Positions 1 to 64,000 of a stretch of 64,000 bases of DNA are shown here, in pieces. A program made the translations under genes and the position numbers. The stretch is from positions 7,629-71,628 of IMG/VR virus record IMGVR_UViG_3300047280_000041; one strand, given 5' to 3'. The number at the start of each line of letters is the position of its first letter. The first letter of the stretch is position 1. Source of the DNA: a virus. Its lineage: Duplodnaviria; Caudoviricetes. The notes under the pieces were generated by a model, which worked only from the letters and a program-made list of their open reading frames with translations, had not been told where the DNA came from and ran no database searches.

Positions 1-366
1 AATGACCACGTTTCAAGTGGCATTTATGACCGCATCAGCAAGACGGTGGAAAACGAGCGCATGTTTGGTCGCTTGATTGGCGTGTCTGACATCGAAGCCT
101 ACCGGCAAGTCGGTGATGCACTTCATGCTCGCGGTGAGTTCAACGCTCCAGCTAAGGGTAGCTCCCCAGCTGCAGCACAACAAGCCGCTGAGAAAGTTGT
201 CGTGCAACCGAAACCGAAGCAGGTTGATGGCGATAAGCTGAAAGACAAAAAGCGAGCTGCAAGCTCCACTAACGCTGTGATTCCCAACTCTGGTACTCAG
301 GACTTCAACCCCCTGTCGATGTCAGATGAAGAGTTCAGCAAACAAGTTAACAAACAATTTCTGTAA
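1..366 (+). CDS. N4 gp57-like head assembly/scaffold protein, C-terminal part (5' truncated by window edge)
   Basis: Frame is open from base 1; Ala/Lys/Pro-rich linker and a C-terminal NPLSMSDEEF motif, immediately upstream of the major capsid gene as in N4-like phages. Confidence 0.7.
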   Translation, partial: NDHVSSGIYDRISKTVENERMFGRLIGVSDIEAYRQVGDALHARGEFNAPAKGSSPAAAQQAAEKVVVQPKPKQVDGDKLKDKKRAASSTNAVIPNSGTQDFNPLSMSDEEFSKQVNKQFL

Positions 367-381
367 CGAAGGATAGGCATC

Positions 382-1791
382 ATGCAATTCAACAACCCCC
401 CATCGACTGCTTCTAGCGTCGGCTCTCAAATCCAGAACTTCTTCTACGCGAAGAAGGCCCTCGTCGAACTGCCAAAACTGCAGTTCTTCAGCCAGTTGGC
501 TGACGTGACTTCCATGCCTAAGAACTACGGCAAGAAAATCAAGCGTTACCACTACATGCCTATGCTCGATGATCGCAACATCAACGACCAAGGTATCGAC
601 GCTGCCGGCGTGGCAATCACCAACACTCAGTACTACGTCACTCTGCCTCGCGCAGTGTTGGCTGTAGCAAACGCTGCTAAAGCTGCTGCCGCTACTGCGA
701 TCAACGACAACCTCGACGGCGTCACTGCTGTGGCTGGTTCTGATGGTTCTGCTGGTACTGGCTTGGCCACTATCACTGTGACTGGTGCTTTGAACTTCAA
801 AGTCGCCAACGCCACTAAAGCCAACACCATCGTCGCATTGAACATCGGTGCCCTGTCTCAACAAGGCTCTGGCAACATGTACGGCACCAGCAAGGACATC
901 GGTACTATCTCCGGCAAGATGCCTGCATTGAGCGAAACCGGTGGCCGCGTGAACCGCGTGGGCTTCAAGCGTATCGAACTCGAAGGCACTCTCGAGAAGT
1001 TCGGCTTCTTCGACGAGTACACCCAAGAGTCCATGGACTTCGACACTGACGCTGAATTGATGGAACACATCAACCGCGAAATGCTGTTGGGTGCCAACGA
1101 GATCACTGAAGATGCTCTGCAGATCGACTTGATCAACGCTGCTGGTGTGGTTCGCTACGCTGGTGATGCAACGACCAATGCCGAGATCCAAAGCTCTGAC
1201 TTGGTGACCTACGGTGACTTGCTCCGCACGTCGATCCAGTTGGATCAAAACCGTTGCCCCAAGCAGACCAAGATCATCACTGGTTCTCGCATGATCGACA
1301 CCAAAGTGATCCCATCTGCTCGCGTGGCCTACATCGGCTCTGAGTTGCTGCCCACTTTCCGTGGCATGGTTGACTTGCACAACAACCCCGCTTTCGTGGG
1401 CGTTGAGCGCTACGGCGATGCCGTGGGTACAACCTTGAACGGCGAAGTCGGTACTGTTGACCAGTTCCGTTTGGTCGTGGTTCCTGAAATGATGAAGTGG
1501 GCTGGTGCTGGTGCTGACGCTTCTGGCGATGCAACCTGCTACGAGACTGCTGGTCGTTACGACGTGTTCCCAATCCTCGTGGTTGGTGACGAGTCTTTCA
1601 CAACCATCGGCTTCCAAACTGATGGCAAGACCGTGAAGTTCAAGATCTTGCACAAGGCTCCTGGTGAAGCAACTGCTACCAGCCTGGATCCATACGGCGA
1701 GACCGGCTTCATGTCGATCAAGTGGTATTACGGCTTCATGGCCCTGCGTCCAGAGCGTATCGCTTTGATCAAGACTGCAGCCAAGATGTAA
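382..1791 (+). CDS. Major capsid protein (N4 gp56-like)
   Basis: 469 aa; [33 protein letters not shown] and [16 protein letters not shown] segments typical of N4-gp56 capsids; AAGGA RBS; strong codon bias. Confidence 0.95.
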
Positions 1792-1798
1792 GTAACGA

Positions 1799-1826
1799 GG
1801 GGAGGGAAGAGAAATCTTCCTTCCCC
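1799..1826 (+). terminator. Stem-loop after capsid gene (terminator or RNA-stabilising hairpin)
   Basis: ggggagggaaga-GAAA-tcttccttcccc, 12-bp stem; U-tract is weak. Confidence 0.6.
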
Positions 1827-1859
1827 GATTCTGTATTTCCCCAACTCTGAAAGAACGCA

Positions 1860-2453
1860 ATGTCTCAAGACAACGATCAAACCCAAGTCCCCGCACAAGA
1901 TGAACTCACCGCATTGAAAGCGCGTGCTGACATGATGGGCGTGTCCTACCATCCTTCGATTGGTCTGGAAAAACTCCGCGAAAAAGTGAATGCTGCTGTT
2001 GCTGGCGAAACCACTGAAACTGATTCAACCGATACCCCTGCTCCTTCTGCTGCTGCTGTGATCAACACTGCAGTCGAAACAGAAGGCCAGAAAACCAAGC
2101 GCTTGAAAGACGATGCTGCCCGATTGGTGCGCATTCGTTTGACCTGCATGAACCCAGCCAAGTCCGAGTGGCCAGGCGAAATCATCAGCGTGGGTAATGC
2201 CCGCGTTGGTTCGTTTAGCAAGTTCGTTCCTTTCAACGCCGATGAAGGTTGGCACGTCCCCAACATCATCTACAAGGCTTTGGTCGATCGCCAATGCCAG
2301 GTGTTTGTCACCACTGCCGATGCCCGTGGCAACAAGACTCGCAAGGGTAAGCTCATCCGTGAGTTCGCCATTGAGATCTTGCCTGAACTCACCAGCGAAG
2401 AGCTGCATGACTTGGCTCAACGTCAAGCCATGAGCGGTGCGATCGAAAACTAA
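1860..2453 (+). CDS. N4 gp55-like protein
   Basis: LKARADMMGVSYHPSIGLEKLREKV N-terminus and RIRLTCMNPAK...GEIISVGN motif; follows the capsid gene. Confidence 0.8.
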   Translation: MSQDNDQTQVPAQDELTALKARADMMGVSYHPSIGLEKLREKVNAAVAGETTETDSTDTPAPSAAAVINTAVETEGQKTKRLKDDAARLVRIRLTCMNPAKSEWPGEIISVGNARVGSFSKFVPFNADEGWHVPNIIYKALVDRQCQVFVTTADARGNKTRKGKLIREFAIEILPELTSEELHDLAQRQAMSGAIEN

Positions 2454-2474
2454 AACCAAATCCCGGATAGACCT

Positions 2475-3119
2475 ATGACAGCAATTACCAATGCAGATCT
2501 GACCACCAAATCGGTGACTGGCACGGGCGTCTTCGACGTTCTGATGCAAGCCTCTGCGGCTCACCTCGAGTCGGAGTTCGGCAAGAATCGGATCAAGGGC
2601 ACTGAGTATGCTGAGGTCTATCTGGGTACCATGACACAGGTACTGCAGACAGCAACTCAGTTTCTCCTGAGCAAACAAAAGGCGGACCTGGAAGCGCAGC
2701 TGCTGGTAAAGCAGATTGCCCTGGTTGAGCAACAGCGATTGAATGCCGTCACTGAGAACACGGTGCTCGTGGCTCAGGAATGCAAGCTGCGCGCTGAATA
2801 TGACCTGACCATGGCGACCATTTTGAAGGTCAATCAGGAAACGGCATTGCTTTCACAGAAGGCAGCCACCGAGCGTGCACAGATCCAGAACCTGGGTGTC
2901 GACGAAGACAGCGTGCTGGGTCGTCAGAAAGCGCTTTACGTTGCACAGACTAACGGCTTCACGCGCGATGCGGAGCAGAAGGCAGCCAAGGTCATGATCG
3001 ATACTTGGAACGTGCGTCGAACCACGGACGAAGGCACGGTTGCCGATGGCACCAACATGCTGAACGACGCGGCAGTGGGGCGAGCAGTAACCAAGTTGCT
3101 GACAGGTGTCGGAGCCTGA
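2475..3119 (+). CDS. N4 gp54-like virion structural protein
   Basis: GTGVFDVLM...RIKGTEYAEVY motif; synteny. Confidence 0.8.
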   Translation: MTAITNADLTTKSVTGTGVFDVLMQASAAHLESEFGKNRIKGTEYAEVYLGTMTQVLQTATQFLLSKQKADLEAQLLVKQIALVEQQRLNAVTENTVLVAQECKLRAEYDLTMATILKVNQETALLSQKAATERAQIQNLGVDEDSVLGRQKALYVAQTNGFTRDAEQKAAKVMIDTWNVRRTTDEGTVADGTNMLNDAAVGRAVTKLLTGVGA

Positions 3120-3136
3120 TCTCCCTCAACTCAAAC

Positions 3137-3162
3137 AAGGGAGCGAAATGCTCCCTTTTTTT
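3137..3162 (+). terminator. Rho-independent terminator
   Basis: aagggagc-gaaat-gctccctt followed by a T run. Confidence 0.85.
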
Positions 3163-3183
3163 ATACAGTAGATTGGGAATGAC

Positions 3184-5421
3184 ATGGGATGGAATCCGTT
3201 TAAAAGCAAGGAAGTCACACGAGTTGCCACGTCGGTATCTCGAGTGATTCAGAATGACGCCATTCCAGAGTCTGTCAAGACCGGTGCGTTGAAAGCCTTC
3301 TTCAACGACGGCAACATCCCTGACTACGTAATGGAAGAGTTGGTTGCCAGTATTGGCATGCGCGCAGAGCGCATGTACCGGTATGCAGAAAACCACTACA
3401 CCCATGGCATGCCATCAGGGGAAGTCTATTCCTCTACCCAGGGCAGGGCACAAGTGGAAGCCACGCTCGAAACGATCGAAGGCGGCCAGGTGTCGATGGA
3501 GTATTCCCACTACGGCAGCGCAAATGCCGTGCACATCGGCTGGATGAAGCTGGTTTCAGAACATGGGTATGACCCGTTGACCAACAAGCTGGGCAACCTG
3601 ACCCAAACCAAGAACAAGAACGTCTACTTGAAGGACATGATTCTCGTCATCCCGAGTTCGATGATGAGCAGTGTCGAGCCTGAGCGCGTGGCTCAATGGG
3701 GTAGCGCTGCGTGCGGCGGCTACACACCCGAGCGGTTGAACAACGTCGGTGGCGTGGTGGCCATGGCCAAGCACACACCTCCACATTACAGCAGCGGTGC
3801 TGCCGAGGTGTACCTCGAAGTCTCCTATGTGTGGGAATCGGCACCTCGAGTGATGAACTACGGAACGTTCAACATCGACCTTTCTGGCTATGACCAGGGT
3901 GCCAACTTCTTTCATGCCAAGTATTCAGTAAACGGTGTGATCAAGTACTGGATGTACCAGAACGATTCAGGCACCTATCCATTGCTGGATGCCGTGTACG
4001 TCGATGCACCTGCAGTGTCCGGCTCTTATTTCCCGTTCACGTACTTTCGCTACAACAAGCAATCCACCACCAGCAACAAGACAACCGATTCGTACAAGAC
4101 ATCCAAGAAGATGATGAAGTACCTGGGGCTGGACTTTGATGTGGTTGGTTCAAGCATCGACGAGAATCCGGACATTGCTGACATCGAGCAAGCCATGTTG
4201 ACCTTTGCAGTTCCGTCAACGTCCACCAATCAGATCGAATGCCGCTACCTGTTTGATTACTTCAGCAGCATGCACCTGGCCATGGATGGTTCGGGATCTG
4301 CAGCTGAAACGGACATCGTGAACGCATTGTCTGGATCCTATGGATTTGCAGGCCTAGCCACCAATGCCAAGAGCACGGTGATCAAAGACAACCGCTTTAC
4401 AATGACGCTAGGTAATAACGGCATTTACAAGCGGCTTGTTGCTGGGAGTATTGGAGACGTAGATACCTACTCAAGCCTTTTTGAAGTAGTTGACGTCAAT
4501 CAACCAGTTGTTGATTACGAAAGCGGCGAGCCATCTGTTCAAATATTAAAAGTCAATTTTCACAAATACCGGCATCAGGTTTCCAAGACCATTTATGAAG
4601 AGGTATTGGTCCGAGATCTGACCATGACCTACAACATTTATGGTGGTTACTCTACGGTGGGTGATGAAACAGACGCCATCCTCCTGGTTCCCATTGACTT
4701 GACCGTAGCGCAGAACTACACCATTTCGGACCGCGAAGTTCTGTATTCTCGGTCTTTGCACTTTGTCTTCAACAGCCGCACGGTAACCAAGGTCAAATGG
4801 TATCAGCAAAGCTGGTTTAGCACCTTCCTGCTTATTCTCGCTATTGTCTTGACTATTGCAGATTGGGGTTCTGATGGGGGAGCCTGGATTTCTGCTGCTA
4901 CCGGTTTGACAGGATACAGTCTGCTGGTGGCCATGATCATTGTGAACGTCATCATTGCCGCAGCACTGCTTCCGAAGATCTTTGACCTGTTCGTGAAGGT
5001 TTTTGGCAAAGATGTAGCCACTGTTCTGGCCATTCTGGCCATCATGTATGGCGGATACCAGATGGTCCAGGCTGGTGGAGTAGCCGGCTGCCCCTTTGCT
5101 TCACAGTTACTCCAGTTGTCCACTGGTCTGCAGCAGGCGGTGATCCGCGCAGACATGATGGATTTGCTTGCACAGCAGGATCAGTTCAATCTATTCGTTG
5201 ATGAACAGACCAAAGTGCTCGATAAAGCCAATGAGCTGCTAGACAAGCAGCACTTGTTAAGTCCTATAACAATCTTCGGGGAAAAGCCAGAAGACTTTTA
5301 TAATCGGACGGTACACTATGGCAATATCGGACTATTGGGTATCAATGCAATCTCCTCCTACGTGGACATAGCACTCACCCTTCCAAAATTGAATGACACA
5401 GTAGGAGAAGAATTTCTATGA
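3184..5421 (+). CDS. N4 gp53-like structural protein with C-terminal hydrophobic segments
   Basis: 745 aa; KWYQQSWF followed by hydrophobic helices; synteny between gp54-like and gp52-like genes. Confidence 0.75.
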   Translation: MGWNPFKSKEVTRVATSVSRVIQNDAIPESVKTGALKAFFNDGNIPDYVMEELVASIGMRAERMYRYAENHYTHGMPSGEVYSSTQGRAQVEATLETIEGGQVSMEYSHYGSANAVHIGWMKLVSEHGYDPLTNKLGNLTQTKNKNVYLKDMILVIPSSMMSSVEPERVAQWGSAACGGYTPERLNNVGGVVAMAKHTPPHYSSGAAEVYLEVSYVWESAPRVMNYGTFNIDLSGYDQGANFFHAKYSVNGVIKYWMYQNDSGTYPLLDAVYVDAPAVSGSYFPFTYFRYNKQSTTSNKTTDSYKTSKKMMKYLGLDFDVVGSSIDENPDIADIEQAMLTFAVPSTSTNQIECRYLFDYFSSMHLAMDGSGSAAETDIVNALSGSYGFAGLATNAKSTVIKDNRFTMTLGNNGIYKRLVAGSIGDVDTYSSLFEVVDVNQPVVDYESGEPSVQILKVNFHKYRHQVSKTIYEEVLVRDLTMTYNIYGGYSTVGDETDAILLVPIDLTVAQNYTISDREVLYSRSLHFVFNSRTVTKVKWYQQSWFSTFLLILAIVLTIADWGSDGGAWISAATGLTGYSLLVAMIIVNVIIAAALLPKIFDLFVKVFGKDVATVLAILAIMYGGYQMVQAGGVAGCPFASQLLQLSTGLQQAVIRADMMDLLAQQDQFNLFVDEQTKVLDKANELLDKQHLLSPITIFGEKPEDFYNRTVHYGNIGLLGINAISSYVDIALTLPKLNDTVGEEFL

Positions 5422-5963
5422 CCGGAATCAACTACGGCTATACGCCAGCAAACGCATCAGGAATTGGTTTGACCCCAGCTTCTGCATCCCCATACCTTCA
5501 AGATTTTGCGAACTGGAATACTCCAGCTCCATCTAACTACTCATTTGCAGCACCGGCAGGTAGTTATAGCAATGTAGGCCTACAAATGCCGGGTACCGCC
5601 AACAGCGCGAGCGGTCTGGGTATTCAAGGTGGCTTGTCCACCATGCCTACCGGCCCTGCAATGGCTACTGCTCCGGCCAACCCCAACGGCTGGAGTTGGT
5701 TGGGCACGCGTGACCAGCAAGGTGTTGCTGGCTTGGCTTTGGGCGGTGCTACTGCTTTGGGTAGCTTGTACCTGGGCATGCAACAGTACAACCTGGCCAA
5801 GGACACGTTGGCCAACAACAAAGCCCAGTTTGAGCGCAACTACGCAGCCAACAAGACGACGACCAACGCAAACCTGGAAGACCGTCAACGTGCTCGAGTG
5901 GCCTCCAATGCAGGTGCTTACCAGTCGGTGGGTGACTACATGAACCAGAACGGGGTGAAGTAA
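5418..5963 (+). CDS. N4 gp52-like ejection/internal virion protein
   Basis: Gly/Ala/Asn-rich, no Cys, C-terminal NLEDRQRARVAS motif; ATGA overlap with upstream gene. Confidence 0.75.
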   Translation: MTGINYGYTPANASGIGLTPASASPYLQDFANWNTPAPSNYSFAAPAGSYSNVGLQMPGTANSASGLGIQGGLSTMPTGPAMATAPANPNGWSWLGTRDQQGVAGLALGGATALGSLYLGMQQYNLAKDTLANNKAQFERNYAANKTTTNANLEDRQRARVASNAGAYQSVGDYMNQNGVK

Positions 5964-7498
5964 TGGCAGCAATCACATGGCGTAATGTCGATGGCCCCTC
6001 GTTGGCCGATGCAGCTCGTCCACTGGCTTATGCCCGTGACACATTTACTGGTGGCCTTGATGCCTTGGGCAATGCAATCAAGGGCTACGAAGCTGGCCAA
6101 GAGCGCATGTTCAAGAAGCAGGACGACGCTGCCACCCAGGACATCCTGGGCCAAATCTACCAGGCCGGTTCGGTTGCCGACTTCAACCGCTTGAACACTT
6201 CCGGCGCGCTGGATCAGGCTGTGGCTGCCAACGGTGCCCGCATTGACCGCGCGGCCGTGAACGCTTTGCGTGATGGCCGAGTGGGCGTGCTCCAAGGCCG
6301 TGAGAAGCAAGGCTGGGAATTCCAGGATGCCACGACCGATCGAGCCCAGTTGCCAGTGGTGCAGGAGATCTTGACCTTGGCTTCGGCTGGTCAGAAGGAT
6401 GCTGCCCTTGCCAAAATGGTTGAGAACCCGAACCTGCGCATGCCAGCACAGTTGATGGACTCCATTGTCAAAGGTGACCGTGACTTCCAGCGCTGGGGCT
6501 TCACAGTGGCTGAAGAAAAGCAGAAAGAGGTCATGCGTCCGTTGGATGTCCAAGCCAAGAAGCTTGCCAATGCGGGGCAATCGACTTCCAACTCCCTGGG
6601 TGTTTTGAACCTGGACAAAGCCAGACTTGATGCCGCAGACGCCAAGGAAGTGCGTGCACTGGAGAATGCCGTTGCTACGGCTCAGGCAGATTACACCAGC
6701 GTGCGCACGGCCATGGGCAAGGAAATGGGTGCTTTGGCCAGTCGCGTTACGACCAAGGATCCAAAGACTGGTGAAAACGTGGCTTTGCCTTTGACATCTA
6801 TTGGCCACCCTGATTTCGACTTGATGTCGAAAGACCAGATTGCCGCCTACGATGCAGCCGCCAAACAAAACAACATGCCGTTGTCGACCAACTTGATGCG
6901 TGGCGATACCCAGGCTGCCAACGATTTCCTGGCAAGTCTGGAAGGCTCGAACCAGTTCAAAGCTTCCACGCTGAAGAAGTTCAAGGACAGTATTCGTGCT
7001 GGTTTCAATACCGATGGAAACGCTGGCCGAGTGGGCAATGACGCTGCCAACATTGCTCTGACCAATGCCCGTAACAAGGTCAAGTTTGATGAGATGGATG
7101 CCAACAACTGGTATGCACCAGGCAGTGCCAATGCAACCCGCAACTGGGAAGACATCAACAGCAAACTGGATGGTATCTTTGGTGCCGACGAGAAGGAAGA
7201 CTTGCCGCATGTCCGCGAATACCTGAACGACGTTGCCCGCAACGGTATCAAGGTAAAGGACAAGAACGGCAAGGAAGTTTCTGTTGTTCCGTCCAAGAAC
7301 GATATTCTGGGTGCTGTGGGTCAGACCTATGAAGGCTGGAATTTGTTCAATACTGGCCGCAAAGACGACATCAAAAAGGCTTTGGAGAAAGCAGTTAAAG
7401 ATCAGATTGGCAACAAGAAGATCGAAGACAGCGAGGAAAGCCAAATCTTCCGCCGGCAAGAAGCAACAAAGGCTATCTTGGGCGCGAAAAAGCCGTAA
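5963..7498 (+). CDS. N4 gp51-like internal virion (ejection) protein
   Basis: 511 aa, no Cys, N-terminal ITWRNV motif, directly upstream of vRNAP. Confidence 0.7.
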   Translation: MAAITWRNVDGPSLADAARPLAYARDTFTGGLDALGNAIKGYEAGQERMFKKQDDAATQDILGQIYQAGSVADFNRLNTSGALDQAVAANGARIDRAAVNALRDGRVGVLQGREKQGWEFQDATTDRAQLPVVQEILTLASAGQKDAALAKMVENPNLRMPAQLMDSIVKGDRDFQRWGFTVAEEKQKEVMRPLDVQAKKLANAGQSTSNSLGVLNLDKARLDAADAKEVRALENAVATAQADYTSVRTAMGKEMGALASRVTTKDPKTGENVALPLTSIGHPDFDLMSKDQIAAYDAAAKQNNMPLSTNLMRGDTQAANDFLASLEGSNQFKASTLKKFKDSIRAGFNTDGNAGRVGNDAANIALTNARNKVKFDEMDANNWYAPGSANATRNWEDINSKLDGIFGADEKEDLPHVREYLNDVARNGIKVKDKNGKEVSVVPSKNDILGAVGQTYEGWNLFNTGRKDDIKKALEKAVKDQIGNKKIEDSEESQIFRRQEATKAILGAKKP

Positions 7499-7516
7499 CG
7501 ATTAGCGCGATAATGC

Positions 7517-7546
7517 GGGGGACATTGGAAACAATGTCCCCCTTTT
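7517..7546 (+). terminator. Rho-independent terminator
   Basis: gggggacattg-GAAA-caatgtccccc-tttt. Confidence 0.85.
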
Positions 7547-7589
7547 CATTTGTGCGCTCGAGCAGCGCCCACCAGACAGAAAGAACCGA

Positions 7590-10500
7590 ATGGCCACCTC
7601 AGATCCACGGGACTATTTCACCTCACGCATTGCACAAGAGAGAGAAGCCAACGCTCAATTAGGTATTTCTACAGGGTATGACACTCTGCAGGATACAAGC
7701 CGTCAAAAGATTGCCGACTTGCAATCGTTGCGCAAGGAAATTGAAGTATCCAAGGCAGCTCAAGCCAAGTCCTGGGTGGGCCAGTTAGATCTGAACCCTG
7801 ATGGTGTGCTTGGTTCACTGGTCAACTACGGTGCTTTGGGCTATTCGACCGTGTCTCGCATGGCTGGTGAAGCGGTGTCGCTTCTGCCTTCCGTTGCAGC
7901 CATGGCAGATGAGAGCTCTATCTCTCCTGCAGAGATGGAAGCCTACACACGCAAGACCAAGAACCTGGCAACACCTGAAGATATTGCTCTTCTGAATCGC
8001 AAAAAGGCTTTTTATGCAGAGCGGGATACTCCCGAAGCTAAGGCGCGCGCGCAAGAACTAGCTGATCGCAATCCAAGTGGCTTGACTGCACTGGATCTGA
8101 TTGAGCGATCCACCAAGATGCGCGGCACTGCGCGTGACATTTCCGATTCCTTTGACCGAACCAGCGTCATTCATGCTGCCAAGCGTGAAGATTTCCTGAG
8201 CGATGTTGGCCAGGACTTCGAAGCGGCCTGGAACCAGACTGGTTTGGCCAACACGTTCGAGAAAGACAAGTCTGTAGGTAATGCCAAGGACGTGGTAACG
8301 GGTCTGGCCAAGCTGGTTTACAACGCCGGCGAAGCAGCGGTAAAGAATCCCAAAGCTGCCTCTGAATACATGGCTGAAAACCTGCCCCAGTTGCTGGTGG
8401 GCGGTGCCATAAAGGGTGGCAAGTACGTTCTGAGCGCAACCAACGCAGGTTACGCGGCAGATACCTACCAGAAAGGTCTGGAGAAGTATGCCAACGAGAA
8501 CAACGGGGCATTTCCTCCAGCCGAAGAACGTCAGTACATGGCCATGATGGCTGCTGCCGCTGGTTTGGCTGAGCAAGCCGGTGAATTGGGCCAGTTGGCA
8601 GCCATCGGCAAGGTACGCAAAGCCATTCCTACCGGGGAAGATGCCGCGCGCATTGGTTTCAAGCAGTCATTGCTCAATACCGGCAAGGCCACGGCAACCG
8701 GCCTGGGCGAAGAGTCCGTAACCGAAGGGTTTCAGACCTATGCCGAAGGCGAAGCAGGCCGCACACCGGCCTCAGCCAAAGACATCTACACGAGCGGAGT
8801 CATTGGTGGCATTTCTGGTGGTGGTTTGGCTGGTTCTGGCCGGGCCGTTGCTGAAACCCTGGGCGCTACCCCAGAAAAAGTCCAGGCTCGTGCCGATGAC
8901 CTGGAAAAAAACAAGGTTCTGGACACTGCGATCCAGTCAGGCGACGTATCCCTGCTCTTGAATCCGAAAGAAGCGACCTACGCACCCGACAAAGCCATTG
9001 CCGCGCTCTACGGCAACAGCCAGTTGCCTGATGCCACCCCAGAAACCAAGGCAGCCAACCTGGAAAAAGCTGCAGCGATCGTTGCTGACCTCCAGGAACA
9101 AAAAGCCAAGGAAGAAAGCTACCTAGCCGGCGTCTCACCGGCCGCAGTAGAAGACTTGAAGGCCAAGGCCCAGCAAGCGCGCGCGCAGGGTGACAAGCAG
9201 CTGGCCATTGACTTCGAAACCGAAGCGGCCAGCATTGCCGGTGACACCAAGACGGTTGCACGGCTCCAAACGAAGATTGCCCGCATCGATCGCCAGCTCA
9301 CTGGTGCTCAGCAGGCCATGGAGAACTTCTACCAGGAAAGCCAATCCAAAGAGCTCGACGTAACAGCCGAAGCGGCCAAGGTCAATGATGCAGATCCTGT
9401 GGTTTCAAAGCCTGCAGCGGACAGCATCATCAACTTGTCCATGGCCACGCCAGAGCGCTTGGATGCGGGCACTGCTACATCGCTTGCCGAGAACACAAAC
9501 AACGCCTTGACGACCCCTCAGCGCGCTTACTTGCGTGCTTTTTCTGCAGCCCGTGCAGCCGAAAACCTTCTGAAGGATATGGGCAAGGTTTCTCAGGAAA
9601 TCTTCTATGGCGGCAAGGGAATGGTGGGCATCCAGCAGTACCGCTCAAACGTGGCCACTTTCTTGGCAGCAGGCAACCGAAAAGCTGCGGACACCCAGAT
9701 GAGCCAACTGGGTCGATTTGTCAAAGACCACCAAGCCAAGGCTGCAGTCGGCGCGCAAGCGTTGCAGCAGTTTCAGGATACGGGTAAACCCGTACAGCTG
9801 CGCACTGATGGCAAACAAGGCTGGTTTATTCACACCGGTCAGCCACTGACCGTTGCCGAGTTGCGCAAAGAAGGTAGCCTGGAGATCAATGAAACCAGTG
9901 CAAAGATTGTGAACAGCTTTGGCACTGAAGCAGCTGCATTGCAATCAGCACAAGCTGAGTTGCAAGCGGCCTATGACTTGAAGTTCAACCCAACAAGTGA
10001 GGTATCAAATGTCAAGGACGTATCGCAGACATCTTCACGCGGTGAAAGTACCGCCGTTGGCTCTGAAACCAAAGCCGCGAATCAAGACAGTGCCGACGCT
10101 GAAGGTGGCACTGGACAACGAGGAGCCGCTGCCGATGTACAGACCAATGAAGCAGCTGGAGCTGGATCTCGAGCTGATGCCACTGAAGTAACTGAGGAGG
10201 CTCCGGCCTCTGCTGTGACAACTGCAGAAACCAAGACAGCTGAAGGTCAACTGCAGTCTACTGAGGACGATAACGCAGTCGACGAGGCTTCCCCTAATGC
10301 AGACGAAGCTGCTGCCGAGATTGAGACCGGTAAGTTAAGCGTACTCGACAACAAGTCCCCGGAGGGGACAGAGTATCAACTGCGCAACCTGATTGCAGAC
10401 TATTTCACACAAAGCGCAAGCCGCGAAGGTGATGTCACTACACGCCCATTGGTTGAGGTAAAGAACTTCCTGACTCAGACAGCCAAAGGCTTCACTGAGT

Positions 10501-13500
10501 TCATCACAGACAAGACGCTGTCAGTTCAGCAACAGGAAGTGATCAAGCTCTTCCGTGAGAAAGCCACAGAGTGGATGCCAAAGATCCAGGCAAACCTGGC
10601 TTTGCGCACCAAAAACTTCCGTTATGAAGATCTCAGCCAGTTTCTGATCAGCGAAACAGACGGCAAGCTTGACCTCGATGAGAACGTCAAGACGGCGATC
10701 AGCTATGCGGTCTTCAGCTGGGTGGCTGAAAACGCTGCCCGCAGCCAGGACAACACCGATGAAGAGATCAATGCGATCCTGGATCGTGATGAATCGGCCA
10801 ACGTCACTGTCCGCGAGAAAGAGCTTCTGGGCAATGTTGGCACTCGTGAAAACGTGGTGCGCAACACCTTGGGCCAACGCATCGTTCAAGCACTTGGCTT
10901 GAAGGCAACCCAAGACGCACCTGTCAACCTGCAACCTGATCTGGAAGCAGCGCTGGGCGCGCACGCGTGGAAACTGATGATGGATCTGGGCTTGATCCAG
11001 CGATCCACGTTGTCCGGTACCGAGATGGCTGAGCTGACCGGCAAAGAATCCACGGATACCAATGCCGACTTCCATTTCGTCAAGCTGGCCCGTGACAACA
11101 CAGGCAACCTGACTCAGGATGCCGATGCCATCATCGAAGCATCGCTGGGCAGCCGTGGTGTGCTGGACAAAGTGTTCTCGGTAGAGTCCGGCATGAAGGA
11201 ACCAAGCCTTGAGCCGATTCCTTTTACCCAGACCAAGACCCGCAATACTAGCCAGAACGTTCCAGAAAAGCAGGCCAAGATCGTTGAAGCGAAAAACGCT
11301 GAAGCCAACTACGTTCGTCAGGACATGTGGCAGATCGTTACCCAGTTGGGTGAAACCGTGCTTCAGGCCATGGCCGGCGTGGAAGAAGTATCTGATGACA
11401 CAACTCACATCACGAATCGCTCGAGCTTGCGAGCCAAGAACGACGGCTTGATTCGTGAGATCAATCGCTTCATGCAGTTTGTTGGCTCGATGGCTGACAT
11501 TGAAGCGCCGATGTACTTTGAGCACTCGGTGTGGAAACAGCAGCGCGTGGGTATTGCCACCAACGTGATCAACCCACAGACCAGCAAAGTCCACCGCTTC
11601 ATGCTGTTCCGAAAGAACTGGGAAACCAAGGTCGACATGAACAACCAGAAGCAGATGGACAACTTCCGTCTGCGCGTGCTGGAAGGCTTGGGAGTGAAGA
11701 CCGACAAACAGTCCAATGCAACCTCATTGGCTTCCTACGAAAGCACTGTCAATGCACCTGTAATTAAGGATGCAGTTGAAGTTCTGCGCAAAGCGACCTA
11801 CGAAGGTGGCATCACCGAAGCCGAGCAGCAGACATTGCTGGCCGGCGTGATGGCAGGCAAGCAGAAGTTCCATTCACTGGATGCGCTGATGGCATTGGCT
11901 CATGAAGCCCAAGCCAAGCAAGAGAACAAGTCTAATTTCACTGTCCACATGATGGGTGAGATCGACGGTGTGACCAACGGCCCGATGCTCAGCCACCTGC
12001 TGCTGGGTGCAGCCGCTTTGGTGAAGAACCTGTTTGGCTTGCTGAATCGTGGTGGCTTCTTCGAAAAAGGCAATGCCGATTCCAACTACAACGTGTGGCG
12101 CGGCAAGCCGGGCTCGAAAGATCTCTACGAGATTACCGGTGCCCACATTGCTGCTTCAGTGCGTGGCTTGCTGACCAAGGACGCCAAGCTCGGTGCAACG
12201 CTGGATGCTGTCTACGCATTCACTGGTGACTTGACGCTCGAGACACCTGAGTTGTTGAAGAATCGACGAGAGATCGTCAAGAAGCCACTGACTGCCATGG
12301 TGTTTGGCTCGTCAGTGAGTTCTGCTGTGGACGGCATGGCCGATGCGTTTGTCGAGACGATTTACTCCAGCATCGAGAAGCTGGCTGAAGGCAAAGGTGA
12401 CGCCAAGCAAGTGCTGAACCATATCAACACTTTGCTGATCATGGGCAAAGGCCCATCACTCAAGCCAATGTCAGTCAGTGAGCTGATGGAGTATGAGTTC
12501 ACCCAGCAGCAAGTCAAGGCAATCAAGAAGAGTTTCAAAGACACCTTGGGCAAAGCTGTTGCCGAGACCATGCAAGCAGACTTCCAGCCGTTTATTGAGA
12601 AGCGAGATGTGCTGAACCGCAGCGCTCAGTTGTCATTCGAGATCTACAACGCGGCCTACACAAGCTTGCGTGATGCGTATCTGGCTAAGTTGGTGGCAGC
12701 AAATGAGCTGGCTGTGGACGCCAACAAACAACCTCTGCACGACTTGAATGCTAAGCAGTTGGCTGAGTTGAAGAAGCGCGTCAACAAGTTGACCCCAATC
12801 ATGCACACGGCTATGTCGAAAGACAGTGGTTCGTTGAATGCAGGTCTTTATGCGTCCAAGACTGGCCGCAAGCTGAGCTCACGCTCCACGTACAAAAGCA
12901 GTGTGCGCTTCGGCACACCTGTGAAGGGCACCAAGGTGTGGAGCTCAAAGAAGAATGCTTACGTTGAGCAGACTTCAGTGGAAGCCACCGCGTTTGAGCG
13001 CACCGAGATGAATCCTGGTGTGGCCATGGTGGTGATGTCTACGCACGCAACCGATTCAGCTATTTCGCACAATGCGGCTGACGGCAACGAAGTCCTGAAC
13101 GTCCATGATGCGCATGGCTCTGGCCTGGGTACTTTTGAGCAAACAGCCAAAAACCTGAACAAGGCAACCTGGGATGCCATGTTGAACTACTCACCTGCCA
13201 GTGAGATGTTTGCCATGCTGTCACGCACAGTCCAGGGTCTGGCTGTGTTGTCTGAACAATCGGACATCGACCCAGCTGTTATGGTGGCAGTCAAAGAAGC
13301 GCTCACTGCTTTTGCAGAGAAGAACAAGCTTGATCCCGACACCGTGTTGACCGACATGATGGTGGCCACCAAGACTGCCGCTTTTGAAGCAGACACCATG
13401 CGCTTGGAAGCGCTGGCTCAGATGGGTGCTGTTGACCAGTACGCATTGGAAGGTGGTCAGTACGAAGTCAGCGATGACGACCGCGCAGCTGCAATGGACA

Positions 13501-16500
13501 AGAGCACGGCGCTGAACAAGGAGATGACTTCTGATGAGTCTGCTGCTTTGGTTCAGGTTGCTTCGTCGCTTGGTCTGGCCTCCACCGCTGACGCGGCTAC
13601 AGCCAGTCCCGCTCCTCGCACGGCTCCCAAGCCCACAGTTGAAAGCGTGTTTGGGCCTGTCGGTACCCCAGCTATTGAAAGCGAAGGTGACCTGGTTGAG
13701 TTCTTTGCACTGTCTCCCAAGGCAACGGCCAAGGAAGTCATTGCCTTGCTGGCAGCACCTGGCCGCCTGAACCCTGTCAACCGCAAGATCCTGCAGTTGA
13801 TCAGCCGAACTGTCAGCCCTGAGCTGTCAATTCAGTTTGTCACCCCAGACACGGCCGAGAACCAAGTTCTGGACAAGCCAACTACCAACGCGCGCGGCTG
13901 GTATGTGGCCAAGAACGGTGCACGAGAGATCCATGTTCTGAGCCCTGAGTTCCTGCACTCTGGCTTGACCTCGGAGACTTTGCTTCACGAGCTGGTGCAC
14001 GCTGCCATTGCTGAGGCAATTGCCAACCCTTCGGCTGCTGCGAAGGAATTGATTGCCGAACTGGATGCCTTGCGCATCAAGGCCAAGCAATATGCTGATG
14101 CCAATGGCTTGACTCAGTTCAACAATGCGTTGGCCGATGTGCAGGAATTTGCTGCATGGGGCATGACCAATATAGAACTGCAGCGCGATGTGCTGAACAA
14201 GATTACGATGAAGTCCACTACTGGCAGCAACAAGCTGGTGACCGGCATGCAGAAGTTCATCAGCACGCTGACCCAGTTGCTGTTCAAGAAGCCTGATACC
14301 GCTATCGACAACGGTTTATCGGTGCTGGTCATCAACGTGTCTGGCTTGTTCTACGAAGCTGCCCAGAGCAATCAAGCAGGTACCAACCTGAATCTGGCTC
14401 AGGCTTCAGGAACCGATGCGGCGATCGACGCTTACACCACGTTGGAAATCCACGAAGCATTGGATACCGGGGCTCTGGAGCCATCGTTCAAGGCACACCT
14501 AGCCAACCTCCTCACGGGGATCGTTGAGAGCCTCCACGGCCCGTTTGGTGCGTTTGCCGCAGAGATGCGCAAGACAGAAGCCAGCACCCCCATGGATGTG
14601 TGGCTCAAGGCCATTGAAACTGGCAAGGCACCGTTTGCTTCAAGCATCGTGGCATCTGGCTTGGCTGGTAGTGAGCAAGAGCTCTTTGCCATGCAGCAGA
14701 TCGAAGCCACGGTCAAGGCTGCACTGGATGGCAACGAATCGTTGACCAAGCTGGCCTACAAGCAGTTGGCAGAGCTCTACAAGGAAGCCCGTGCCACTCT
14801 GAAGCCATCGGACTTTGCGTCTCAGGAAGAGTATGACTTCGTGTTCAGAATCGAAGCCGGTGACGGCGGCCGTTCAGATTACCTGGCTCGTTTTGCAGCC
14901 CTGGGTCTGGGCAACCAGAAGGTCAATGCGCTCCTGAAGTTCAACACCAAGGTCGACACCCGCCGTGCAGGTGCAGGCCAGACGATTACCGAGCGCTTGG
15001 AGAACCTGTTCGAGAAGATCGTGGCCTTCTTTGCCGAGAAGATCACGCATGCCTACGGTGGGCAGGCTGCAGACCAGAAGCTGGTTGCTTTGGTAGATCA
15101 GCTGGTGGACATCGAAGCCCGTAAACGCCATGCTTTCAAGCTGCGCGAGACAACGACGAACTTCATTGCACCGGTTGAGGATGCCGTGCGCAATGCCAGC
15201 GATGCTGCTCGAGCCAAGATTAGTCAGCTGGCTGGTTCGGACATGGTCCGCAAGAACAAGAACGCCTTTGTTCGTGCTGCCGGTGGCTTGGCCCGTACCT
15301 ATGCGAATGACCAGGTTGAATGGTTCCTGGAGGGCATGCAACGTCTGCGCGACCAGGAATTCAAGGGTCGATTGGGTGTGGGTGCAAGTTTTTTGGCTGA
15401 GCTCAAGGGTCCGTTGGCTCGATTCAACGCATTGCTGCGCGAAACCAAGCATCTGGAACAGACCCGCAAAAGCATCATCACCCAGCAGGCAGCGCTGTCA
15501 TTGAAGACCTTCATCAACGAAGGCAAGGACTTGACCAAGGAAAGCAAGGCAGCAATCTCTGCTGTGTTCTTGCGCACTGGCATGCACAATCTGCTGGCGC
15601 ATTTCACCTCAAGTGAGATGGAAAACCTGCTGAACAACTCAGCAGCGGTGGAAATGTCGATCGACGCGTTCGAAAGCCAGCTGACTTCCAAGATGAAGAA
15701 TCTGTACATTGCCCAAGCCAATGCACTGGGCTACTACAAGGCAACTGGCCGAGCACGTTCTCCTGCGTTGATGCTGAATGCTCATCTGATTGCCCGCATG
15801 GCAGGCACTCAGTTCAAGAATCAGATCTCCGAAGCAGAAGCAACTGCAGCTGAGCCAATCATCACTGCATTGGTGACGCTCTACGCGCTGAAGTATTCGG
15901 ACGCACAGACTCTGGCTGAAGCCAAGGAAGTGTTCCGTGCCGAGAACAATCGTGACGACGGTAACGGAGTCGAGTTCGTGTTGGCTTTGCACCAGAAACT
16001 GGAAGCCGATTCACTGCAACGTCTGTTCAAGGGCAACCCTGCATTGATGATCCATGGCTACACGCCTGAAATCTTCAACCCGCACACTGCAATTGCGGTG
16101 GCAGATGCTGTAGATGGTGCTGACTTGAAGAACCAGGGCTACTCGGTGGGTGCTGAAGTCACGAATGACCGCGCAGACCCAGACCAAAGCCAGAAACGCA
16201 TCTACGTGTTGCGTGATGGTGGCTTGGCCCCGTGGGTGTCCGGTGTGTTCTCGCTCTCAAGCATGAAAGCCAAGGGCGCGAAGAAGCACAACGGCTACAT
16301 GAACGTGAGCAACCAGAACGGTCTGGACAATGCTCTGCTGCAAGCCACGATCTCGAATGCCAAGCTCAAGTCGATGCAGTCCAGCAAGGATCCTCACCGT
16401 GATCTGTCCAAAGACATGGAGAACCACATGGTTCCCGTGTTCAATGAGATGGGTGAGATCGTGAACTGGCGTTACATGATGGCCGAAAGCACCAAAGACG

Positions 16501-17891
16501 CTTTGCTTGAGCGCGACAACCGCTTTGAGCAGGTGCTCGGTACCTTGGCTGGTTCGATCTTCGACAAGTCGACCTCACGCGAGCAGAACATGCAGGCCAT
16601 CACGGCATTGCGTGAGCAGTATGAGGCTGAATATGCAACCCGTCAGGACTCTTACATCCTGGTCGGTGAGCGCAGCGACGATCCTGAGATGCGTGCGATC
16701 TGGAATCTGTTGCCTGAGAACACCAAGCGCGATGTGCGCGCAGTGTGGGGCCGCAACGGCATGATGGTGCGCAGCGATTCACTGGACATCATGTTTGGTT
16801 ACCGCAAGCTAACTCTGGCCACCATGTTCCAGAAGGATCCTGAGGCACGCAACAAGCTCGAAAAATTGTTTGTCGGTGTGATGGAAACGGTACTGGCCAA
16901 CTACGGTGGCTACAAGCTGGGACTGACTCCTAAGGAAGCCGAAGACTACGCAAAGCGTGCGGCCGTAGTGGTGACACGCGGTGAGCGTGCATGGCAAGAG
17001 CTTGTGCACGAGGTGAAGGACATCATCGTGGTCAAGACTGGCTTCGTGATGCTGGGCAACATCTGGTCGAACTTGTCGCTGCTGGCCATGAGCGGTGTGT
17101 CCTTGAAAGACATCCTGCACCACCATCTGGTGGCCATGAAGGGAGCCACGGCTTACCAGCGTGACAACAACCGTTTGATGGAGCTGCAAACCCGTCTGGA
17201 GCTAGGCTACGTGCAAGGTGACGAAGCTGAGATTCGCCGTGAAATCTTGATCTTGCAGGACGCCATTGCTCGCAACCCAGTGAAGGAATTGATCGACGCT
17301 GGCTTGATGCCAACGATCGTGGAAGACGTGGCAGCCGAGGAGAACATCTACTCCTACAAGAGCAAGTTCGCGCGCGACGCAGAGAAGTACACGGACAAGT
17401 TGAACCCGAACGTCAAAGCAGCAGCGCGCATGATTTACATGACTCATGACACGCAAGCCTACCAAGCGCTGAGCCGCATCACGCAGCTCTCTGACTTTGT
17501 GGCTCGCTACACGTTGTACCAGCACCTGACCACCAAGCAGAAGGATCCGCTGAGCAAGGCAGAAGCGATTCAGGAAGCCAGCGATGCGTTTGTCAACTAC
17601 GACATTCCAATGCACCGTGGTTTGCAGTACAGCGATGACATGGGCATCATCCCGTTCACCAAGTACTTCCTGCGCATTCAGCGTGTGTTGTTGAAGCTGA
17701 CCCGTGAGAATCCTGCGCGTGTGTTCACTACTTTGCTGTTGAACAATTACCTGAACTTAGGCCCCATCGTTCTGGACAGCTCATTCATCCACCACCTGGG
17801 CAACAACCCATTTCACAGTGGCGCATTCCAGTTGCCGGGTACGTTGGATGAGTTGGCTACGGTCAACGCAGCAATGGCGGTGTTCAAGTAA
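7590..17891 (+). CDS. Virion-encapsidated RNA polymerase (N4 gp50-like vRNAP)
   Basis: 3433 aa, no Cys seen; motif A EIDGVTNGP (Asp at 11964), motif B REIVKKPLTAMVFG (12267-12308), motif C NVHDA (Asp at 13107). Confidence 0.97.
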   Translation: MATSDPRDYFTSRIAQEREANAQLGISTGYDTLQDTSRQKIADLQSLRKEIEVSKAAQAKSWVGQLDLNPDGVLGSLVNYGALGYSTVSRMAGEAVSLLPSVAAMADESSISPAEMEAYTRKTKNLATPEDIALLNRKKAFYAERDTPEAKARAQELADRNPSGLTALDLIERSTKMRGTARDISDSFDRTSVIHAAKREDFLSDVGQDFEAAWNQTGLANTFEKDKSVGNAKDVVTGLAKLVYNAGEAAVKNPKAASEYMAENLPQLLVGGAIKGGKYVLSATNAGYAADTYQKGLEKYANENNGAFPPAEERQYMAMMAAAAGLAEQAGELGQLAAIGKVRKAIPTGEDAARIGFKQSLLNTGKATATGLGEESVTEGFQTYAEGEAGRTPASAKDIYTSGVIGGISGGGLAGSGRAVAETLGATPEKVQARADDLEKNKVLDTAIQSGDVSLLLNPKEATYAPDKAIAALYGNSQLPDATPETKAANLEKAAAIVADLQEQKAKEESYLAGVSPAAVEDLKAKAQQARAQGDKQLAIDFETEAASIAGDTKTVARLQTKIARIDRQLTGAQQAMENFYQESQSKELDVTAEAAKVNDADPVVSKPAADSIINLSMATPERLDAGTATSLAENTNNALTTPQRAYLRAFSAARAAENLLKDMGKVSQEIFYGGKGMVGIQQYRSNVATFLAAGNRKAADTQMSQLGRFVKDHQAKAAVGAQALQQFQDTGKPVQLRTDGKQGWFIHTGQPLTVAELRKEGSLEINETSAKIVNSFGTEAAALQSAQAELQAAYDLKFNPTSEVSNVKDVSQTSSRGESTAVGSETKAANQDSADAEGGTGQRGAAADVQTNEAAGAGSRADATEVTEEAPASAVTTAETKTAEGQLQSTEDDNAVDEASPNADEAAAEIETGKLSVLDNKSPEGTEYQLRNLIADYFTQSASREGDVTTRPLVEVKNFLTQTAKGFTEFITDKTLSVQQQEVIKLFREKATEWMPKIQANLALRTKNFRYEDLSQFLISETDGKLDLDENVKTAISYAVFSWVAENAARSQDNTDEEINAILDRDESANVTVREKELLGNVGTRENVVRNTLGQRIVQALGLKATQDAPVNLQPDLEAALGAHAWKLMMDLGLIQRSTLSGTEMAELTGKESTDTNADFHFVKLARDNTGNLTQDADAIIEASLGSRGVLDKVFSVESGMKEPSLEPIPFTQTKTRNTSQNVPEKQAKIVEAKNAEANYVRQDMWQIVTQLGETVLQAMAGVEEVSDDTTHITNRSSLRAKNDGLIREINRFMQFVGSMADIEAPMYFEHSVWKQQRVGIATNVINPQTSKVHRFMLFRKNWETKVDMNNQKQMDNFRLRVLEGLGVKTDKQSNATSLASYESTVNAPVIKDAVEVLRKATYEGGITEAEQQTLLAGVMAGKQKFHSLDALMALAHEAQAKQENKSNFTVHMMGEIDGVTNGPMLSHLLLGAAALVKNLFGLLNRGGFFEKGNADSNYNVWRGKPGSKDLYEITGAHIAASVRGLLTKDAKLGATLDAVYAFTGDLTLETPELLKNRREIVKKPLTAMVFGSSVSSAVDGMADAFVETIYSSIEKLAEGKGDAKQVLNHINTLLIMGKGPSLKPMSVSELMEYEFTQQQVKAIKKSFKDTLGKAVAETMQADFQPFIEKRDVLNRSAQLSFEIYNAAYTSLRDAYLAKLVAANELAVDANKQPLHDLNAKQLAELKKRVNKLTPIMHTAMSKDSGSLNAGLYASKTGRKLSSRSTYKSSVRFGTPVKGTKVWSSKKNAYVEQTSVEATAFERTEMNPGVAMVVMSTHATDSAISHNAADGNEVLNVHDAHGSGLGTFEQTAKNLNKATWDAMLNYSPASEMFAMLSRTVQGLAVLSEQSDIDPAVMVAVKEALTAFAEKNKLDPDTVLTDMMVATKTAAFEADTMRLEALAQMGAVDQYALEGGQYEVSDDDRAAAMDKSTALNKEMTSDESAALVQVASSLGLASTADAATASPAPRTAPKPTVESVFGPVGTPAIESEGDLVEFFALSPKATAKEVIALLAAPGRLNPVNRKILQLISRTVSPELSIQFVTPDTAENQVLDKPTTNARGWYVAKNGAREIHVLSPEFLHSGLTSETLLHELVHAAIAEAIANPSAAAKELIAELDALRIKAKQYADANGLTQFNNALADVQEFAAWGMTNIELQRDVLNKITMKSTTGSNKLVTGMQKFISTLTQLLFKKPDTAIDNGLSVLVINVSGLFYEAAQSNQAGTNLNLAQASGTDAAIDAYTTLEIHEALDTGALEPSFKAHLANLLTGIVESLHGPFGAFAAEMRKTEASTPMDVWLKAIETGKAPFASSIVASGLAGSEQELFAMQQIEATVKAALDGNESLTKLAYKQLAELYKEARATLKPSDFASQEEYDFVFRIEAGDGGRSDYLARFAALGLGNQKVNALLKFNTKVDTRRAGAGQTITERLENLFEKIVAFFAEKITHAYGGQAADQKLVALVDQLVDIEARKRHAFKLRETTTNFIAPVEDAVRNASDAARAKISQLAGSDMVRKNKNAFVRAAGGLARTYANDQVEWFLEGMQRLRDQEFKGRLGVGASFLAELKGPLARFNALLRETKHLEQTRKSIITQQAALSLKTFINEGKDLTKESKAAISAVFLRTGMHNLLAHFTSSEMENLLNNSAAVEMSIDAFESQLTSKMKNLYIAQANALGYYKATGRARSPALMLNAHLIARMAGTQFKNQISEAEATAAEPIITALVTLYALKYSDAQTLAEAKEVFRAENNRDDGNGVEFVLALHQKLEADSLQRLFKGNPALMIHGYTPEIFNPHTAIAVADAVDGADLKNQGYSVGAEVTNDRADPDQSQKRIYVLRDGGLAPWVSGVFSLSSMKAKGAKKHNGYMNVSNQNGLDNALLQATISNAKLKSMQSSKDPHRDLSKDMENHMVPVFNEMGEIVNWRYMMAESTKDALLERDNRFEQVLGTLAGSIFDKSTSREQNMQAITALREQYEAEYATRQDSYILVGERSDDPEMRAIWNLLPENTKRDVRAVWGRNGMMVRSDSLDIMFGYRKLTLATMFQKDPEARNKLEKLFVGVMETVLANYGGYKLGLTPKEAEDYAKRAAVVVTRGERAWQELVHEVKDIIVVKTGFVMLGNIWSNLSLLAMSGVSLKDILHHHLVAMKGATAYQRDNNRLMELQTRLELGYVQGDEAEIRREILILQDAIARNPVKELIDAGLMPTIVEDVAAEENIYSYKSKFARDAEKYTDKLNPNVKAAARMIYMTHDTQAYQALSRITQLSDFVARYTLYQHLTTKQKDPLSKAEAIQEASDAFVNYDIPMHRGLQYSDDMGIIPFTKYFLRIQRVLLKLTRENPARVFTTLLLNNYLNLGPIVLDSSFIHHLGNNPFHSGAFQLPGTLDELATVNAAMAVFK

Positions 17892-18528
17892 CCCTCAAGG
17901 GTGAGGACTGGTCCGGCCCACCGGGAACCCCCAGTGGCAGTCCTCACTATTGAAGGTCCTGGTCTCTCCCAGGTGTCACACGAGAAGGAATGCACTGTTG
18001 CTTGCCCCGGGGGTTTACGCGTACCCCGGTAACTCATGCTGGCGAATCGTGTATGGCCGCTGCTCGTTGATGTTAGGTGATCGTCTCTCCGATCTGTCAC
18101 GCCGTTCTGCTGGACTTCTGACCCCCAGGCGTTCTCTCGTCGCAATTACAAACAATCCAGCTTGTGCCGCACCCCGGAAACCAGGCGGATGGCAGAGCCC
18201 CTTGCGGGGTTGGGTAATAGGTTGATGGTGGTTCCGTTCATTTTTGAGCGCGGGCTCCGACGGAACAGCGGAGATAGAACAATATTCGACAAACAAACCC
18301 TGTTACTGTAGCTGCATAGGGTTGATGAGCTCAGGGCCTGTTTGATTTCACCATCAGAACTGGGGACTGCTCACATAAAGCAGTGTAGGGAAGGAGTCTC
18401 ATGGCTATTCGCAATGAAACAACGGCGCTAACCCGTTGCCAGTCCCCAGATCTAATGGTGGTGCCTTACGGGCACCAATCGGTCTTGCATTTTATTACCC
18501 GCCGCTGCAAGACATGGCGGGTTGGTCG

Positions 18529-18834
18529 TCACTTGACGAGGATTTCGTCCAGCTTGCCGCCCTTGGCTATGAACGCTTCGACCCATTTGGGTTTGCGTCC
18601 ACGGCCGGACCAGACAAAGCTGCCCTGCTTGTACTTCACAGGGACTCTAGGTCTACCGGTAGCAGTGGTTCTGCTGGTTCCAACGAAGCTCAGATCTCTG
18701 ACACGAATGCCAAAGGTTCTGATCTTTGCGTTGATGTCTTCGATCGCCGCAGATCGCTCTTTGGAGAGCAGATCGTCTCTCTGTTTTTGCAGAGCTTCGA
18801 TCTGTTGTTGAAGGTCATCAAGCTTGTTGGCCAT
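18529..18834 (-). CDS. hns: H-NS family histone-like nucleoid protein
   Basis: N-terminal coiled coil (LDDLQQQIEALQKQRDDLLSKERSAAIEDI) and C-terminal PVKYK...VWSGRGRKPKW DNA-binding signature; start moved to the ATG at 18834 (AGGAC RBS). Confidence 0.9.
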   Translation of the reverse strand: MANKLDDLQQQIEALQKQRDDLLSKERSAAIEDINAKIRTFGIRVRDLSFVGTSRTTATGRPRVPVKYKQGSFVWSGRGRKPKWVEAFIAKGGKLDEILVK

Positions 18835-18877
18835 AGCTGCTAGTCCTGTTGGTTTGGGCGGTTGATCGAACAGAGCC

Positions 18878-19108
18878 TCAAGGGCTTTCCTTGGATTCTG
18901 TTCGTTTGTCGCCCGGTTTGGGGCGACTTGTTTCGTTTTCACAATATTCCTTGATGCAGTAAGCAACGAAAGCTATCACAGCTACGCCGGCAAGGAGCAC
19001 GCTCCCTACAAAAACGATTGCTGAAATGATCGCACCACCGACACAAAGTACCGTGAGAACGAAAATAGCGGCTAAGACATAGCCGATATTTCTGAGCACG
19101 CCCACCAC
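18878..19108 (-). CDS. Small membrane protein
   Basis: 76 aa with two long hydrophobic stretches and a charged tail. Confidence 0.6.
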   Translation of the reverse strand: MVGVLRNIGYVLAAIFVLTVLCVGGAIISAIVFVGSVLLAGVAVIAFVAYCIKEYCENETSRPKPGDKRTESKESP

Positions 19109-19117
19109 AGCGGCCTG

Positions 19118-19462
19118 TTAGTTAAACAGGCTTGTGGTTTTTGCAACACCAGCGGTGTTGTCTTCAGGATCTGCAACTGCTGCAGCTTGTTCAGCGTCAG
19201 CCTTGGTTTCAGGAGCAGCTGGGTTAGAAGCCACCACTTTCAATGCAGGGGCTTCAGAGGCTTTGATGGCTTCGTCCACTTCTGAATCGGTAAAACCAGG
19301 AATGCTGACATCTTCGATCGACACGTCGGCGATGATGCCTGCTTCCTTGCGGCCAGCCGTGAACGAAATGCTCACGTCTTTGCCAGCAAGACTGATGCCT
19401 TGAGCAGTTATGAACTGCTTCAGTGCAGCGATGATCTCGGTTTGTTTGAGCTGAATTTGCAT
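19118..19462 (-). CDS. Conserved N4-like hypothetical protein
   Basis: MQIQLKQTEIIAALKQFI...SFTAGRK and C-terminal SLFN; typical of the N4-like region next to the resolvase. Confidence 0.7.
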   Translation of the reverse strand: MQIQLKQTEIIAALKQFITAQGISLAGKDVSISFTAGRKEAGIIADVSIEDVSIPGFTDSEVDEAIKASEAPALKVVASNPAAPETKADAEQAAAVADPEDNTAGVAKTTSLFN

Positions 19463-19469
19463 AAGTCCC

Positions 19470-20060
19470 TTAAGAGGTTGCTGCCATGAACGGCAGCATT
19501 TGTTGAAACGAATTGCAGGCTAGGCCTGCGTAAATCGCAGCAACAGCATCGGCCATGTGCTCGGCTTTCGCCTCACTAACAACGTCCTTGCCGTTCTGCT
19601 TGTAAGTCGGCCAGTTGGCTTCAGGATGTGTCTCCATGGCCCACTTGATCATGTCTTGCTTGGTGGCTGTCTTGTTGCCTACGCTTGCAAGCTTGACTTC
19701 AGTTGGGGTCACCTCGAAGAAGGGAATACCGTTCGCTCTCAATGCCCCAAGAACGCCCACACAGATGCCGTAGGAAGCCATGGCTCGAGCAGACTGGCTG
19801 CCCACCGGGACTTCTACGAACACTGCATGCGCGCCATTGGTAACGTCGGATGCACCTTTGTAGAGCTGAAATGCTGACTCAAGATCGGAACTGTTCTGAC
19901 GCACTTGCTTGCCTTTGGAAAGCACAGGGTTAGTCAGGTCAAGATACTCGATGATGAGCTTTTTGGTTTTCAGATTCAAGTGCCCAACTGCAAGACCCCA
20001 GTTCCGAAGACTGGGATCTTGACCAACTACCTTGATGATCCTGTCCTCAGACGGGGTCAT
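19470..20060 (-). CDS. RuvC-like Holliday junction resolvase
   Basis: VVGQDPSLRNWGLA, VFVEVP and EHMADAVAA acidic catalytic motifs; start reassigned to the ATG at 20060. Confidence 0.85.
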   Translation of the reverse strand: MTPSEDRIIKVVGQDPSLRNWGLAVGHLNLKTKKLIIEYLDLTNPVLSKGKQVRQNSSDLESAFQLYKGASDVTNGAHAVFVEVPVGSQSARAMASYGICVGVLGALRANGIPFFEVTPTEVKLASVGNKTATKQDMIKWAMETHPEANWPTYKQNGKDVVSEAKAEHMADAVAAIYAGLACNSFQQMLPFMAATS

Positions 20061-20343
20061 TGGCAGCCGGTTGTTCTTCGTCCACTTCCGCAGCGAAGGG
20101 CAGGGTACCGAGTTCCGAAAGAGAAACTGTGATGCCCAGCATAAAGCCACGGCGCAAGTCACCCGTGAACTCTTCGTCTTTGCCATCCACCTCGATCACG
20201 GTACCTTCGGGAATCTGCTCCATGTGTTTGAGCAAACGCACCTTGGTATCGTGCCAGCGGTTGAGTAGCGTGACAAACTGGTTCAAGTCTTCAACCTGTA
20301 CGGTCTCGACTTGCTCAGCTGGGTTGGTTTGGTTTTCAGTCAT
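20047..20343 (-). CDS. Hypothetical protein
   Basis: ORF coupled by ATGA overlap to the upstream gene; acidic. Confidence 0.6.
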   Translation of the reverse strand: MTENQTNPAEQVETVQVEDLNQFVTLLNRWHDTKVRLLKHMEQIPEGTVIEVDGKDEEFTGDLRRGFMLGITVSLSELGTLPFAAEVDEEQPAANDPV

Positions 20344-20825
20344 ACGATGCTCCAGTCGTTGCACAAGATGTCCGATTGACTGGCCACCCATGGCACCACG
20401 TCATTGTTCACCGTCTTCATGGCGATGTAGTCTCGGTACGGAACGAGACTGCTCTCACCAAAGAACGATTTGGCTGCTGGCATCTTCACAGGGTAGTAGT
20501 CAGCAGTGACGTAGTAGAGGAACATGCCTTTACCATTCCAGCCTGCGCGGGCCACCTTGAAGCCTTGCTTCATCGCTTCCACTGCCAAGCCGAAAGACAT
20601 GCCGTCGGTAGGTTTGTAGGCGCGATTGAACACGTCTTCAGGTGACCAGCTGACATAGCCTGCGTGGTCTGGGGTGTTGGCCTTGCCGCCATCAAGATAT
20701 TCAACAAGAAAGCCAGGATCATCTGGATTCTCGTCAGTTGGGAGATCCCAACCGCGATACACGTTGTACTCAAGCCGTGTCATAGGCTTGGCATGGATCA
20801 GTTTGACGCCGATGAACTGTTTCAT
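20340..20825 (-). CDS. DUF2829 (Tad2-like) domain protein with an extra N-terminal domain
   Basis: FGLAVEAMKQGFKVARAGWNGKGMF...PWVASQSDILCNDW matches the DUF2829 pattern. Confidence 0.85.
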   Translation of the reverse strand: MKQFIGVKLIHAKPMTRLEYNVYRGWDLPTDENPDDPGFLVEYLDGGKANTPDHAGYVSWSPEDVFNRAYKPTDGMSFGLAVEAMKQGFKVARAGWNGKGMFLYYVTADYYPVKMPAAKSFFGESSLVPYRDYIAMKTVNNDVVPWVASQSDILCNDWSIV

Positions 20826-21112
20826 TGCAGGCCCGCCCTAAAACGACGTTCTAACAACAGGTAGCCTTCCAGCTCCCAGAGTTTGTTGAACGCTTGCTCG
20901 TAGGAGTATTTCTCTCCGAGAGCCTGGTTGTAGTTCTTCGGATCAACGCAAGCGCTGGTACCGGTGACGGTAAAACCGTTCTGCATCGTGATCTGGCAGA
21001 TCGTCGTGGTCGTTCCTTCAAGACGTTGATAAATCGTCATCTTGATTTTGGCTTCCATGTCGCTGACAGTTACTCGGCTGGGAATCACGTTTTCTTGTGG
21101 TTGTTCAGTCAT
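20822..21112 (-). CDS. Phage gp49/gp66 family protein (N4 gp49-like; Acb4-like candidate)
   Basis: TICQITMQNGFTVTGTSACVDPKNYNQALGEKYSYEQAFNKLWELEGYLL is the family consensus as I recall it. Confidence 0.85.
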   Translation of the reverse strand: MTEQPQENVIPSRVTVSDMEAKIKMTIYQRLEGTTTTICQITMQNGFTVTGTSACVDPKNYNQALGEKYSYEQAFNKLWELEGYLLLERRFRAGLQ

Positions 21113-21203
21113 GTGGTCTTTCTAAGAGTGGGTCTACTTACCGCTGCAATCGGAAAGCAGTGCACCACCCTCTGACAGCTTCAGCTTTTGACCCCATGTT
21201 TTT

Positions 21204-21404
21204 TTAGTCTTGCGGAATTGCAGCTGGAGCTTCTGGAGTTTGTGGAACTGGAGCAGAGCTGATTTGAGGAGCGGCTTGCTGTTGAATGGCTGCGATGATG
21301 CCAGCTACGCGCTCGTAGGGTAGGGTGCTGAGTGCACCCAGGATGACGTTTGTAGTAGTAACGTCGATCTGAAGAGTGATGGGAGTTTTAGGATCAAGGT
21401 TCAT
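21204..21404 (-). CDS. Small hypothetical protein
   Basis: 66 aa from the ATG at 21404; ILGALSTLPYERVAGIIAAIQQQA. Confidence 0.6.
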   Translation of the reverse strand: MNLDPKTPITLQIDVTTTNVILGALSTLPYERVAGIIAAIQQQAAPQISSAPVPQTPEAPAAIPQD

Positions 21405-21468
21405 GAGTTTTCCTAGAAGGTTAAAGATGGGGACGGTATTATTACCGCCCCCTGGGCCATGCCACTGC

Positions 21469-22206
21469 TTAAGCGAACAAGCTAGTTGTAGGCTTCTTGG
21501 CAGCAGCAGCTGGTGCACCTGCAGCTTTGGGAGCGCCGGCTGTACCAGCAGCACCCTTGGCTTTGTTCTTGACCGTACCGGAGAACTTCGTATCCCAGGT
21601 GTCGATGAACGTGGCGGTCTCGGCTTGAGCGCGGATCTCGGCAGTCGTCATGCGGTCTTTTGCACGGAACAGCTTGTCGATCTCGTTCTCATCACGAGTC
21701 TCACCAGTGGCTTCATAGATGCCAGTGGCTTCGTTCTTCTTGGTCTTGTCGACCGTTTGCTTGATCAAGCCAACGATGATTTCCTGACCGAGCAGATCCA
21801 TCAGCATTTCGACCTTGGTAGGCACTTCTGCTTTGGCTTCTGCCGAGTACACGTTCACCACTTTGGTTTCGGTCTCGAGCTGAGAGATTTCTTTGCCCAC
21901 AGTCAACAGGGCCAAGCTGTTGGCATGGTTGAAGCCTGGGAGGTAGTGCTTCTCACCGTCCTTCTCGTAGTAGTTCTTGCAGCCTTTGGCAGTGCCAGAA
22001 GTCATCCACAAGGTCTGACGGATTTCTTTGCCGGCTTCAGTCTTGAGGTTCAAGACCAAGCCCATGGCACCACCAGCCGATTTGCTGATGTAAGCCAAGG
22101 CAACAGATGCTTTGTAGATACCGGATTCCAGTGGACCACCAGAACCTACGCTGTCCTTTTCTTCTGCGATGGACGAATCGGTGGCGAGAGATGCGAGCAA
22201 TGACAT
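21469..22206 (-). CDS. ssb: Single-stranded DNA-binding protein (N4 gp45-like)
   Basis: KHYLPGFNHANSL and NEIDKLFRAKDRMTTAEI motifs, Ala-rich tail ending SLFA; synteny. Confidence 0.85.
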   Translation of the reverse strand: MSLLASLATDSSIAEEKDSVGSGGPLESGIYKASVALAYISKSAGGAMGLVLNLKTEAGKEIRQTLWMTSGTAKGCKNYYEKDGEKHYLPGFNHANSLALLTVGKEISQLETETKVVNVYSAEAKAEVPTKVEMLMDLLGQEIIVGLIKQTVDKTKKNEATGIYEATGETRDENEIDKLFRAKDRMTTAEIRAQAETATFIDTWDTKFSGTVKNKAKGAAGTAGAPKAAGAPAAAAKKPTTSLFA

Positions 22207-22246
22207 AGTGTCTTCTTTCTAAAGTTTTGGGTTGGGAATACTGCGC

Positions 22247-22972
22247 TTACGCGTAGTACTCTTTGAGGCGGTTAAGCACCTTTTGAATGTTGTTGTCGAT
22301 GAAAGTTTCCTTCGTATCGAACAACCCGAGAGGACCACGGAGACGCTCGTTCACCGTCTCTTTCGTGATCTTGGTTTGGAAGACATACTTGAATCCAAGT
22401 GCTTCCTCCTCAGGAGTAATGGTCAGGAGATCCGAACCATAGTCCTTCAGATTTTTAAGGGCCACCTTCTTCGACGCAATGACGACGGTGAAGTAGCTTT
22501 CGATGCCGTTGTTTTTCAACGAGCCTTTCACAGGCACCTTTGTCTCCATCAGCATCTCGGACTCGTTCAACGTGTCAGAGGTGTGTGCAGTAAAGATGAT
22601 CTGCTTCGTTGACCTGGCTACGAATTGCTGCATCAGTGTTTTGAAGTACTGAGAGAACTGTCCCCAGGCTTGCATGCCGTTGCTGGAATTCAGCACATAC
22701 ACGCTCTCATACATGTCCAGCAAGTAAGTCAAGCTGTCCACAACGATGGTGTGAATCTGCGGCTGAGTTTCTGCCCAGTCAAATGCTTCGTTGATCTGCA
22801 GAGGATCGGTGACGGTCTTCTGGATGAACTTGGCTCTGAATGGGAGTTTCTTGCCGGCTTCACAGTTGAGATAGAGAACGCCTTCCGGGTTCTCCAATCC
22901 CATCAACGATGCGGACTTGCCTGTTGCAGACTTGCCGCACAGTAAGACCAGATGGTCATTGGTTTCGGACAT
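22247..22972 (-). CDS. AAA/Sak4-like ATPase (N4 gp44-like)
   Basis: Walker A GKSATGKS, Walker B IVVDS, LKNNGIESYF. Confidence 0.85.
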   Translation of the reverse strand: MSETNDHLVLLCGKSATGKSASLMGLENPEGVLYLNCEAGKKLPFRAKFIQKTVTDPLQINEAFDWAETQPQIHTIVVDSLTYLLDMYESVYVLNSSNGMQAWGQFSQYFKTLMQQFVARSTKQIIFTAHTSDTLNESEMLMETKVPVKGSLKNNGIESYFTVVIASKKVALKNLKDYGSDLLTITPEEEALGFKYVFQTKITKETVNERLRGPLGLFDTKETFIDNNIQKVLNRLKEYYA

Positions 22973-23027
22973 GGTATTCCTTGATTGATTGGTTTATCGC
23001 AAGAGCGCCGGAGAGCGCCATGCGGGT

Positions 23028-23504
23028 TTAGTTGTCGAACCAGAACACGACGCGCTGATCTTCATCAGGTACGTCCGAATTCAGATTGCCGATCGTTGTT
23101 TGCAAGCGGTCAATGAAATGCTGAACTGCGCTGTGCTCTTCATCTGGATTGATGAGTTGCTCAGTACGCACCACTTGAAACTGGTTCAGTTTGGTAATCA
23201 AGTCTGCGCGCGTCAGATGACCATGGCTGTGGCCGTCTTCTCCGTAGCTATCCACCATCTTGGCAACTTCTTCGGACAGGTCTGCTGGAAGCGAAGACTC
23301 GTCAAAGCCAAAGTCCCATGTGCTACGCACATGCGGTTGGATGAAACCAAACCACCAGTAATCACGGTCTCGATCGGGAAAGCTGTCCATGTCGGTGTAT
23401 TCGCTACCGTCTTCTTCCTTCTCAACAGAGAAACTCTCTGCCTGGTCGCAGACCCATTTGTCGTCTTTTTTGGTCTCTGAGTACCAATGAATATCGCAGC
23501 CCAT
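23028..23504 (-). CDS. Hypothetical phage protein
   Basis: MGCDIH N-terminus, DRDY..F, DGHSHGHLT and C-terminal RVVFWFDN pattern common in phage proteins. Confidence 0.7.
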   Translation of the reverse strand: MGCDIHWYSETKKDDKWVCDQAESFSVEKEEDGSEYTDMDSFPDRDRDYWWFGFIQPHVRSTWDFGFDESSLPADLSEEVAKMVDSYGEDGHSHGHLTRADLITKLNQFQVVRTEQLINPDEEHSAVQHFIDRLQTTIGNLNSDVPDEDQRVVFWFDN

Positions 23505-23559
23505 TTTGTGGCCTTTCAAAAATGAAGACCCATGCACGAATGCACGGGTCTGATGGGAG

Positions 23560-25701
23560 TTATCGTTTCGAAATGGCCTTGGCCACTGAAATCATGATGG
23601 TGCTCATGATCTCGGCTTCATCCAGCTTGTCGACGATCTTGTTGTTCAGTGAGATGACTTTCTGGCGGATGTTTTCGAAGTCGAAACCACCATCCATCAA
23701 GATCATGGCAAAGCGCAGCAGCATGTTGTTGCGATTGCCGTCACCGATGTTGTTGATCACCCAGCGCTCCAGGTTGTCCATGGATTGCTGTGAGTTCAAC
23801 AGCTCCTTGCGCTCTTCGTTCTTGCTGGTCTTCGGAATGAAGGGCAAGGCGTCAAGCACATCACCGTCGTTGTACTCAAATGAGCCGTCGTTAGACATCC
23901 ATTTGCGTGCACGCTGGTTGGTTGCTGTGTCCACTTCGAATGGCAGCCATTCGTAGATGTTGGACATGAACTCTTTGTAGTCCTTGGCATCGAGCGATAA
24001 CTCATAATTGATCGGCAAGATGATTCGGAAACGGTTCTCTTCTTCGGTGTGACGCTTGGTCGTGTAGATGAGGAACTTGTAGTTCTTCAGCAACAACTTG
24101 ACCGTGCTGATGTTGACACCGCCATCAACGTCGATCACCACCAAGTTGAAGCCTGGAATGCAGTTCTCTTCGTTGCGGTAGCCACCATTGAGGTGGTGAG
24201 CCACCCAGTGCAAGCCTGGTGCTTGAGTCAGCTTGTGCAGCTGATCAAACGGCGCGTACTCGTTGCGGTAGTCAGTCGTGATGTCGGTGCTGTAGCTCAA
24301 CACCATCTTGTCGAGGTCGGTCTCCTTCAGCGTCTCGCCCCGGAGGAACTCGATGCCGTCAGAGAATGACTTCTTGATGATGACGTTGTTCTTGTAGCCC
24401 CAGGCAATCGCCAGCGTCAGCATTTCCTGCTTCTGCGATGTGGCTCCACGGTAGAAAGGCAAGTCCTCGGTGAGGTCCGCCTGAGTGACATCACGCTTGG
24501 TGGTGCCCAGGTACTTGGCCAACTTCACATAGGCACGGTCGCGCGTAAGCAGCTTGTTGAACGCTTCACCGGATTCCTCGGCCAGCTTGATGGCTTGGTA
24601 CAGATGCTCTTCAGTCAACTCGGGAGAGTCGTCCACGAAGGCATAGGCACCGGCCAGCTTGAGAGCTTTGAAGTAGCGGTGAGAGATCTCGGCTTTCTTG
24701 ATCTCCTCGTGCTCAGGGTAGAGCTCGGCTTCACGTTCACACTTGATGCGGTACTCGATCAGAACCAGACTGGTTTCCTTGCTCATCACCAGGCGCTTGT
24801 TCACGTTGATGATGTCGGCCAAGCCTTCGAGCTTGTCAGACAGTTCATCCAAGTACGTGTTGCTGTCCTGGTTGGTGAGCTGCAAGTAGATCTGCTCAGG
24901 CGTTTGATCGTTGGTTTTGTTGCTGGCTCGGCTGTAGCCAAAGAAGCAACGGCGTGCGTAGCCCGTTTCAAGCATCGAGTACAACTCTTCCTCAGTCTTG
25001 CTGCCGTTGAGCAGTTTGGCTGGAGTGCCAAAGAGCATCATGTTGGTCGGTGTGCGGCCAATGATTTCTTCGTTGCGAGTGTTCTCGGTGGTGTTCTTGA
25101 TCAGCTTCTGCTTGATCAAGCCCACGTCATAAAGCTCGAGGAACGTGTTGAGCACGTCGACGTTGCCAATCAGGTTTGAGCCAATCTCGTCGATCTGCAG
25201 GTTTACTGAACCTGCATCGGCCATCAGCAGCTTGTGACGCATCTGCTTCACAGCTGCCGGCGTACCGGAATCGAATGAGAAAACCAATGAGCCAAGGCCA
25301 TCGAATTCCTTCTGCACACGCACCAGCTCCTCATCGGGGTCAGTGCTTTTGCGGTTGGCTCGTTTCAGAGCCAGCTTGGGCAGATTCTGTTCAGCCAGGA
25401 TTGGAAACGTTTCTTCAAGAAAGCGTCCACGGAACTGGTTGATCACCTGGTTCTCGATGATGTTGGTCGAGAAGCCTTTGCCGGAACCGGATGTGCTCAA
25501 GTTGAGCGCATACATGTTCACGGGAATGTCACCACGATCATGGGTAACGATGGTGGTACGCATCATCGACGCAACCAGGCTGAAGTAGTAGCCAACCAGC
25601 ACACGAAAGAACAGCGGATTGCTGTTCTGGGTCTTGCTGCAAAGAATACTCACCAGCTTTTCTGAAGCCAGGTGGTATTGCATTTCTTCGAATGTTTTCA
25701 T
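23560..25701 (-). CDS. DNA primase (N4 gp43-like)
   Basis: 713 aa; SGSGKG P-loop, VVIDVDGG and YTTKRH prim-pol motifs, C-terminal GNRNNML primase domain. Confidence 0.85.
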   Translation of the reverse strand: MKTFEEMQYHLASEKLVSILCSKTQNSNPLFFRVLVGYYFSLVASMMRTTIVTHDRGDIPVNMYALNLSTSGSGKGFSTNIIENQVINQFRGRFLEETFPILAEQNLPKLALKRANRKSTDPDEELVRVQKEFDGLGSLVFSFDSGTPAAVKQMRHKLLMADAGSVNLQIDEIGSNLIGNVDVLNTFLELYDVGLIKQKLIKNTTENTRNEEIIGRTPTNMMLFGTPAKLLNGSKTEEELYSMLETGYARRCFFGYSRASNKTNDQTPEQIYLQLTNQDSNTYLDELSDKLEGLADIINVNKRLVMSKETSLVLIEYRIKCEREAELYPEHEEIKKAEISHRYFKALKLAGAYAFVDDSPELTEEHLYQAIKLAEESGEAFNKLLTRDRAYVKLAKYLGTTKRDVTQADLTEDLPFYRGATSQKQEMLTLAIAWGYKNNVIIKKSFSDGIEFLRGETLKETDLDKMVLSYSTDITTDYRNEYAPFDQLHKLTQAPGLHWVAHHLNGGYRNEENCIPGFNLVVIDVDGGVNISTVKLLLKNYKFLIYTTKRHTEEENRFRIILPINYELSLDAKDYKEFMSNIYEWLPFEVDTATNQRARKWMSNDGSFEYNDGDVLDALPFIPKTSKNEERKELLNSQQSMDNLERWVINNIGDGNRNNMLLRFAMILMDGGFDFENIRQKVISLNNKIVDKLDEAEIMSTIMISVAKAISKR

Positions 25702-25716
25702 GCGAATCTTTCTGAG

Positions 25717-26718
25717 TTAAAGGATAAGGTCACCTGCTGCGATCAGTTGATCTTTCTGGCTGCACACTGCAAAAGATGGGCAGTACTTGCAGGCGGTCAC
25801 TTGGCCAGGAACTTCCTTCACGATGCCGACGCTGCCGTCTTCGATGAGTCGAAGCTGGGCTTCTTGCATCGTTTCAAAGTTCTTGGTGCTGCGAGCTGTT
25901 TTCTCTGGGTTCTTGTAGTACTTGAACTGTGGCTCTGAACGCCACAACTCGGTGTCATCACACTGAGGAATGTCTTCCTCATCTGCACCCCAGTACTGTT
26001 CGATCAGAGCAATCTTCTGACGAATGAAGTTCTCGGTTGCTTCCAGTGACATCAGCTCGAATGACTGAGTGTGAAAGCGCTTGGGTGGGTAGGTTGGATC
26101 TGTCTTGGCCATTGCACCTTTCCAGTCGGTGAAGATGTAATGGATGTCCATGCGATCCTGCGTGATCTTTTTAGGATCAAGCCAACGGTAGATACTGCCC
26201 TGCTGGGTGTATTTGTCTGCACTGGTTTGCTTCTTGTAGGTGAAAGTGCCAGTGGACTTGAAGTCTTGAACCTTGCCTTCACCAATGAAATCGAACTTGC
26301 CCGTGACTTTCCATTTGCCCAGCTGGCGGGATAAACGCTGCTCGAGGTAAATAGGAATGATCTCAATGCCTTGGGCAGCAGCAAGATCTAAGTCATGTTG
26401 GTTTGGGTTGATGCGCACGCGGTCGATGACGCGCTGAGGCAAACCCAATGCTTGCATGGCCACCTTGTAGTTGGTCTTCCATGCTGTGTCGATGCCGTCA
26501 TGAATGGCGGTACCCATACGGCTGTTCATCATGTCAGCCAGGTTGACCAAACCTTCTCCTGGAGGAATGCGGTTGGGCAAAATGATCTGGCGAATTGGTT
26601 TCAGCAACGTAGTTGCGCTGATGGTGAATGGGTCGTCATCGTGATCGTAAAAATCAGATGCGAGAAATACGGCTAGTGCAAGCGGCACCTCCGAGACATT
26701 GGCAAATCGTGCGGACAT
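25717..26718 (-). CDS. PD-(D/E)XK / Cas4-like nuclease (N4 gp42-like)
   Basis: ISATTLLKP, GKFDFIGEGKVQDFKST and C-terminal CKYCPSFAVC Fe-S-type cysteines. Confidence 0.85.
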   Translation of the reverse strand: MSARFANVSEVPLALAVFLASDFYDHDDDPFTISATTLLKPIRQIILPNRIPPGEGLVNLADMMNSRMGTAIHDGIDTAWKTNYKVAMQALGLPQRVIDRVRINPNQHDLDLAAAQGIEIIPIYLEQRLSRQLGKWKVTGKFDFIGEGKVQDFKSTGTFTYKKQTSADKYTQQGSIYRWLDPKKITQDRMDIHYIFTDWKGAMAKTDPTYPPKRFHTQSFELMSLEATENFIRQKIALIEQYWGADEEDIPQCDDTELWRSEPQFKYYKNPEKTARSTKNFETMQEAQLRLIEDGSVGIVKEVPGQVTACKYCPSFAVCSQKDQLIAAGDLIL

Positions 26719-26780
26719 AAGGAACCTTTTTGAGTTTTTCGAGAAAGCGGGAGGAACCCGCTTGCGACGAAGGGCTTTGG

Positions 26781-27146
26781 TTAGGGTTTGGCAGCACCGT
26801 GAAGCTGCAGATAACGAGTAAGCGTGTCCCGCGCTTCCATGATGTCTTCGATGGCAGATTTGCCACCGGTACGAACACCTGAGAGCAGGAGCTTTTTGCT
26901 GGCATGCTGAATGCAGCCAGACGGGTCTTGGATGTTGAAAAGCTGGTGCACGGTGTACACGTCGACTTCTTCAAGACCTTTGACGCTTTTGTAGTACTTG
27001 GGGTACTTCTGAGCCATTGATTGGTAAGCAACTGCTTTGGACTGTGCAATCTGTCGTTGCTGATCGCAATGAAAGCACAGATGCCAATTACTCATTGCCA
27101 TATTGCTGCAGCCAGAAGCGCTGCATGTTTTGGTTTCAGTAGTCAT
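26781..27146 (-). CDS. N4 gp41-like protein with N-terminal Cys cluster
   Basis: YPKYYK...VDVYTVHQLF...HASKKLLLSGVRTGGK; CSASGC...CFHC N-terminus. Confidence 0.7.
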   Translation of the reverse strand: MTTETKTCSASGCSNMAMSNWHLCFHCDQQRQIAQSKAVAYQSMAQKYPKYYKSVKGLEEVDVYTVHQLFNIQDPSGCIQHASKKLLLSGVRTGGKSAIEDIMEARDTLTRYLQLHGAAKP

Positions 27147-27158
27147 GGTTTTACAGAT

Positions 27159-27183
27159 AAAAAGAGCCCCCGAAGGGGCTCTT
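27159..27183 (-). terminator. Rho-independent terminator (UUCG loop)
   Basis: aaaaagagcccc-cgaa-ggggctctt downstream of nrdJ. Confidence 0.85.
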
Positions 27184-27197
27184 ATGGGTTGACGAGA

Positions 27198-29138
27198 TCA
27201 GAGGATTTCGCAGACACCAGCGGTGCAGGCAAGTTCCTTCGTATTGACTGTGGAGTCGTCTTGCTCGAACAGAGCCAATGCAGCCCAGTCGAATTTAGGC
27301 ATCTTGGCCAGCAGCGCTTCGTACTCAGCTTGCGTGCATTCCTGGTAAGGAGCTTGCTTGTAGCTGTGATCGCTATGAGGCAAGAAACTCACACCAGCAA
27401 TGCGGTCAAAGTGGCGATACACCCAGTCACCGACACCCATCCATTCGTGATCCTTCACGTAGACGGTGATCGAAACGTTGTGCTCAGTCCACTCTTCCTG
27501 CAGCATCAAGTAATGCTCGAGCTGCTCAAGAGCAGTACGGTCATTGCGGAACACTGCATGGCTTGGAGCCTGAACAGGGAAACTGAACACGTCGGTGCTG
27601 TGAGCCTTCATCACGTCGTCTTCAACAGGGAAACCCTGCTCACGCATCAACTGCGCAAGCGGATCTTTCTTGTCGGCACGGACGGTGCGGATGTAGTACT
27701 CGGAGTAGCGAGGATGAATACCTGAAGCCGAATCCACCAACTGAGACACAGTGCCTGATGGCTTGACGGTAGTGATTGCTGCGGCCTGATTGATGCCAAG
27801 CTTTGCGGCCCATTCCTTGTTGACCTTGATGGCATGGGCCTTCATGACTCGAAGCCAGTCACGCGATTGCTCGCTGGTCTCGCTCAAGATAACGTGGTCC
27901 ATGATGCCGGTCAGGCTCACACCCAACAGACGTTCTTCTTCCTGGTTTTTCTTCCAGACAGCACGAACGTGGCGGAAGTTGGTCAACATTGATTGGTAAG
28001 TACCAATGATCGTGGCCACTTCAACTTTGGCCAGCAAATCGTCCAAGGTGTCTTCCTTGCGGATGACGACTTCAGACAAGTTGCAGACGCCCGCTGAACG
28101 CAAGGTGATCTCAGCACAGGGGTTGGTGCCCACGATCTTGGTGTGATCACGGCGTCCTGATTCGATTGCCTTGTTGATGGCAGCCTGGCGGTTGAAGATG
28201 CCACGCTCACCTGACTTGGATTCGATCAGGCTCAGCCATTCCTTCATGAAGAGCTCCATGCCTGGGCGCTCGGTGTAGGCAGCTGAGTTGTTGGCCAAGG
28301 CGCGTTGTGGATCGATGACCCACCATTGACCATTCTTGGCTCCACGCATGCGATCGTCAGACAGGTTGCTGAGCGAAATCAAAGCAGAACGGCGAACACC
28401 GCCTACAACCACGATGTCAGCGATCTTGCAGACCAGGTCATGGCATTCGATGGAGGTGAGCTTGCGGCCCACGGCACCCTTGAATGTCTCGACACAGAAG
28501 TTGAAGAGGTCGATCAACGGCTGGGGACCGCTGGCCCGGCCACCGAAAGTCTTGAGCTTGGCACCGGCTGGGCGAATCTTGCTCATGTCCCACTGAGGGA
28601 TGTGGCCGGCATAGAGGTGAGTCAGCAGCTGGCGAAGAGCCATGGCCCAGCCGCCTTTGGAGTCACGCACTTCGATCACGTCGTCAACCGGTGACAGGTG
28701 ATCTACGCAGCCTACGATTGGCTTGCCTTCAGCATCGAAGCTCACATGGATACCGACGATGGGTAGCTTGGCGATGAACTGGCGTTCAACTGAAAAGCCA
28801 GCACCGGTACCGCACATCAAGATGTAGAGGATGTCGTCGAAAGCTCGGATGTCATCGACTGCGGTAAACGAGCAGTTGTATCCAGCCATTGGGTCACGCT
28901 CGAGAGCAGGACCGGCAGTCATCAAGGCACGCATCGAAGGCATGGTGCCCAGACTTACGATGGAGTCATAGACTTGCTGAGTGGGGTAATGTGGAAACTT
29001 GCTGGAGAAGTAGTCAACGTAGCGTTGAACTGTTTCTTCCCAGGTTTCGCGGCGTTGTTCTGAATCAATCCATCGCGCGTAGCGACTCTTGTGCACGTAT
29101 TCTTGAAGCTGAGTTGGTAGATGGTTTTCTACATTCAT
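27198..29138 (-). CDS. nrdJ: Class II (adenosylcobalamin-dependent) ribonucleotide reductase
   Basis: GYNCSF, GTNPCAEI, TTVKPSGTVS and C-terminal ACTAGVCE; 646 aa; no beta subunit gene nearby. Confidence 0.9.
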   Translation of the reverse strand: MNVENHLPTQLQEYVHKSRYARWIDSEQRRETWEETVQRYVDYFSSKFPHYPTQQVYDSIVSLGTMPSMRALMTAGPALERDPMAGYNCSFTAVDDIRAFDDILYILMCGTGAGFSVERQFIAKLPIVGIHVSFDAEGKPIVGCVDHLSPVDDVIEVRDSKGGWAMALRQLLTHLYAGHIPQWDMSKIRPAGAKLKTFGGRASGPQPLIDLFNFCVETFKGAVGRKLTSIECHDLVCKIADIVVVGGVRRSALISLSNLSDDRMRGAKNGQWWVIDPQRALANNSAAYTERPGMELFMKEWLSLIESKSGERGIFNRQAAINKAIESGRRDHTKIVGTNPCAEITLRSAGVCNLSEVVIRKEDTLDDLLAKVEVATIIGTYQSMLTNFRHVRAVWKKNQEEERLLGVSLTGIMDHVILSETSEQSRDWLRVMKAHAIKVNKEWAAKLGINQAAAITTVKPSGTVSQLVDSASGIHPRYSEYYIRTVRADKKDPLAQLMREQGFPVEDDVMKAHSTDVFSFPVQAPSHAVFRNDRTALEQLEHYLMLQEEWTEHNVSITVYVKDHEWMGVGDWVYRHFDRIAGVSFLPHSDHSYKQAPYQECTQAEYEALLAKMPKFDWAALALFEQDDSTVNTKELACTAGVCEIL

Positions 29139-29242
29139 TGGGCTCTTTCATGTTCCTGGACAAAAAAAGAGCCAAAGCCCCCCCAGGAAACCTGGAGACC
29201 TTGGCCCTATTGAGGGGAATCAGAGTTTACTGGTTTTAAGGA

Positions 29243-29980
29243 TCAGTAGTTACCCTGGGTTAATGCCGACCAGGCCACCGGGAATAGTGGCTCGATAATG
29301 TGATTAACCTGATCAGCTAATTCCTGGATTTCCTTTTGAGCATGGGAATCTGAGCGTTGGTTGTAGAAGTTGGCAAAGGCGTACAAGGAGCCTGTCCACA
29401 CCCAATTCACTTCACAGCCCTGGGGCAGGATGAATCGGGCCTGTTCAGGGCATACGCCGTCGGTGATGGCTTCCTGGTACAGATCAATCATCTGGTTGCC
29501 GGCAGCGTAGTAGCGGGCCATCCAGAAGGCGTTGCGGTGGTGTTGGCCGGCAGAGCCTTGCTTGACCGACGCTGCAGCCTCACGGATGTGGTCTGGCACG
29601 TAGAGCTCGGGGCGGCTCGAGATGTAGCGGCGGGACTCTTCTGACTCTACAAATCCGACCTTGTGCTTGAAGCACTGGACTCGGATCGGCACGGGGGCTG
29701 CCATGCGCAAAGTGACGTGCGGGTGACCGAAGGGCACCCAATGCTCGGGAATCTTGCGCAGGTAGACCGCCAGGTCTTTGCGGCCTTTGGGTGTCAGTGG
29801 AGTAGCCATCTGATCAATCAGCTCTTCCCAGGCACCGCTGGCCATGCCACGGGCCAGGAATCGAATCAGGTTGTTGTTCTGTACTTCGGTGAACTGGTCT
29901 GCCAATGTGGCAAAGGACTGCCGTGCGAAGTTGGCAATATCGCGGTCTGATAGATAATGGGAGACATATTCTGCTTTCAT
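29243..29980 (-). CDS. thyX: Flavin-dependent thymidylate synthase
   Basis: HWVPFGHP, FKHKVGFVESEESRRY signature, PEQARFILPQ, RSDSHAQKEIQ. Confidence 0.92.
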   Translation of the reverse strand: MKAEYVSHYLSDRDIANFARQSFATLADQFTEVQNNNLIRFLARGMASGAWEELIDQMATPLTPKGRKDLAVYLRKIPEHWVPFGHPHVTLRMAAPVPIRVQCFKHKVGFVESEESRRYISSRPELYVPDHIREAAASVKQGSAGQHHRNAFWMARYYAAGNQMIDLYQEAITDGVCPEQARFILPQGCEVNWVWTGSLYAFANFYNQRSDSHAQKEIQELADQVNHIIEPLFPVAWSALTQGNY

Positions 29981-30039
29981 GGATTCTTTCTGGTTGGTTT
30001 AAGGAAGAAGGGTGGGAGCTGCAAACATAGGGTGTCTCG

Positions 30040-31140
30040 ATGACAACTTGCTCAACAGACTTTTGTGGCACTGGCCTTGGAAACATCGTCAAGCCAGGGG
30101 ATCCTGACAATTTTTCGACGCTTCTGGCTGTCTCTGCCTATGGCGGAGTTGACGTTTCATGGTCGATGCCAACGACAAACCCACATGCAGTGGCCTACAC
30201 CCGGGTTTATCGTGCGGTTTTAGACGATTTCAATGCGGCCACGATTATTGCCGAGGTTGGGAATACGTTCTTTTACGATCGAATGCAGGATTCCCAGAAC
30301 CTGTATTACTACTATTGGATCTCTCACGTTTCAATCAATGGAACGATCTTTGATCCAATCGGCCCTGCTGGAGCAGTGGCATTACCCAAGATCGATGAGA
30401 CGATCGAACAACTGACCGGCTTGATTGATGCCGGTGTACTGGCTTCTTCTTTGCGAGCAAAGATCGACAGCATTGATACAAACTTTGGCTTGTTTCAAAG
30501 TGAGATCACTGAGCGCAATGAACAAGCAATCCTGTTCACTGCCATGCTTGCCGACGTACAAGGCGGCATCAATTCGGTTATGACATTGGTGAATGAAGAA
30601 ATCACCAATCGCCAGGATGGCGAATCAGCCTTTGTTGCTCAGAGCAACCTGATTGCAGCCGCCACGGCCGACAATTTTGCAGCCGTTGAAACCTCAATGC
30701 AGGCAGGATTCAATTCAATCAATGGAACCATCGAAGATATTGGTGCCCTGTACACAGCCAAGCTGACTGTAAACAACCTGGTCGGTGGTTTCGGAATCTA
30801 CAACGACGGCACTACCGTTGAAGCAGGCTTTGATGTGGATACTTTTTGGGTTGGTAGAACCCAGGACAACAAGCGCAAGCCCTTTATTGTTCAGAATAAT
30901 GTGGTGTACCTCGACAAAGCGGCTATTGCCGATGCCAGTATTACTTTGGCTCAAATCGACAAGGCCACTATTCAGAACCTCTCGGCACTGAATGCCGACA
31001 TGGGCAACATCACGGCCGGCAAGATCAAGTTTGCCCAGCCAGGAGCACCGACTAATTACATTCAGATTGACAGCGCAACACAAACACTCACGGTGTATAA
31101 CGCCGGTGTGCTGCGAGTCAAGATTGGAAACCTGGCATGA
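30040..31140 (+). CDS. Tail/host-specificity protein (FN3-like plus DUF1983-like C-terminus)
   Basis: FN3-like N-terminus, coiled coil, then YTAKLTVNNLVGGFG...PFIVQNNVVYLDKAAIADASITLAQI as in gpJ C-termini. Confidence 0.7.
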   Translation: MTTCSTDFCGTGLGNIVKPGDPDNFSTLLAVSAYGGVDVSWSMPTTNPHAVAYTRVYRAVLDDFNAATIIAEVGNTFFYDRMQDSQNLYYYYWISHVSINGTIFDPIGPAGAVALPKIDETIEQLTGLIDAGVLASSLRAKIDSIDTNFGLFQSEITERNEQAILFTAMLADVQGGINSVMTLVNEEITNRQDGESAFVAQSNLIAAATADNFAAVETSMQAGFNSINGTIEDIGALYTAKLTVNNLVGGFGIYNDGTTVEAGFDVDTFWVGRTQDNKRKPFIVQNNVVYLDKAAIADASITLAQIDKATIQNLSALNADMGNITAGKIKFAQPGAPTNYIQIDSATQTLTVYNAGVLRVKIGNLA

Positions 31141-31418
31141 CCTTTGGCCTGAATGTTTTCAACGCATTGGGTGGGCTGTCTTACTCGTCAAATGACGTGA
31201 CCTGGAACCAGGTTGACTTCTTTGAAGTGGTGGGCGATGGGTCAGCAAGTTACAGCTACCCGGTGTTGGCCGGCAAGGAAGTGTTGACCGCACAGATGTT
31301 TGTCAACTCGCCCCCGACGGATAAAAAAGCAAAGGCTCACACAGTGACGGTCAGCGGGACCACGGTGTTTGCTTCTGGTGGTTCAGAAGCGAGCTACATT
31401 TTGGTGATGATGCGATGA
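31137..31418 (+). CDS. Small tail-associated protein
   Basis: MTFGLNVFNALGGLSYSS start resembles genes following gpJ-like proteins; ATGA overlaps on both sides. Confidence 0.6.
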   Translation: MTFGLNVFNALGGLSYSSNDVTWNQVDFFEVVGDGSASYSYPVLAGKEVLTAQMFVNSPPTDKKAKAHTVTVSGTTVFASGGSEASYILVMMR

Positions 31419-32353
31419 GTCACGGTCTTTTAGTTCTCAACAACAACAATCAGGTGCTGGTGTCTTCTGACACACGCAATTTGCACTTCATTGGCAAGGC
31501 GTCTTACGCATCCATGGATGTGTCTGACGACGAATACGGTGGCATTCGAATTGCCACCTTCACGATTGCCTGCTCAACGTACCCGGTGCCTTTCCTCACG
31601 ATGCCCACGGGCGATCGGTATGCGATCTCACGAATCTACAACGTGGGCGGGAACTCTTGGAATATTGAAGTCATTCGCTCTGGCACAGGGACTTTTAACC
31701 CCGAGGTGTATGTGTTTGCCGATCCACGGTCTGCAAGCTCCTCAGAGCCCTTTGGCATGATCGTGTATCGAGACGACGGAACACCGTCGTTTGATAGCCG
31801 CTTGCGTCCTTTGGCCATTACAGGGGGCTTGTCGGTGGTGCACCCCAGCAACCCCAAGGTGTTTCCTTCTGGGGGCTTGGCCCCCAAAGATTGCAGCTCG
31901 ACTGACAGCGCTTGTGGGTCGTACTTTGCACCAACTGCAGAGAATGCCTATTCGCTGCCTGGGCAACCGGCAAAGCCTATGTTTTTCTATCCCAGTCTGG
32001 CTCAGGCTGAGCGCGAGAATATCTGGTCAACTTCGGAAGAAGATTGCCTGGGGTCGGACAAGTTGGGCGTTTGCTTGACCAAGGACTATTACCAGTGGGC
32101 TTCACGATACTGGGCGTTTTATCGTGGTGGCATTCGATTCAGCAGCTCAACGCTTTATGCCGGCTGGATTACGGTGTCCCACGGCTGCAATAGCTATTAC
32201 CGTCATGAAAGCTCGTTGCTGAGCATTGGTAACATCATTGATATTCCGGTGGGCAGTGACAGTTGGGTAGGCGGTAAATGGCCGTACAGCAATGAAACGC
32301 TCAACCTGGATGCCGCTACTGTTCTTGTTGGAGACGCCTCTCGCTATGATTAA
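31415..32353 (+). CDS. Tail tip / receptor-binding candidate
   Basis: MSHGLLVLNNNNQVLVSSD and FGMIVYRDDGTPSFDSR repeats typical of tail-tip accessory proteins; aromatic-rich C-terminus with several Cys. Confidence 0.55.
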   Translation: MSHGLLVLNNNNQVLVSSDTRNLHFIGKASYASMDVSDDEYGGIRIATFTIACSTYPVPFLTMPTGDRYAISRIYNVGGNSWNIEVIRSGTGTFNPEVYVFADPRSASSSEPFGMIVYRDDGTPSFDSRLRPLAITGGLSVVHPSNPKVFPSGGLAPKDCSSTDSACGSYFAPTAENAYSLPGQPAKPMFFYPSLAQAERENIWSTSEEDCLGSDKLGVCLTKDYYQWASRYWAFYRGGIRFSSSTLYAGWITVSHGCNSYYRHESSLLSIGNIIDIPVGSDSWVGGKWPYSNETLNLDAATVLVGDASRYD

Positions 32354-32552
32354 GCCATTCAAAATTCAATGGATCCGTGATGAATCAAACGGAGCAAAGA
32401 CAGTTGCTGTGTCGGTGCGCAAAGTGCTGCAGTTGACTGAAACGAAGAAACAAACAGAAGAGTTTCACACCACGATCTACGTGGATGCGGGACTTGATGT
32501 GGATGACACGGTGTACGACTTTTTAAATCAAGGGGGCTGGATCGATGCCTGA
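32346..32552 (+). CDS. Hypothetical protein
   Basis: 68 aa, overlapping both neighbours. Confidence 0.55.
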   Translation: MIKPFKIQWIRDESNGAKTVAVSVRKVLQLTETKKQTEEFHTTIYVDAGLDVDDTVYDFLNQGGWIDA

Positions 32553-33213
32553 TATTCTTTTCAAAGCAGACGGCCAAAAGGTCGAGAACTTCAACAAAGA
32601 CAAAGCTGAATCAACAGCCTTGTTCAATGAAATCAAGCAGGCATTTCCTTGGTTCGACGTAGGGTCACACCGCGCAGTGTCTCAAAGCTATGTGCACGAA
32701 ATAATTAACAAGCGCGTGATGAGGACTTGTTTGATGATGAACTATGCTGAATCCATTGTGGATGGTACCTTTGGTACAGCTCATCGTCTGTTTGATCTGG
32801 ACGCAGGCACATCAATGATCTATGTCACAAAGCTTTTTGAAGGTGAACAACCAAGTTGGGCAACAGAAAACATGTTTGTTCTTGGCCAGACTGAGCATCA
32901 TGAAGAATTTAGAAAGCCTTGTGATCCTGCAATGTTGTCTTTCACCGAATACTTTTTTATTGCTTCTGACGATCGCCTTGTAGAAATGCAGTTTGATCTG
33001 ACCGACCGCAATCAAGACACGTTGTTCAGTGTTCTGGTTTCAAACGACCAAGTGGTAGCACAGCGCCGATACACCAACTTTGACCCGTTGGATGCAGGTG
33101 TGCTGGCCAATTGGCAAATGATGTATGTGATGTATGCGAAGAAAGCTCGGCGCATGGATCTTGTACGAAAGATGTTTTCCCTGCCCTACATCGGTCAGCT
33201 GACAGACGCATAA
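32545..33213 (+). CDS. Hypothetical protein
   Basis: 222-aa ORF coupled to the tail genes; no motif recognised. Confidence 0.6.
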   Translation: MPDILFKADGQKVENFNKDKAESTALFNEIKQAFPWFDVGSHRAVSQSYVHEIINKRVMRTCLMMNYAESIVDGTFGTAHRLFDLDAGTSMIYVTKLFEGEQPSWATENMFVLGQTEHHEEFRKPCDPAMLSFTEYFFIASDDRLVEMQFDLTDRNQDTLFSVLVSNDQVVAQRRYTNFDPLDAGVLANWQMMYVMYAKKARRMDLVRKMFSLPYIGQLTDA

Positions 33214-33321
33214 TCTTTCTATGGTCTAATATGGACCATTAAACGGATGACTGAATAGCAGGAACTTCCGACCAAAATTTCCTTGGCACTGAGAGTGTCA
33301 AGATTGTCGGAGAACCTGCGA

Positions 33322-33657
33322 ATGACTACTCGAATCAAACTTGTCCGAGGTGATACCAAGCCACAGCTTCGCCTCACGCTGACTAACGAAACAAGCGGTC
33401 AGCCCATCAATTTGACCGGTGCTACGGTCACTCTGCACTTCCGCGCAGCAGATGCCAACACAATCCTTTTTTCTCGCCCAGCTCTTGTCAACCCCCAATA
33501 CGCAACCGAAGGCATTTGCTACATCAACTGGGAAGAGGGCGACTTAGATCAAGAGATGGGCAACTACGAGGGCGAAATTGAAATCGTCCTGTCAGATGGT
33601 TCCCGCGAAACCCTTTACGAAATCCTGAAGTTCAAGCTTCGTGAGGACTTCGCATGA
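33322..33657 (+). CDS. BppU-like baseplate/tail adaptor domain protein
   Basis: IKLVRGDT...PINLTGATV...YEGEIEI pattern; start at ATG 33322. Confidence 0.75.
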   Translation: MTTRIKLVRGDTKPQLRLTLTNETSGQPINLTGATVTLHFRAADANTILFSRPALVNPQYATEGICYINWEEGDLDQEMGNYEGEIEIVLSDGSRETLYEILKFKLREDFA

Positions 33658-34703
33658 GCTTGCCTATCGTAGCCAACGCCATCAGAGCCGCTTGTGCGCG
33701 GATGGGCACGGCTGCGCAAGTCTCGGTCTCTCCAGTACGTCTGGCAATCGAAATAGGTGAGTTCCTGCTGAACGTGCGCAAGCGCGATTCAGTGACTGCG
33801 TCCGATGGCACGGGTGTTTTGAGCGAGATGTTCTTGACATTCTTCAAGTCCAAGATTGATGTGGCCAGCGTTGCTGAAGATGTCGCTTTCGAGTTCTACA
33901 AAGCCCTGCACGACGAAGCTGGGTTAAGTGATGCCCGCATTTTTGCGTTCTTCAAGACCCTGATTGATGAAATGCGTGTTCAAGATGCTCACGCATTGAA
34001 TCTGTCCAAGCCAATGGCAGAGCTGGTGGCCGGAGTAGAAGACAAGACGTATCTGCTCAGCAAGAAAGTCAAGGAAGATGCTGTAGGCGCTCAAGATGCG
34101 TTGGACTACTTCGATGTAGCCAAGGCATTGACTGACGGCATAGGCCTGGTAGAAGCCCGCGCATTTGGGCTTTTTCGCCCAATAGCTGAAAAGTTTGAAG
34201 TTGCTGATGCGGAGTTTCAAACCGTCACCAAAAACTTTCAAGACACCTTGCATGTCACAGATGACATGGACGGAGCCGCTTCAATTCTTGATGATCAAGC
34301 CATGCAGTTCACCAAACAGATGGCTGAAGTTGCCGGTGTAACTGACGAGATTTACATCATCATTGAAGTGCTCCGCGAATGGTTTGAAACGGCAACCGTT
34401 GGCGAAGTTTTCGCGCTATTACTGTCTCGCGGCCTGTTTGATTCTGCTGCAGTTTCAGATTACTGCAACCAAATTTTGAACAAGACTGTATTTGATACAG
34501 TCGGTACTCAAGATTCAACCACTAAGTCTGCGGCCAAATCGTTAGCAGACAGTGGGTTATTCACTGATGGCAAGGCAATTGCAATGTCAAGAGTGAAAAA
34601 CGAATCGACCCTAATTTCCGATACGGGGTCGTTACGCAATCAGAGCTATTCTGGCTCTGACTACTTTGCGGAAGACTACGTCGGAGTCTCCAGATCTTTT
34701 TAA
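33654..34703 (+). CDS. Repetitive tail-associated structural protein
   Basis: About 18-20-aa imperfect repeats (K.l.D...v.D) throughout; C-terminal DYFAEDYVG. Confidence 0.6.
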   Translation: MSLPIVANAIRAACARMGTAAQVSVSPVRLAIEIGEFLLNVRKRDSVTASDGTGVLSEMFLTFFKSKIDVASVAEDVAFEFYKALHDEAGLSDARIFAFFKTLIDEMRVQDAHALNLSKPMAELVAGVEDKTYLLSKKVKEDAVGAQDALDYFDVAKALTDGIGLVEARAFGLFRPIAEKFEVADAEFQTVTKNFQDTLHVTDDMDGAASILDDQAMQFTKQMAEVAGVTDEIYIIIEVLREWFETATVGEVFALLLSRGLFDSAAVSDYCNQILNKTVFDTVGTQDSTTKSAAKSLADSGLFTDGKAIAMSRVKNESTLISDTGSLRNQSYSGSDYFAEDYVGVSRSF

Positions 34704-34713
34704 AGGAAAAACC

Positions 34714-35172
34714 ATGATCAATGAAAAACTCAAACTGAGCGGCCAAGTCAATATCGTCGTCACCGACAAAAACGGTAACGTCAAAGACTCTCGTGAAATC
34801 AAGAACCTGGTAGTCAATACCGGTCTCGCATACATCATCTCCCGCATGGTGGGCACCAGCAAATCCGTTATGAGCCACATGGCTCTTGGTGCTGGTACCA
34901 CTGCAGCAGATGCCAGTCAGAGCGATCTGATCAGCATGTTGGGTAGCCGTGAAGCCATTGATTCCACAACCATCATTGGCAGCAACAACGAAAAAGTGCA
35001 GTTTGTTTCGACGTTTGAACCCGGCGATGCAACTGGTGCTGTGACTGAAGCCGGCATCTTCAACGCATCTACTGCTGGCGACATGTTGTGCCGCACGGTG
35101 TTTCCGGTGGTGAACAAAGCTGCTGACGACCAAATGGCCGTCACCTGGACTATCACGCTGGCTGCAGCTTAA
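34714..35172 (+). CDS. Tail collar / fibre attachment protein
   Basis: NLVVNTGLAYI...HMALGAG...GAVTEAGIFNA...MLCR motif typical of tail-fibre N-terminal anchor proteins. Confidence 0.7.
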   Translation: MINEKLKLSGQVNIVVTDKNGNVKDSREIKNLVVNTGLAYIISRMVGTSKSVMSHMALGAGTTAADASQSDLISMLGSREAIDSTTIIGSNNEKVQFVSTFEPGDATGAVTEAGIFNASTAGDMLCRTVFPVVNKAADDQMAVTWTITLAAA

Positions 35173-35185
35173 TAGAGGCGTCTAG

Positions 35186-36583
35186 ATGGAAGCGATCACT
35201 CTTCGCGCCGACCTTACCCGTGGTCTAACCAACGCGGAGATCGACGCCAACTGGAATGCAATCGTAGGTGAACTGAACACCAAGGTAACTGCTGCAGGTG
35301 CAAGAGCAGCTATCTCGGTGTCTGGTTCATTGACGTATAACTCTACAACAGGTGTTCTTGGCTTTACCGAGACACCATTGACAAGCGGGAACATTGTTTC
35401 GGCTTTGGGCTTTACGCCCTACAACAACAGCAACCCCTCTGGTTTCATTACCAGTGCGGCATTGACCAGTTATTTGCCGTTAGCTGGTGGCACATTAAGC
35501 GGTGCATTGACTGTTGGTGGAAACATTATTGCAGCTGCAAACGCTGGATCAAGCAGGATTATCGGCTTGTCAAGCGGAACCAATACAACGCTTGTCTTGC
35601 AAGCGGGTGCGGTAACAGGTTCCGGCGCAAACATTGAGCTGACAGCAGACAAGTATGCGTATGTGGATGCAGATGAAACTCGCTTACGCAGCAACGATGC
35701 GTCAGTTACTTTTCTGACTGCTAACTCGACTGGTTTAAACGTTGTCACGGGTGCTCTGAAGCAAGGCGGCAACCAAGTCCTGCATGCAGGCAACTTTGGC
35801 ACCTACGCAGCAGCGTTGTCACACACGCACAGCTATGCACCGCTGACTGGCGGTGGCACATCTGGCAGTTGGCCAATCAGTGTTACCGGTACAGCAGGCG
35901 GTGTGGCATGGTCTGCAGTGTCGGGCCGTCCTACCGGTGAACCTTGGTTTGGTACGGTGTCAAACTGCGGCGGCGTTTCTGGTGGTGGTTATTACGGAAC
36001 CGGCATCACTGGTGGTATGTACCTGTACGACGAAGGCGGAAACGTCAGAATTGGCGGCACGATTACATTGACTGCTTGCGCTTGCAACTGCAACTGCTCT
36101 ACATGCTGCTTCCCGCTTGACACGGAAGTCGCGATGGGCGATGGCTCAACAAAGGCGGTTCAAGATGTTGTCGTTGGCGATACGGTTTTGTCCCCATTCG
36201 GCGCAGACGTTGAGGTGCTGTCCCAAATTGTTTGCCCGGTTCAAGAGGGCGAAATCACCTACCTTGTAAATGGCACAACCCGAATGACACGAGAGCATTT
36301 GCTGCGCGGCGAATCCGGTTGGCTTGCTGTTGACTTGCAGGGCTACATCGGCTGGCGCGAAAAGCAAATGAGCGAAGGCTTGGATGCTGGAATTGACCCG
36401 GCCCAACTCAAGCAAGCCGAGGTCGGCGACTTGATTCTCACACTTAATGGTCTGGTCAAAATTGAATCCATTGAGCGCATCACCGGCAAAGCACCGGAGA
36501 CATTGATGTCTCTTGAGTTGACAGGCAGCCGCAGCTTCTTTGCTAACGGCATGGCTGTTGAATCAAAAACCAATCAGGGGTAA
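35186..36583 (+). CDS. Tail fibre with Cys-rich C-terminal motif fused to a Hint (intein-like) domain
   Basis: Fibre motifs (ALGFTPYN, YLPLAGGTLSG, VLHAGNF, HTH), then CACNCNCSTC, then CFPLDTEVAMGDG...VVVGDTV...TREH...FFANGMAVES. Confidence 0.85.
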   Translation: MEAITLRADLTRGLTNAEIDANWNAIVGELNTKVTAAGARAAISVSGSLTYNSTTGVLGFTETPLTSGNIVSALGFTPYNNSNPSGFITSAALTSYLPLAGGTLSGALTVGGNIIAAANAGSSRIIGLSSGTNTTLVLQAGAVTGSGANIELTADKYAYVDADETRLRSNDASVTFLTANSTGLNVVTGALKQGGNQVLHAGNFGTYAAALSHTHSYAPLTGGGTSGSWPISVTGTAGGVAWSAVSGRPTGEPWFGTVSNCGGVSGGGYYGTGITGGMYLYDEGGNVRIGGTITLTACACNCNCSTCCFPLDTEVAMGDGSTKAVQDVVVGDTVLSPFGADVEVLSQIVCPVQEGEITYLVNGTTRMTREHLLRGESGWLAVDLQGYIGWREKQMSEGLDAGIDPAQLKQAEVGDLILTLNGLVKIESIERITGKAPETLMSLELTGSRSFFANGMAVESKTNQG

Positions 36584-36586
36584 TAA

Positions 36587-37468
36587 ATGAACCAGCACCT
36601 ATTTCATTGGACGCTAGGCCAAAGCATACCTTTGCACATTAGCCTAGAAGTCGTTGGCGACACTGTGATGGTTGCGTACTTTAGGGATGCAACCAATGAG
36701 CCAACAGAAAGCGACGTTATCCTTGGCTCTGATGAATACACAGAGCTAAAAAGCAACGCAGCAAATCACCCCGTGATTCAAGTTCCTGAGTCTCTTTTTA
36801 TCGCCAGCACAATCAACCAAGATTGGGGCGACAAGAGGATTGGCCTTATTGGTTTTTCACAAATCAAAAAAGACTCAAACTTTATGGGTTCTCGTGAGTA
36901 CGCCGCTCCTGCAATCTACTGCTTTCAAGTCGATGCCAGAACCCCTGTTGCTCCATACAACTTGCTGGTTGACACAATAGATTCAAAGCGCAGCTCAGTG
37001 CATTCCAAGAGCCCGTTTTTGCGTGATACCGCAATTGTTGCGTTCTTGCACCGCAAAGATGTGCCGCTCTCGTCTGCGTCATTTGTTGTCCGACAACCAG
37101 AAGGCTCGCTGTTTGCATCAAACATTACGGGATGGGCTGAGACAACAACATCGCCAGCTGCTATCGTGCAGGCAACCATTCCAAAAGTTGTCTTTACTCA
37201 GTCCACAGTTTCAATTGCCTCAAACGAAACAGCGTCTGTTGGCTTTTCTGTGAAGTTTGATGATGGCTCCGTTGATTCTGGCGGAGAGCATGAGGCAGTG
37301 TTTGAATCTACTGGCGGCTACTTGCCAGTTCGACGCGTTGCCACAAACACTGGCACTGGCTCCATCCGCATCTCTGCGCTGGGCATGTTGAGCGGCGAGA
37401 GCTTCAAAGTAAAAGCTGGCTTTAAAAACTACTCTGGCACGGATGAGATTCTTGTAGAAGTGCTATGA
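36587..37468 (+). CDS. Fibre-associated protein with probable C-terminal beta-sandwich domain
   Basis: 293 aa, starts 3 nt after the fibre stop; beta-rich C-terminus ESTGGYLPVRRV...KVKAGFKNYSG. Confidence 0.65.
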   Translation: MNQHLFHWTLGQSIPLHISLEVVGDTVMVAYFRDATNEPTESDVILGSDEYTELKSNAANHPVIQVPESLFIASTINQDWGDKRIGLIGFSQIKKDSNFMGSREYAAPAIYCFQVDARTPVAPYNLLVDTIDSKRSSVHSKSPFLRDTAIVAFLHRKDVPLSSASFVVRQPEGSLFASNITGWAETTTSPAAIVQATIPKVVFTQSTVSIASNETASVGFSVKFDDGSVDSGGEHEAVFESTGGYLPVRRVATNTGTGSIRISALGMLSGESFKVKAGFKNYSGTDEILVEVL

Positions 37469-38094
37469 CAAAAACAGAAATTATCTTTGGCACACCGATT
37501 CTGGTGATAGACCTACCAAAGAATCCAGAAGCACTTTCTCGGATTGCTGCGGCATCGAAGGAATATCACTTCAAAAGGGCCAGGGATGATGCTGAGTTTG
37601 CAGCAAAAAACGGTCGAACCAGGATTTCTAGGCCCGATCTTTTAGAAAGTTTGCCTTCGTCAGATAGGGCATTTCTATTAGAGCCACTGAATGAAGCTGT
37701 TCGCTATTTCGTTGGTCATGGTTTGAAAGACTCGGCTACATACGAAAGAAAGCTGGCTGTGCGTGGGTTTGCCCGGTATTACCCGGATGGCGGAAGGATT
37801 GTTCCCCACACGCATTTTGATGCTGACATCGTTGTTTCAATTTATCTACAATCTGGGGGCACGGAAAATGCGCCGGCTGCAGACTTGATCCTGATAGATC
37901 AAACTGTTCGTGGCTATCCGCATCGTGCGCCGTTCCATAGAATCCCAGTGCGGGACGGAATGGCGGTAATTTTTCCAAGCTATGTGCTACATGAGACGGA
38001 CCCAAGCCCTGGTGAGAGAATCATTGCAGGGCTCGAGTACAAGATCATTGAGCACGATATGCACAAGATCTTCACCCCAACTGAGAAATACTGA
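37465..38094 (+). CDS. Putative 2OG-Fe(II) oxygenase
   Basis: IFGTPI N-terminus, PHTH...VVSIYL, G.AVIFPSYVLHET...ERI double-stranded beta-helix pattern. Confidence 0.8.
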   Translation: MTKTEIIFGTPILVIDLPKNPEALSRIAAASKEYHFKRARDDAEFAAKNGRTRISRPDLLESLPSSDRAFLLEPLNEAVRYFVGHGLKDSATYERKLAVRGFARYYPDGGRIVPHTHFDADIVVSIYLQSGGTENAPAADLILIDQTVRGYPHRAPFHRIPVRDGMAVIFPSYVLHETDPSPGERIIAGLEYKIIEHDMHKIFTPTEKY

Positions 38095-39437
38095 TGTTCG
38101 AGATTACTGCACTCAACCCGGCAACCAACGAAACAAAGCGGTTTTTCTACGACGCGCACAAGTCGACGTTAACGCATCAAGATGGTTCTGATGTGATGGC
38201 AGTAAAGCCGATGGGCTTTCATGCAATAGAAACAACCAGCGCAGTGACACCGACTGGAAAAACAAGCCCGCGCTTGTTGAAGATTTCGCTTGGCTTGTCG
38301 TGCAACTACGAGTGCGAATATTGCTCTCAGCGTTTTGTGCCAAGAGCAGAAGAAACCAATCACAACGACATCGACAATTTCATCGGTGGTTTGGACGCTT
38401 GGGTGAAAACACCCCCTGAAAAGATTGAGTTCTGGGGTGGTGAGCCTCTCGTCTACATCAAGACAATGCGCCCATTGGCTGAGGCAATCAGGCTGAAATA
38501 CCCGCAATCCGTTTTGTCCTTCATCACCAATGGCTCATTGCTGACTGAAGAATTGAATGAGTGGGTGGAAAGTATGGGATTTGCAGTGGGCATCAGTCAC
38601 GATGGCCCTGGCCAAAGCGTTCGTGGCCCAGATCCTTTGGACGACCCGATTCGCAAAGCTGCGATTCTTGACCTATATCGCAGACTTGCACCGCAAGGGC
38701 GCATTAGCTTCAATGCGATGATGAACAGATCAAACAAAAGTAGGGTCGCTGTTAGAAATTTTTTCGTCCAGCTGACTGGTGACGAGAATGTAAAAATTGG
38801 CGAAGGCAGCCTGATTGACGCTTACGATGAAGGTGGTTTATCGAGCTCGCTGAGCGGTAGTGAGCACGTCGAATTTAGAAGGAACTCCCTTTATGAAATT
38901 CGTACTTCACTGGGATTGAATGTCGAGATCACCAGAACTAAAGTAGAAAACTTCTTTCAATCCATCATCACTAAAAGACCATCGACATCGCTTGGGCAAA
39001 AGTGTGGCATGGATAGAAGCGATTCCATTGCAGTTGATTTAAACGGCAACGTCATGACTTGCCAGAACGTGAGCTCAAACAGTACAGCGCCGAATGGTAA
39101 TAGCCACCTGATTGGAAATGTGCAAGATTTGGGCGCTGTGAAACTGAACACCTCAACACATTGGTCTCACAGAGATGAGTGTTCTAAATGCCCAGTGCTG
39201 CAGCTGTGCGCTGGCGCGTGCATGTTTCTGGAAGGGAATTTGTGGGATGTCACTTGCGATAGTGCGTTCTCTGACAACATTGTTTTCTTTGCAGCCGCAT
39301 TCGAATTGATGACCGGGCACATTCCAATCTACATCAATGGCCCTCAGCGACAAGATCGCAGAGACGTGTTCGGACATATCTTTGGTGTCCCTAAACAAAC
39401 CAAGAGACCATTCCCAATTCCAGTCGTGGCTGGGTAA
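38094..39437 (+). CDS. Radical SAM enzyme with SPASM domain
   Basis: CNYECEYC (CxxxCxxC), FWGGEP, ISHDG; SPASM cysteines KCG...TCQ and CSKCPVLQLCAGAC...C. Confidence 0.95.
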   Translation: MFEITALNPATNETKRFFYDAHKSTLTHQDGSDVMAVKPMGFHAIETTSAVTPTGKTSPRLLKISLGLSCNYECEYCSQRFVPRAEETNHNDIDNFIGGLDAWVKTPPEKIEFWGGEPLVYIKTMRPLAEAIRLKYPQSVLSFITNGSLLTEELNEWVESMGFAVGISHDGPGQSVRGPDPLDDPIRKAAILDLYRRLAPQGRISFNAMMNRSNKSRVAVRNFFVQLTGDENVKIGEGSLIDAYDEGGLSSSLSGSEHVEFRRNSLYEIRTSLGLNVEITRTKVENFFQSIITKRPSTSLGQKCGMDRSDSIAVDLNGNVMTCQNVSSNSTAPNGNSHLIGNVQDLGAVKLNTSTHWSHRDECSKCPVLQLCAGACMFLEGNLWDVTCDSAFSDNIVFFAAAFELMTGHIPIYINGPQRQDRRDVFGHIFGVPKQTKRPFPIPVVAG

Positions 39438-39460
39438 ACAGACCTTTCAGAAAGCTTCAG

Positions 39461-39772
39461 ATGTTCACTGACGATCAAGGAACCAAACGAGAAACACCCG
39501 AAGAACTCACTATCGAGAGCAAACTCGATTTGATCCTTGATGAGATGCGCCACCTGCGGTCTGCGTTTCCCAAAGACGAGGATGGCAACGTCGACTATGA
39601 CGGCCACCGCAAATACCACGAGCACTTGATCCGCGCAGCTGAAGCGCAAGAAGCGTTCTGGAATGACCTTAAGAAAGAGGTCATCAAGAAAGGCATCATC
39701 GGTGCTCTGATTATCGGCCTTGGTTTGGTGTGGCTGGGTTTTCAAGCCAAGCTAGGTATCGGCCCGCATTGA
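39461..39772 (+). CDS. Holin-like membrane protein
   Basis: Single C-terminal hydrophobic helix; first gene of the lysis block. Confidence 0.5.
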   Translation: MFTDDQGTKRETPEELTIESKLDLILDEMRHLRSAFPKDEDGNVDYDGHRKYHEHLIRAAEAQEAFWNDLKKEVIKKGIIGALIIGLGLVWLGFQAKLGIGPH

Positions 39773-39773
39773 C

Positions 39774-40541
39774 GTGGACCCCATCAGCCTTCTCATGGCA
39801 GCACAAGCAGCAGTGGCTGCTGTGCGCAAAGGCTGCCAGATGCTCAGCGAAGGCAAAGCTGAGATCAGCAAGCTAAAGAAGACGGTTGAACAAGGCATCG
39901 GTGATGCCAAGGCAATCTACAAAGAAGTCACTGGCCTATGGTCGTGGCTTCTTGGTTTATTCAGCGGTGCTCCTAAAAAGCCAACGGTAGAGATCCAGAC
40001 TCCCGTCGCTGACACCCCAAAGCCTGCAGTAGCTCCAGTAGCTCAAGCCAAGAAGACCAAGCAGAAAGAGCCTGAGCTCAGCTACGAGGAATACCAAACC
40101 CAGGCAATACACCAAGTCTGCGAGCAGCTCAAGACCTTCTTTGAGATTCGTCGGAATCTAAGGTCCTACTGTCTGGAGCTTGAAGAAATCTCCAAAACAA
40201 CGACGACAATTGAAGACAGTGCTCTGGACAGAGTCGAGATTGAACTGCAACTGGAAAACATGACAGTTCAGATCCGTGAAGCAATGGTGTATGCACCCGC
40301 AGAACTGCGAAACATCTACAGCCGCTTCCTTGAGATGTACAACCTGATCATTGAGGAGCAAGAGTTTGCTCGTCAGGTCAAACGCAAGAAAGACAGGGAT
40401 GCAAAGTGGCAACGAGAACTCCTACGCAATCATCGTATAGACCGGGCAGCGGTGGGAACAGCAGTGGTGGTGGGAATACTGTGGATGTGGGCCTTTCTAC
40501 TGTCACTCGGATGGCTCGTGAGGACACACGCTGGTTTGTAA
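39774..40541 (+). CDS. Coiled-coil protein with C-terminal TM helix (lysis region)
   Basis: GTG start, MDPISLL N-terminus, C-terminal hydrophobic helix. Confidence 0.6.
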   Translation: MDPISLLMAAQAAVAAVRKGCQMLSEGKAEISKLKKTVEQGIGDAKAIYKEVTGLWSWLLGLFSGAPKKPTVEIQTPVADTPKPAVAPVAQAKKTKQKEPELSYEEYQTQAIHQVCEQLKTFFEIRRNLRSYCLELEEISKTTTTIEDSALDRVEIELQLENMTVQIREAMVYAPAELRNIYSRFLEMYNLIIEEQEFARQVKRKKDRDAKWQRELLRNHRIDRAAVGTAVVVGILWMWAFLLSLGWLVRTHAGL

Positions 40542-40750
40542 TCGGTGTGGTGGTGCTTTCACTGGTTCTGTTTTTGGTTCTTCCTATTGGCGTGCTGATC
40601 GCCGTCGATAATGAGAAACGGCTCGGTAGAGCTGAAGCCCGTATTGATCGCAAGATCAGACGATTGGAAAAACTTGAGGAGAGTCTTAAGGAAAAAGATG
40701 AAAAAGCTGTTGTACCTCGGCCTGCTGCTGGTACTGATAACGGGCTGTGA
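40511..40750 (+). CDS. Small membrane protein (TM plus coiled coil)
   Basis: WFVIGVVVLSLVLFLVLPIGVLIAV followed by a charged helix; start uncertain. Confidence 0.5.
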   Translation: MAREDTRWFVIGVVVLSLVLFLVLPIGVLIAVDNEKRLGRAEARIDRKIRRLEKLEESLKEKDEKAVVPRPAAGTDNGL

Positions 40751-40922
40751 AGACCGTTACCGGTATTACTGTCAGGATCCCAAAAACTTTGCGCAGAAGC
40801 GCTGTCAGAAACCCGATTGCTTATTTACCCAGGATTGCCCTGAGTACCTAGTAGCACCAATCCTGGAGAAGAAAATTGAACAATCTACATCAACCGCGTC
40901 GAGCCCTGTTCCAAACAACTGA
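40698..40922 (+). CDS. Small Cys-rich lipoprotein
   Basis: MKK signal, lipobox ITGC, then YRYYCQDP...C..P.C...QDC. Confidence 0.7.
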   Translation: MKKLLYLGLLLVLITGCEDRYRYYCQDPKNFAQKRCQKPDCLFTQDCPEYLVAPILEKKIEQSTSTASSPVPNN

Positions 40923-41451
40923 AGAACTGATCGCCTTCTGTGAAGTCATGGTGTGGGCCTTTGTGGTCGGCATTGTGATGCTGGTGTTTGGTGGCTTGGT
41001 TTTCGCCATGCTGTATTCCGTGACGTTCGTTCAGCAGCCACTTAAAACGATGGCTCCGATCGACATGGCCTACACCAAGATGCTCAATGACATCGTACTG
41101 CTGATGACAGGATCGATTACGACCCTGATCGGTATGCGCGTGGCAAAGAAGGCATCCGAGATGATGGCCAACAAAGTGAGCTCAACGCTTACCCCGACAC
41201 CGCCTACCTCACCGAGTTCAGGGCCTGCGTGTACACCCGCCCCTGTTCAGCCGGTAGGGCCATCGACTGCTCCTCCTGCACCTGCAGCATCGACTTCAAT
41301 CATGCCTGACTGGAACTGGATGAATTGGACGAACCCCCAGCTCGATGAGAACTGGACTCCGCCCCCTCCTCCTACGACGCCTGCAGATCATCTGGAGCCA
41401 GAAGATGAACGTGAATCCCTGGCCCACGCTCGAGCAGAGCAGCGAGTCTGA
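40876..41451 (+). CDS. Two-TM membrane protein with Pro-rich tail
   Basis: Two hydrophobic helices, then a P/T/S-rich region. Confidence 0.6.
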   Translation: MNNLHQPRRALFQTTEELIAFCEVMVWAFVVGIVMLVFGGLVFAMLYSVTFVQQPLKTMAPIDMAYTKMLNDIVLLMTGSITTLIGMRVAKKASEMMANKVSSTLTPTPPTSPSSGPACTPAPVQPVGPSTAPPAPAASTSIMPDWNWMNWTNPQLDENWTPPPPPTTPADHLEPEDERESLAHARAEQRV

Positions 41452-41453
41452 AC

Positions 41454-41921
41454 ATGCTGGCCTTACTCAGGAACCCCTGGATCATTCTCGGCGCGCTGTC
41501 TGCCGTCTTAACTGCATATTTCTACGGCCACCATGCCGGTTTTGTGCAGAGAGACTTGGAGATGCAAGCCGAGATCAGCCAGAAGAACAATGAGTCCCGC
41601 GAGCGTGAACAGAAGCTCAGCGAGCAACTCAATCAAACATCAACTCAATTGAAAGACGCCAATGATTCAATCAATCAAAAGCAAACTGCTCTTGATCGCG
41701 CTATCAGTGCTGGGCGGGTGCGCCTCCCCGCCGCCCGTTGCGTACAAGCCAGTTCAAGTGCCCCCGCTCCCAGCGGGAATCAGCAAGATGGAGCCGAATC
41801 TGACCGAGAGACTCTCCGACTTATTGCTCAAATCGCAGCCGACGGGGACAGAGCCATCGTTCAACTCAACGCCTGCGTCGAAGCCTACAACTCAGTCAGG
41901 AGCCAAGTAAATGGTCAATGA
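41454..41921 (+). CDS. Rz-like inner-membrane spanin
   Basis: N-terminal TM, long coiled coil, AGRVRL motif and C-terminal QLNAC. Confidence 0.8.
   Translation: MLALLRNPWIILGALSAVLTAYFYGHHAGFVQRDLEMQAEISQKNNESREREQKLSEQLNQTSTQLKDANDSINQKQTALDRAISAGRVRLPAARCVQASSSAPAPSGNQQDGAESDRETLRLIAQIAADGDRAIVQLNACVEAYNSVRSQVNGQ
41662..41910 (+). CDS. Rz1-like outer-membrane spanin lipoprotein (embedded in Rz, +1 frame)
   Basis: Signal peptide with lipobox LGGC, Pro-rich mature part, fully nested in the Rz gene. Confidence 0.75.
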   Translation: MIQSIKSKLLLIALSVLGGCASPPPVAYKPVQVPPLPAGISKMEPNLTERLSDLLLKSQPTGTEPSFNSTPASKPTTQSGAK

Positions 41922-42525
41922 ATCCCAACTACAACGGCTGCACATCAACCCGGCGTTGTGCTCGGCCCTGAATGAGACGTTCGAGATGTTCAACATTCGG
42001 ACGGCCCGTCAGCAAGCAGCTTTCTTGGCTCAGTGCGGTCATGAATCTGGCAACTTCACAAAGCTGGAAGAAGACCTGCGCTACCGTGGTGCCACGCTCT
42101 TCAAGATGTTCCCTAAGACGCCAAAGCGTGCCTGGGGTTTTGCATCAGTAGAAGAAGCGATGACCTACCAAGGTCACCCCGAGCGCATTGCCTCCCGCAT
42201 CTACGGCGGCCGAATGGGCAACCGCGATGAGAAGTCAGGCGATGGCTGGCTGTACCGGGGATCCGGCAACATGCAATTGACCGGAGCGGCGAATTTCTTC
42301 CATGCCGGCAAGGCCCTGGGCCAAGACTTTGTCCGCAACCCGGATCTTGTCCGCACACCTGAGTGGGGCCTGAAGACTGCTGGCTGGTTCTGGTCGACTC
42401 ACCGCTGCAACGAGCTGGCCGAGAAGGCTGACTGGACTGGCTTGACCAAGGCCATCAACGGGGGCTTGATCGGCTACGACGATCGAGTGGCCCACACTGG
42501 ACTAGCACTAAACGTGCTGGCTTGA
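41911..42525 (+). CDS. Endolysin, glycoside hydrolase family 19
   Basis: AAFLAQCGHESGNF, GDGWLYRGSGNMQLTG, AGWFW and TKAINGG. Confidence 0.92.
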   Translation: MVNESQLQRLHINPALCSALNETFEMFNIRTARQQAAFLAQCGHESGNFTKLEEDLRYRGATLFKMFPKTPKRAWGFASVEEAMTYQGHPERIASRIYGGRMGNRDEKSGDGWLYRGSGNMQLTGAANFFHAGKALGQDFVRNPDLVRTPEWGLKTAGWFWSTHRCNELAEKADWTGLTKAINGGLIGYDDRVAHTGLALNVLA

Positions 42526-42552
42526 GAAGACCCCTTCGGGGGTCTTTTTCAT
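42526..42552. terminator. Terminator at the convergence of lysis and - strand genes
   Basis: gaagacccc-ttcg-ggggtcttttt. Confidence 0.85.
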
Positions 42553-42791
42553 TGGGGCACCTGTCCACCGAAATAGACCATGGACATGGGAACCAAATCC
42601 TTGGCATCAGCTTCAAAGATCGAATCCCGCCATGGCCTGTGAGGGTTGAAGGCCAACACCTCGACCCGCTCACCCGTAGACAGGGCTATAACGTCCTGAC
42701 CGTTGAACTGGTACCTGTGCCCCTGCCGAGCAATTTGAGGCCTCTGCTGGTCGATCTGGCTCATGCCATCCACCTTTGCTCGATGGAGCAC
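42549..42791 (-). CDS. Hypothetical protein
   Basis: Member of a chain of overlapping small - strand ORFs. Confidence 0.5.
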   Translation of the reverse strand: MLHRAKVDGMSQIDQQRPQIARQGHRYQFNGQDVIALSTGERVEVLAFNPHRPWRDSIFEADAKDLVPMSMVYFGGQVPQ

Positions 42792-42964
42792 CAGACAACA
42801 TGCTCAGACTCGGTGATGACATGTCCTGCCATCACTTCATCGACTTGACCACCCAGGCGGAAGTACCGGTCGTCACGAAAGCACATGAGCTTGTCACCGG
42901 GCTCGAGCACCACGGTGACTTCCTGCTTGCCTTGACGGTTGGTTTTCTCTTTGACGATTCTCAT
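42761..42964 (-). CDS. Hypothetical protein
   Basis: 67 aa, ATGA coupling to the upstream ORF. Confidence 0.55.
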   Translation of the reverse strand: MRIVKEKTNRQGKQEVTVVLEPGDKLMCFRDDRYFRLGGQVDEVMAGHVITESEHVVWCSIEQRWMA

Positions 42965-43146
42965 CGCAGACCTTTGTTGGCCTCGTACATGCCAGAGTGA
43001 GACGTGCGGTCCTTCAGGATGCCCACGCAGCCGTTCGATGGCGGCTTGTAGGGCACAGCAATGCCGTTGACCATGGAAGGCTTGGTAAACGCGTCCTGAG
43101 AGCCAGGGCGCATGACGGGAGAGGGGTTGAGTTGGAAGGGCTTCAT
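42961..43146 (-). CDS. Hypothetical protein
   Basis: 61 aa, coupled ORF with RBS. Confidence 0.55.
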   Translation of the reverse strand: MKPFQLNPSPVMRPGSQDAFTKPSMVNGIAVPYKPPSNGCVGILKDRTSHSGMYEANKGLR

Positions 43147-43160
43147 GGGAACTTTCTTGG

Positions 43161-43292
43161 TTACTTGGTGGAACAGCCTTGGACAGTCAGGCCAGCTTGC
43201 GCGCGCAGACAGTCCCAGACATCGGGGTCGCCTTGGAAGAGGAAGAACAAGACGAAGACGAACACCCAGAATTTGAGGTCGTAGTTGCTCAT
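43161..43292 (-). CDS. Small membrane protein (43 aa, not in the ORF track)
   Basis: Hand translation MSNYDLKFWVFVFVLFFLFQGDPDVWDCL...; ATGA overlap with 43289-43525. Confidence 0.55.
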   Translation of the reverse strand: MSNYDLKFWVFVFVLFFLFQGDPDVWDCLRAQAGLTVQGCSTK

Positions 43293-43525
43293 GGCACGTC
43301 TCCGTTGGGGCAGGTGCCTGTAGCGGTCAACATGCAGGGCTCTTCAGGGTGGCAAAGCGATGAGCAGGTGTGTCGGCCAGACTTGATGGCTTCAGCAAAA
43401 TTGGTCAGCTGAGCCCAAGTGAGGGTCACACCAGTCACCGCACGCATGGGGCCTTCGGTGTGGCTCTTGGCACCGCAGTTGAAGGCAAGGGTGCGCAGGT
43501 GTTCTTGGATCATGGGAGCTTTCAA
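43289..43525 (-). CDS. Hypothetical protein with C-terminal Cys/His cluster
   Basis: HTCSSLCHPEEPCMLTATGTC. Confidence 0.5.
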   Translation of the reverse strand: MKAPMIQEHLRTLAFNCGAKSHTEGPMRAVTGVTLTWAQLTNFAEAIKSGRHTCSSLCHPEEPCMLTATGTCPNGDVP

Positions 43526-43557
43526 TTGCAGGATTCCGCTTCAATTGCAGAACCCAA

Positions 43558-43592
43558 AGAAAAAGGGCCTGAGTCGTTAGACCCAAGCCCTT
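43558..43592 (-). terminator. Terminator just downstream of the tRNA-like att core
   Basis: On - strand gggcttgggtc-taac-gactcaggccc followed by a T run. Confidence 0.7.
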
Positions 43593-43609
43593 GAATTTAC
43601 TACGTTTTC

Positions 43610-43654
43610 TGGCGCGCCCGGCAGGATTCGAACCCACGACCCCTTGGTTCGTAG
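43610..43654 (-). other. attP core: 45-bp copy of the 3' half of tRNA-Arg(ACG)
   Basis: Reverse complement CTACGAACCAAGGGGTCGTGGGTTCGAATCCTGCCGGGCGCGCCA gives anticodon loop (ACG), T-arm GGTTCGAATCC, acceptor strand and CCA; D-arm and 5' half are absent. Confidence 0.88.
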
Positions 43655-43757
43655 ACAGCTCGTTTGCCGTACTGGGCAGCGTTAGAAATCAATGGCTTGG
43701 CCCACATTGCTCATGCAAGAGGCGAGGTTTGGGTACCACGCTAAGTCATTGATTTTA

Positions 43758-44033
43758 TTAGGGGGTCGGACGAGCAATTGCAGGAATTGCAGGCCCTTGT
43801 TTGCCCCGAACGTACTTGATGAGGCGCACGATGCCAGTCATGCCACGGCGCTGCTCACGGATCCACCAGTAGCCCGTCATGGGCCAGAAGTCGATGGTCT
43901 CCGTGCGCGTGCGAATCAGGATGGTTGCAGCGCTGGCCCAGGCCTCAAACTTGATGCCGTCGCGCTCCAAGTGCTTACACACATGGGTCATGGTCAAAGG
44001 CACCCGGGTCAGGGGTTTGCGGCCGCGCTTCAT
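43758..44033 (-). CDS. Hypothetical protein
   Basis: 91 aa, IDFWPMTGYW motif, coupled ORF. Confidence 0.6.
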   Translation of the reverse strand: MKRGRKPLTRVPLTMTHVCKHLERDGIKFEAWASAATILIRTRTETIDFWPMTGYWWIREQRRGMTGIVRLIKYVRGKQGPAIPAIARPTP

Positions 44034-44275
44034 CGTCTGGCTACCCAGCCAACAGGCTCGGTGTCCTCGCTGTTGAGCTTGGCGAACTCTTCGTCAGCCA
44101 GTGCGCGATCTTCGAAGCAGAACCGCCGGCCCCAGCCGTAGCGGTTCAGGTTCATGTAGATGGCGCGAGTGAACATCAGATCTCCGATGCCCACAATGCA
44201 GCCATCAGGCAGGAGCTTGACCTCACGGTAGTCACCCATGGCTTGGATGTCGGCAAGTAGTTGTTGGTCACTCAT
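44030..44275 (-). CDS. Hypothetical protein
   Basis: 81 aa; GWGRRFCFED; ATGA overlaps. Confidence 0.6.
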   Translation of the reverse strand: MSDQQLLADIQAMGDYREVKLLPDGCIVGIGDLMFTRAIYMNLNRYGWGRRFCFEDRALADEEFAKLNSEDTEPVGWVARR

Positions 44276-44466
44276 CGCATGGCCCTCATCTTGAGCATGT
44301 AGCCCTGGGTGTAGAGACTAGCCCAATCATCAAGTCGATTGCTCATCTTGGCTTGGGGAAGGATGGCCATGAGTTGAGTCAGTGTCTGCTCGGTTTGTTC
44401 CATCATGGCTTTGCGTTTACTGGAAACGATTTGCTGGGGGGAGATTGGGCGGGATGAGTTGGTCAT
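44272..44466 (-). CDS. Hypothetical protein
   Basis: 64 aa; overlaps the upstream ORF by about 50 bp, start uncertain. Confidence 0.4.
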   Translation of the reverse strand: MTNSSRPISPQQIVSSKRKAMMEQTEQTLTQLMAILPQAKMSNRLDDWASLYTQGYMLKMRAMR

Positions 44467-44662
44467 ACGGATTTCCATCGAACATCTTTGCAAGGGGAAT
44501 GGTGGTTACCTCTTCAGTGTCTGGGTTGTGCTCGAAAGCACAGATGATGACAACAGGTTTTCCCGTTTCAACATCCGTGCATTCCATTAAGCCAGCATCA
44601 CCATTGATGATTGCTCGAGCCAGTGTTGAGAGATTTTTCTGATAGCCTTTGGCAATTGTCAT
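44417..44662 (-). CDS. DUF6117-like hypothetical protein
   Basis: NLSTLARAIINGDAGLMEC...PLAKMFDGNPYDQLIPP pattern; family name from recall. Confidence 0.55.
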   Translation of the reverse strand: MTIAKGYQKNLSTLARAIINGDAGLMECTDVETGKPVVIICAFEHNPDTEEVTTIPLAKMFDGNPYDQLIPPNLPPANRFQ

Positions 44663-44666
44663 GGGA

Positions 44667-45758
44667 TTACCTCATTGGTTTGACCACCTCCGCTTTGCGT
44701 CGGTAGATTCGTTTTGTGGTTCGGCTGTCAGCGTGAGCCAACAAAGCTTGTGCATGCACCAGGGATTCAGCATCGCTACCTACCTTGGCACGTAGATCGT
44801 GTTCGGTGAAGTGCTCAGTGACCTTGGTTTCTTTCAGTACCCGTTCCATGAAGCGTTGCCACATGGATTTCCAGCCAGATGATTGGCCGGTGACCTCATT
44901 CACGTAGCTTGCGCCGTAGCGGTTGCAGAACAGGAATGTGGAATTCTTGTTTGAACGGGAAGCCAAGGCCAGATCAACAGCCAATTTCAGTGCAGGTGTC
45001 CACACATAGATTGTCCGTTTACCGGTTTTCTTGGCTGTCTTGTGGCGTTCGTTGTGAATACCGTCATCTTGAATATGCGATGTTTGCAGCCTCAGTAAAT
45101 CTCCCTGGGCCATGCCCGTGAGAAGTTTCAAACGCAGATATGCCTGGATCATCATGACGCTGCCACGCTTGCGCTTGCAGTCCAGTGAAAGTGCTTCAAC
45201 GATCTCCCAGTCTTCCACGTAGCGATCTCTGGGAGTTTCTCCCTGAAGTCTTACTTCGTGTTTGAATGGGTGACGATCGATGTAACCCCATTGCACAGCT
45301 TTGGTGTAAGCATGGCTGAGTAATTCGATTTCACGGTGAGCAGCAATGACACCACCTGTGACTCGTCCTGTTTCAGGATCAGTCTTCTTGACGCTGCGTT
45401 TGTCCACGTACTGGTAAACCAGTTGTGGTGTAAACGGCTTCAATGGGTGGGCACCGAAGACACGCTTAAGCATCTTCAGTTGGTTCATGTTGCTGCCTTG
45501 ACTGGCTGGCGCTTTCTTGGGAATCACCTCAAGCACGTAGCGATCCAACAGATCACCAATGGTCTTGGCTTCAGTTGGCTTGGCTACTCGGTCAGACCAG
45601 ATCTGATAAGCCTCATGCAGTTTGTCGCTGAGACGGAAGGATTGCTTCCCATCCCAAAGGTGTTCAAGCCCCTTGGGGACCATGTAGTAGTAAGCCCCGT
45701 AGGCAAATCGCCATCGGGCCGGGAGACCCCGGTTTTCTTTGCTGCGTTGACGCGGCAT
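44667..45758 (-). CDS. int: Tyrosine recombinase / phage integrase
   Basis: Arm-binding-like N-terminus, core-binding region, box II HDLRAK, LLAH and C-terminal Tyr (IYRR); box I reads TGMAQGD. Confidence 0.92.
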   Translation of the reverse strand: MPRQRSKENRGLPARWRFAYGAYYYMVPKGLEHLWDGKQSFRLSDKLHEAYQIWSDRVAKPTEAKTIGDLLDRYVLEVIPKKAPASQGSNMNQLKMLKRVFGAHPLKPFTPQLVYQYVDKRSVKKTDPETGRVTGGVIAAHREIELLSHAYTKAVQWGYIDRHPFKHEVRLQGETPRDRYVEDWEIVEALSLDCKRKRGSVMMIQAYLRLKLLTGMAQGDLLRLQTSHIQDDGIHNERHKTAKKTGKRTIYVWTPALKLAVDLALASRSNKNSTFLFCNRYGASYVNEVTGQSSGWKSMWQRFMERVLKETKVTEHFTEHDLRAKVGSDAESLVHAQALLAHADSRTTKRIYRRKAEVVKPMR

Positions 45759-45982
45759 TACATTGCATCCCAGTTGGGTTGAACAGCTTTGGGTTGGGAA
45801 CGGGTACTCGAGTCACCGTCAAAGACTTTGAAGATGTGAGCTCTGAGAATGGCAATGGAGCCATCAGGGCGCACACGGTGCTCGATACCCATGGATTTAA
45901 GAGCGCGTGACTGGGCAGGACGAACCTTGCGTTCAGTCAGCGTGCGGACCTCATCTTCCGTAAGGAAGGTGTCAGTAGCCAT
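45758..45982 (-). CDS. Excisionase-like DUF4224 protein
   Basis: FLTEDEVRTLTERK...QSRALKSMGIEHRVRPDG...PNWDAM; stop overlaps the integrase start. Confidence 0.8.
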   Translation of the reverse strand: MATDTFLTEDEVRTLTERKVRPAQSRALKSMGIEHRVRPDGSIAILRAHIFKVFDGDSSTRSQPKAVQPNWDAM

Positions 45983-46364
45983 TGGCTTCTGCCATCGCCA
46001 TGATGTGGTGGTCTTCCACTTTCTCTTGAAGCTTGGTAAACAAACCAACTTCAGCAAAAGCAATGCCGCTGGCAGGAGGCTGTGAATCAAAGATCTTTGG
46101 CCAGGCCTCATTGCGAACATGGGCAATTTGGCCAGTACGGACAGCATCAGCCAAGCCAGTTGGTTTGTTGCTGACTTCGATCATGGCGGTGTAGCCGTCG
46201 TCTCGAAGCTTCTGATGTTCTGGGCACATTAGCCAGCCGACAAACATGTGATTGGTGAGTTTGGGCGGCAAGCCCATTCGGGTTTGTACGAGAACGACTT
46301 CGTCGTGCTCTAAACCACACACTGGGCATACGTGGACGCCCATTCCTACGTGAGATTTGGTCAT
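45972..46364 (-). CDS. Hypothetical protein with CPVC motif
   Basis: KSHVGMGVHVCPVCG...LMCPEH; start at ATG 46364. Confidence 0.65.
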   Translation of the reverse strand: MTKSHVGMGVHVCPVCGLEHDEVVLVQTRMGLPPKLTNHMFVGWLMCPEHQKLRDDGYTAMIEVSNKPTGLADAVRTGQIAHVRNEAWPKIFDSQPPASGIAFAEVGLFTKLQEKVEDHHIMAMAEANGY

Positions 46365-46406
46365 GATCTGTCCTACAATGTGAGCATTCTTTCGAAAGGA
46401 ATTTCT

Positions 46407-46823
46407 ATGTCTGCTGGTGAAATGATCATGCGGTGCTTTCATGCCCGCACTGCTGCGCACGTTGCGCATTTGCAAACCCGTTCCTATGCGGAACACAAGG
46501 CTCTGAATGAGTTCTATGACGAGATCGTCGACATTGCCGACGACTTTGCTGAGACTTATCAGGGCATCTTTGGTTTGATTACAGAGTACCCAGGGCTTTC
46601 ATTGCCCACAGGTAAAGCTTGTGATTGGATTGAAGCTATGCGTGCTTGGCTCAAAGCTAATCGTGAAGCATGTTGCAAGGGTGAAACCACTCTTGAAAAC
46701 ATTCACGACACTCTGAGTGGCTTGTGCGCATCGACGTGCTACAAGCTGCGTTTCTTGAACAGCGGTGAGTCTGCTGAACATGAAGCCATGGAGCATGGCC
46801 TCATGAAGATGAGCAAGTGGTAA
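46407..46823 (+). CDS. Ferritin/Dps-like four-helix bundle protein (DUF5856-like)
   Basis: AHVAHLQTRSYAEHKALNEFYDEIVDIADDFAETYQG; AAAGGA RBS; the only + strand gene within the - strand block. Confidence 0.8.
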   Translation: MSAGEMIMRCFHARTAAHVAHLQTRSYAEHKALNEFYDEIVDIADDFAETYQGIFGLITEYPGLSLPTGKACDWIEAMRAWLKANREACCKGETTLENIHDTLSGLCASTCYKLRFLNSGESAEHEAMEHGLMKMSKW

Positions 46824-46839
46824 GCCACTTGTCCATTTG

Positions 46840-46867
46840 AAAGAGCCCTCTACGGAGGGCTTTTTTT
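46840..46867. terminator. Terminator between convergent genes
   Basis: aaagagccctc-tacg-gagggc-ttttttt. Confidence 0.85.
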
Positions 46868-47516
46868 ATGCGCGGCTGTCAAGCAATTCGACAATCGTAG
46901 CCAAGGTGCCTTGAGCTTCTAAGATCTTGTTTGCGATCTTTGCGCTCTTAGTCTTGACCGACTTCAGATCAGCAATCTCTGCTTCAATGGTTTTGATGGC
47001 GTCGATCAACTGATCGTCGTTCATAGACTTAACGTCGACGTTGTTGATGAAAGTGACGTTCTTGATGATGATTTTGTTAGACATGGGGATTTCTTTCTCT
47101 GGCTCGGCCAGTACACAGGGTTGAGGTTGGCTGATGAGGACTTCAGCACAGGGGTTGATGGTTGGTGCGGAGAAACTACGAACTCCGCGATCGGTGTAAT
47201 GCAAGCCAACAGTATTGAGGCTTTCCACGCTTTCTTGCCAGACGCGTTTGCCTGATTGTGTTGTTAAGGCCTTGCCATATCCACCTAGACGAAACCAGGT
47301 TTCCATGCAGATGTAGGCATGCTCCCATACAAGCAAATCGTTATCGCCAATAAGACGACGGGTCGGTACGATGAGTGATCTGATGGCAGCAGAGAAATCT
47401 CGAAAATGTCCGTCTCGAATTTTCTCTTTGAGACCGGGGACAGCTTTCGAATCATTCTCTAATGCCCAGACGTATTGCGTGACCAGGTGGTCAACACGAT
47501 CAACTACCGAGGTCAT
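46866..47516 (-). CDS. Hypothetical protein (possible internal start at 47084)
   Basis: ATGA coupling at 47513-47516; C-terminal coiled-coil domain preceded by an internal ATG. Confidence 0.55.
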   Translation of the reverse strand: MTSVVDRVDHLVTQYVWALENDSKAVPGLKEKIRDGHFRDFSAAIRSLIVPTRRLIGDNDLLVWEHAYICMETWFRLGGYGKALTTQSGKRVWQESVESLNTVGLHYTDRGVRSFSAPTINPCAEVLISQPQPCVLAEPEKEIPMSNKIIIKNVTFINNVDVKSMNDDQLIDAIKTIEAEIADLKSVKTKSAKIANKILEAQGTLATIVELLDSRA

Positions 47517-48052
47517 GGCGCAGCTTTCGCTGCAGCAATCTTGCCGGCGTTGCTCTTGGGCCAACCAGCCTGAACAAACTCAGAGAGCACGTTGGCAACT
47601 GCTGGGAGAGTCTTTGCTGCTTTGGCTTCTTCATCAGGCAGGTATGCACTGAACTCAGGCAGCGCTTCTTCGAGTTGCTTGCGTGTGGTACAGGCATAAG
47701 CCACACCTTTCAAGCGTGCCTCGAGCGAAGACATCTTTGTCTCCTGCTCTTTTTTCTTTGCACCGATGGCTTCAAGCTTGGTCCAGACCTTGTCATCATT
47801 TTTCAACATGCCGTAGTTTTTAATGCACTTCATGTAGATGTTGTTGATGCCAAAAGGCATGTTTACCGAGCCAGATTCAAACCACTCGGACTCGCATGCG
47901 AGGTCGTAATCGATGGTTGGGAAATCTTTTTTGAACATGGCACGCACGGTGTCACGAGCCAGCTTGTCTGCTTGCTCTTCGTAGTTGACCTTGGGCACAT
48001 CGTGCATGACTGCACGAATGAATCCGTCACGGAGGAAGTTGGTTAATCGCAT
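47513..48052 (-). CDS. Nmad5-like (nucleotide modification associated domain 5) protein
   Basis: MRLTNFLRDGFIRAVMHDVP N-terminus and TTRKQLEEALPEFSAYLP motif. Confidence 0.7.
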   Translation of the reverse strand: MRLTNFLRDGFIRAVMHDVPKVNYEEQADKLARDTVRAMFKKDFPTIDYDLACESEWFESGSVNMPFGINNIYMKCIKNYGMLKNDDKVWTKLEAIGAKKKEQETKMSSLEARLKGVAYACTTRKQLEEALPEFSAYLPDEEAKAAKTLPAVANVLSEFVQAGWPKSNAGKIAAAKAAP

Positions 48053-48061
48053 AGGAGTCTT

Positions 48062-48313
48062 TCAGGAGGAAATGATTTTTATGGTTTTGGCGAGAGCACT
48101 GTCGATTGCTTTGCGCAAATACGGCCGCTCTCTGGTGGCTTCGATGCGAAGCCAGTTTTCTCGCATAAACGGCATTGCCCCAACAAGCCTTAGCCACTGG
48201 TCGGTCGACCAATCTTCAGCGCCTTCGGTACTCGCTCCGCGTGAGATGCGTGTCTTGCCTTCAGCGTTGCGGTAGAACACGAGGACGGTTGTGATGTGTG
48301 GGTAAGAGGGCAT
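48062..48313 (-). CDS. Hypothetical protein
   Basis: 83-aa ORF with RBS. Confidence 0.5.
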   Translation of the reverse strand: MPSYPHITTVLVFYRNAEGKTRISRGASTEGAEDWSTDQWLRLVGAMPFMRENWLRIEATRERPYLRKAIDSALAKTIKIISS

Positions 48314-48317
48314 AAAG

Positions 48318-48338
48318 AAAAAGGCCCCGAAGGGCCTT
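48318..48338 (-). terminator. Rho-independent terminator
   Basis: aaaaaggccc-cgaa-gggcctt. Confidence 0.8.
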
Positions 48339-48340
48339 GG

Positions 48341-48478
48341 TTAATCGTTGTGCATGTAATGCAGCAACAGGTACCAGATGGCTAGGTGCGCCGCTGATTC
48401 ACGCAGAGTCTGGTTGTACAGCTTCTGGTAATGGCGGCTCCAGCCAAGGTTGTCGCTGCCAACGGGATGACGTTTCAT
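48341..48478 (-). CDS. Small hypothetical protein (45 aa, not in the ORF track)
   Basis: ATG overlaps the polymerase TGA; hand translation MKRHPVGSDNLGWSRHY... Confidence 0.4.
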   Translation of the reverse strand: MKRHPVGSDNLGWSRHYQKLYNQTLRESAAHLAIWYLLLHYMHND

Positions 48479-51114
48479 GCAGCCTCCTTTTGAGGGGAAC
48501 AGGTTTGAAGAATCGTGGCTTGATCCGCGTCGTTGGGTAACGTCGTGGGATGAGCCCAGTCTGGGTAGAAGATGTCGAGCGCAGCACCCAGCTTCACAGT
48601 CGGGTGTTGAATCTCAGGCAGCTCTTGCCAGCGCATGGACGCAATGAGCTCGCGGTTGGCCCACTCTACGATCTCCACATCGTTGCGGATGAGGATGTAG
48701 ATCGCGTCATGAATCAGAGCCACGGGCACAATGTCCAAGCGGTACTTGGATGCCCAGACCTTCTTCATGAACTCGACTGCAGCACGGTTGTTGAGCAAGC
48801 CATAGGACTGACCCAACGCGTTGCCGGCAGTGCGGCCTTCCGCTGCTGCTTCGTAGGGCATGCCTCGAGTGCCGTACACCACTTGCTTGAGCAGCGGTGT
48901 GCGCACACGTAGACCAAAGGCCACCTCCACGTAGCCATCCTGAGCTGCTTGCTTCAGACGTTGTTGCACGTAGGCATCACTCACCTGGTAGAGATCGTGA
49001 TAGCCCTTCTCGATGGCCTTGGCTTTGTCTTCTGGCCAACCAAGGTTGGACATCATGCCGTGATACGTGCCTCCGTAGGTAAGCAGAAAGGTGGGAGCCT
49101 TGCTGTCTTGACGGAGCTCCGGGTACTTCTTCTTCATTGAGTTGACCGAGACAGGATCTGTTGGATCAATATCAGGGCACTCGTCTCGGAAGTAGTACGC
49201 CGCGCGCAGGCAGTGACCATCAAAGCCTTGCTCATAAACAGCAAGCTTGTTGGGATCCTTGGTGGTCAGTGCAGAGATGTAGTCCTCAAGCGAGTTGAAG
49301 TCTGCACCTGCAAAGAGCCACCTAGGCGGGCTGACAAAGCATTCCTTGATGAGCTTTCCGTACACCGAACCAGCAGGGATGTTCTGCATGTTTGGATCAG
49401 ACGATGACAGTCGACCCGACACCGTGCCGCCGAGGTTGAAGGAGCCATGCAACCAGACAATATCGCTATCGTCTTTGGAGATGGCAGATTCAAACGCAGG
49501 GATGAATGTCGACAAGACCTTGGTGGCCTTGCCGTAGCCGATCAGACCTTCCAAGATGTCTTTGTACTCAGGCACCGTGGTGTGGTTGATCAGCTTTTCG
49601 ATCGTCTCTGCGCCCGTGGCAGGTTGCTTGGTATCTGTGAGGTCAATGACTGGCAAGCCCATCTGCTCATAAAGGAGCCGTTGAAGCTGAGGGCCAGAAT
49701 TAGGATTGAATTCCATCCCCACGAACGCAGAACGGTTCTTCGGAAGAATCTTTCCAGGATTCTTGGCTTTGGCTTTACGTAGTTCATAGTCCTTGTTCCA
49801 CGCCGTCTCTTGCAAGAGCAAGTTGAGCGCTTTGATGGTGTTGTTGCTGTTGATCTTGACCAGGTTGTCGAGCTGAATGCCAAAGAGCTTTTCCTTGACC
49901 TCTTGGATCTTGGTTCGACTCATGGGCATGCCTGTCAACTCGATCTGAATGATCAAGCGAAGGCTGCCCAGCATGAGCCCCTGATAGAGATCGTGCTGCA
50001 GATCACCCACCATGATGGGCCAGTACTTTTCAGCCACGTAGTTGGTTGAGAGTGCGTCAATCAGGTTGTACTGAAGCAACTCATCCAACGGGATGCGGCG
50101 GATGTCTTTGATGTCGTCTTTGGCCCAGTTGCCTGCAAACTCGTGAGCCAGTGACTTCAAGCCCAGCACGTTGCCGGCCGTGGAGTTGGTGGCCAGGTAC
50201 GCAATGATCTTGGTGTCATGGAAACGTCGAGTCATCAGCTCCAAGCCATCAAGCAAACCTGCTGTGTCCAGCAAGTTCTGCATGAAAAGCGTGTAGATGA
50301 TCACGCACACGTCGTAATCAGCTTTGTGAAAGATGAGCTCGCCTTGGTAAGTCGCAAAGAACTGCCGCAGCAATGAGCGCACACCCCGGTTGATGTGCTG
50401 TTTCCCGAACTGACCATGCGCAACTTCAAGCGTGTCGGTTTCTTCTGTGTAATCACAGGCGAATGCCACACCGTTGTGCTTGTCTTGAGCAAAAGCAATC
50501 GTGCCAATGCCAGCCGTGTTGAATGCCAGCGAGAAGGCCTCGATGTCACAACTGAGGCTTGTGTATTGGTGAAGCGATTCAAGCGCTGCAGCGATCTCCT
50601 CGATCGTTTTGGGGTACTGCGCGCTGTGGATGATGTCTGCACCGATGGCTTGGTAGTTGCCAGCGACGCTGGAAGCCAAGGTGTGCAAGCTCAGGTCCAG
50701 CTTGGTCTGCAACGCAGGGTTGTAGATCAGCTGTTGGTAGTTGAGGCTGAGCACCACGTTCATGTGCTCGTAGCCTTTGATCTTGCACGGCATCACGTAA
50801 CCCAGATGAGGCTCTGAGGTACCGACGCCGGCAAGCGTCTTGAAGTAGGCACCGTCGGTGACGAGTAGCTGCTTGACACCCAGGCTATCAAGCGCTGGCA
50901 GCAAGTTGGCCAGATACTCTTTGATGACCTTAGACGAAGCCTTACCGTTGTCGTCGTACTTGACGGTGAATGCAATCACGTTGTCTTCAGCGATGCCGCG
51001 CGCGACGAGCGGCTGAACGTAGTTGATGCGGAGCTCTGAAGCGTTGAATGCGGTGCCCTTGACGAGCAGCGCTATTTCATAGCTGTTGGCTTCTTTGAAG
51101 ATGATGTGTCGCAT
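48475..51114 (-). CDS. DNA polymerase, family A, with 3'-5' exonuclease (N4 gp39-like)
   Basis: SCDIEAF exo I, GRLSSSDPNMQNIP, ADFNSLE motif A, RQDSKAPTFLLTYGG motif B, LIHDA motif C. Confidence 0.96.
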   Translation of the reverse strand: MRHIIFKEANSYEIALLVKGTAFNASELRINYVQPLVARGIAEDNVIAFTVKYDDNGKASSKVIKEYLANLLPALDSLGVKQLLVTDGAYFKTLAGVGTSEPHLGYVMPCKIKGYEHMNVVLSLNYQQLIYNPALQTKLDLSLHTLASSVAGNYQAIGADIIHSAQYPKTIEEIAAALESLHQYTSLSCDIEAFSLAFNTAGIGTIAFAQDKHNGVAFACDYTEETDTLEVAHGQFGKQHINRGVRSLLRQFFATYQGELIFHKADYDVCVIIYTLFMQNLLDTAGLLDGLELMTRRFHDTKIIAYLATNSTAGNVLGLKSLAHEFAGNWAKDDIKDIRRIPLDELLQYNLIDALSTNYVAEKYWPIMVGDLQHDLYQGLMLGSLRLIIQIELTGMPMSRTKIQEVKEKLFGIQLDNLVKINSNNTIKALNLLLQETAWNKDYELRKAKAKNPGKILPKNRSAFVGMEFNPNSGPQLQRLLYEQMGLPVIDLTDTKQPATGAETIEKLINHTTVPEYKDILEGLIGYGKATKVLSTFIPAFESAISKDDSDIVWLHGSFNLGGTVSGRLSSSDPNMQNIPAGSVYGKLIKECFVSPPRWLFAGADFNSLEDYISALTTKDPNKLAVYEQGFDGHCLRAAYYFRDECPDIDPTDPVSVNSMKKKYPELRQDSKAPTFLLTYGGTYHGMMSNLGWPEDKAKAIEKGYHDLYQVSDAYVQQRLKQAAQDGYVEVAFGLRVRTPLLKQVVYGTRGMPYEAAAEGRTAGNALGQSYGLLNNRAAVEFMKKVWASKYRLDIVPVALIHDAIYILIRNDVEIVEWANRELIASMRWQELPEIQHPTVKLGAALDIFYPDWAHPTTLPNDADQATILQTCSPQKEAA

Positions 51115-51116
51115 TG

Positions 51117-51446
51117 TTATTCCTGTGCTGGAAAGCTGAGATATCGGTTTAAGCAGATGTCGAAATCATAGGGCGAGCCCCAGGTCTGAGAATCGTTGTC
51201 GTCTTCGCCTAAGCGAATAGCGCCGAACTCTTCCCAATCCATGGCGTTGAACCACGCTTCTATTTTTTGAATCTCGTCGTAAGTGCTGTACCACTTCCAG
51301 CTATCAAGCTCCCAGTAGACAGCTCCGAGGTCTTCGCTGACTTTGTACTCGATTTCTTTCAAGCAACTAGGGATCTCGGGTTTAATGAGATCCCGTGCCA
51401 GAACTTCTTTTTTGACCGCAATGACAATGGTTGATGTATACCCCAT
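51117..51446 (-). CDS. Hypothetical phage protein
   Basis: MGYTS...KWY...IRLGEDDND pattern. Confidence 0.65.
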   Translation of the reverse strand: MGYTSTIVIAVKKEVLARDLIKPEIPSCLKEIEYKVSEDLGAVYWELDSWKWYSTYDEIQKIEAWFNAMDWEEFGAIRLGEDDNDSQTWGSPYDFDICLNRYLSFPAQE

Positions 51447-51454
51447 GGGTCTCC

Positions 51455-51970
51455 TTAAATTAGCAAGTTAGTCACCATGCGAGTCTTCATCATGTCGATC
51501 GGTGTTCTGTTCTGTTCACGCAGTTCAATGACCTGGCTGTCTGACAATTTCTTGCCGTGACAAGGACAGGATGCAATCAGCTGTTCAATGGGTCGATGCG
51601 TTGATTCAGGAAGCAACCGCAGGTAGTCACCCAGATCATTCGATGCGTTTAGTACCTTGTTGATGTACCCAATCACATACGGCAGCTCTTTTTCATTGAG
51701 CTCTTTCAACTCTTGCAGGTATTCATCCATCATTGGACGCAGGTGTGGCATCAGGCGATTCCACACGCGGGGCAGAGGCCCGTTGTCACAGCTGTAGAAC
51801 TCACCCTTGTAGTTGAACGACTTGTGGCCGTGTCCTGCAAGGAGTGTGTTTCTGATGATGATGGTGTCAAGCCTGAGCTTGAATTGATTTTGTACTGGGG
51901 TGTACAGAAAATCGTACAGAGCGTCTTTGATTTGCTGCTTGGTTCGGGGGTCGTACTGCAGTTGTTCCAT
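51455..51970 (-). CDS. N4 gp38-like hypothetical protein
   Basis: Lies between helicase and polymerase; 171 aa. Confidence 0.65.
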   Translation of the reverse strand: MEQLQYDPRTKQQIKDALYDFLYTPVQNQFKLRLDTIIIRNTLLAGHGHKSFNYKGEFYSCDNGPLPRVWNRLMPHLRPMMDEYLQELKELNEKELPYVIGYINKVLNASNDLGDYLRLLPESTHRPIEQLIASCPCHGKKLSDSQVIELREQNRTPIDMMKTRMVTNLLI

Positions 51971-51984
51971 GGGAATCTCAGATT

Positions 51985-53241
51985 TTAGACAAGGTCTCCT
52001 GTAAGGAAAACCTGATGGCGGGCTCGGCTAATTCCGACGTACAACATACGGGCAATCTGATCACCACTGTTGCAGCGACGGATGTCGTCGAGGTCAACGA
52101 ACACACGGTCAAAGGTAGAGCCTTGGGCTTTGTTGATCGTGCAGGCATAGGCAGCACGCAAGTCAACCCATTGATTTTCGATCTCGGCAACTAGCATGTA
52201 CATGTTGTCTGCCTTGGCTTTGCGAATGCGAGCATTCTTGTCGGCCAACACATTGGGCATGAATGCAGACATATCGGCATCAAGCGTGAACCACTTGCCA
52301 GGGACATCGTGCAGCAAGATTTCAGCGCTGATGTCAGTAATCTGAACCAGCTGATCTGTCTTGAAGCTCTTGCCATTGCCAATCGTGATGAAAGAGTTCA
52401 CCACCGCGTAATCACCAACGGCAAAGTGAGGATCACCTTTGACGTGGTTGCGCACGAAATGGTTGTAGCCGATCACACACTTGTTGGTCCAAGCCAAGAC
52501 TTTAGAGTCTTGGTATCGCCAATCGGGTCGGGTGAATTCCTTTTCGATGGCTTCATTGAACGCAGAGCGCTCCATGTACTGGACGGCATTGCCATCTGGT
52601 GTGAAGCTGAAGAACTCACCGGTGTTGACTGTGTGACGAAACTTTGTCGACAGATCCACGATTGGATTGCCTTCAGCTTGTCGAACCACAGTGCTCAACA
52701 TGGCACCAGAAAAGTTGGCATCAAACACGGGAGTGCTTGTTGCTTTCACTGGAGTCAGTTGAGCAGGGTCACCAATGAAGACGATCTTGCAGTTGCGTGT
52801 CAGCTGAAAGATCATCTGCAGCAACTGCTTGTCGACGTAGCTGGCTTCGTCGATGAAGAGCAGGTAGCCTTCCAACTGCGTAGCACCGCGACGTGGGGTG
52901 AGAGTGGTCACCCCGGTCTTGAAGTCGGTGTTGACGCGCAGTCCCAGGAACGAATGAATCGTGCCGGCAGGAGTGCCTGTGATTTGCCCCAGGTTCTCAG
53001 CAGCCTTGTTGGTGGTGGCTGTCAGCTCTACTGTGTAGTCCTTGGTTTGTGGATCAATCAGCTTGGCTGCGCGGATGAACTTGGGGATCTCATCAATGAT
53101 GGTTCGAACCAAGGTGGACTTGCCACAGCCCGAGTAGCCAGAGAGCACGAATACCTGCTCAATTGGGTCAAGCAAGAATTTGTGAAACGCTTCAAGCGCT
53201 TTCTGTTGGTCGTCGGTGAGGGTGATTTGTGCGGTGGTCAT
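51985..53241 (-). CDS. SF1 Dda/RecD-like DNA helicase
   Basis: GYSGCGKST, LFIDEAS, IGDPAQL, VVRQ, TINKAQGSTF, YVGISRAR. Confidence 0.95.
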   Translation of the reverse strand: MTTAQITLTDDQQKALEAFHKFLLDPIEQVFVLSGYSGCGKSTLVRTIIDEIPKFIRAAKLIDPQTKDYTVELTATTNKAAENLGQITGTPAGTIHSFLGLRVNTDFKTGVTTLTPRRGATQLEGYLLFIDEASYVDKQLLQMIFQLTRNCKIVFIGDPAQLTPVKATSTPVFDANFSGAMLSTVVRQAEGNPIVDLSTKFRHTVNTGEFFSFTPDGNAVQYMERSAFNEAIEKEFTRPDWRYQDSKVLAWTNKCVIGYNHFVRNHVKGDPHFAVGDYAVVNSFITIGNGKSFKTDQLVQITDISAEILLHDVPGKWFTLDADMSAFMPNVLADKNARIRKAKADNMYMLVAEIENQWVDLRAAYACTINKAQGSTFDRVFVDLDDIRRCNSGDQIARMLYVGISRARHQVFLTGDLV

Positions 53242-53588
53242 GCAAATTCTTTGGTGGGTTGTGGCATTCGGCTGTCATGCAGCTCTTGCAACGTGATGTT
53301 TAAAAGGCGCGCTACTTTGATGTCTTCGTAGTGCGAATGTGCAAGCGAGGAGACGCGAATGCTGTCTTTGTCCAAAGGACCAATGAGAGGTTCTTTGCCG
53401 TAATCGTCATTCATCATTTCAGCGTCCTTCAACGCATTGATAAATGCAACGCCGGCGTCATGGGGCAGCACCAACTTCCGGTTGTACGAGAGCTCGACAA
53501 GAAAAAAGTTGGGTTGCTTTTTTGCGTTCACTTTCGTGATGGCCTCAAAGATTTCAGTTTTTGATTTCATAGTGGATGACCTTGCCAA
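53238..53588 (-). CDS. Hypothetical protein
   Basis: 116 aa, coupled to the helicase gene. Confidence 0.6.
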   Translation of the reverse strand: MARSSTMKSKTEIFEAITKVNAKKQPNFFLVELSYNRKLVLPHDAGVAFINALKDAEMMNDDYGKEPLIGPLDKDSIRVSSLAHSHYEDIKVARLLNITLQELHDSRMPQPTKEFA

Positions 53589-54699
53589 TCGGCGCAGTGA
53601 ATTCAGGGTTGTTGTAGATCAACCAAACGATCGGCACCTTGGTGGTGATTTCATCTGGCCAACGGAAATAGCCGTCGGTAAAGATCAGCAACAGCTGAGG
53701 CTTGTTGGCATTGGCCCACTCGAAAACAGGCTCGATCATCGTGCCGCCACGTCCAGTGAAATGGATGTGACGCATGTCAGTCAGATCGTTGATCTTGTCG
53801 ACTTGCTTGATCTCGGTATCGAACTGGCCAAACATGATTTGCTTTGGTTTCATCATTCGCATCACACCAGCCGTCTCTGACAGCTGAACGTGAAACTCGT
53901 GATCAGTCACTGAACCAGAGATGTCAGCAAAGGCAGCCAGGTCACAGAGGTTTTCTCCGTACATGCTGGGCAGGATGAACTGCGGGAAGAAACGACGGTT
54001 GGGCTTGCGAAAGCTGTAGTCGTTCTTCGAAAACGAGTTCATGAATTTCTGCAGGATGCGGTTCCACGGCAGCTTGGGGTTCAGCAAGCGATCCAAGAAG
54101 AGCTCGATCTCACCAGGGATAGACCCAGGCTTGTCGTTGCTCATTTTCGATTGCATGGCCGCGCGGCACAGGATGTCCTGGATGTCTTGCTTGAGCTGTT
54201 CCTTGGCTTCTGGAGTAGAGCCGCCTGCTGGTGACTGCAGATCTGGGCCAAAGCCTGGGACACCGCCTCCGCCGTTACCACCGCCTTCTTTGATGATGAT
54301 GTGGTAGACCTCTTCAGTGGAGAGGCCTGCGTAGTCAGGGTTGGCAATGCCGCACTGAGGCATCTTGAAACCACGGTCTTTCAACTGGAGGTTGATGACG
54401 TGGTCAGCGGCTGTGTTGAAGACATCAGGGCAGTAGCCGTCACCACGCTCCATGTGCAAGTAGGCACAGTGCATGGCTTCGTGCAGCATCAAAAACACCC
54501 GCTCTTCATGATCGAGGCTCATGAAGAAATCGGGGTTGTAGAGTACTTTCTTGCCGTTGGTCGCTGCAGTGGGAATCGAGTTGTCGAACTCGTGAATCAG
54601 CGAAAAGGCGAGGGTGGTAAAGAACGCTGAGTCAGGCTTGCTCATCAGAGCAATCTTGGCTTTGTTCAGCGCGTCTTGAGGAGTGAGTTCGTGAGTCAT
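53554..54699 (-). CDS. Metallopeptidase plus vWA domain protein (N4 gp25-like)
   Basis: LHEAMH HEXXH; DISGS MIDAS, QFDT, GRGGT, IFTDG. Confidence 0.9.
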   Translation of the reverse strand: MTHELTPQDALNKAKIALMSKPDSAFFTTLAFSLIHEFDNSIPTAATNGKKVLYNPDFFMSLDHEERVFLMLHEAMHCAYLHMERGDGYCPDVFNTAADHVINLQLKDRGFKMPQCGIANPDYAGLSTEEVYHIIIKEGGGNGGGGVPGFGPDLQSPAGGSTPEAKEQLKQDIQDILCRAAMQSKMSNDKPGSIPGEIELFLDRLLNPKLPWNRILQKFMNSFSKNDYSFRKPNRRFFPQFILPSMYGENLCDLAAFADISGSVTDHEFHVQLSETAGVMRMMKPKQIMFGQFDTEIKQVDKINDLTDMRHIHFTGRGGTMIEPVFEWANANKPQLLLIFTDGYFRWPDEITTKVPIVWLIYNNPEFTAPIGKVIHYEIKN

Positions 54700-54721
54700 A
54701 GGGCGTGCGAGCCCTATGGGC

Positions 54722-55189
54722 TCATTCCGGGTCAGGGTTGATAAGTTTTTTGGTTTGGTAAAGCTTGCCGTATTCGGCTTGATTGGCCCAAGGCAAAGGA
54801 GTCACGTTTTTGTGGTGATCCAAGATGTAAGCTTTAAGGGCTTGTGGATCATCCAACATTCCCATCATGCGTTGCAGATCAGGGTTTTTGTACTCGTCTG
54901 AGTAGTCGTTGCGCTGAACAGTGCCGTCAGGATAGAACCGACAAAAGTCGATACCTGAGGTGTAGTCACCGCCGTGATCCCATTCAGAATCAAAGGCAAT
55001 GCCCGCAGCTTGAAGCGCGTGTAAGAATGGTAGATCGCCATAGTTGACTTCAAAGAAATTGAAATAGACCAAAGGCAAAGTGCCTTTGATTTCTTCAGTG
55101 TGATCAGGCTCCCAGCCATCAAAAAACGCTTTAGCTTGGAGAGCTTGTTCTTTGAGCACAGTCAGGGTGACGGAGGTCCGATCACCCAT
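54722..55189 (-). CDS. Hypothetical protein
   Basis: 155-aa ORF with RBS. Confidence 0.6.
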   Translation of the reverse strand: MGDRTSVTLTVLKEQALQAKAFFDGWEPDHTEEIKGTLPLVYFNFFEVNYGDLPFLHALQAAGIAFDSEWDHGGDYTSGIDFCRFYPDGTVQRNDYSDEYKNPDLQRMMGMLDDPQALKAYILDHHKNVTPLPWANQAEYGKLYQTKKLINPDPE

Positions 55190-55193
55190 GGCA

Positions 55194-55379
55194 TCACCTC
55201 TTGCTGGCCAAGTACTTGGTCAAGCGGTCTTCCACATTGAGGTAGTACTCAGCCATCTTGCCGTGGTATTCGGCGGATGCTTTGGAGGTGAGGTAGCAAC
55301 GGCGTGCTTCCTCGAGAGATTCCATGGCCAATACTTCGGCCGATGGTTTCTTTAACAGTTTTTTGAGCGTAGCGAACAT
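55194..55379 (-). CDS. Hypothetical protein
   Basis: 61 aa from the ATG at 55379. Confidence 0.55.
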   Translation of the reverse strand: MFATLKKLLKKPSAEVLAMESLEEARRCYLTSKASAEYHGKMAEYYLNVEDRLTKYLASKR

Positions 55380-55392
55380 GCTGTCTTTCAAG

Positions 55393-55414
55393 AAAAAGCC
55401 ACCCGAAGGTGGCT
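55393..55414 (-). terminator. Rho-independent terminator
   Basis: aaaaagccacc-cgaa-ggtggct. Confidence 0.8.
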
Positions 55415-55417
55415 GGT

Positions 55418-56437
55418 TTAGAACAATTTCGCTGCAGACTCGGTGACCCATTTCTGCACCGCAGCGTGGCTCATCATAGCTTTGTTGCGGCGGATGGTTT
55501 CACGCATGGTCACCACCTGGAATTCCACAGGCAAACGAGAGATGAACTTCATGAGCGAACCGAAGTTGTCTACCGTTGCGTTGTGGGCCAGGGAGCCCGT
55601 GAGCGCATAGAGAATTGATGGCTCGTTTGGTACCTTGATGGTCTCAGGTGCAGCCACAATGGCGGCCATCTTGGGCAGGTCAGCAAAGATCTTCACAAAG
55701 GTCAGGAACTCGCGTGCCACGCCTTCGCTCAAGGTGCCGCTCAGCATGGGCAAGCGGTTGGGTGAACCATCTTCAGTCACTTTCATCACACGGTTGGCAA
55801 ATTCCCAGGTGCGTGGGCACGCATAGGTTTTGTCTGTGTGGTCTGGTTTGAAGGTGTAGAGCTGCCCAGGCTTGAACTGGATGAAGCTCGTGATCATGTG
55901 GTGGACATCGTTGTTCTGAGCCCACTCAACCCACGAGTCAGAATCCACAACGAGCTCAATGTGAGCCAAGCGAGACTGCAAGGCAGTACTCATCTCTTCC
56001 ACGATTGCGCCGTCTGTCTCAAGGTTGCCGGCAGCCACCAGTGCGCAGTTCTTGTGCAGGTGGCGTTGGCCAATCATGCGATCCAGGATCACCTTGTAGG
56101 CTGCGGCCTGCACTGCTTTGGGAGCAGAGTTGGCTTCGTCAAAAAACAGCAGCCAACCGTTGTAGCCAGTGGGTGGAGCCTCGCCTTCCAATGGGAAGGT
56201 GTCCATCGGCAGGTAGCCTGCCTTCTGGCGAGCCACATCGATCTGTGGGAAGCCAGCTAGGTCGGTGGGGTCACACTGGCTGAGACGTAGGTCAATGAGC
56301 TTGAGGCCGTATTCCTTGGCGATCTGGGCCACGATCTGGCTCTTGCCGATACCAGGTGAGCCATGAACCATGGGAACAATGCCAGCCTTGATGAAGTCGG
56401 TGACCATGGAGGTCGCCTGGTTGATTTTTACTTGCAC
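55418..56437 (-). CDS. MoxR-like AAA+ ATPase (N4 gp24-like)
   Basis: GSPGIGKS, LFFDEAN, AAGN, ALQSR, CPRTWE; paired with the vWA gene. Confidence 0.92.
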   Translation of the reverse strand: MQVKINQATSMVTDFIKAGIVPMVHGSPGIGKSQIVAQIAKEYGLKLIDLRLSQCDPTDLAGFPQIDVARQKAGYLPMDTFPLEGEAPPTGYNGWLLFFDEANSAPKAVQAAAYKVILDRMIGQRHLHKNCALVAAGNLETDGAIVEEMSTALQSRLAHIELVVDSDSWVEWAQNNDVHHMITSFIQFKPGQLYTFKPDHTDKTYACPRTWEFANRVMKVTEDGSPNRLPMLSGTLSEGVAREFLTFVKIFADLPKMAAIVAAPETIKVPNEPSILYALTGSLAHNATVDNFGSLMKFISRLPVEFQVVTMRETIRRNKAMMSHAAVQKWVTESAAKLF

Positions 56438-56619
56438 GAGGAGACTTTCAGAAGAGTGTTGTGGTAGGTCATCAGCAGACTGAACAGGTCGTTCTTGTCT
56501 GTGATGGGTAGTTTGGATTCAGCGAAGTCGACGACATCCTGAAGGGAGCCCAGTGTTGGAAACAGGGCCATAGGAGCCGCGCGGAGCTGCGGCTGTGGAT
56601 TACTTGCGGATTTGGGCAT
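56428..56619 (-). CDS. Hypothetical protein
   Basis: LFPTLGSLQDVVDFAESKLPI...LLMTYHNTLL, seen in N4-like early/middle regions. Confidence 0.6.
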   Translation of the reverse strand: MPKSASNPQPQLRAAPMALFPTLGSLQDVVDFAESKLPITDKNDLFSLLMTYHNTLLKVSSCK

Positions 56620-56926
56620 TTTCTTGTTTTGGGGTACGCCAGAAGATGGCTTTGATCAAGCACTTCACTTTTTCAGCAAAGGTGAGCTCAATCATGTCGA
56701 TGTGCAGTTCTAACTGCTTCGGATGTGGTTGTTCGGCAATCTGAATGTCAGCAGGCTTGATTCGCTTGGCTCGTACCTTGTTGACACCTTGCTCAACCAA
56801 TACTCGGTTGATGGTGCGCTGAGATACGCCAAAGTTAATGCCCAGCTCACTGCTGGATTGCTTGTACACGTCGTAGGAGAAGGCGATTTGGATCTTGTCT
56901 TCTTCGGTAAGGCATTTGACTGTCAT
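56600..56926 (-). CDS. HTH DNA-binding protein
   Basis: SSSELGINFGVSQRTINRVL helix-turn-helix. Confidence 0.75.
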   Translation of the reverse strand: MTVKCLTEEDKIQIAFSYDVYKQSSSELGINFGVSQRTINRVLVEQGVNKVRAKRIKPADIQIAEQPHPKQLELHIDMIELTFAEKVKCLIKAIFWRTPKQENAQIRK

Positions 56927-57267
56927 GGCTGGTCCTTAGTAGTTTGACGAAGCTCTTCCGCTACTTCCATGAGCGCATTGCTCATGCTTTGGAAGTGGTT
57001 GAGTGCTTTCTGTGTTGGGTGGAGGAACTTGGTTCGACGGTTTTTGCCTTCGAAGTGCTGGTAGATCAGGTTGGCTTCCATCAGATCATCTAGCTTGCGG
57101 TGCAATGTGGCTGGTGAAGCCACTTCCTGAAGGCTCATAGCTTCTGTCACCGTCAATGCTTCGAATTTTGCGCAACAAGCAATGATTTCAAGCAGTCGAA
57201 CGGCAGTGGGATCAACAGGAAGCTTGTAGTGTTCTGAATGAGAGAGAAATTTTAAGTAGGCTGACAT
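56923..57267 (-). CDS. Winged-helix (MarR-like) transcription regulator
   Basis: LTVTEAM...SPATLHRKLDDLMEANLI...NRRTKFLHPT; start at ATG 57267. Confidence 0.75.
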   Translation of the reverse strand: MSAYLKFLSHSEHYKLPVDPTAVRLLEIIACCAKFEALTVTEAMSLQEVASPATLHRKLDDLMEANLIYQHFEGKNRRTKFLHPTQKALNHFQSMSNALMEVAEELRQTTKDQP

Positions 57268-57461
57268 TGAGCAGCGCCTTTCTTTAAGTCTGTGTTGAGG
57301 CGGTATTGCAGGGCCATGCCCCAGATGGTTCCCCAAATGATCCAGATCACTCGAGCTGCGACGTTCCAGGTTTCAGGATCACGGTCCCAGTTGATGAAGC
57401 CCATCAACACGTAAGCCACGAGGTACATGATTGGGTAGGCAAGTAAATCAGCGAATTTCAT
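57252..57461 (-). CDS. Small membrane protein
   Basis: Two hydrophobic segments, 69 aa. Confidence 0.55.
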   Translation of the reverse strand: MKFADLLAYPIMYLVAYVLMGFINWDRDPETWNVAARVIWIIWGTIWGMALQYRLNTDLKKGAAQCQPT

Positions 57462-57649
57462 AAAGCACTTTCGAGGTTTCTTCCAGCCCACTCGATGTAC
57501 TTGGCAGTCGTGCGGGCTATCTTGCTGGGTTTCTTTTTTGGCTTGGGCTTTGGTTTGACTGGAGCTTTGGCTGGTTCCACCGGTTCCACCGGTTTCACCG
57601 GATCTACCTGTTTTGGCCAGGGTGCTCCAGGTGCAAGGACTGTTTTCAT
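57458..57649 (-). CDS. Pro/Lys-rich hypothetical protein
   Basis: LAPGAPWP and PVKPVEPVEP repeats (ggttccacc repeats at about 57573-57599). Confidence 0.6.
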   Translation of the reverse strand: MKTVLAPGAPWPKQVDPVKPVEPVEPAKAPVKPKPKPKKKPSKIARTTAKYIEWAGRNLESAL

Positions 57650-57789
57650 GGCTCCATCTCCTCTTTCTTTTCGGAGTAGCCACAGTCATCGCATTGCCAG
57701 TACGACCAGTGAGGCTGTGAATAAATAGGCCCACCGCACCTTGGGCAGGTGGGCTCGTCATCTTCTAAATCGTCTCGATCTTCTGGCAT
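57646..57789 (-). CDS. Zinc-ribbon protein
   Basis: CPRCGG...WQCDDCG; 47 aa. Confidence 0.55.
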   Translation of the reverse strand: MPEDRDDLEDDEPTCPRCGGPIYSQPHWSYWQCDDCGYSEKKEEMEP

Positions 57790-57907
57790 GTGTACACCTT
57801 GGGTTTTTGGGAGACGTAGTAAAAGGTCACTGCAGCGAGCAACACGGTGGTGGCCAAGACTGTCGCAGCGATGGTGATCAGGATGGTTTTCATGGTTGAA
57901 CGTCTTT

Positions 57908-58189
57908 CTACATATCAAAGAATGCAATGCCCATCAAGATCAGTGCACCCACAATAAGGAGACGCAAAAAGTACTTGGCAGTGTCCATGCGTTCTTTGTG
58001 TTCTGCAATCAGAGCGTCACGTTCCTCAAGGAACTTTTGATACACCCCCGGCGGTGCTTCATAAATAAACCACTCGTGCAGTTTTTTCATCTGTTCTTCA
58101 CGAGCATACTTTTCTCGAGCTCGCTCAAGAGCAGCTCGATCAAGCATTGAAAGTGGCTCTTCTGGGAGTGATCTTGTTGATTTAGGCAT
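57908..58189 (-). CDS. Membrane protein, AT-rich (moron-like)
   Basis: Charged helix with a C-terminal TM; upstream region is AT-rich; start uncertain. Confidence 0.55.
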   Translation of the reverse strand: MPKSTRSLPEEPLSMLDRAALERAREKYAREEQMKKLHEWFIYEAPPGVYQKFLEERDALIAEHKERMDTAKYFLRLLIVGALILMGIAFFDM

Positions 58190-58303
58190 TGCTGTCTTTC
58201 TATCGGCTGTATATCGCCGAAAAATCATTTTTTTGAAAGTTAGGATATCGGTACAGGTTTTTGGAGAAGTCTGAGAGAACTTCTCTGAACTTCTCAGCTG
58301 AAC

Positions 58304-58337
58304 AAAAAAATAGGGTCTACCCTTTCGGATAGACCCC
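58304..58337 (-). terminator. Rho-independent terminator after the RNAP II operon
   Basis: aaaaaaatagggtcta-ccctttcgga-tagaccc. Confidence 0.75.
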
Positions 58338-58378
58338 ACTTCACCCAGTCACCAAAGCGCCCGGATGGGCGCAATGGG

Positions 58379-58711
58379 TCACTGAATACCTAGCACCAAC
58401 TTCGTAGCCCGTTCGATCTCAAGGATCTCTTTCTGATCTTCAGTCAAGTTGTTTAGAACTTCGCCATCAACATCTAGCTGAACTCCTGGGCCAGGTATAA
58501 ACCCAGAACAAGCTTCGGCAAAGTTCAATTCCTGGGCTTTGCTGTAGAAGTTGTCAAAAGGTGCAGCTGGATTCAACCCTTTTGCACAGTTGAAGGTGGT
58601 GCCCTCAACGGTGTAGTTGCTGTATCCCTCATCCCGAAGGATGTGGAATCGGCATTGGGTGCATTTCTTAAACAAAGACACCCATGGTCTGCGTGGCTTA
58701 ACAGAGGCCAT
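58379..58711 (-). CDS. Hypothetical protein with four Cys
   Basis: CTQC...YSNYTVEG...C...C. Confidence 0.6.
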   Translation of the reverse strand: MASVKPRRPWVSLFKKCTQCRFHILRDEGYSNYTVEGTTFNCAKGLNPAAPFDNFYSKAQELNFAEACSGFIPGPGVQLDVDGEVLNNLTEDQKEILEIERATKLVLGIQ

Positions 58712-59948
58712 AGTTGCTTTCCCGGATCACTTTGCCCAGCTCATGGTCAAGCTTAGGGAAATACCCTTGCTTGCCGTGGATCTGGGTCAACAGGTCGTCC
58801 AGCAAGAAGCTGTCGGCCAGATCAGCCATGATTTCCTTGTACTGGTAACGCACCCAGTTCATGTTGTTGGCGTGAGCCTTGAACTCGTCATGGATGGTCA
58901 CCAGCTCGAATGGCTGGTACTGGAGCATGTTGTTGACAATCGTAGCCAGGGCTTCCAGATGCTTTTGGCTCAGGTGACAGATGTTCTTGCTGTCCAGGTA
59001 GGGCAGGATCACAACGTCAGCCACAGTCGAGCGCTGGTATTGCTCGATGTAGTAGCCTGCTTTGCCAAGGCTGGAGAAGGTTCCAGGACAAGTGTGCAAG
59101 CCCAGGCTGCGCGCAATCATCTCGATTTCGATCAGCCCAGCAGCATGTTCCACCAGCTCACGGTCGTAATTACAACGGCGGTGCATGCTGCGCAGGATGT
59201 AGGCATCCACACTGTGAGTCAGGTTGGCAGCATTGCTTAGGCCAGCCTTCTGCCCTTGGTTCTCGTAGAACTCATAGGTAAAGGTGGCATGGTCAAGCTC
59301 GTCAACCTCAATGCGGGCTTCCTTCTTGGTCATGACCTTGATGCGGGCATCAAAGCCGTCAGGCATTACCCAGGAATGCTGCAAAGCATAGGGTTGCCAG
59401 CTGGCCAACAAGTCCTGCAACAGTTCCCAAGCACCCGGTGCAATGGTCTTGGCAGCCTGATAAAAGGCAGCCAGCTCAAGGGTTTCCTCACCGAACAGCG
59501 CCTTGGGCTGGGCCTTGGAACCGTAGAACGATGTCATCAGGGCCTGCTTGGCATCGCTGCGCGGTACCACCAGATTGCCACCAAGGATGACATTCATGGC
59601 GTCAGTGCACGCGGTATAAGCATCGGCACGGACATTGGGGTCAACCAGGCCAGTGGCCTTGGCACCTTCATAGCAGCCTGTGAGGACTGACATGACCTGG
59701 ATGCCAGAGCAGGTGCCATCGACACCCACCAGATGTCCGCTGGGAATACCCTGTTGGGCTTTGCGGATGGCTTGGACAGCTTTGAGATAAAGCGGCTTGG
59801 TTTCAGCTTGATCAGCCATGGATTCAAGAACATCAAGATGTTCCTTAGCCCATTGAATGCGCTCTTCAAACGTCAGTTTGTCGAGACCATACTGCGTAGC
59901 AGCATCAATGAGCAAGTACTCGTATCCGGTATAGAAAGTCATTGCCAT
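58698..59948 (-). CDS. RNA polymerase II subunit 2 (N4 gp16-like)
   Basis: T7-type motifs VDGTCSGIQ (A), RSDAKQALMTSFYG (B), TIHDEF (C). Confidence 0.95.
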   Translation of the reverse strand: MAMTFYTGYEYLLIDAATQYGLDKLTFEERIQWAKEHLDVLESMADQAETKPLYLKAVQAIRKAQQGIPSGHLVGVDGTCSGIQVMSVLTGCYEGAKATGLVDPNVRADAYTACTDAMNVILGGNLVVPRSDAKQALMTSFYGSKAQPKALFGEETLELAAFYQAAKTIAPGAWELLQDLLASWQPYALQHSWVMPDGFDARIKVMTKKEARIEVDELDHATFTYEFYENQGQKAGLSNAANLTHSVDAYILRSMHRRCNYDRELVEHAAGLIEIEMIARSLGLHTCPGTFSSLGKAGYYIEQYQRSTVADVVILPYLDSKNICHLSQKHLEALATIVNNMLQYQPFELVTIHDEFKAHANNMNWVRYQYKEIMADLADSFLLDDLLTQIHGKQGYFPKLDHELGKVIRESNYGLC

Positions 59949-59962
59949 TGATGGCTCCTTGG

Positions 59963-60217
59963 TTAAGTTTGAAGTAGTTCGAGTACTAGAAGTTCTTTGG
60001 GAACTTCTACATCTTTCACTGGAATGAGGTCACATCGGTACCATTCGGTGCCGATGTAGTCAGGTGCACCTGTACATGCCAGGTAGCCACCGTTGTAGGT
60101 CTCAGGACCAAGCTCGTGCAGGATTTCACGGGCTATAAAGCCGAGACTGGTGTCTCGGAAGCTGCTTCGAAACCACTGTTTGACGAGTTGGTTTGAGTAG
60201 TACAAGCGAATGATCAC
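59963..60217 (-). CDS. Small paralog 5 of the RNAP-intervening array (divergent)
   Basis: C-terminus VPKELLVLELL. Confidence 0.6.
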   Translation of the reverse strand: MIIRLYYSNQLVKQWFRSSFRDTSLGFIAREILHELGPETYNGGYLACTGAPDYIGTEWYRCDLIPVKDVEVPKELLVLELLQT

Positions 60218-60438
60218 GGCACATCCAGGATGAGTAGATGTGCCTTGAAGGCCGTTGGGAAGTTGTCAGGTTTGACTTCTTGTATGTTGCCGCCAAGGAC
60301 CATTCCCCAAGTGGGAGACTGAAGATCGTGGCCCATGTCGAGACAGTAGTAACCCTGATACAGCTTAAGATCATCAAGGCACAAGTAATCAAGCTGGACA
60401 AGATTGCCCATGCGGTACAGGTAGTAGCGTGGTTTCAT
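60214..60438 (-). CDS. Small paralog 4
   Basis: RYYLYR N-terminus; FPTAFKAHLLILDV C-terminus. Confidence 0.65.
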   Translation of the reverse strand: MKPRYYLYRMGNLVQLDYLCLDDLKLYQGYYCLDMGHDLQSPTWGMVLGGNIQEVKPDNFPTAFKAHLLILDVP

Positions 60439-60656
60439 TGAAAGGCTCCTAGGATCAGTAGTTTGGTTTTGAACTCAGCTGGGATGGAGTCCACATCGCG
60501 TGGCCACCATCTGCCTTTGGCAATGACACCCCACCGGTCATCAGCTTCATTTTCAACAGGGTCGAAGATGAAGTAATGCTCGTAGCGAGAAGCGCTGTCC
60601 CAGTCTGAGCAAACAGTGACATCACCACCTTTCCAGACGTAGTACGGCCGGCTCAT
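60435..60656 (-). CDS. Small paralog 3
   Basis: PYYVWK N-terminus; IPAEFKTKLLILGA C-terminus; start at ATG 60656. Confidence 0.65.
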   Translation of the reverse strand: MSRPYYVWKGGDVTVCSDWDSASRYEHYFIFDPVENEADDRWGVIAKGRWWPRDVDSIPAEFKTKLLILGAFQ

Positions 60657-60868
60657 GACGGCACTCCCAAGATCAACAGGTGCATCAAGAACTCCTTGGG
60701 CATGTGCTGTTTGGCTCGCCTTGTGAGCTTGCCTTTGAACAACACCTGCCATTTGAGGCCTTCGTTGAATGCCAATGGGTCGTACACGAAAGCGTGCCGA
60801 TACCGCATCAGGTTGAATTCCTTGGTCACCACGATTGGTGCTTTGCCTGTCCAAAGGTAGTAGTTCAT
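60653..60868 (-). CDS. Small paralog 2
   Basis: NYYLWT N-terminus; MPKEFLMHLLILGV C-terminus. Confidence 0.65.
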   Translation of the reverse strand: MNYYLWTGKAPIVVTKEFNLMRYRHAFVYDPLAFNEGLKWQVLFKGKLTRRAKQHMPKEFLMHLLILGVPS

Positions 60869-61128
60869 GACACCCCCAACAGAAGTAGGTGTGCCCTGAA
60901 CTCAGCCGGGAATTCTTGGATATGTCTGGTTTCCCAGGTGGCAGTCCAGTTACGAAGCCTGTCGTCCTGAGCCCAAATGCCATAGCGCATGTCGGGTTCA
61001 GTTTCAAAGTCATCCACGCAAGGACAGTATCTGTACTTGTGCATGGCTGCTTGTTCGAATGACTCGGTTAGTACCTGAGGTCTGATGTCAACTACCTTGT
61101 CCTGGTACCAGAAGTAGGTCGCCTTCAT
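60865..61128 (-). CDS. Small paralog 1
   Basis: TYFWYQ N-terminus; FPAEFRAHLLLLGV C-terminus. Confidence 0.65.
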   Translation of the reverse strand: MKATYFWYQDKVVDIRPQVLTESFEQAAMHKYRYCPCVDDFETEPDMRYGIWAQDDRLRNWTATWETRHIQEFPAEFRAHLLLLGVS

Positions 61129-62030
61129 GGTGCACCGGTCACGATCTCCTCATGAGCAAGCTCAATCGAGGCTTTCTTGAACGCGGTACCCTGAGTAGTG
61201 ATGTGATAGCCCATAGCATAAATGCGGCCACGTTTATCCACCTTGTGGGTGAGATAGAACCGGTTGTCACATTGCACCATCAGGTTGTAGAACTTGTAGG
61301 ACTGGCGCTTGAACTCAGCCCACTGGTCTTCCTTGTCTTGACTATCCAGCGCGAATGTCGGCTCCTCCTCAACAGTGCTGAGGAAGTCGACATCCAGCTT
61401 CAAGACCACCCGGTTCATCAAGTTCAGGACATCTAGGCAGATGTCACCATCATGGTGATTACCTGTGCCCAGGATCAACGAATCGTTGTGGGTCAGGTAG
61501 CCTGAGCTGTAGTTGTGAGTCAGTTCCAGTGGCTCGCACACCATAGGTGGCAAGTATTGGCTGTTCACAATGAAGTCCACCAGGCTCTCAGACAGAGGTA
61601 TCCGAGACTCGAGCATCAGGCTGGCAGACTTGTCTGCTTTCACGATGTCAAAGGCATCGGTCATGCAGAGGACTGCAAGTAGCTCCGCTACCGTGGTGAT
61701 GGCCTCCGTCCGATCAGAGAACTTCAGTCGGCTGGCAATCTGAGCACTCACCGAAGTGAAGAGCTCTGGCTTTAATGAATAGGCCACGCCTACAAAGATG
61801 TCCAGCACCATGTCAGGTACATCTAGGTTCTCGAGCTGAGCAATGCGCTTCATCTTGGATGCGTAGTACTCCCCAGCTATGTAGTTCTTGACCAGCTCAA
61901 CTCCTTGAGCAAGCTTGGCTTGCATGTCAGGGTGAGTCTTAATGGCAGCACGGATCTTGGCATCTATGTGCTTGCGGTTGTACCGCTGCTCGTTCATCTC
62001 CTGAAGAACGACATGTCTGATTGTTTCCAT
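61125..62030 (-). CDS. RNA polymerase II subunit 1 (N4 gp15-like)
   Basis: YLPPMVCEP, SGYLT, LILG, HKVDKRGRIY (DxRGR) and QGTAFKKA; start at ATG 62030. Confidence 0.93.
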   Translation of the reverse strand: METIRHVVLQEMNEQRYNRKHIDAKIRAAIKTHPDMQAKLAQGVELVKNYIAGEYYASKMKRIAQLENLDVPDMVLDIFVGVAYSLKPELFTSVSAQIASRLKFSDRTEAITTVAELLAVLCMTDAFDIVKADKSASLMLESRIPLSESLVDFIVNSQYLPPMVCEPLELTHNYSSGYLTHNDSLILGTGNHHDGDICLDVLNLMNRVVLKLDVDFLSTVEEEPTFALDSQDKEDQWAEFKRQSYKFYNLMVQCDNRFYLTHKVDKRGRIYAMGYHITTQGTAFKKASIELAHEEIVTGAP

Positions 62031-62060
62031 TTGGTTTCCCTTCAGGTTGAGGCAAAAGCG

Positions 62061-62081
62061 CCAGCACATGCACGGAGTGCA
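62061..62081 (-). promoter_or_regulatory. vRNAP-type hairpin promoter upstream of RNAP1
   Basis: Template (+) strand ccagcaca-TGCAC-GGA-GTGCA. Confidence 0.8.
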
Positions 62082-62177
62082 CCCTGAAGTGACTGTCTCG
62101 GCTGTGGTTCTTTGGTTCCTCTAAAAAGAACACCCACCACCCCCGAAGGGATGATGGGCATGAAATCAAGCCGAAGC

Positions 62178-62456
62178 TTAATTGTCGAGGTCGAAGCCGG
62201 CAGTATCAGCAGGCAAGGCCGACTGGAATTCAATCTCTAGCTTGGCCAGGATCTGAGCAACACGGCTTGGATCTTCGTTCAACCAGGCCAGCAACTGACG
62301 CTCATTGGTGCGCGATTCCTTGAGAGGAATAGCACCGAGCTTCTTGCGTGCACCAGTCTTGGAAGGCAGGTACAGATTCAGAAAGCCTTGAGCTTTCCAG
62401 CTGTCGTTGGAAGGAGTAGCAGCCGCGTTGGACACGGTATTGGTCTTGAAGGTCAT
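62178..62456 (-). CDS. N4 gp2-like ssDNA-binding activator of RNAP II
   Basis: WKAQGFLNLYLPSKTGARKKLGAIPL motif. Confidence 0.8.
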   Translation of the reverse strand: MTFKTNTVSNAAATPSNDSWKAQGFLNLYLPSKTGARKKLGAIPLKESRTNERQLLAWLNEDPSRVAQILAKLEIEFQSALPADTAGFDLDN

Positions 62457-62487
62457 GAGAGTTCCTAAAGAGTTACGGCAGGATTTG

Positions 62488-62508
62488 CCATGGCATGCGC
62501 GGAGCGCA
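62488..62508 (-). promoter_or_regulatory. vRNAP-type hairpin promoter upstream of gp2
   Basis: ccatggca-TGCGC-GGA-GCGCA. Confidence 0.8.
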
Positions 62509-62678
62509 AGGGTTTAAAACGAGCACCTTCCAAAACGGAAGGCACTCTACGTGAAAGGCTTGGTTCCGTATGTAACGGGTTAGCCACGCCATGCAAGCAA
62601 GGCCCCAATAAGGCCAAACACAGCAAGGCAAAGGGCGTTTTGAGCAAACGCAATGAGTTTCTGTTTCATGAGATATAC

Positions 62679-62867
62679 CTAGTGAAGTTCAAGAATTAAG
62701 TCACGGTTGTCCTCTACCACACCCAATGCACAGAGTTCTGGATGGAAGTTGCAGATGTCATCTTCGAATTCTTCGATGGCATCGGCGAGGTTGTTGATGA
62801 GGTCAGACATGACGATCTCCTTGAGTGGACTGAGTTGATTGAGGTGAGGCATAGCGAGCGAGATCAT
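62679..62867 (-). CDS. Small acidic early protein
   Basis: Acidic ORF; true start probably the internal MSDLI after AAGGAG. Confidence 0.45.
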   Translation of the reverse strand: MISLAMPHLNQLSPLKEIVMSDLINNLADAIEEFEDDICNFHPELCALGVVEDNRDLILELH

Positions 62868-63015
62868 CCAACCGAACGTATTCGGTGATGACAGTGGAAG
62901 GCACCAAGCGCAATGCCTTGGCCACCTGAAGTGGAGGCAAGGCTTGGCACCATGCTGAGTAGATGTCCGCTAGGGTTTCTACTGAGAGTTGATTGCGGCT
63001 CATTTGGCACCCCAC
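62803..63015 (-). CDS. Early hypothetical protein
   Basis: MSRNQLS...VPSTVITEYVRLDD; start uncertain. Confidence 0.45.
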   Translation of the reverse strand: MGCQMSRNQLSVETLADIYSAWCQALPPLQVAKALRLVPSTVITEYVRLDDLARYASPQSTQSTQGDRHV

Positions 63016-63224
63016 TTCTGTTCGAAGCGGATGACGCCATAGATGAGAGAGCTGGTGATGAGGAACATCACAACAGCACCGAAGGCCATGACAGCCTCGA
63101 CAAAGGCGTCATTGATGCTGGCGAGTACCAACACATGGGCAAGGCACATCAATGCCGTAGCGCAGGCAATAGGCAGTTCACGATGGATGTAGAACAGGTG
63201 AGAGAGTTGTTTGAAGGTGAGCAT
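63000..63224 (-). CDS. Early membrane protein
   Basis: Two hydrophobic helices; AGGAG RBS. Confidence 0.6.
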   Translation of the reverse strand: MLTFKQLSHLFYIHRELPIACATALMCLAHVLVLASINDAFVEAVMAFGAVVMFLITSSLIYGVIRFEQKWGAK

Positions 63225-63304
63225 GAGAAGTCTCCTGAGTTATCAATTCGAGAGACGACATGTCTTTCGATTCATGGGTGCTACGCACACCATGTGCTTC
63301 GCAT

Positions 63305-63326
63305 CCAGAACATGAGCGGAGCTCAT
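63305..63326 (-). promoter_or_regulatory. vRNAP-type hairpin promoter
   Basis: ccagaac-ATGAGC-GGA-GCTCAT. Confidence 0.8.
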
Positions 63327-63460
63327 TGCAAGCATTAGATATCGGGTGAGTATCGGTTTGATTCGATACTTGAATGAGGGTAATGATTGGGGAAGGATTA
63401 GTGATTCGATACCCAGATGCACATAATCACTCCAATCCCTAAGCTGAAGCTCAGGCCTCG

Positions 63461-63480
63461 CCATCGGAGACGGAGTCTCC
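63461..63480 (-). promoter_or_regulatory. vRNAP-type hairpin promoter
   Basis: ccatc-GGAGAC-GGA-GTCTCC. Confidence 0.7.
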
Positions 63481-63532
63481 TTGTACTTAACTGACTATCT
63501 CAGTTGTGTAATGTGTTTGTGTAAAGGTCTCA

Positions 63533-63550
63533 AGCTCCCCGAAGGGAGCT
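63533..63550 (-). terminator. Stem-loop after first early gene
   Basis: agctccc-cgaa-gggagct. Confidence 0.6.
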
Positions 63551-63555
63551 GAGGT

Positions 63556-63768
63556 TTACTTCACTTGAGCGAGTTGTTTCTCTGTTACTCGTTCTTGTTT
63601 GAGCATTGCATTCATCTTTGATTGACGTTGGACACGGGCTTCATCGGCGAATGCGCCGGCAGTTTCCTCTGACCAGGTGGCGAGGTGCTCGGTTGCTTTA
63701 GCTACCTTTTCGAGTGAGACGAAGAAGATAGTGAAGGCTGCGAAGAGTTGTTTGAACATTGCGAACAT
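63556..63768 (-). CDS. N4 gp1-like first early protein
   Basis: AAGGA RBS; MFAMFKQLFAAF...WSEETAGAFADEA; directly downstream of the outermost hairpin promoter. Confidence 0.65.
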   Translation of the reverse strand: MFAMFKQLFAAFTIFFVSLEKVAKATEHLATWSEETAGAFADEARVQRQSKMNAMLKQERVTEKQLAQVK

Positions 63769-63798
63769 GATTGATTCCTTAAGGTTGAGGGTACGTAC

Positions 63799-63818
63799 CC
63801 AGTACATGGGCGGAGCCC
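63799..63818 (-). promoter_or_regulatory. vRNAP-type hairpin promoter (outermost)
   Basis: ccagtacat-GGGC-GGA-GCCC. Confidence 0.8.
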
Positions 63819-64000
63819 TAGTAGGGGGGGGGTAGTTTGAGTATTCGGCCTACGGCCTGTAAGTCCTACCTCCATACCCCGCTATCAAAATTTCCCAAAA
63901 CCCGACTGCTTATTTTTTGCGCAATCTTTTCGCCCAACCACAATCCATTCTTGTTTGAATGTCCTACTGAAGTTGAAGGGATTGGTTTCTGTGTAAACTG

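Follow-up and report, generated by a model that had tools for sequence, protein, structure and literature searches.

Phage fibres are well known to carry C-terminal domains that remove themselves once their task is complete, as with the Peptidase S74 chaperone domains of endosialidase and T5 fibres. Among radical SAM enzymes that act on Cys, anSME recognizes the motif C/S-x-P/A-x-R, and enzymes of the CteB type carry an auxiliary cluster whose open site holds the substrate Cys; thioether synthases that bind Cys have likewise been proposed to have an open-site cluster of this sort. NxxcB forms a beta-thioether between Cys and Asn; Ala, Gln and Asp are tolerated in place of Asn, but Ser/Thr cannot replace Cys (PMC9389541). 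PapB makes thioethers next to carboxylates, including a C-terminal one (PMC12373016). In the locus described here, a radical SAM/SPASM gene accompanies a tail fibre bearing an alternating Cys ladder, and we propose, at a probability of roughly 0.6, that the whole is a cassette for fibre-tip maturation. Our literature check found no paper describing a system of this kind, in agreement with the preliminary description, whose authors knew of none.

The locus and its genes

The window (the whole 64,000-nucleotide stretch analysed) derives from the 71.6-kb record of an N4-like phage, ~98% complete, which encodes a 3433-aa virion RNA polymerase. The cassette (Table 1) comprises four + strand ORFs; 3 nt separate the first two, and the next two junctions overlap by 4 nt and 1 nt. 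It closes the tail module: a phrog_496 fibre (30040-31140) and a gp80-like fibre protein (34666-35172) lie in the tail-fibre block before it, and the lysis genes, with an endolysin at 41911-42525, come after. Coordinates, spacing and position all agree with the preliminary description, as does the junction at which the ladder CACNCNCSTC (residues 298-307) runs directly into the Hint block C-F-P-L-D-T-E-V at residue 308.

Table 1. Features of the cassette, in window coordinates
Feature	Position	Strand	Length or evidence
Fibre-Hint fusion ORF	35186-36583	+	465 aa
Tail-fibre body, residues 1-307, predicted mature fibre after Hint self-cleavage	35186..36106	+	phrog_26292 'tail fiber protein' E 6e-9
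Cys ladder CACNCNCSTC, residues 298-307, proposed radical SAM substrate	36077..36106	+	sequence; homologous ladders in other radical SAM loci
C-terminal Hint domain, N-terminal-cleavage type, residues 308-465 plus stop	36107..36583	+	7-domain profile vs PDB
293-aa accessory protein, N-terminal domain + C-terminal bacterial Ig-like domain	36587..37468	+	AF2 model, structure matches
2OG-Fe(II) oxygenase, PF13759/TIGR02466-like, 209 aa, optional member	37465..38094	+	PF13759, phrog_81, AF2
Radical SAM/SPASM enzyme, 447 aa, proposed ladder maturase	38094..39437	+	PF04055, TIGR04085, phrog_1802

The radical SAM/SPASM assignment is firm: PF04055 (31.7 bits, cut-off 29.5) and TIGR04085 (SPASM; 36 bits, cut-off 27) both score above their cut-offs, phrog_1802 matches at E 4e-60, and both the CxxxCxxC cysteines (C70, C74, C77) and the 7-Cys SPASM motif (C304, C323, C363, C366, C372, C376, C388) are invariant in 29 homologues. 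Against the PDB, the profile best matched 8vpo (3e-21), followed by anSME (2e-13), CteB (5e-12) and YydG (4e-8). The nearest solved relatives (8vpo, a cyclopropyl synthase, identified in PMC10878394; anSME; CteB; ChlB; YydG) all modify peptides or proteins and not nucleotides or cofactors, action on which had been named as contrary to the idea. No equivalent of anSME Cys261 was found in the profile alignment, so one auxiliary cluster would be left with an open site.

The Hint sequence of the window is weak by itself (PF05203 E 9e-5, below cut-off), but a profile built from seven such domains, six of which match PF05203, found the N-terminal part of the PI-SceI intein (E 1.4e-11), the bacterial intein-like domain 2lwy (E 8e-5) and, over its full length, 6y75/6tmm (1e-4). 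Cys1, T6, D12-G13 and the His of T/SxxH (H64) are invariant, and the domain sequence has no splicing end (no C-terminal Asn and no downstream nucleophile). Since Cys1 and T/SxxH are kept and the splicing end is missing, the domain should only cut itself off, exposing the ladder as the fibre end; from these residues, we consider self-cleavage probable. We found no paper on fibres that terminate in a Hint domain. The earlier reading had left the Hint domain unused; it is the part that would make the ladder the true C-terminus.

Both remaining genes are optional. The 293-aa accessory protein had no Pfam, PHROG or NCBIfam match; its AF2 model (pLDDT 76, above 90 for residues 200-293) resembles, at residues 198-293, the Ig-like domains of GH2 enzymes and intimin (Z 10-11.5, rmsd 2.3-2.6, ~90 residues). 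Of the 80 genome loci, 53 have a homologue beside the radical SAM gene, as do all 4 of the ladder-Hint loci reached with the Hint profile. The oxygenase matches PF13759 at E 3e-5, just below cut-off, and phrog_81 at E 3e-11; its family profile finds 3bvc (1e-14) and 2rg4 (4e-14), and its AF2 model (pLDDT 88) retrieves the same two by Foldseek, then PHD2 and bacterial P4H (TM 0.5-0.63). H115-x-D117, H176 and a downstream Arg can be read from the sequence, H115 being invariant in the family and H176 nearly so. We counted it at 24 of 49 loci in phages and at 57 of 80 in genomes. The preliminary description was right to place both proteins at this locus, but as members of the system they are absent from between one third and one half of the loci.

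Terminal cysteine ladders and the radical SAM gene

The ladder is of the type (C-x)n, where x is mostly N, D or A: over 74 unique tails, the in-between residues are N in 54%, D in 20% and A in 16%, with rare Q. N stands directly before the first Cys in 93% of tails, and variability is highest at the last in-between position (29% 'other'), a pattern that fits a Cys joined to an acceptor three positions before it. The ladder lies 0-8 residues from the stop in almost all carriers lacking a Hint domain; in Hint carriers, Cys1 follows it directly. Such an arrangement would be expected of a Hint domain whose purpose is to expose the ladder. The window ladder is short and atypical, with Ala instead of Asn before the first Cys and an S-T pair breaking the alternation, so that it holds one strict NxxC pair only (N301-C304). 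Elsewhere among the window's 396 ORFs of at least 50 aa, CxCxC occurs in just two short spurious ORFs.

The radical SAM gene and the terminal ladder are linked near-obligately. Starting from the enzyme, and counting ladders that either sit at the very C-terminus or immediately precede a Hint domain, a same-strand ladder protein was present at 54 of the 56 loci in species genomes that had 3 kb or more of DNA upstream, and adjacent on the same strand at 13 of 16 phage loci (the other three comprise one without upstream DNA, one with only NCQC and one with an internal ladder). Starting from the ladder, 66 viral loci matched a DNA pattern encoding CNCACDC: the radical SAM gene lay within 2.7 kb of 33/36 in-frame terminal or pre-Hint ladders, the three exceptions all being cut by contig ends, vs 0/30 out-of-frame or internal matches. 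Starting from the Hint domain, 13 of the 20 proteins with a single C-terminal Hint among the best 150 Hint representatives have a ladder directly upstream, and in all four ladder-Hint loci looked up, the genes that follow encode the accessory protein (E 1e-45 to 1e-56) and a member of the same radical SAM family (E 1e-85 to 1e-193). The proposed linkage of this clade to Cys-rich fibre ends therefore passed from all three sides. The cassette also occurs in cultured phages of three tail types: the present N4-like phage, Achromobacter phage JWF (81.5 kb, with lambda-like tail genes that mark it as a siphovirus) and Ralstonia phage RSP15 (classified in Ackermannviridae). Because the enzyme adjoins Cys tips in all three, these phages very probably chemically modify their own host-binding fibre tips.

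A proposed route of maturation and its alternatives

We suggest that the fibre is made with a C-terminal alternating Cys run, here followed by the Hint domain, which would perform only the first intein step (an N-to-S acyl shift at Cys1) and cut itself off, its thioester being either hydrolysed or captured, leaving the ladder as the true C-terminus, as in many relatives that lack the domain. In the infected cell, before or after this cut, the radical SAM/SPASM enzyme would act on the ladder, which, given the genomic linkage, is in all likelihood its substrate. Most likely, it would take a hydrogen from an in-between residue (Asn, Asp or Ala), and the resulting carbon would be joined to a Cys sulfur held on the auxiliary Fe-S cluster. 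The outcome would be a stack of reduction-proof thioether cross-links at the distal fibre tip, in the NxxC register as with NxxcB; by analogy with known maturases, a thioether is a tentative assignment at a little under even odds. The geometry of adjacent residues disfavours small rings within one chain, so the links may run from chain to chain or be of a different type. As optional extras, the 2OG oxygenase may add hydroxyls, probably on Asn or Asp, and the Ig-like protein may serve as an adaptor or chaperone, each role being somewhat less likely than not. Of the natural-product-type modification put forward earlier, the enzyme-ladder link and the kinship with peptide and protein modifiers stand; thioether formation and hydroxylation are the inferred part.

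The enzyme may instead modify the ladder without making thioethers, by formylglycine formation (anSME), epimerisation of alternate residues (YydG, PoyD), C-C bonds, a persulfide or another cross-link. Among the solved relatives, only anSME aligns over the full length, core plus SPASM (E 2e-13), YydG is among the matches (4e-8), the best match makes C-C bonds, and strict alternation is also what an alternate-residue epimerase would leave. The ladders lack the anSME motif, however, the phage enzyme has no Cys261 equivalent, Cys is invariant in the substrate, and its partners N/D/A/Q are the acceptor set of a known thioether synthase; we thus regard this as unlikely. It is quite improbable that the ladder is chiefly a metal- or Fe-S-binding needle on the three-fold axis of the fibre, with the enzyme loading metals or clusters or serving some unrelated step. 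On a beta-strand, the alternation would put all cysteines on one face, the ladders sit at the distal end of trimeric fibres, and the His-x-His iron sites of T4 gp37 would have here a cysteine counterpart. Against this, metal binding to our knowledge needs no dedicated enzyme, and we know of no radical SAM/SPASM enzyme that loads metals onto a client; moreover, no terminal ladder without the radical SAM gene was found wherever the DNA reached far enough, and metal binding alone does not explain the N/D/A constraint and the N-to-C gradient.

A further reading takes the modified C-terminal peptide as the actual product, either a RiPP or a cofactor made from a peptide, cut from a carrier protein as with PQQ or mycofactocin, and the fibre part as only a scaffold. 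Some carriers are small (113-156 aa, matching no phage family, so that their place in the virion is putative), one locus (L006) has three tandem copies, as RiPP precursors do, and the layout of a radical SAM/SPASM enzyme with a partner protein recalls MftC/MftB. Many carriers, though, are complete tail fibres (300-726 aa) that match fibre families strongly (those of L014 and L016 match phrog_819/5073, E 1e-46 to 1e-66), the loci examined have no conserved protease or exporter gene, and the Hint cut would fall after the ladder, not before it, so that the ladder stays on the fibre; we consider a released product very improbable. Least of all do we credit a neighbourhood without functional meaning, in which the radical SAM gene just travels with fibre genes. 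Fibre regions are gene-shuffling hot spots, but the link holds across unrelated fibre bodies, three tail types, and viral and bacterial collections, and the counts from the ladder and from the enzyme show it to be specific to terminal ladders.

Comparison with known maturation systems

The fibre Hint domain resembles the Hedgehog-type and BIL domains, in which Cys1 and T/SxxH are likewise conserved and the splicing end is missing; the S74 domains are a functional parallel, but the domain here has a Hint fold. The radical SAM enzyme scores far under the cut-off of every named maturase model, including PapB (54 vs 340 bits) and anSME (TIGR03942, 45 vs 349). anSME (4k36-4k39) is the only solved relative aligned across both core and SPASM, and it too acts on Cys in a full-size protein and not on a leader peptide; the formylglycine that it makes is a residue used in catalysis, not a cross-link.

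CteB with SCIFF (5wgg, 5why), named earlier as an example, and other sactisynthases share the SPASM architecture and a Cys-rich substrate, but only the radical SAM core aligns, the SCIFF pattern differs from the ladder, and, unlike CteB, the phage enzyme has no evident N-terminal RiPP recognition element (~60 residues precede the core). PapB, of the freyrasin ranthipeptide system (NF047865), is the second-best NCBIfam match (E 1.3e-14) and places many thioethers in a repeat-rich Cys peptide; its work beside carboxylates, including a C-terminal one, would suit a ladder that is terminal and Asp-rich towards its end. PapA, however, is a small peptide and not a virion protein, and an alternating ladder has odd offsets only and cannot supply the PapA motif C-x3-D/E (offset 4).

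Spacing and acceptor residues fit NxxcB better than CteB. NxxcA is a short leader-bearing streptococcal RaS-RiPP peptide under quorum control, whereas the phage substrate would be the extreme C-terminus of a structural protein, with overlapping motifs (a single strict pair in the window) and no evident leader. The likeness lies in a radical SAM/SPASM-type enzyme whose donor must be Cys (PMC9389541), in an acceptor set (Asn, Ala, Gln, Asp) that matches the in-between residues of the ladder, and in the ladder itself, which amounts to a chain of overlapping N-x-x-C motifs.

Gene order around the cassette

Among the genes of the window are those for a virion RNA polymerase of 3433 aa (phrog_2206, E 0), a DNA polymerase, a primase and a ribonucleotide reductase, which mark the phage as N4-like; the window covers most of the 71,628-bp IMG/VR virus record from which it was taken, which is rated ~98% complete. 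Every gene at 30040-42525 lies on the + strand, and the order runs from fibre genes through the four-gene cassette and small membrane proteins to an endolysin. The four ORFs and their spacing (a 3-nt gap, a 4-nt overlap and a 1-nt overlap) match the preliminary description exactly, as does the junction of the fibre's alternating-cysteine run, CACNCNCSTC (residues 298-307; hereafter, any such (C-x)n run is called a ladder), with the C-F-P-L-D-T-E-V that starts the Hint domain (Cys1, residue 308). What had been observed of the four genes is confirmed, and the genomic evidence supports the reading of the cassette as a putative RiPP-type radical SAM maturation system for a virion fibre whose Hint cap would cleave itself off.

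Features of the window's tail-to-lysis region
Feature	Position	Strand	Remarks
Tail-fibre gene	30040-31140	+	phrog_496
gp80-like small fibre protein	34666-35172	+	PF23140 E 7.5e-5; phrog_5417 E 5e-27
Fibre-Hint gene	35186-36583	+	cassette
Accessory gene	36587-37468	+	cassette
Oxygenase gene	37465-38094	+	cassette
Radical SAM/SPASM gene	38094-39437	+	cassette
Endolysin	41911-42525	+	after the cassette and small membrane proteins

A scan of 29.5-43 kb for promoters and terminators found promoter-like sites to be rarer than in shuffled sequences and terminator-like sites to occur at chance level. The gp80-like small fibre protein is also encoded two genes upstream of the ladder-Hint fibre in two comparison loci (L005 and L015), and may work together with fibres of this type.

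Linkage of the radical SAM enzyme, the ladder and the Hint domain

The linkage of this radical SAM clade to Cys-rich fibre ends, which the proposed maturation of the fibre tip implies, was tested from the enzyme, ladder and Hint sides, and the association was seen from all three. Among cultured phages, the enzyme family is present in Ralstonia phage RSP15 (Ackermannviridae) and in Achromobacter phages JWF and 2-1. In JWF, the ladder of gp028 (NCNCDCNCNCS) runs immediately into Hint Cys1, and a 240-aa protein and the radical SAM enzyme follow; in RSP15, the NCQCGN end of gp048 has no Hint domain after it, and a homologue of the accessory protein, a 277-aa protein and the enzyme come next. Counted from the enzyme side, a clear ladder stands at a C-terminus or directly before a Hint domain in 13/16 phage loci. 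A search of one genome per prokaryote species returned 266 relatives of the enzyme, mostly in Burkholderiales (e.g., Limnohabitans, Polaromonas and Burkholderia paludis MSh1), and in 54 of the 56 best of these loci (those with at least 3 kb upstream) a terminal ladder is encoded on the same strand within 5 kb of the enzyme gene.

From the ladder side, a DNA pattern for CNCACDC, for which we estimate ~7 chance matches, found 66 viral loci; in 36 of them the match is in frame and either C-terminal or followed by a Hint domain. The enzyme gene lies within 2.7 kb of 33 of these 36 ladders, the other three ending at contig edges, and near none of the 30 out-of-frame or internal matches. From the Hint side, a profile of seven Hint domains was run against 1.84 billion representatives; the 150 top-ranked matches include 20 proteins whose only Hint domain is C-terminal, and in 13 of these a ladder lies directly upstream of it. 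Four of the 13 loci were inspected, and all four encode an accessory homologue and an enzyme of the same family downstream, between tail and lysis genes. Since a terminal CxCxC is a ~1e-5 event per protein by chance, coincidence is excluded. The link holds for this clade and does not extend to all phage radical SAM enzymes, because in Ralstonia jumbo phages RP12 and RP31 a distant relative (26% identity) is one of three clustered radical SAM genes, in a cassette without a Cys ladder.

In RP12 (L164; NC_041911.1 81980-95029; 448-825 and 2063-7173 of the locus), the three radical SAM genes adjoin virion structural genes, and the small protein upstream of them (125 aa) has a His/Tyr-rich end, ...HTHYSPDGSY, lacking a Cys ladder; this protein and the distant enzyme may be a different phage radical SAM-substrate pair. 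Ladder-like motifs inside proteins were also seen: at three loci (L025, 3914-10159; L040; L052), giant proteins of 2081 aa carry CNCACNCACDC ~590 residues from the C-terminus, and these non-terminal motifs are not linked to the enzyme, with no radical SAM gene within the DNA covered. At a further locus (L012, 7021-8034), two internal runs lie at residues 120-160 of a 337-aa ORF downstream of the enzyme gene, which either breaks the terminal rule or reflects a frameshift or a fusion in the gene call.

The ladder and the radical SAM enzyme are the only near-obligate members of the cassette. The proteins that bear the ladder range from 113 aa up to collagen-repeat tail fibres of 646-726 aa, the latter matching fibre families at E 1e-46 to 1e-66; PHROG searches gave no match for six of the small ladder proteins or for one carrier of 679 aa. 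The closest relative of the window's cassette, in a Burkholderiaceae MAG (L083), keeps the four genes in this order but with a different fibre body, and at another locus (L167) the cassette stands behind a lambda-type central fibre, which argues that the module moves between fibres and tail types. One contig (L006, 5014-6093; the same contig as L069) encodes three tandem paralogues of 113-119 aa, each with a C-terminal TNCNCACDCL, directly upstream of the accessory and enzyme genes, a layout like that of multi-copy RiPP precursors. Two loci (L014, 5984-7000; L016, 5848-6855) have an additional radical SAM gene directly upstream of the main one, behind collagen-repeat fibres with ladders of 7-9 cysteines; its product is shorter (335-338 aa) and shares ~27% identity with the core.

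Predicted functions of the cassette proteins

The last gene of the cassette is, by its motifs and profile matches, a radical SAM/SPASM enzyme. In an alignment with 29 homologues from other loci, the cysteines of the CxxxCxxC motif for the SAM-binding cluster (C70, C74, C77) are invariant, as are all seven SPASM cysteines (C304, C323, C363, C366, C372, C376, C388), which form the motif for two auxiliary clusters (C304, G318-x4-C323, C363-x2-C366-x5-C372-x3-C376, C388). Both PF04055 (31.7 bits; cut-off 29.5) and TIGR04085 (SPASM; 36 bits, cut-off 27) match above threshold, and phrog_1802 matches at E 4e-60. The family is large, 2,882 clusters reaching E 1e-20 or better, and its members occur in phages with each of the three tail types and in Burkholderiales prophages from freshwater and soil. 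The models of characterized maturases fall far short: PapB (NF047865) scores 54.2 bits against a cut-off of 340, with the alignment limited to residues 67-173, the geopeptide maturase 54 against 400, and anSME (TIGR03942) 45.3 bits against 349.45. Against the PDB, the family profile ranks 8vpo, an RS-SPASM cyclopropyl synthase (PMC10878394), first (3e-21), followed by anSME (2e-13), CteB (5e-12), ChlB and YydG, all of them modifiers of peptides or proteins; viperin and BtrN, which are small-molecule enzymes, rank lower. Only anSME, among these solved relatives, aligns across both the core and the SPASM region. The profile alignment has no counterpart of anSME Cys261, so that one auxiliary cluster may have a free site. 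A free site of this kind has been proposed in enzymes that bind the cysteine of their substrate, and the cluster predicted here would resemble that proposal. A co-fold of the enzyme with the accessory protein and the fibre tail (residues 245-307), run without controls, scored 0.00 and counts neither for nor against the proposal.

The third gene probably encodes a 2OG-Fe(II) oxygenase (PF13759/TIGR02466), having the iron triad, the arginine and, in its AF2 model (pLDDT 88), the double-stranded beta-helix fold. H115, of an H115-F-D117 motif, is invariant and H176, with an Arg ~10 residues after it, is kept in at least 90% of 26 homologues; the PF13759 score (24.7) is just below the cut-off of 27, and the structures nearest to the model are 3bvc and 2rg4 (both uncharacterised), then protein prolyl hydroxylases including PHD2. 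The family occurs in 24/49 phage loci and 57/80 genome loci, in two or three copies in some. The accessory gene matched no family; in the model of its product, an Ig-like domain at the C-terminus is predicted with confidence (Z 10-11.5 against Ig domains of GH2 and intimin) and is the only part matched by Foldseek and VIA-align, and the N-terminal domain had no usable ESM Atlas feature match. An Ig-like accessory protein is encoded at 53/80 genome loci. At three loci (L002, 7141-7863; L003, 7096-7818; L005, 6262-6972), a 236-240-aa protein stands between the ladder-Hint fibre and the enzyme, and this protein (in JWF, phage 2-1 and L005) has no detectable similarity to the Ig-like accessory.

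The Hint fusion is the feature particular to the window's cassette. Cys1, T6, D12-G13 and the block-B His (H64) of T/SxxH are kept in the seven aligned domains, with TREH, SEEH, TGDH, SGDH and TGGH as block-B variants. The window's domain alone stays below the Pfam gathering thresholds (PF05203, 23-25 bits against 32.1; PF01079, 20 against 29.7), relatives reach E 7e-13, and the family profile matches the N-terminal part of the PI-SceI intein (1.4e-11), the bacterial intein-like (BIL) domain 2lwy (8e-5) and, over its full length, the Hint domain of an ADP-ribosyltransferase toxin (1e-4). The end required of a splicing intein (a C-terminal Asn, usually His-Asn, plus a Cys/Ser/Thr C-extein) is absent from all seven domains: the Hint ends five residues past the last block, and the ends vary among members, without a conserved Asn. 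We predict an N-terminal-cleavage type (Hedgehog/BIL-like), for which a thioester and self-removal would be possible and splicing impossible. As the ladder is the extreme C-terminus in every relative that lacks a Hint domain, the simplest reading is that self-removal would expose the same end, making the ladder the C-terminus of the fibre. The domain may also help the fibre to fold or trimerise, give the enzyme a handle for recognition, or provide a reactive thioester. The accessory protein was considered as a read-through C-extein and rejected: in the window the two genes share a frame, one codon past the stop (36581-36589), but the frames differ in JWF and L083, and the shared frame looks accidental. 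A tree of 112 radical SAM proteins scatters the loci with a Hint domain over no fewer than five positions, which argues for a recurrent add-on rather than one lineage's oddity.

Significance and candidate chemistry of the ladder

The literature searched, including the papers on JWF and RSP15, yielded no description of a phage system that joins this enzyme, a ladder and a fibre; "radical SAM cassettes" in the host-recognition clusters of pelagimyophages have been mentioned, without interpretation (PMC7029224). New here are the Hint-fused form, the N4-like host genome, the three-way linkage test with its Hint side, the composition of the ladder resolved by position, and the match of its acceptor set to that of NxxcB. 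The maturation of phage fibres is usually ascribed to folding, chaperones and self-cleavage alone. If a dedicated radical SAM enzyme does act on the fibre tip, natural-product chemistry enters virion assembly, adding a layer to host recognition and fibre stability that bears on phage engineering and host-range prediction; RiPP chemists would gain a large enzyme family, so far untouched, whose substrate is a very simple repeat, and a Hint domain would be used for the first time to cap a structural protein and then remove itself. The idea is directly testable, since cultured members exist (JWF, 2-1 and RSP15).

Ladder composition was taken over 74 unique tails and positions over 70, part of the sample having been retrieved with the CNCACDC pattern. 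Between the cysteines, N makes up 54% of the residues, D 20% and A 16%; N precedes the first cysteine in 93% of tails and fills the first two in-between positions in 93% and 89%, and there is a gradient from these toward D at later positions, the last being the most variable (29% "other"). The longest run has 3-11 cysteines, with 0-8 residues after it unless a Hint domain follows.

An alternating N/C ladder is a chain of overlapping N-x-x-C motifs, and NxxcB joins Cys through a beta-thioether to the Asn three positions before it, accepting Ala, Gln and Asp as acceptors as well and refusing Ser/Thr in place of Cys (PMC9389541). The N/D/A of the ladder matches this acceptor set, and N-x-x-C with a Cys donor is present; the window's own ladder, A-C-A-C-N-C-N-C-S-T-C, fits the register in part, with one strict pair (N301-C304). 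PapB joins Cys to carbons beside carboxylates, including the peptide's C-terminal one (PMC12373016), an activity that may be related to the need for a terminal ladder; however, its C-x3-D/E motif is impossible in an alternating ladder, because Cys and non-Cys residues are separated by odd distances only. The anSME motif (C/S-x-P/A-x-R) occurs in 0/74 tails. We would place a thioether first among the candidate products, because of the overlapping NxxC motifs, the acceptor set shared with NxxcB and the C-terminal carboxylate chemistry of PapB. A bolder extension, which we consider improbable, is that a stack of thioethers joins the three chains of the fibre tip and that, where a Hint domain is present, the thioester at the final ladder residue is not just hydrolysed but captured by a neighbouring thiol, amine or small molecule, giving a covalently closed, chemically new receptor-binding tip; in Hedgehog, it is cholesterol that is captured at the Hint thioester.

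Follow-up and report, generated by a model that had tools for sequence, protein, structure and literature searches.

The N4-like phage genome analysed here carries what is, with a probability of about three in four, a functional lambda-type module for site-specific integration, shared by a clade of uncultured N4-like (Schitoviridae) phages of Burkholderiales. It is commonly assumed that N4-like phages are strictly lytic, and the assumption is one reason for their favour in phage therapy and biocontrol. The genome is metagenome-derived (71,628 bp; 98% complete by CheckV), and the window, the whole 64,000-nucleotide stretch that was analysed, represents a near-complete N4-like genome. The anatomy of the attachment site, its conservation among related contigs, the identity of its core to a host tRNA gene, and natural integration at this tRNA by the same integrase subfamily are direct observations. 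It is an inference that the N4-like lineage itself integrates and forms lysogens, as is any account of how its vRNAP-dependent cascade would be kept off and then restarted. Coordinates are collected in Table 1.

Table 1. Features of the integration module and of the N4-like backbone, with positions in the window.
Feature	Position	Strand	Evidence or remark
P-arm arm-type sites, two tandem CTGCAATT (43776 and 43785)	43776..43792	-	motif covaries with P' arm across lineages
IHF-consensus site 1, AATCAATGACTTA	43742..43754	-	invariant in four-way alignment
IHF-consensus site 2, AATCAATGGCTTG, inverted relative to site 1	43687..43699	+	invariant in four-way alignment
attP core, 3' 45 nt of tRNA-Arg(ACG), anticodon loop to CCA	43610..43654	-	CTACGAACC...GCGCGCCA
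Intrinsic terminator, 13-bp stem and U-run	43553..43592	-	folding; compensatory stem changes in relatives
P'-arm arm-type sites, two CTGCAATTGAA copies 19 bp apart (43524 and 43543)	43521..43551	-	
Two small ORFs (44030-44275 and 43758-44033)	43758..44275	-	weak PHROG matches only
DUF6117 small protein, between int and attP, accessory	44417..44662	-	PF19612 E 6e-13
Lambda-type tyrosine integrase (int), 363 aa	44667..45758	-	PF00589 E 1.6e-9; phrog_1 E 6e-32
Xis-like recombination directionality factor, DUF4224, 74 aa (predicted)	45758..45982	-	PF13986 E 1.6e-11; phrog_1266 'excisionase' E 1.2e-10
Virion RNA polymerase (vRNAP), 3433 aa	7590..17891	+	phrog_2206 E 0, 2112 bits, full-length profile; N4-like hallmark
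Endolysin	41911-42525		one side of integration module
DNA polymerase	48475-51114		other side of integration module
RNAPII subunit	58698-59948		phrog_2051 E 4e-150
RNAPII subunit	61125-62069		phrog_2166 'N4-like RNA polymerase' E 6e-100

The backbone is N4-like, as shown by its vRNAP, primase, DNA polymerase, RNAPII subunits and capsid gene, and the first-pass annotation had described it correctly. The features that define Schitoviridae occur together: a giant vRNAP, a two-subunit RNAPII, a genome size near 70 kb, and replication and capsid genes of the N4 type, among them a primase (phrog_2135), a DNA polymerase, and a major head protein (phrog_1357). The central domain of the vRNAP shows less than 40% identity to that of every cultured phage, and a megablast search of GenBank phages with the 42.5-47 kb region returned no matches.

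The attachment site (attP, 43521-43795) is built in the style of lambda and lies about 1 kb downstream of int. It consists, in order, of two tandem copies of CTGCAATT, two IHF-consensus sites, the 45-nt core, a terminator hairpin with a 13-bp stem, and two more copies of CTGCAATT. This motif occurs seven times in the 64 kb; four of the copies, all on the minus strand, lie no more than 270 bp from the core. The core is identical at 45 of 45 positions to nucleotides 33-77 of tRNA-Arg(ACG) in 11 Burkholderiales genomes, the exact identity expected of an attP that would rebuild its target tRNA gene; the host is probably a member of Burkholderiales. No whole tRNA gene was found in the window by ARAGORN. 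The terminator, with its stem and U-run at 43563-43592, has a centroid energy of -21.9 kcal/mol and an MFE z-score of -3.5, with none of 200 shuffled sequences folding as well, and it would close the rebuilt tRNA gene after integration. The integrase, the coupled DUF4224 gene, the tRNA 3' part, the paired CTGCAATT repeats and the terminator had all been placed correctly by the first-pass annotation, whose suggested comparison of the 45-mer to bacterial tRNAs yielded the Burkholderiales match.

The integrase retains catalytic residues K240, H320, R323, H342 and Y352, which are invariant in 141 relatives. Its position for the first catalytic arginine (Arg I) is occupied by Ala217, which falls at lambda R212 in an alignment to lambda Int (1Z1G); the first-pass annotation did not deal with this missing arginine. 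Column counts in the same 141 relatives pair R at position 238 with A, S, P or G at position 217 in 130 of 130 cases, and P at position 238 with R at position 217 in 11 of 11. R238, two residues before the catalytic lysine (K-2), is by this covariation a candidate substitute for the canonical Arg I, and the first catalytic arginine of this subfamily appears to have moved from box I to K-2. The N-terminus aligns to residues 1-60 of lambda Int, the arm-binding region, with similarity that is weak (E 0.011) and a domain not called by Pfam; together with two CTGCAATT sites in each arm, covarying across lineages, this alignment indicates a heterobivalent integrase of the lambda type. Values of dN/dS for int, 0.05-0.18 with synonymous sites near saturation, point to strong purifying selection. 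Close relatives of int occur on many contigs of 69-74 kb, and the 120 closest integrase clusters include no contig longer than 74 kb.

The small xis-like gene lies directly upstream of int and is translationally coupled to it, its stop codon overlapping the int start (TAATG). Small size, position and coupling identify its product as a probable excisionase, or recombination directionality factor, of the DUF4224 type. A homologue adjoins int in 32 of 34 related viral loci; in the two exceptions, L016 and L032, the int match begins at the edge of the locus.

The attP layout and the flanking gene order recur in no fewer than six further contigs, which come from different samples (L002, L003, L004, L047, L048 and L084). 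This upholds the original view of the site as an attP with phage genes on both sides rather than a prophage junction, and the region is not chimeric, since related contigs are collinear across the module. Gene by gene, contig G787 is 98.5% identical in endolysin, 95.3% in int and 93.9% in polymerase. The core is 100% identical in 21 of 21 pairs of seven contigs, compared with identities of 34-98% in the P arm and 54-85% in the P' arm. Because L002-L004 were recovered through protein rather than through the core pattern, they are free of bias from that pattern. The arm motif differs by lineage (CTGCAATT, GCGTCAT, TGTACTAT or TGCGCAAT) and has changed together in the P and P' arms. Four N4-like genomes share helicase-polymerase-xis-int synteny, with similar divergence in int and polymerase, which suggests that the module is inherited vertically. 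It is also dispensable and can be lost, as L084 lacks xis and int and retains attP. In L005, the core is cut to GGCTACGAACCAA and a whole tRNA-Arg(ACG) gene stands just after the P' repeats, an independent, alternative means of providing the host with this tRNA. Apart from L005 itself, a search for this layout brought up nothing but an unrelated contig of tandem tRNAs.

The same integrase subfamily integrates in nature at tRNA-Arg(ACG). A Burkholderiales genome, G291, contains at this gene a 51.5-kb prophage, not N4-like, that encodes xis next to an int of the same active-site variant (58% identical). A 53-bp direct repeat of the tRNA-Arg(ACG) 3' part marks the two ends of the prophage, whose arm repeats and IHF sites are divided between attL and attR. 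The first-pass annotation had also proposed a search of assemblies for the N4-like genome itself integrated at tRNA-Arg, and here the result was negative: searches of IMG/VR, JGI metagenome contigs and GTDB representative genomes turned up neither attL nor attR of any N4-like relative. An attL-specific pattern (whole tRNA plus CTGCAATT arm) had no matches in IMG/VR and JGI metagenome contigs, the exact core with its P' spacer had none in IMG/VR, and whatever matched more general patterns of P arm plus core was either an attP form or a conventional prophage-type element. None of the phage's proteins is encoded at the 11 bacterial loci that contain the core. The vRNAP central domain, a query that was positive in 3 of 3 relatives, was found in 0 of 401, 0 of 172 and 0 of 232 Burkholderiales genomes (805 sampled), and phrog_2206 was absent from five host-candidate genomes. 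Two copies of the core 24 kb apart in Bordetella petrii were considered as an att-like pair and rejected; each belongs to an intact tRNA-Arg gene and so represents an empty attB site. A search of all six frames of the phage genome for a recognisable repressor found no HTH_3 or Peptidase_S24 domain, and ten small ORFs tested showed no repressor-like family.

The module suggests the following course of events. Since xis and int share a strand with the middle (replication) genes and lie downstream of the gene for DNA polymerase, their products would be made during infection. The genome would circularise, and Int would then bind the four CTGCAATT arm sites through its lambda-Int-like N-terminal domain while host IHF bends the P arm at the two consensus sites. 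The catalytic domain would carry out strand exchange, probably within or close beside the anticodon loop, with the tRNA-Arg(ACG) gene of the host; the 45-nt phage copy would rebuild the tRNA, with a terminator supplied by the phage. The reverse reaction would use Xis together with Int. To our knowledge, N4-type early promoters are read solely by the virion-injected polymerase. Because of this dependence, an integrated genome may be silent by default and need no classical repressor, which would fit the absence of a CI-like gene. Lysogeny would then turn on whether vRNAP or RNAPII is ever produced from the prophage by host RNA polymerase. This reading is doubtful, and with it the separate proposition that Ala217/R238 is the second independent case, after IntDOT, of a first catalytic arginine moved onto the lysine hairpin.

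The module resembles Int, Xis and attP of lambda in that two kinds of site are predicted to be bound, arm sites flank the core, IHF sites lie in the P arm, and xis is directly upstream of int. It differs from lambda in that the core is a tRNA 3' half (intergenic in lambda), Xis belongs to DUF4224, and Arg I appears to be relocated. IntDOT, the integrase of CTnDOT, is likewise a tyrosine recombinase without the box I arginine; here the substitute is proposed from covariation. In IntDOT too, the substitute arginine lies two residues before the catalytic lysine. Unlike the phage integrase, IntDOT belongs to a Bacteroides conjugative transposon subgroup, with no close sequence relation. The closest integrases from cultured or integrated elements, at 58-59% identity, are those of phage PBR31 (MT119766) and the G291 prophage. 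Both share Ala at Arg I (box I TGMAR-), R at K-2, a DUF4224-type xis, a tRNA 3' fragment, paired arm repeats and IHF-like sites, but both are temperate phages of the conventional kind, 40-50 kb in size and not N4-like, and the int-xis pair of G291 lies on the other side of attP, oriented towards the tRNA, unlike the arrangement here.

T7-like pelagiphages (HTVC019P group) and cyanophage P-SSP7 are likewise podoviruses of a type classically regarded as lytic; they encode an RNA polymerase of their own and an integrase, and have a tRNA core of 11-46 bp. In some T7-like pelagiphages, a complete phage-borne tRNA takes the place of the host gene that is disrupted, and L005 is apparently alike. These phages belong to another virus family, and the question of how transcription restarts is a different one for them because their polymerase is not delivered by the virion. 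For integrase-bearing T7-like marine podoviruses, occasional or transient integration has been proposed.

For the N4-like clade it is unlikely that the module can integrate but serves a phage that is not truly temperate, with occasional or transient integration and no stable repressed prophage. Such a life cycle would account for the failure to find a repressor-like gene or an integrated copy, and for the fact that every close integrase homologue lies on a contig no larger than a phage genome; T7-like pelagiphages that have int and a tRNA core do integrate, though long regarded as lytic (bioRxiv 10.1101/410191). However, a conserved Xis, tRNA rebuilding and a terminator pay off only if the lysogen survives and later excises, L005 provides a whole tRNA instead, and other N4-like lineages are reported as integrated proviruses (PMC10654107).

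We consider it very improbable that the integrase is catalytically dead or domesticated, with attP as a relic. Ala217 at the lambda R212 position and the evident deletability of the genes in L084 would suit this history, but R238 covaries perfectly with the loss of Arg I, and the same variant flanks a real prophage with attL and attR in G291 and is found in the Xanthomonas phage PBR31, presumed temperate. IntDOT offers a precedent, since PMC8138268, citing Kim et al. 2010, describes its box I arginine as absent and replaced functionally by an arginine further downstream. Strong purifying selection, an invariant core and covarying arm sites also argue against a relic. Hardly credible is an artefact, whether a chimeric assembly, a prophage junction misread as attP, or a decayed phage tRNA gene. 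It is true that tRNA genes are common in N4-like phages, and that L005 carries a complete tRNA-Arg(ACG) at this position; but the layout recurs with its flanking gene order in the six or more contigs from other samples, G787 matches across endolysin, int and polymerase, and arm repeats, IHF sites and a terminator are not traits of a decaying tRNA gene.

The preferred reading, a functional integration module, leaves the general picture unchanged because its central claim is already in the literature: integrase-bearing, lysogenic N4-like phages have been published. Zheng et al. 2023 (mSystems 8:e00197-23, PMC10654107) reported lysogeny genes in 54 N4-like genomes, as well as 40 proviral regions, with proviruses mainly in Moraxella, and concluded that some N4-like viruses are lysogenic. 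The first-pass description of a "rare lysogenic N4-like phage" is an overstatement, given these counts and the many contigs with close relatives of int; the module has every mark of a functional, selected integration system, but neither attL/attR nor a repressor was found, and lysogeny of this lineage is a prediction. Like the genomes of that study, the present one combines a Schitoviridae backbone with a phage integrase and was mined from IMG/VR. The text of the study (PMC10654107) does not contain attP, excisionase, repressor, or Burkholderi- or Betaproteobacteria; in comparison, the present genome offers attP anatomy, a tRNA-Arg(ACG) target, a likely Burkholderiales host and a variant active site, with no provirus of the lineage found. 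It is thus a well-defined addition to the 2023 report, with a fully mapped attP and a probable Burkholderiales host. With the 45-nt core and arm sites defined, the attP x attB reaction is testable, and the occurrence of Ala217/R238 and Arg217/Pro238 within one family provides a natural experiment on the first catalytic arginine of tyrosine recombinases.

Among the small ORFs beside attP, a homologue in L002 is 83% identical, and the second ORF (43758-44033) is absent from L003 and L004. The 3' end of this second ORF encodes PAIPAIA across the P-arm repeats.

The 45-nt attP core corresponds to a stretch of bacterial tRNA-Arg(ACG) genes that runs from the anticodon loop to CCA, and within the window ARAGORN detects no complete tRNA. 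The first-pass annotation had described a temperate N4-like phage with integrase, excisionase and an attP at this tRNA, and all of the elements it named (int, the DUF4224 xis gene, the tRNA part, paired repeats and a terminator) are present. Its proposal that the 45-mer be compared with bacterial tRNAs led to Burkholderiales: when one genome of each prokaryote species was scanned, the same 45-mer, followed by a similar terminator, turned up in the tRNA-Arg(ACG) genes of 11 members of that order, including Bordetella petrii, Limnobacter, Zeimonas and Burkholderiaceae MAGs. In the window, CCA is followed by a 13-bp hairpin and a U-run (centroid energy -21.9 kcal/mol; z -3.5 for the minimum-free-energy fold), and the stem shows compensatory changes in relatives.

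Features of the int-attP region and of the surrounding phage genome, in window coordinates
Feature	Position	Strand	Remarks
Polymerase region	3184-17891		candidate exchanged module
Virion RNA polymerase (vRNAP)	7590-17891		3433 aa; phrog_2206, E 0, full length
ORF	18529-18966	-	matches only PHROGs of unknown function
Block within minus-strand replication genes	30040-42525	+	12.5 kb; ends in lysis genes beside attP
Segment	31137-33213		no homologue in three complete relatives
Radical-SAM cassette	36587-39437		no homologue in three complete relatives
Two further arm-type repeats	43521-43551		beyond the terminator
attP core CTACGAACCAAGGGGTCGTGGGTTCGAATCCTGCCGGGCGCGCCA	43610-43654	-	tRNA-Arg(ACG) nt 33-77; strand of int, about 1 kb downstream
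AATCAATGGCTTG	43687-43699		inverted, invariant; fits IHF consensus
AATCAATGACTTA	43742-43754		invariant; fits IHF consensus
Tandem arm-type repeats, two copies	43776-43792
int, tyrosine integrase	44667-45758	-	PF00589; phrog_1, E 6e-32
xis-like DUF4224 gene	45758-45982	-	matches PHROG excisionase families; TAATG overlap with int start
DUF5856/Dps-like "starvation-inducible regulator"	46407-46823	+	phrog_858; alone on plus strand, directly upstream of xis
Nmad5 (nucleotide-modification-associated) domain protein	47513-48052	-	neighbour of DUF5856/Dps-like gene

Read along int, the site has a lambda-style layout: two arm repeats, a 13-mer, an inverted 13-mer, the core, the terminator and two more repeats. 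The arm motif CTGCAATT has seven copies in the 64 kb, four of them less than 270 bp from the core and all on the minus strand, and the IHF consensus WATCAANNNNTTR, which both 13-mers fit, occurs just seven times in the window. The site was aligned with those of L002, L003 and L004, related loci identified from their integrase protein. Among seven contigs, all 21 pairs have cores of 100% identity, as against 34-98% for the P arm and 54-85% for the P' arm; L047-L049 were chosen by a pattern requiring the core, so that the unbiased core comparisons are those among the window and L002-L004. The arm motif is lineage-specific and identical in both arms of any one phage, being CTGCAATT in the window, L002, L047 and L048, GCGTCAT in L003, TGTACTAT in L004 and TGCGCAAT in L049. 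Such covariation of the two arms is expected of arm-type sites read by the N-terminal domain of the phage's own Int, and residues 1-60 can be aligned to the N-terminal, arm-binding part of lambda Int (MPRQRSKENRGLP versus MGRRRSHERRDLP).

Where lambda has R212 (box I, TGxR), the window Int has Ala217 (TGMAQGDL). K240, H320, R323, H342 and Y352 are invariant across 141 relatives, and within the same set position 217 is perfectly coupled to position 238, two residues before the catalytic lysine: Arg217 goes with Pro238 in 11 of 11 sequences, and Ala, Ser, Pro or Gly at 217 with Arg238 in 130 of 130. The arginine that substitutes for Arg I in the CTnDOT integrase also lies at K-2. That this enzyme lacks Arg I, and that another, more downstream arginine is its functional substitute, is stated in PMC8138268 citing Kim et al. 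2010, a published precedent for such a relocation.

Is such an integrase active? Within the N4-like clade int has a dN/dS of 0.05-0.18, or strong purifying selection, with synonymous sites saturated between deeper lineages. The Burkholderiales genome G291 contains a real prophage with a variant-type integrase (Ala217, R238; 58% identical) and a DUF4224 xis. Its attL holds a whole tRNA-Arg(ACG) gene, a terminator and paired TGT(G/A)CTATAGAAA repeats; in its attR, 51.5 kb off, a TGTACTAT site and two IHF-consensus sites come before a partial tRNA copy. The two ends share a direct repeat of 53 bp. In Xanthomonas phage PBR31, a cultured phage presumed to be temperate (PMC10975493), the integrase is the same variant and is accompanied by a 3' tRNA fragment and by GGGTCATAG repeats. 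Purifying selection, the G291 prophage and the PBR31 variant argue for an active integrase.

By gene content the phage is classed as N4-like: besides the full-length vRNAP it encodes an N4-type primase, DNA polymerase and helicase, both subunits of RNAP II and the major head protein. The window covers bases 7629-71628 of its parent IMG/VR record, which has 71,628 bp and a CheckV completeness of 98%. Since the vRNAP core is less than 40% identical to that of any cultured phage and the int region has no DNA-level match among GenBank phages, the lineage is one without a cultured member in the collection searched. Three complete relatives are fully collinear with it gene by gene, and the region is thus not chimeric. 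Genome records G000, G787, G788 and G789, all labeled linear in IMG/VR, are circular permutations of one map, with different break points (in lysis genes in G787, in structural genes in G788). The map is therefore circular and attP is flanked by phage genes in each, so that the reading as attP rather than a prophage junction held. G787, the record containing L002, has an endolysin 98.5%, an int 95.3% and a DNA polymerase 93.9% identical to those of the window. Most of its genes are 78-98% identical, yet its vRNAP is just 39.5% identical, and the two genes preceding it 56% and 38%; the G789 vRNAP is 63% identical although G789 is more distant in its remaining genes. The polymerase region resembles a module swapped within the clade.

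An integrated N4-like relative was not found. Patterns for attL had no matches in IMG/VR or JGI metagenome contigs, P-arm/core patterns returned attP forms only, and no proteins of this phage lie beside the tRNA-Arg genes of the 11 bacterial loci. The vRNAP is absent from 805 sampled Burkholderiales genomes, in a search whose positive control worked, and the 120 closest integrase clusters all lie on contigs of 74 kb or less. The "rare lysogenic N4-like phage" of the first-pass annotation is partly supported: the attP/int/xis module is real and selected, lysogeny of this lineage is an inference, and rarity does not hold. Working from the same database, Zheng et al. 2023 (PMC10654107) described lysogeny genes in 54 N4-like genomes, along with 40 proviral regions; attP, excisionase and repressor are absent as terms from that paper. 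N4-like phages with lysogeny genes are thus already known, and the window adds another example, of modest significance. The nearest functional parallel is the T7-like pelagiphages with integrase. The genome has no HTH_3 or S24 domain, and the small ORFs tested include no repressor-like family. We speculate that an N4-like prophage might be silent by default, no vRNAP having been injected; conceivably, the product of the ORF at 18529-18966, which has a homologue in G788 and G789 and none in G787, is a silencing factor.

Relatives vary the module. In the N4-like clade int-xis is located on the P side and runs the same way as the core; in G291, L008, L021, L032 and L080 it lies on the P' side, pointing towards the tRNA, and the internal order of the attP cassette is the same under both placements. 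L005, a 73.6-kb N4-like genome with an int 74% identical, has a core reduced to GGCTACGAACCAA, followed by TGTA(G/C)TAT P' repeats and a complete tRNA-Arg(ACG) of different sequence (7751-8054 of IMGVR_UViG_3300019776_000521). This layout suggests strand exchange at the anticodon loop, and that the remainder of the 45 nt, or the whole gene in L005, keeps the host supplied with tRNA-Arg(ACG), a supply that matters only to a phage that lives on in its integrated state. In L084 (IMGVR_UViG_3300046355_000136, reverse-complement ~1378-1510) everything between roughly xis codon 17 and int codon 345 is cleanly deleted, leaving an in-frame-like join of the first ~16 xis and last ~20 int codons; its attP is intact and 87% identical to that of the window, with an extra ~210-aa gene upstream. 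It is a lytic-only derivative of natural origin.

In the Burkholderiales loci L036, L037, L038, L040-L043 and L045, tRNA-Arg(ACG) and terminator are followed by paired 8-12 bp repeats of their own (TGTACCCCTTT twice or GGAGCGACT twice, for example), which gives them the look of attL sites left by other elements using this tRNA, yet no related integrase was detected in the loci, which extend up to ~8 kb downstream of the tRNA. The more distant integrases of L019, L025, L029 and L034, 55-58% identical and with the canonical Arg217/Pro238, lie at prophage ends, where they face a tRNA-Ser(GGA) gene convergently; the integrase family has changed both its tRNA target and its active-site layout.
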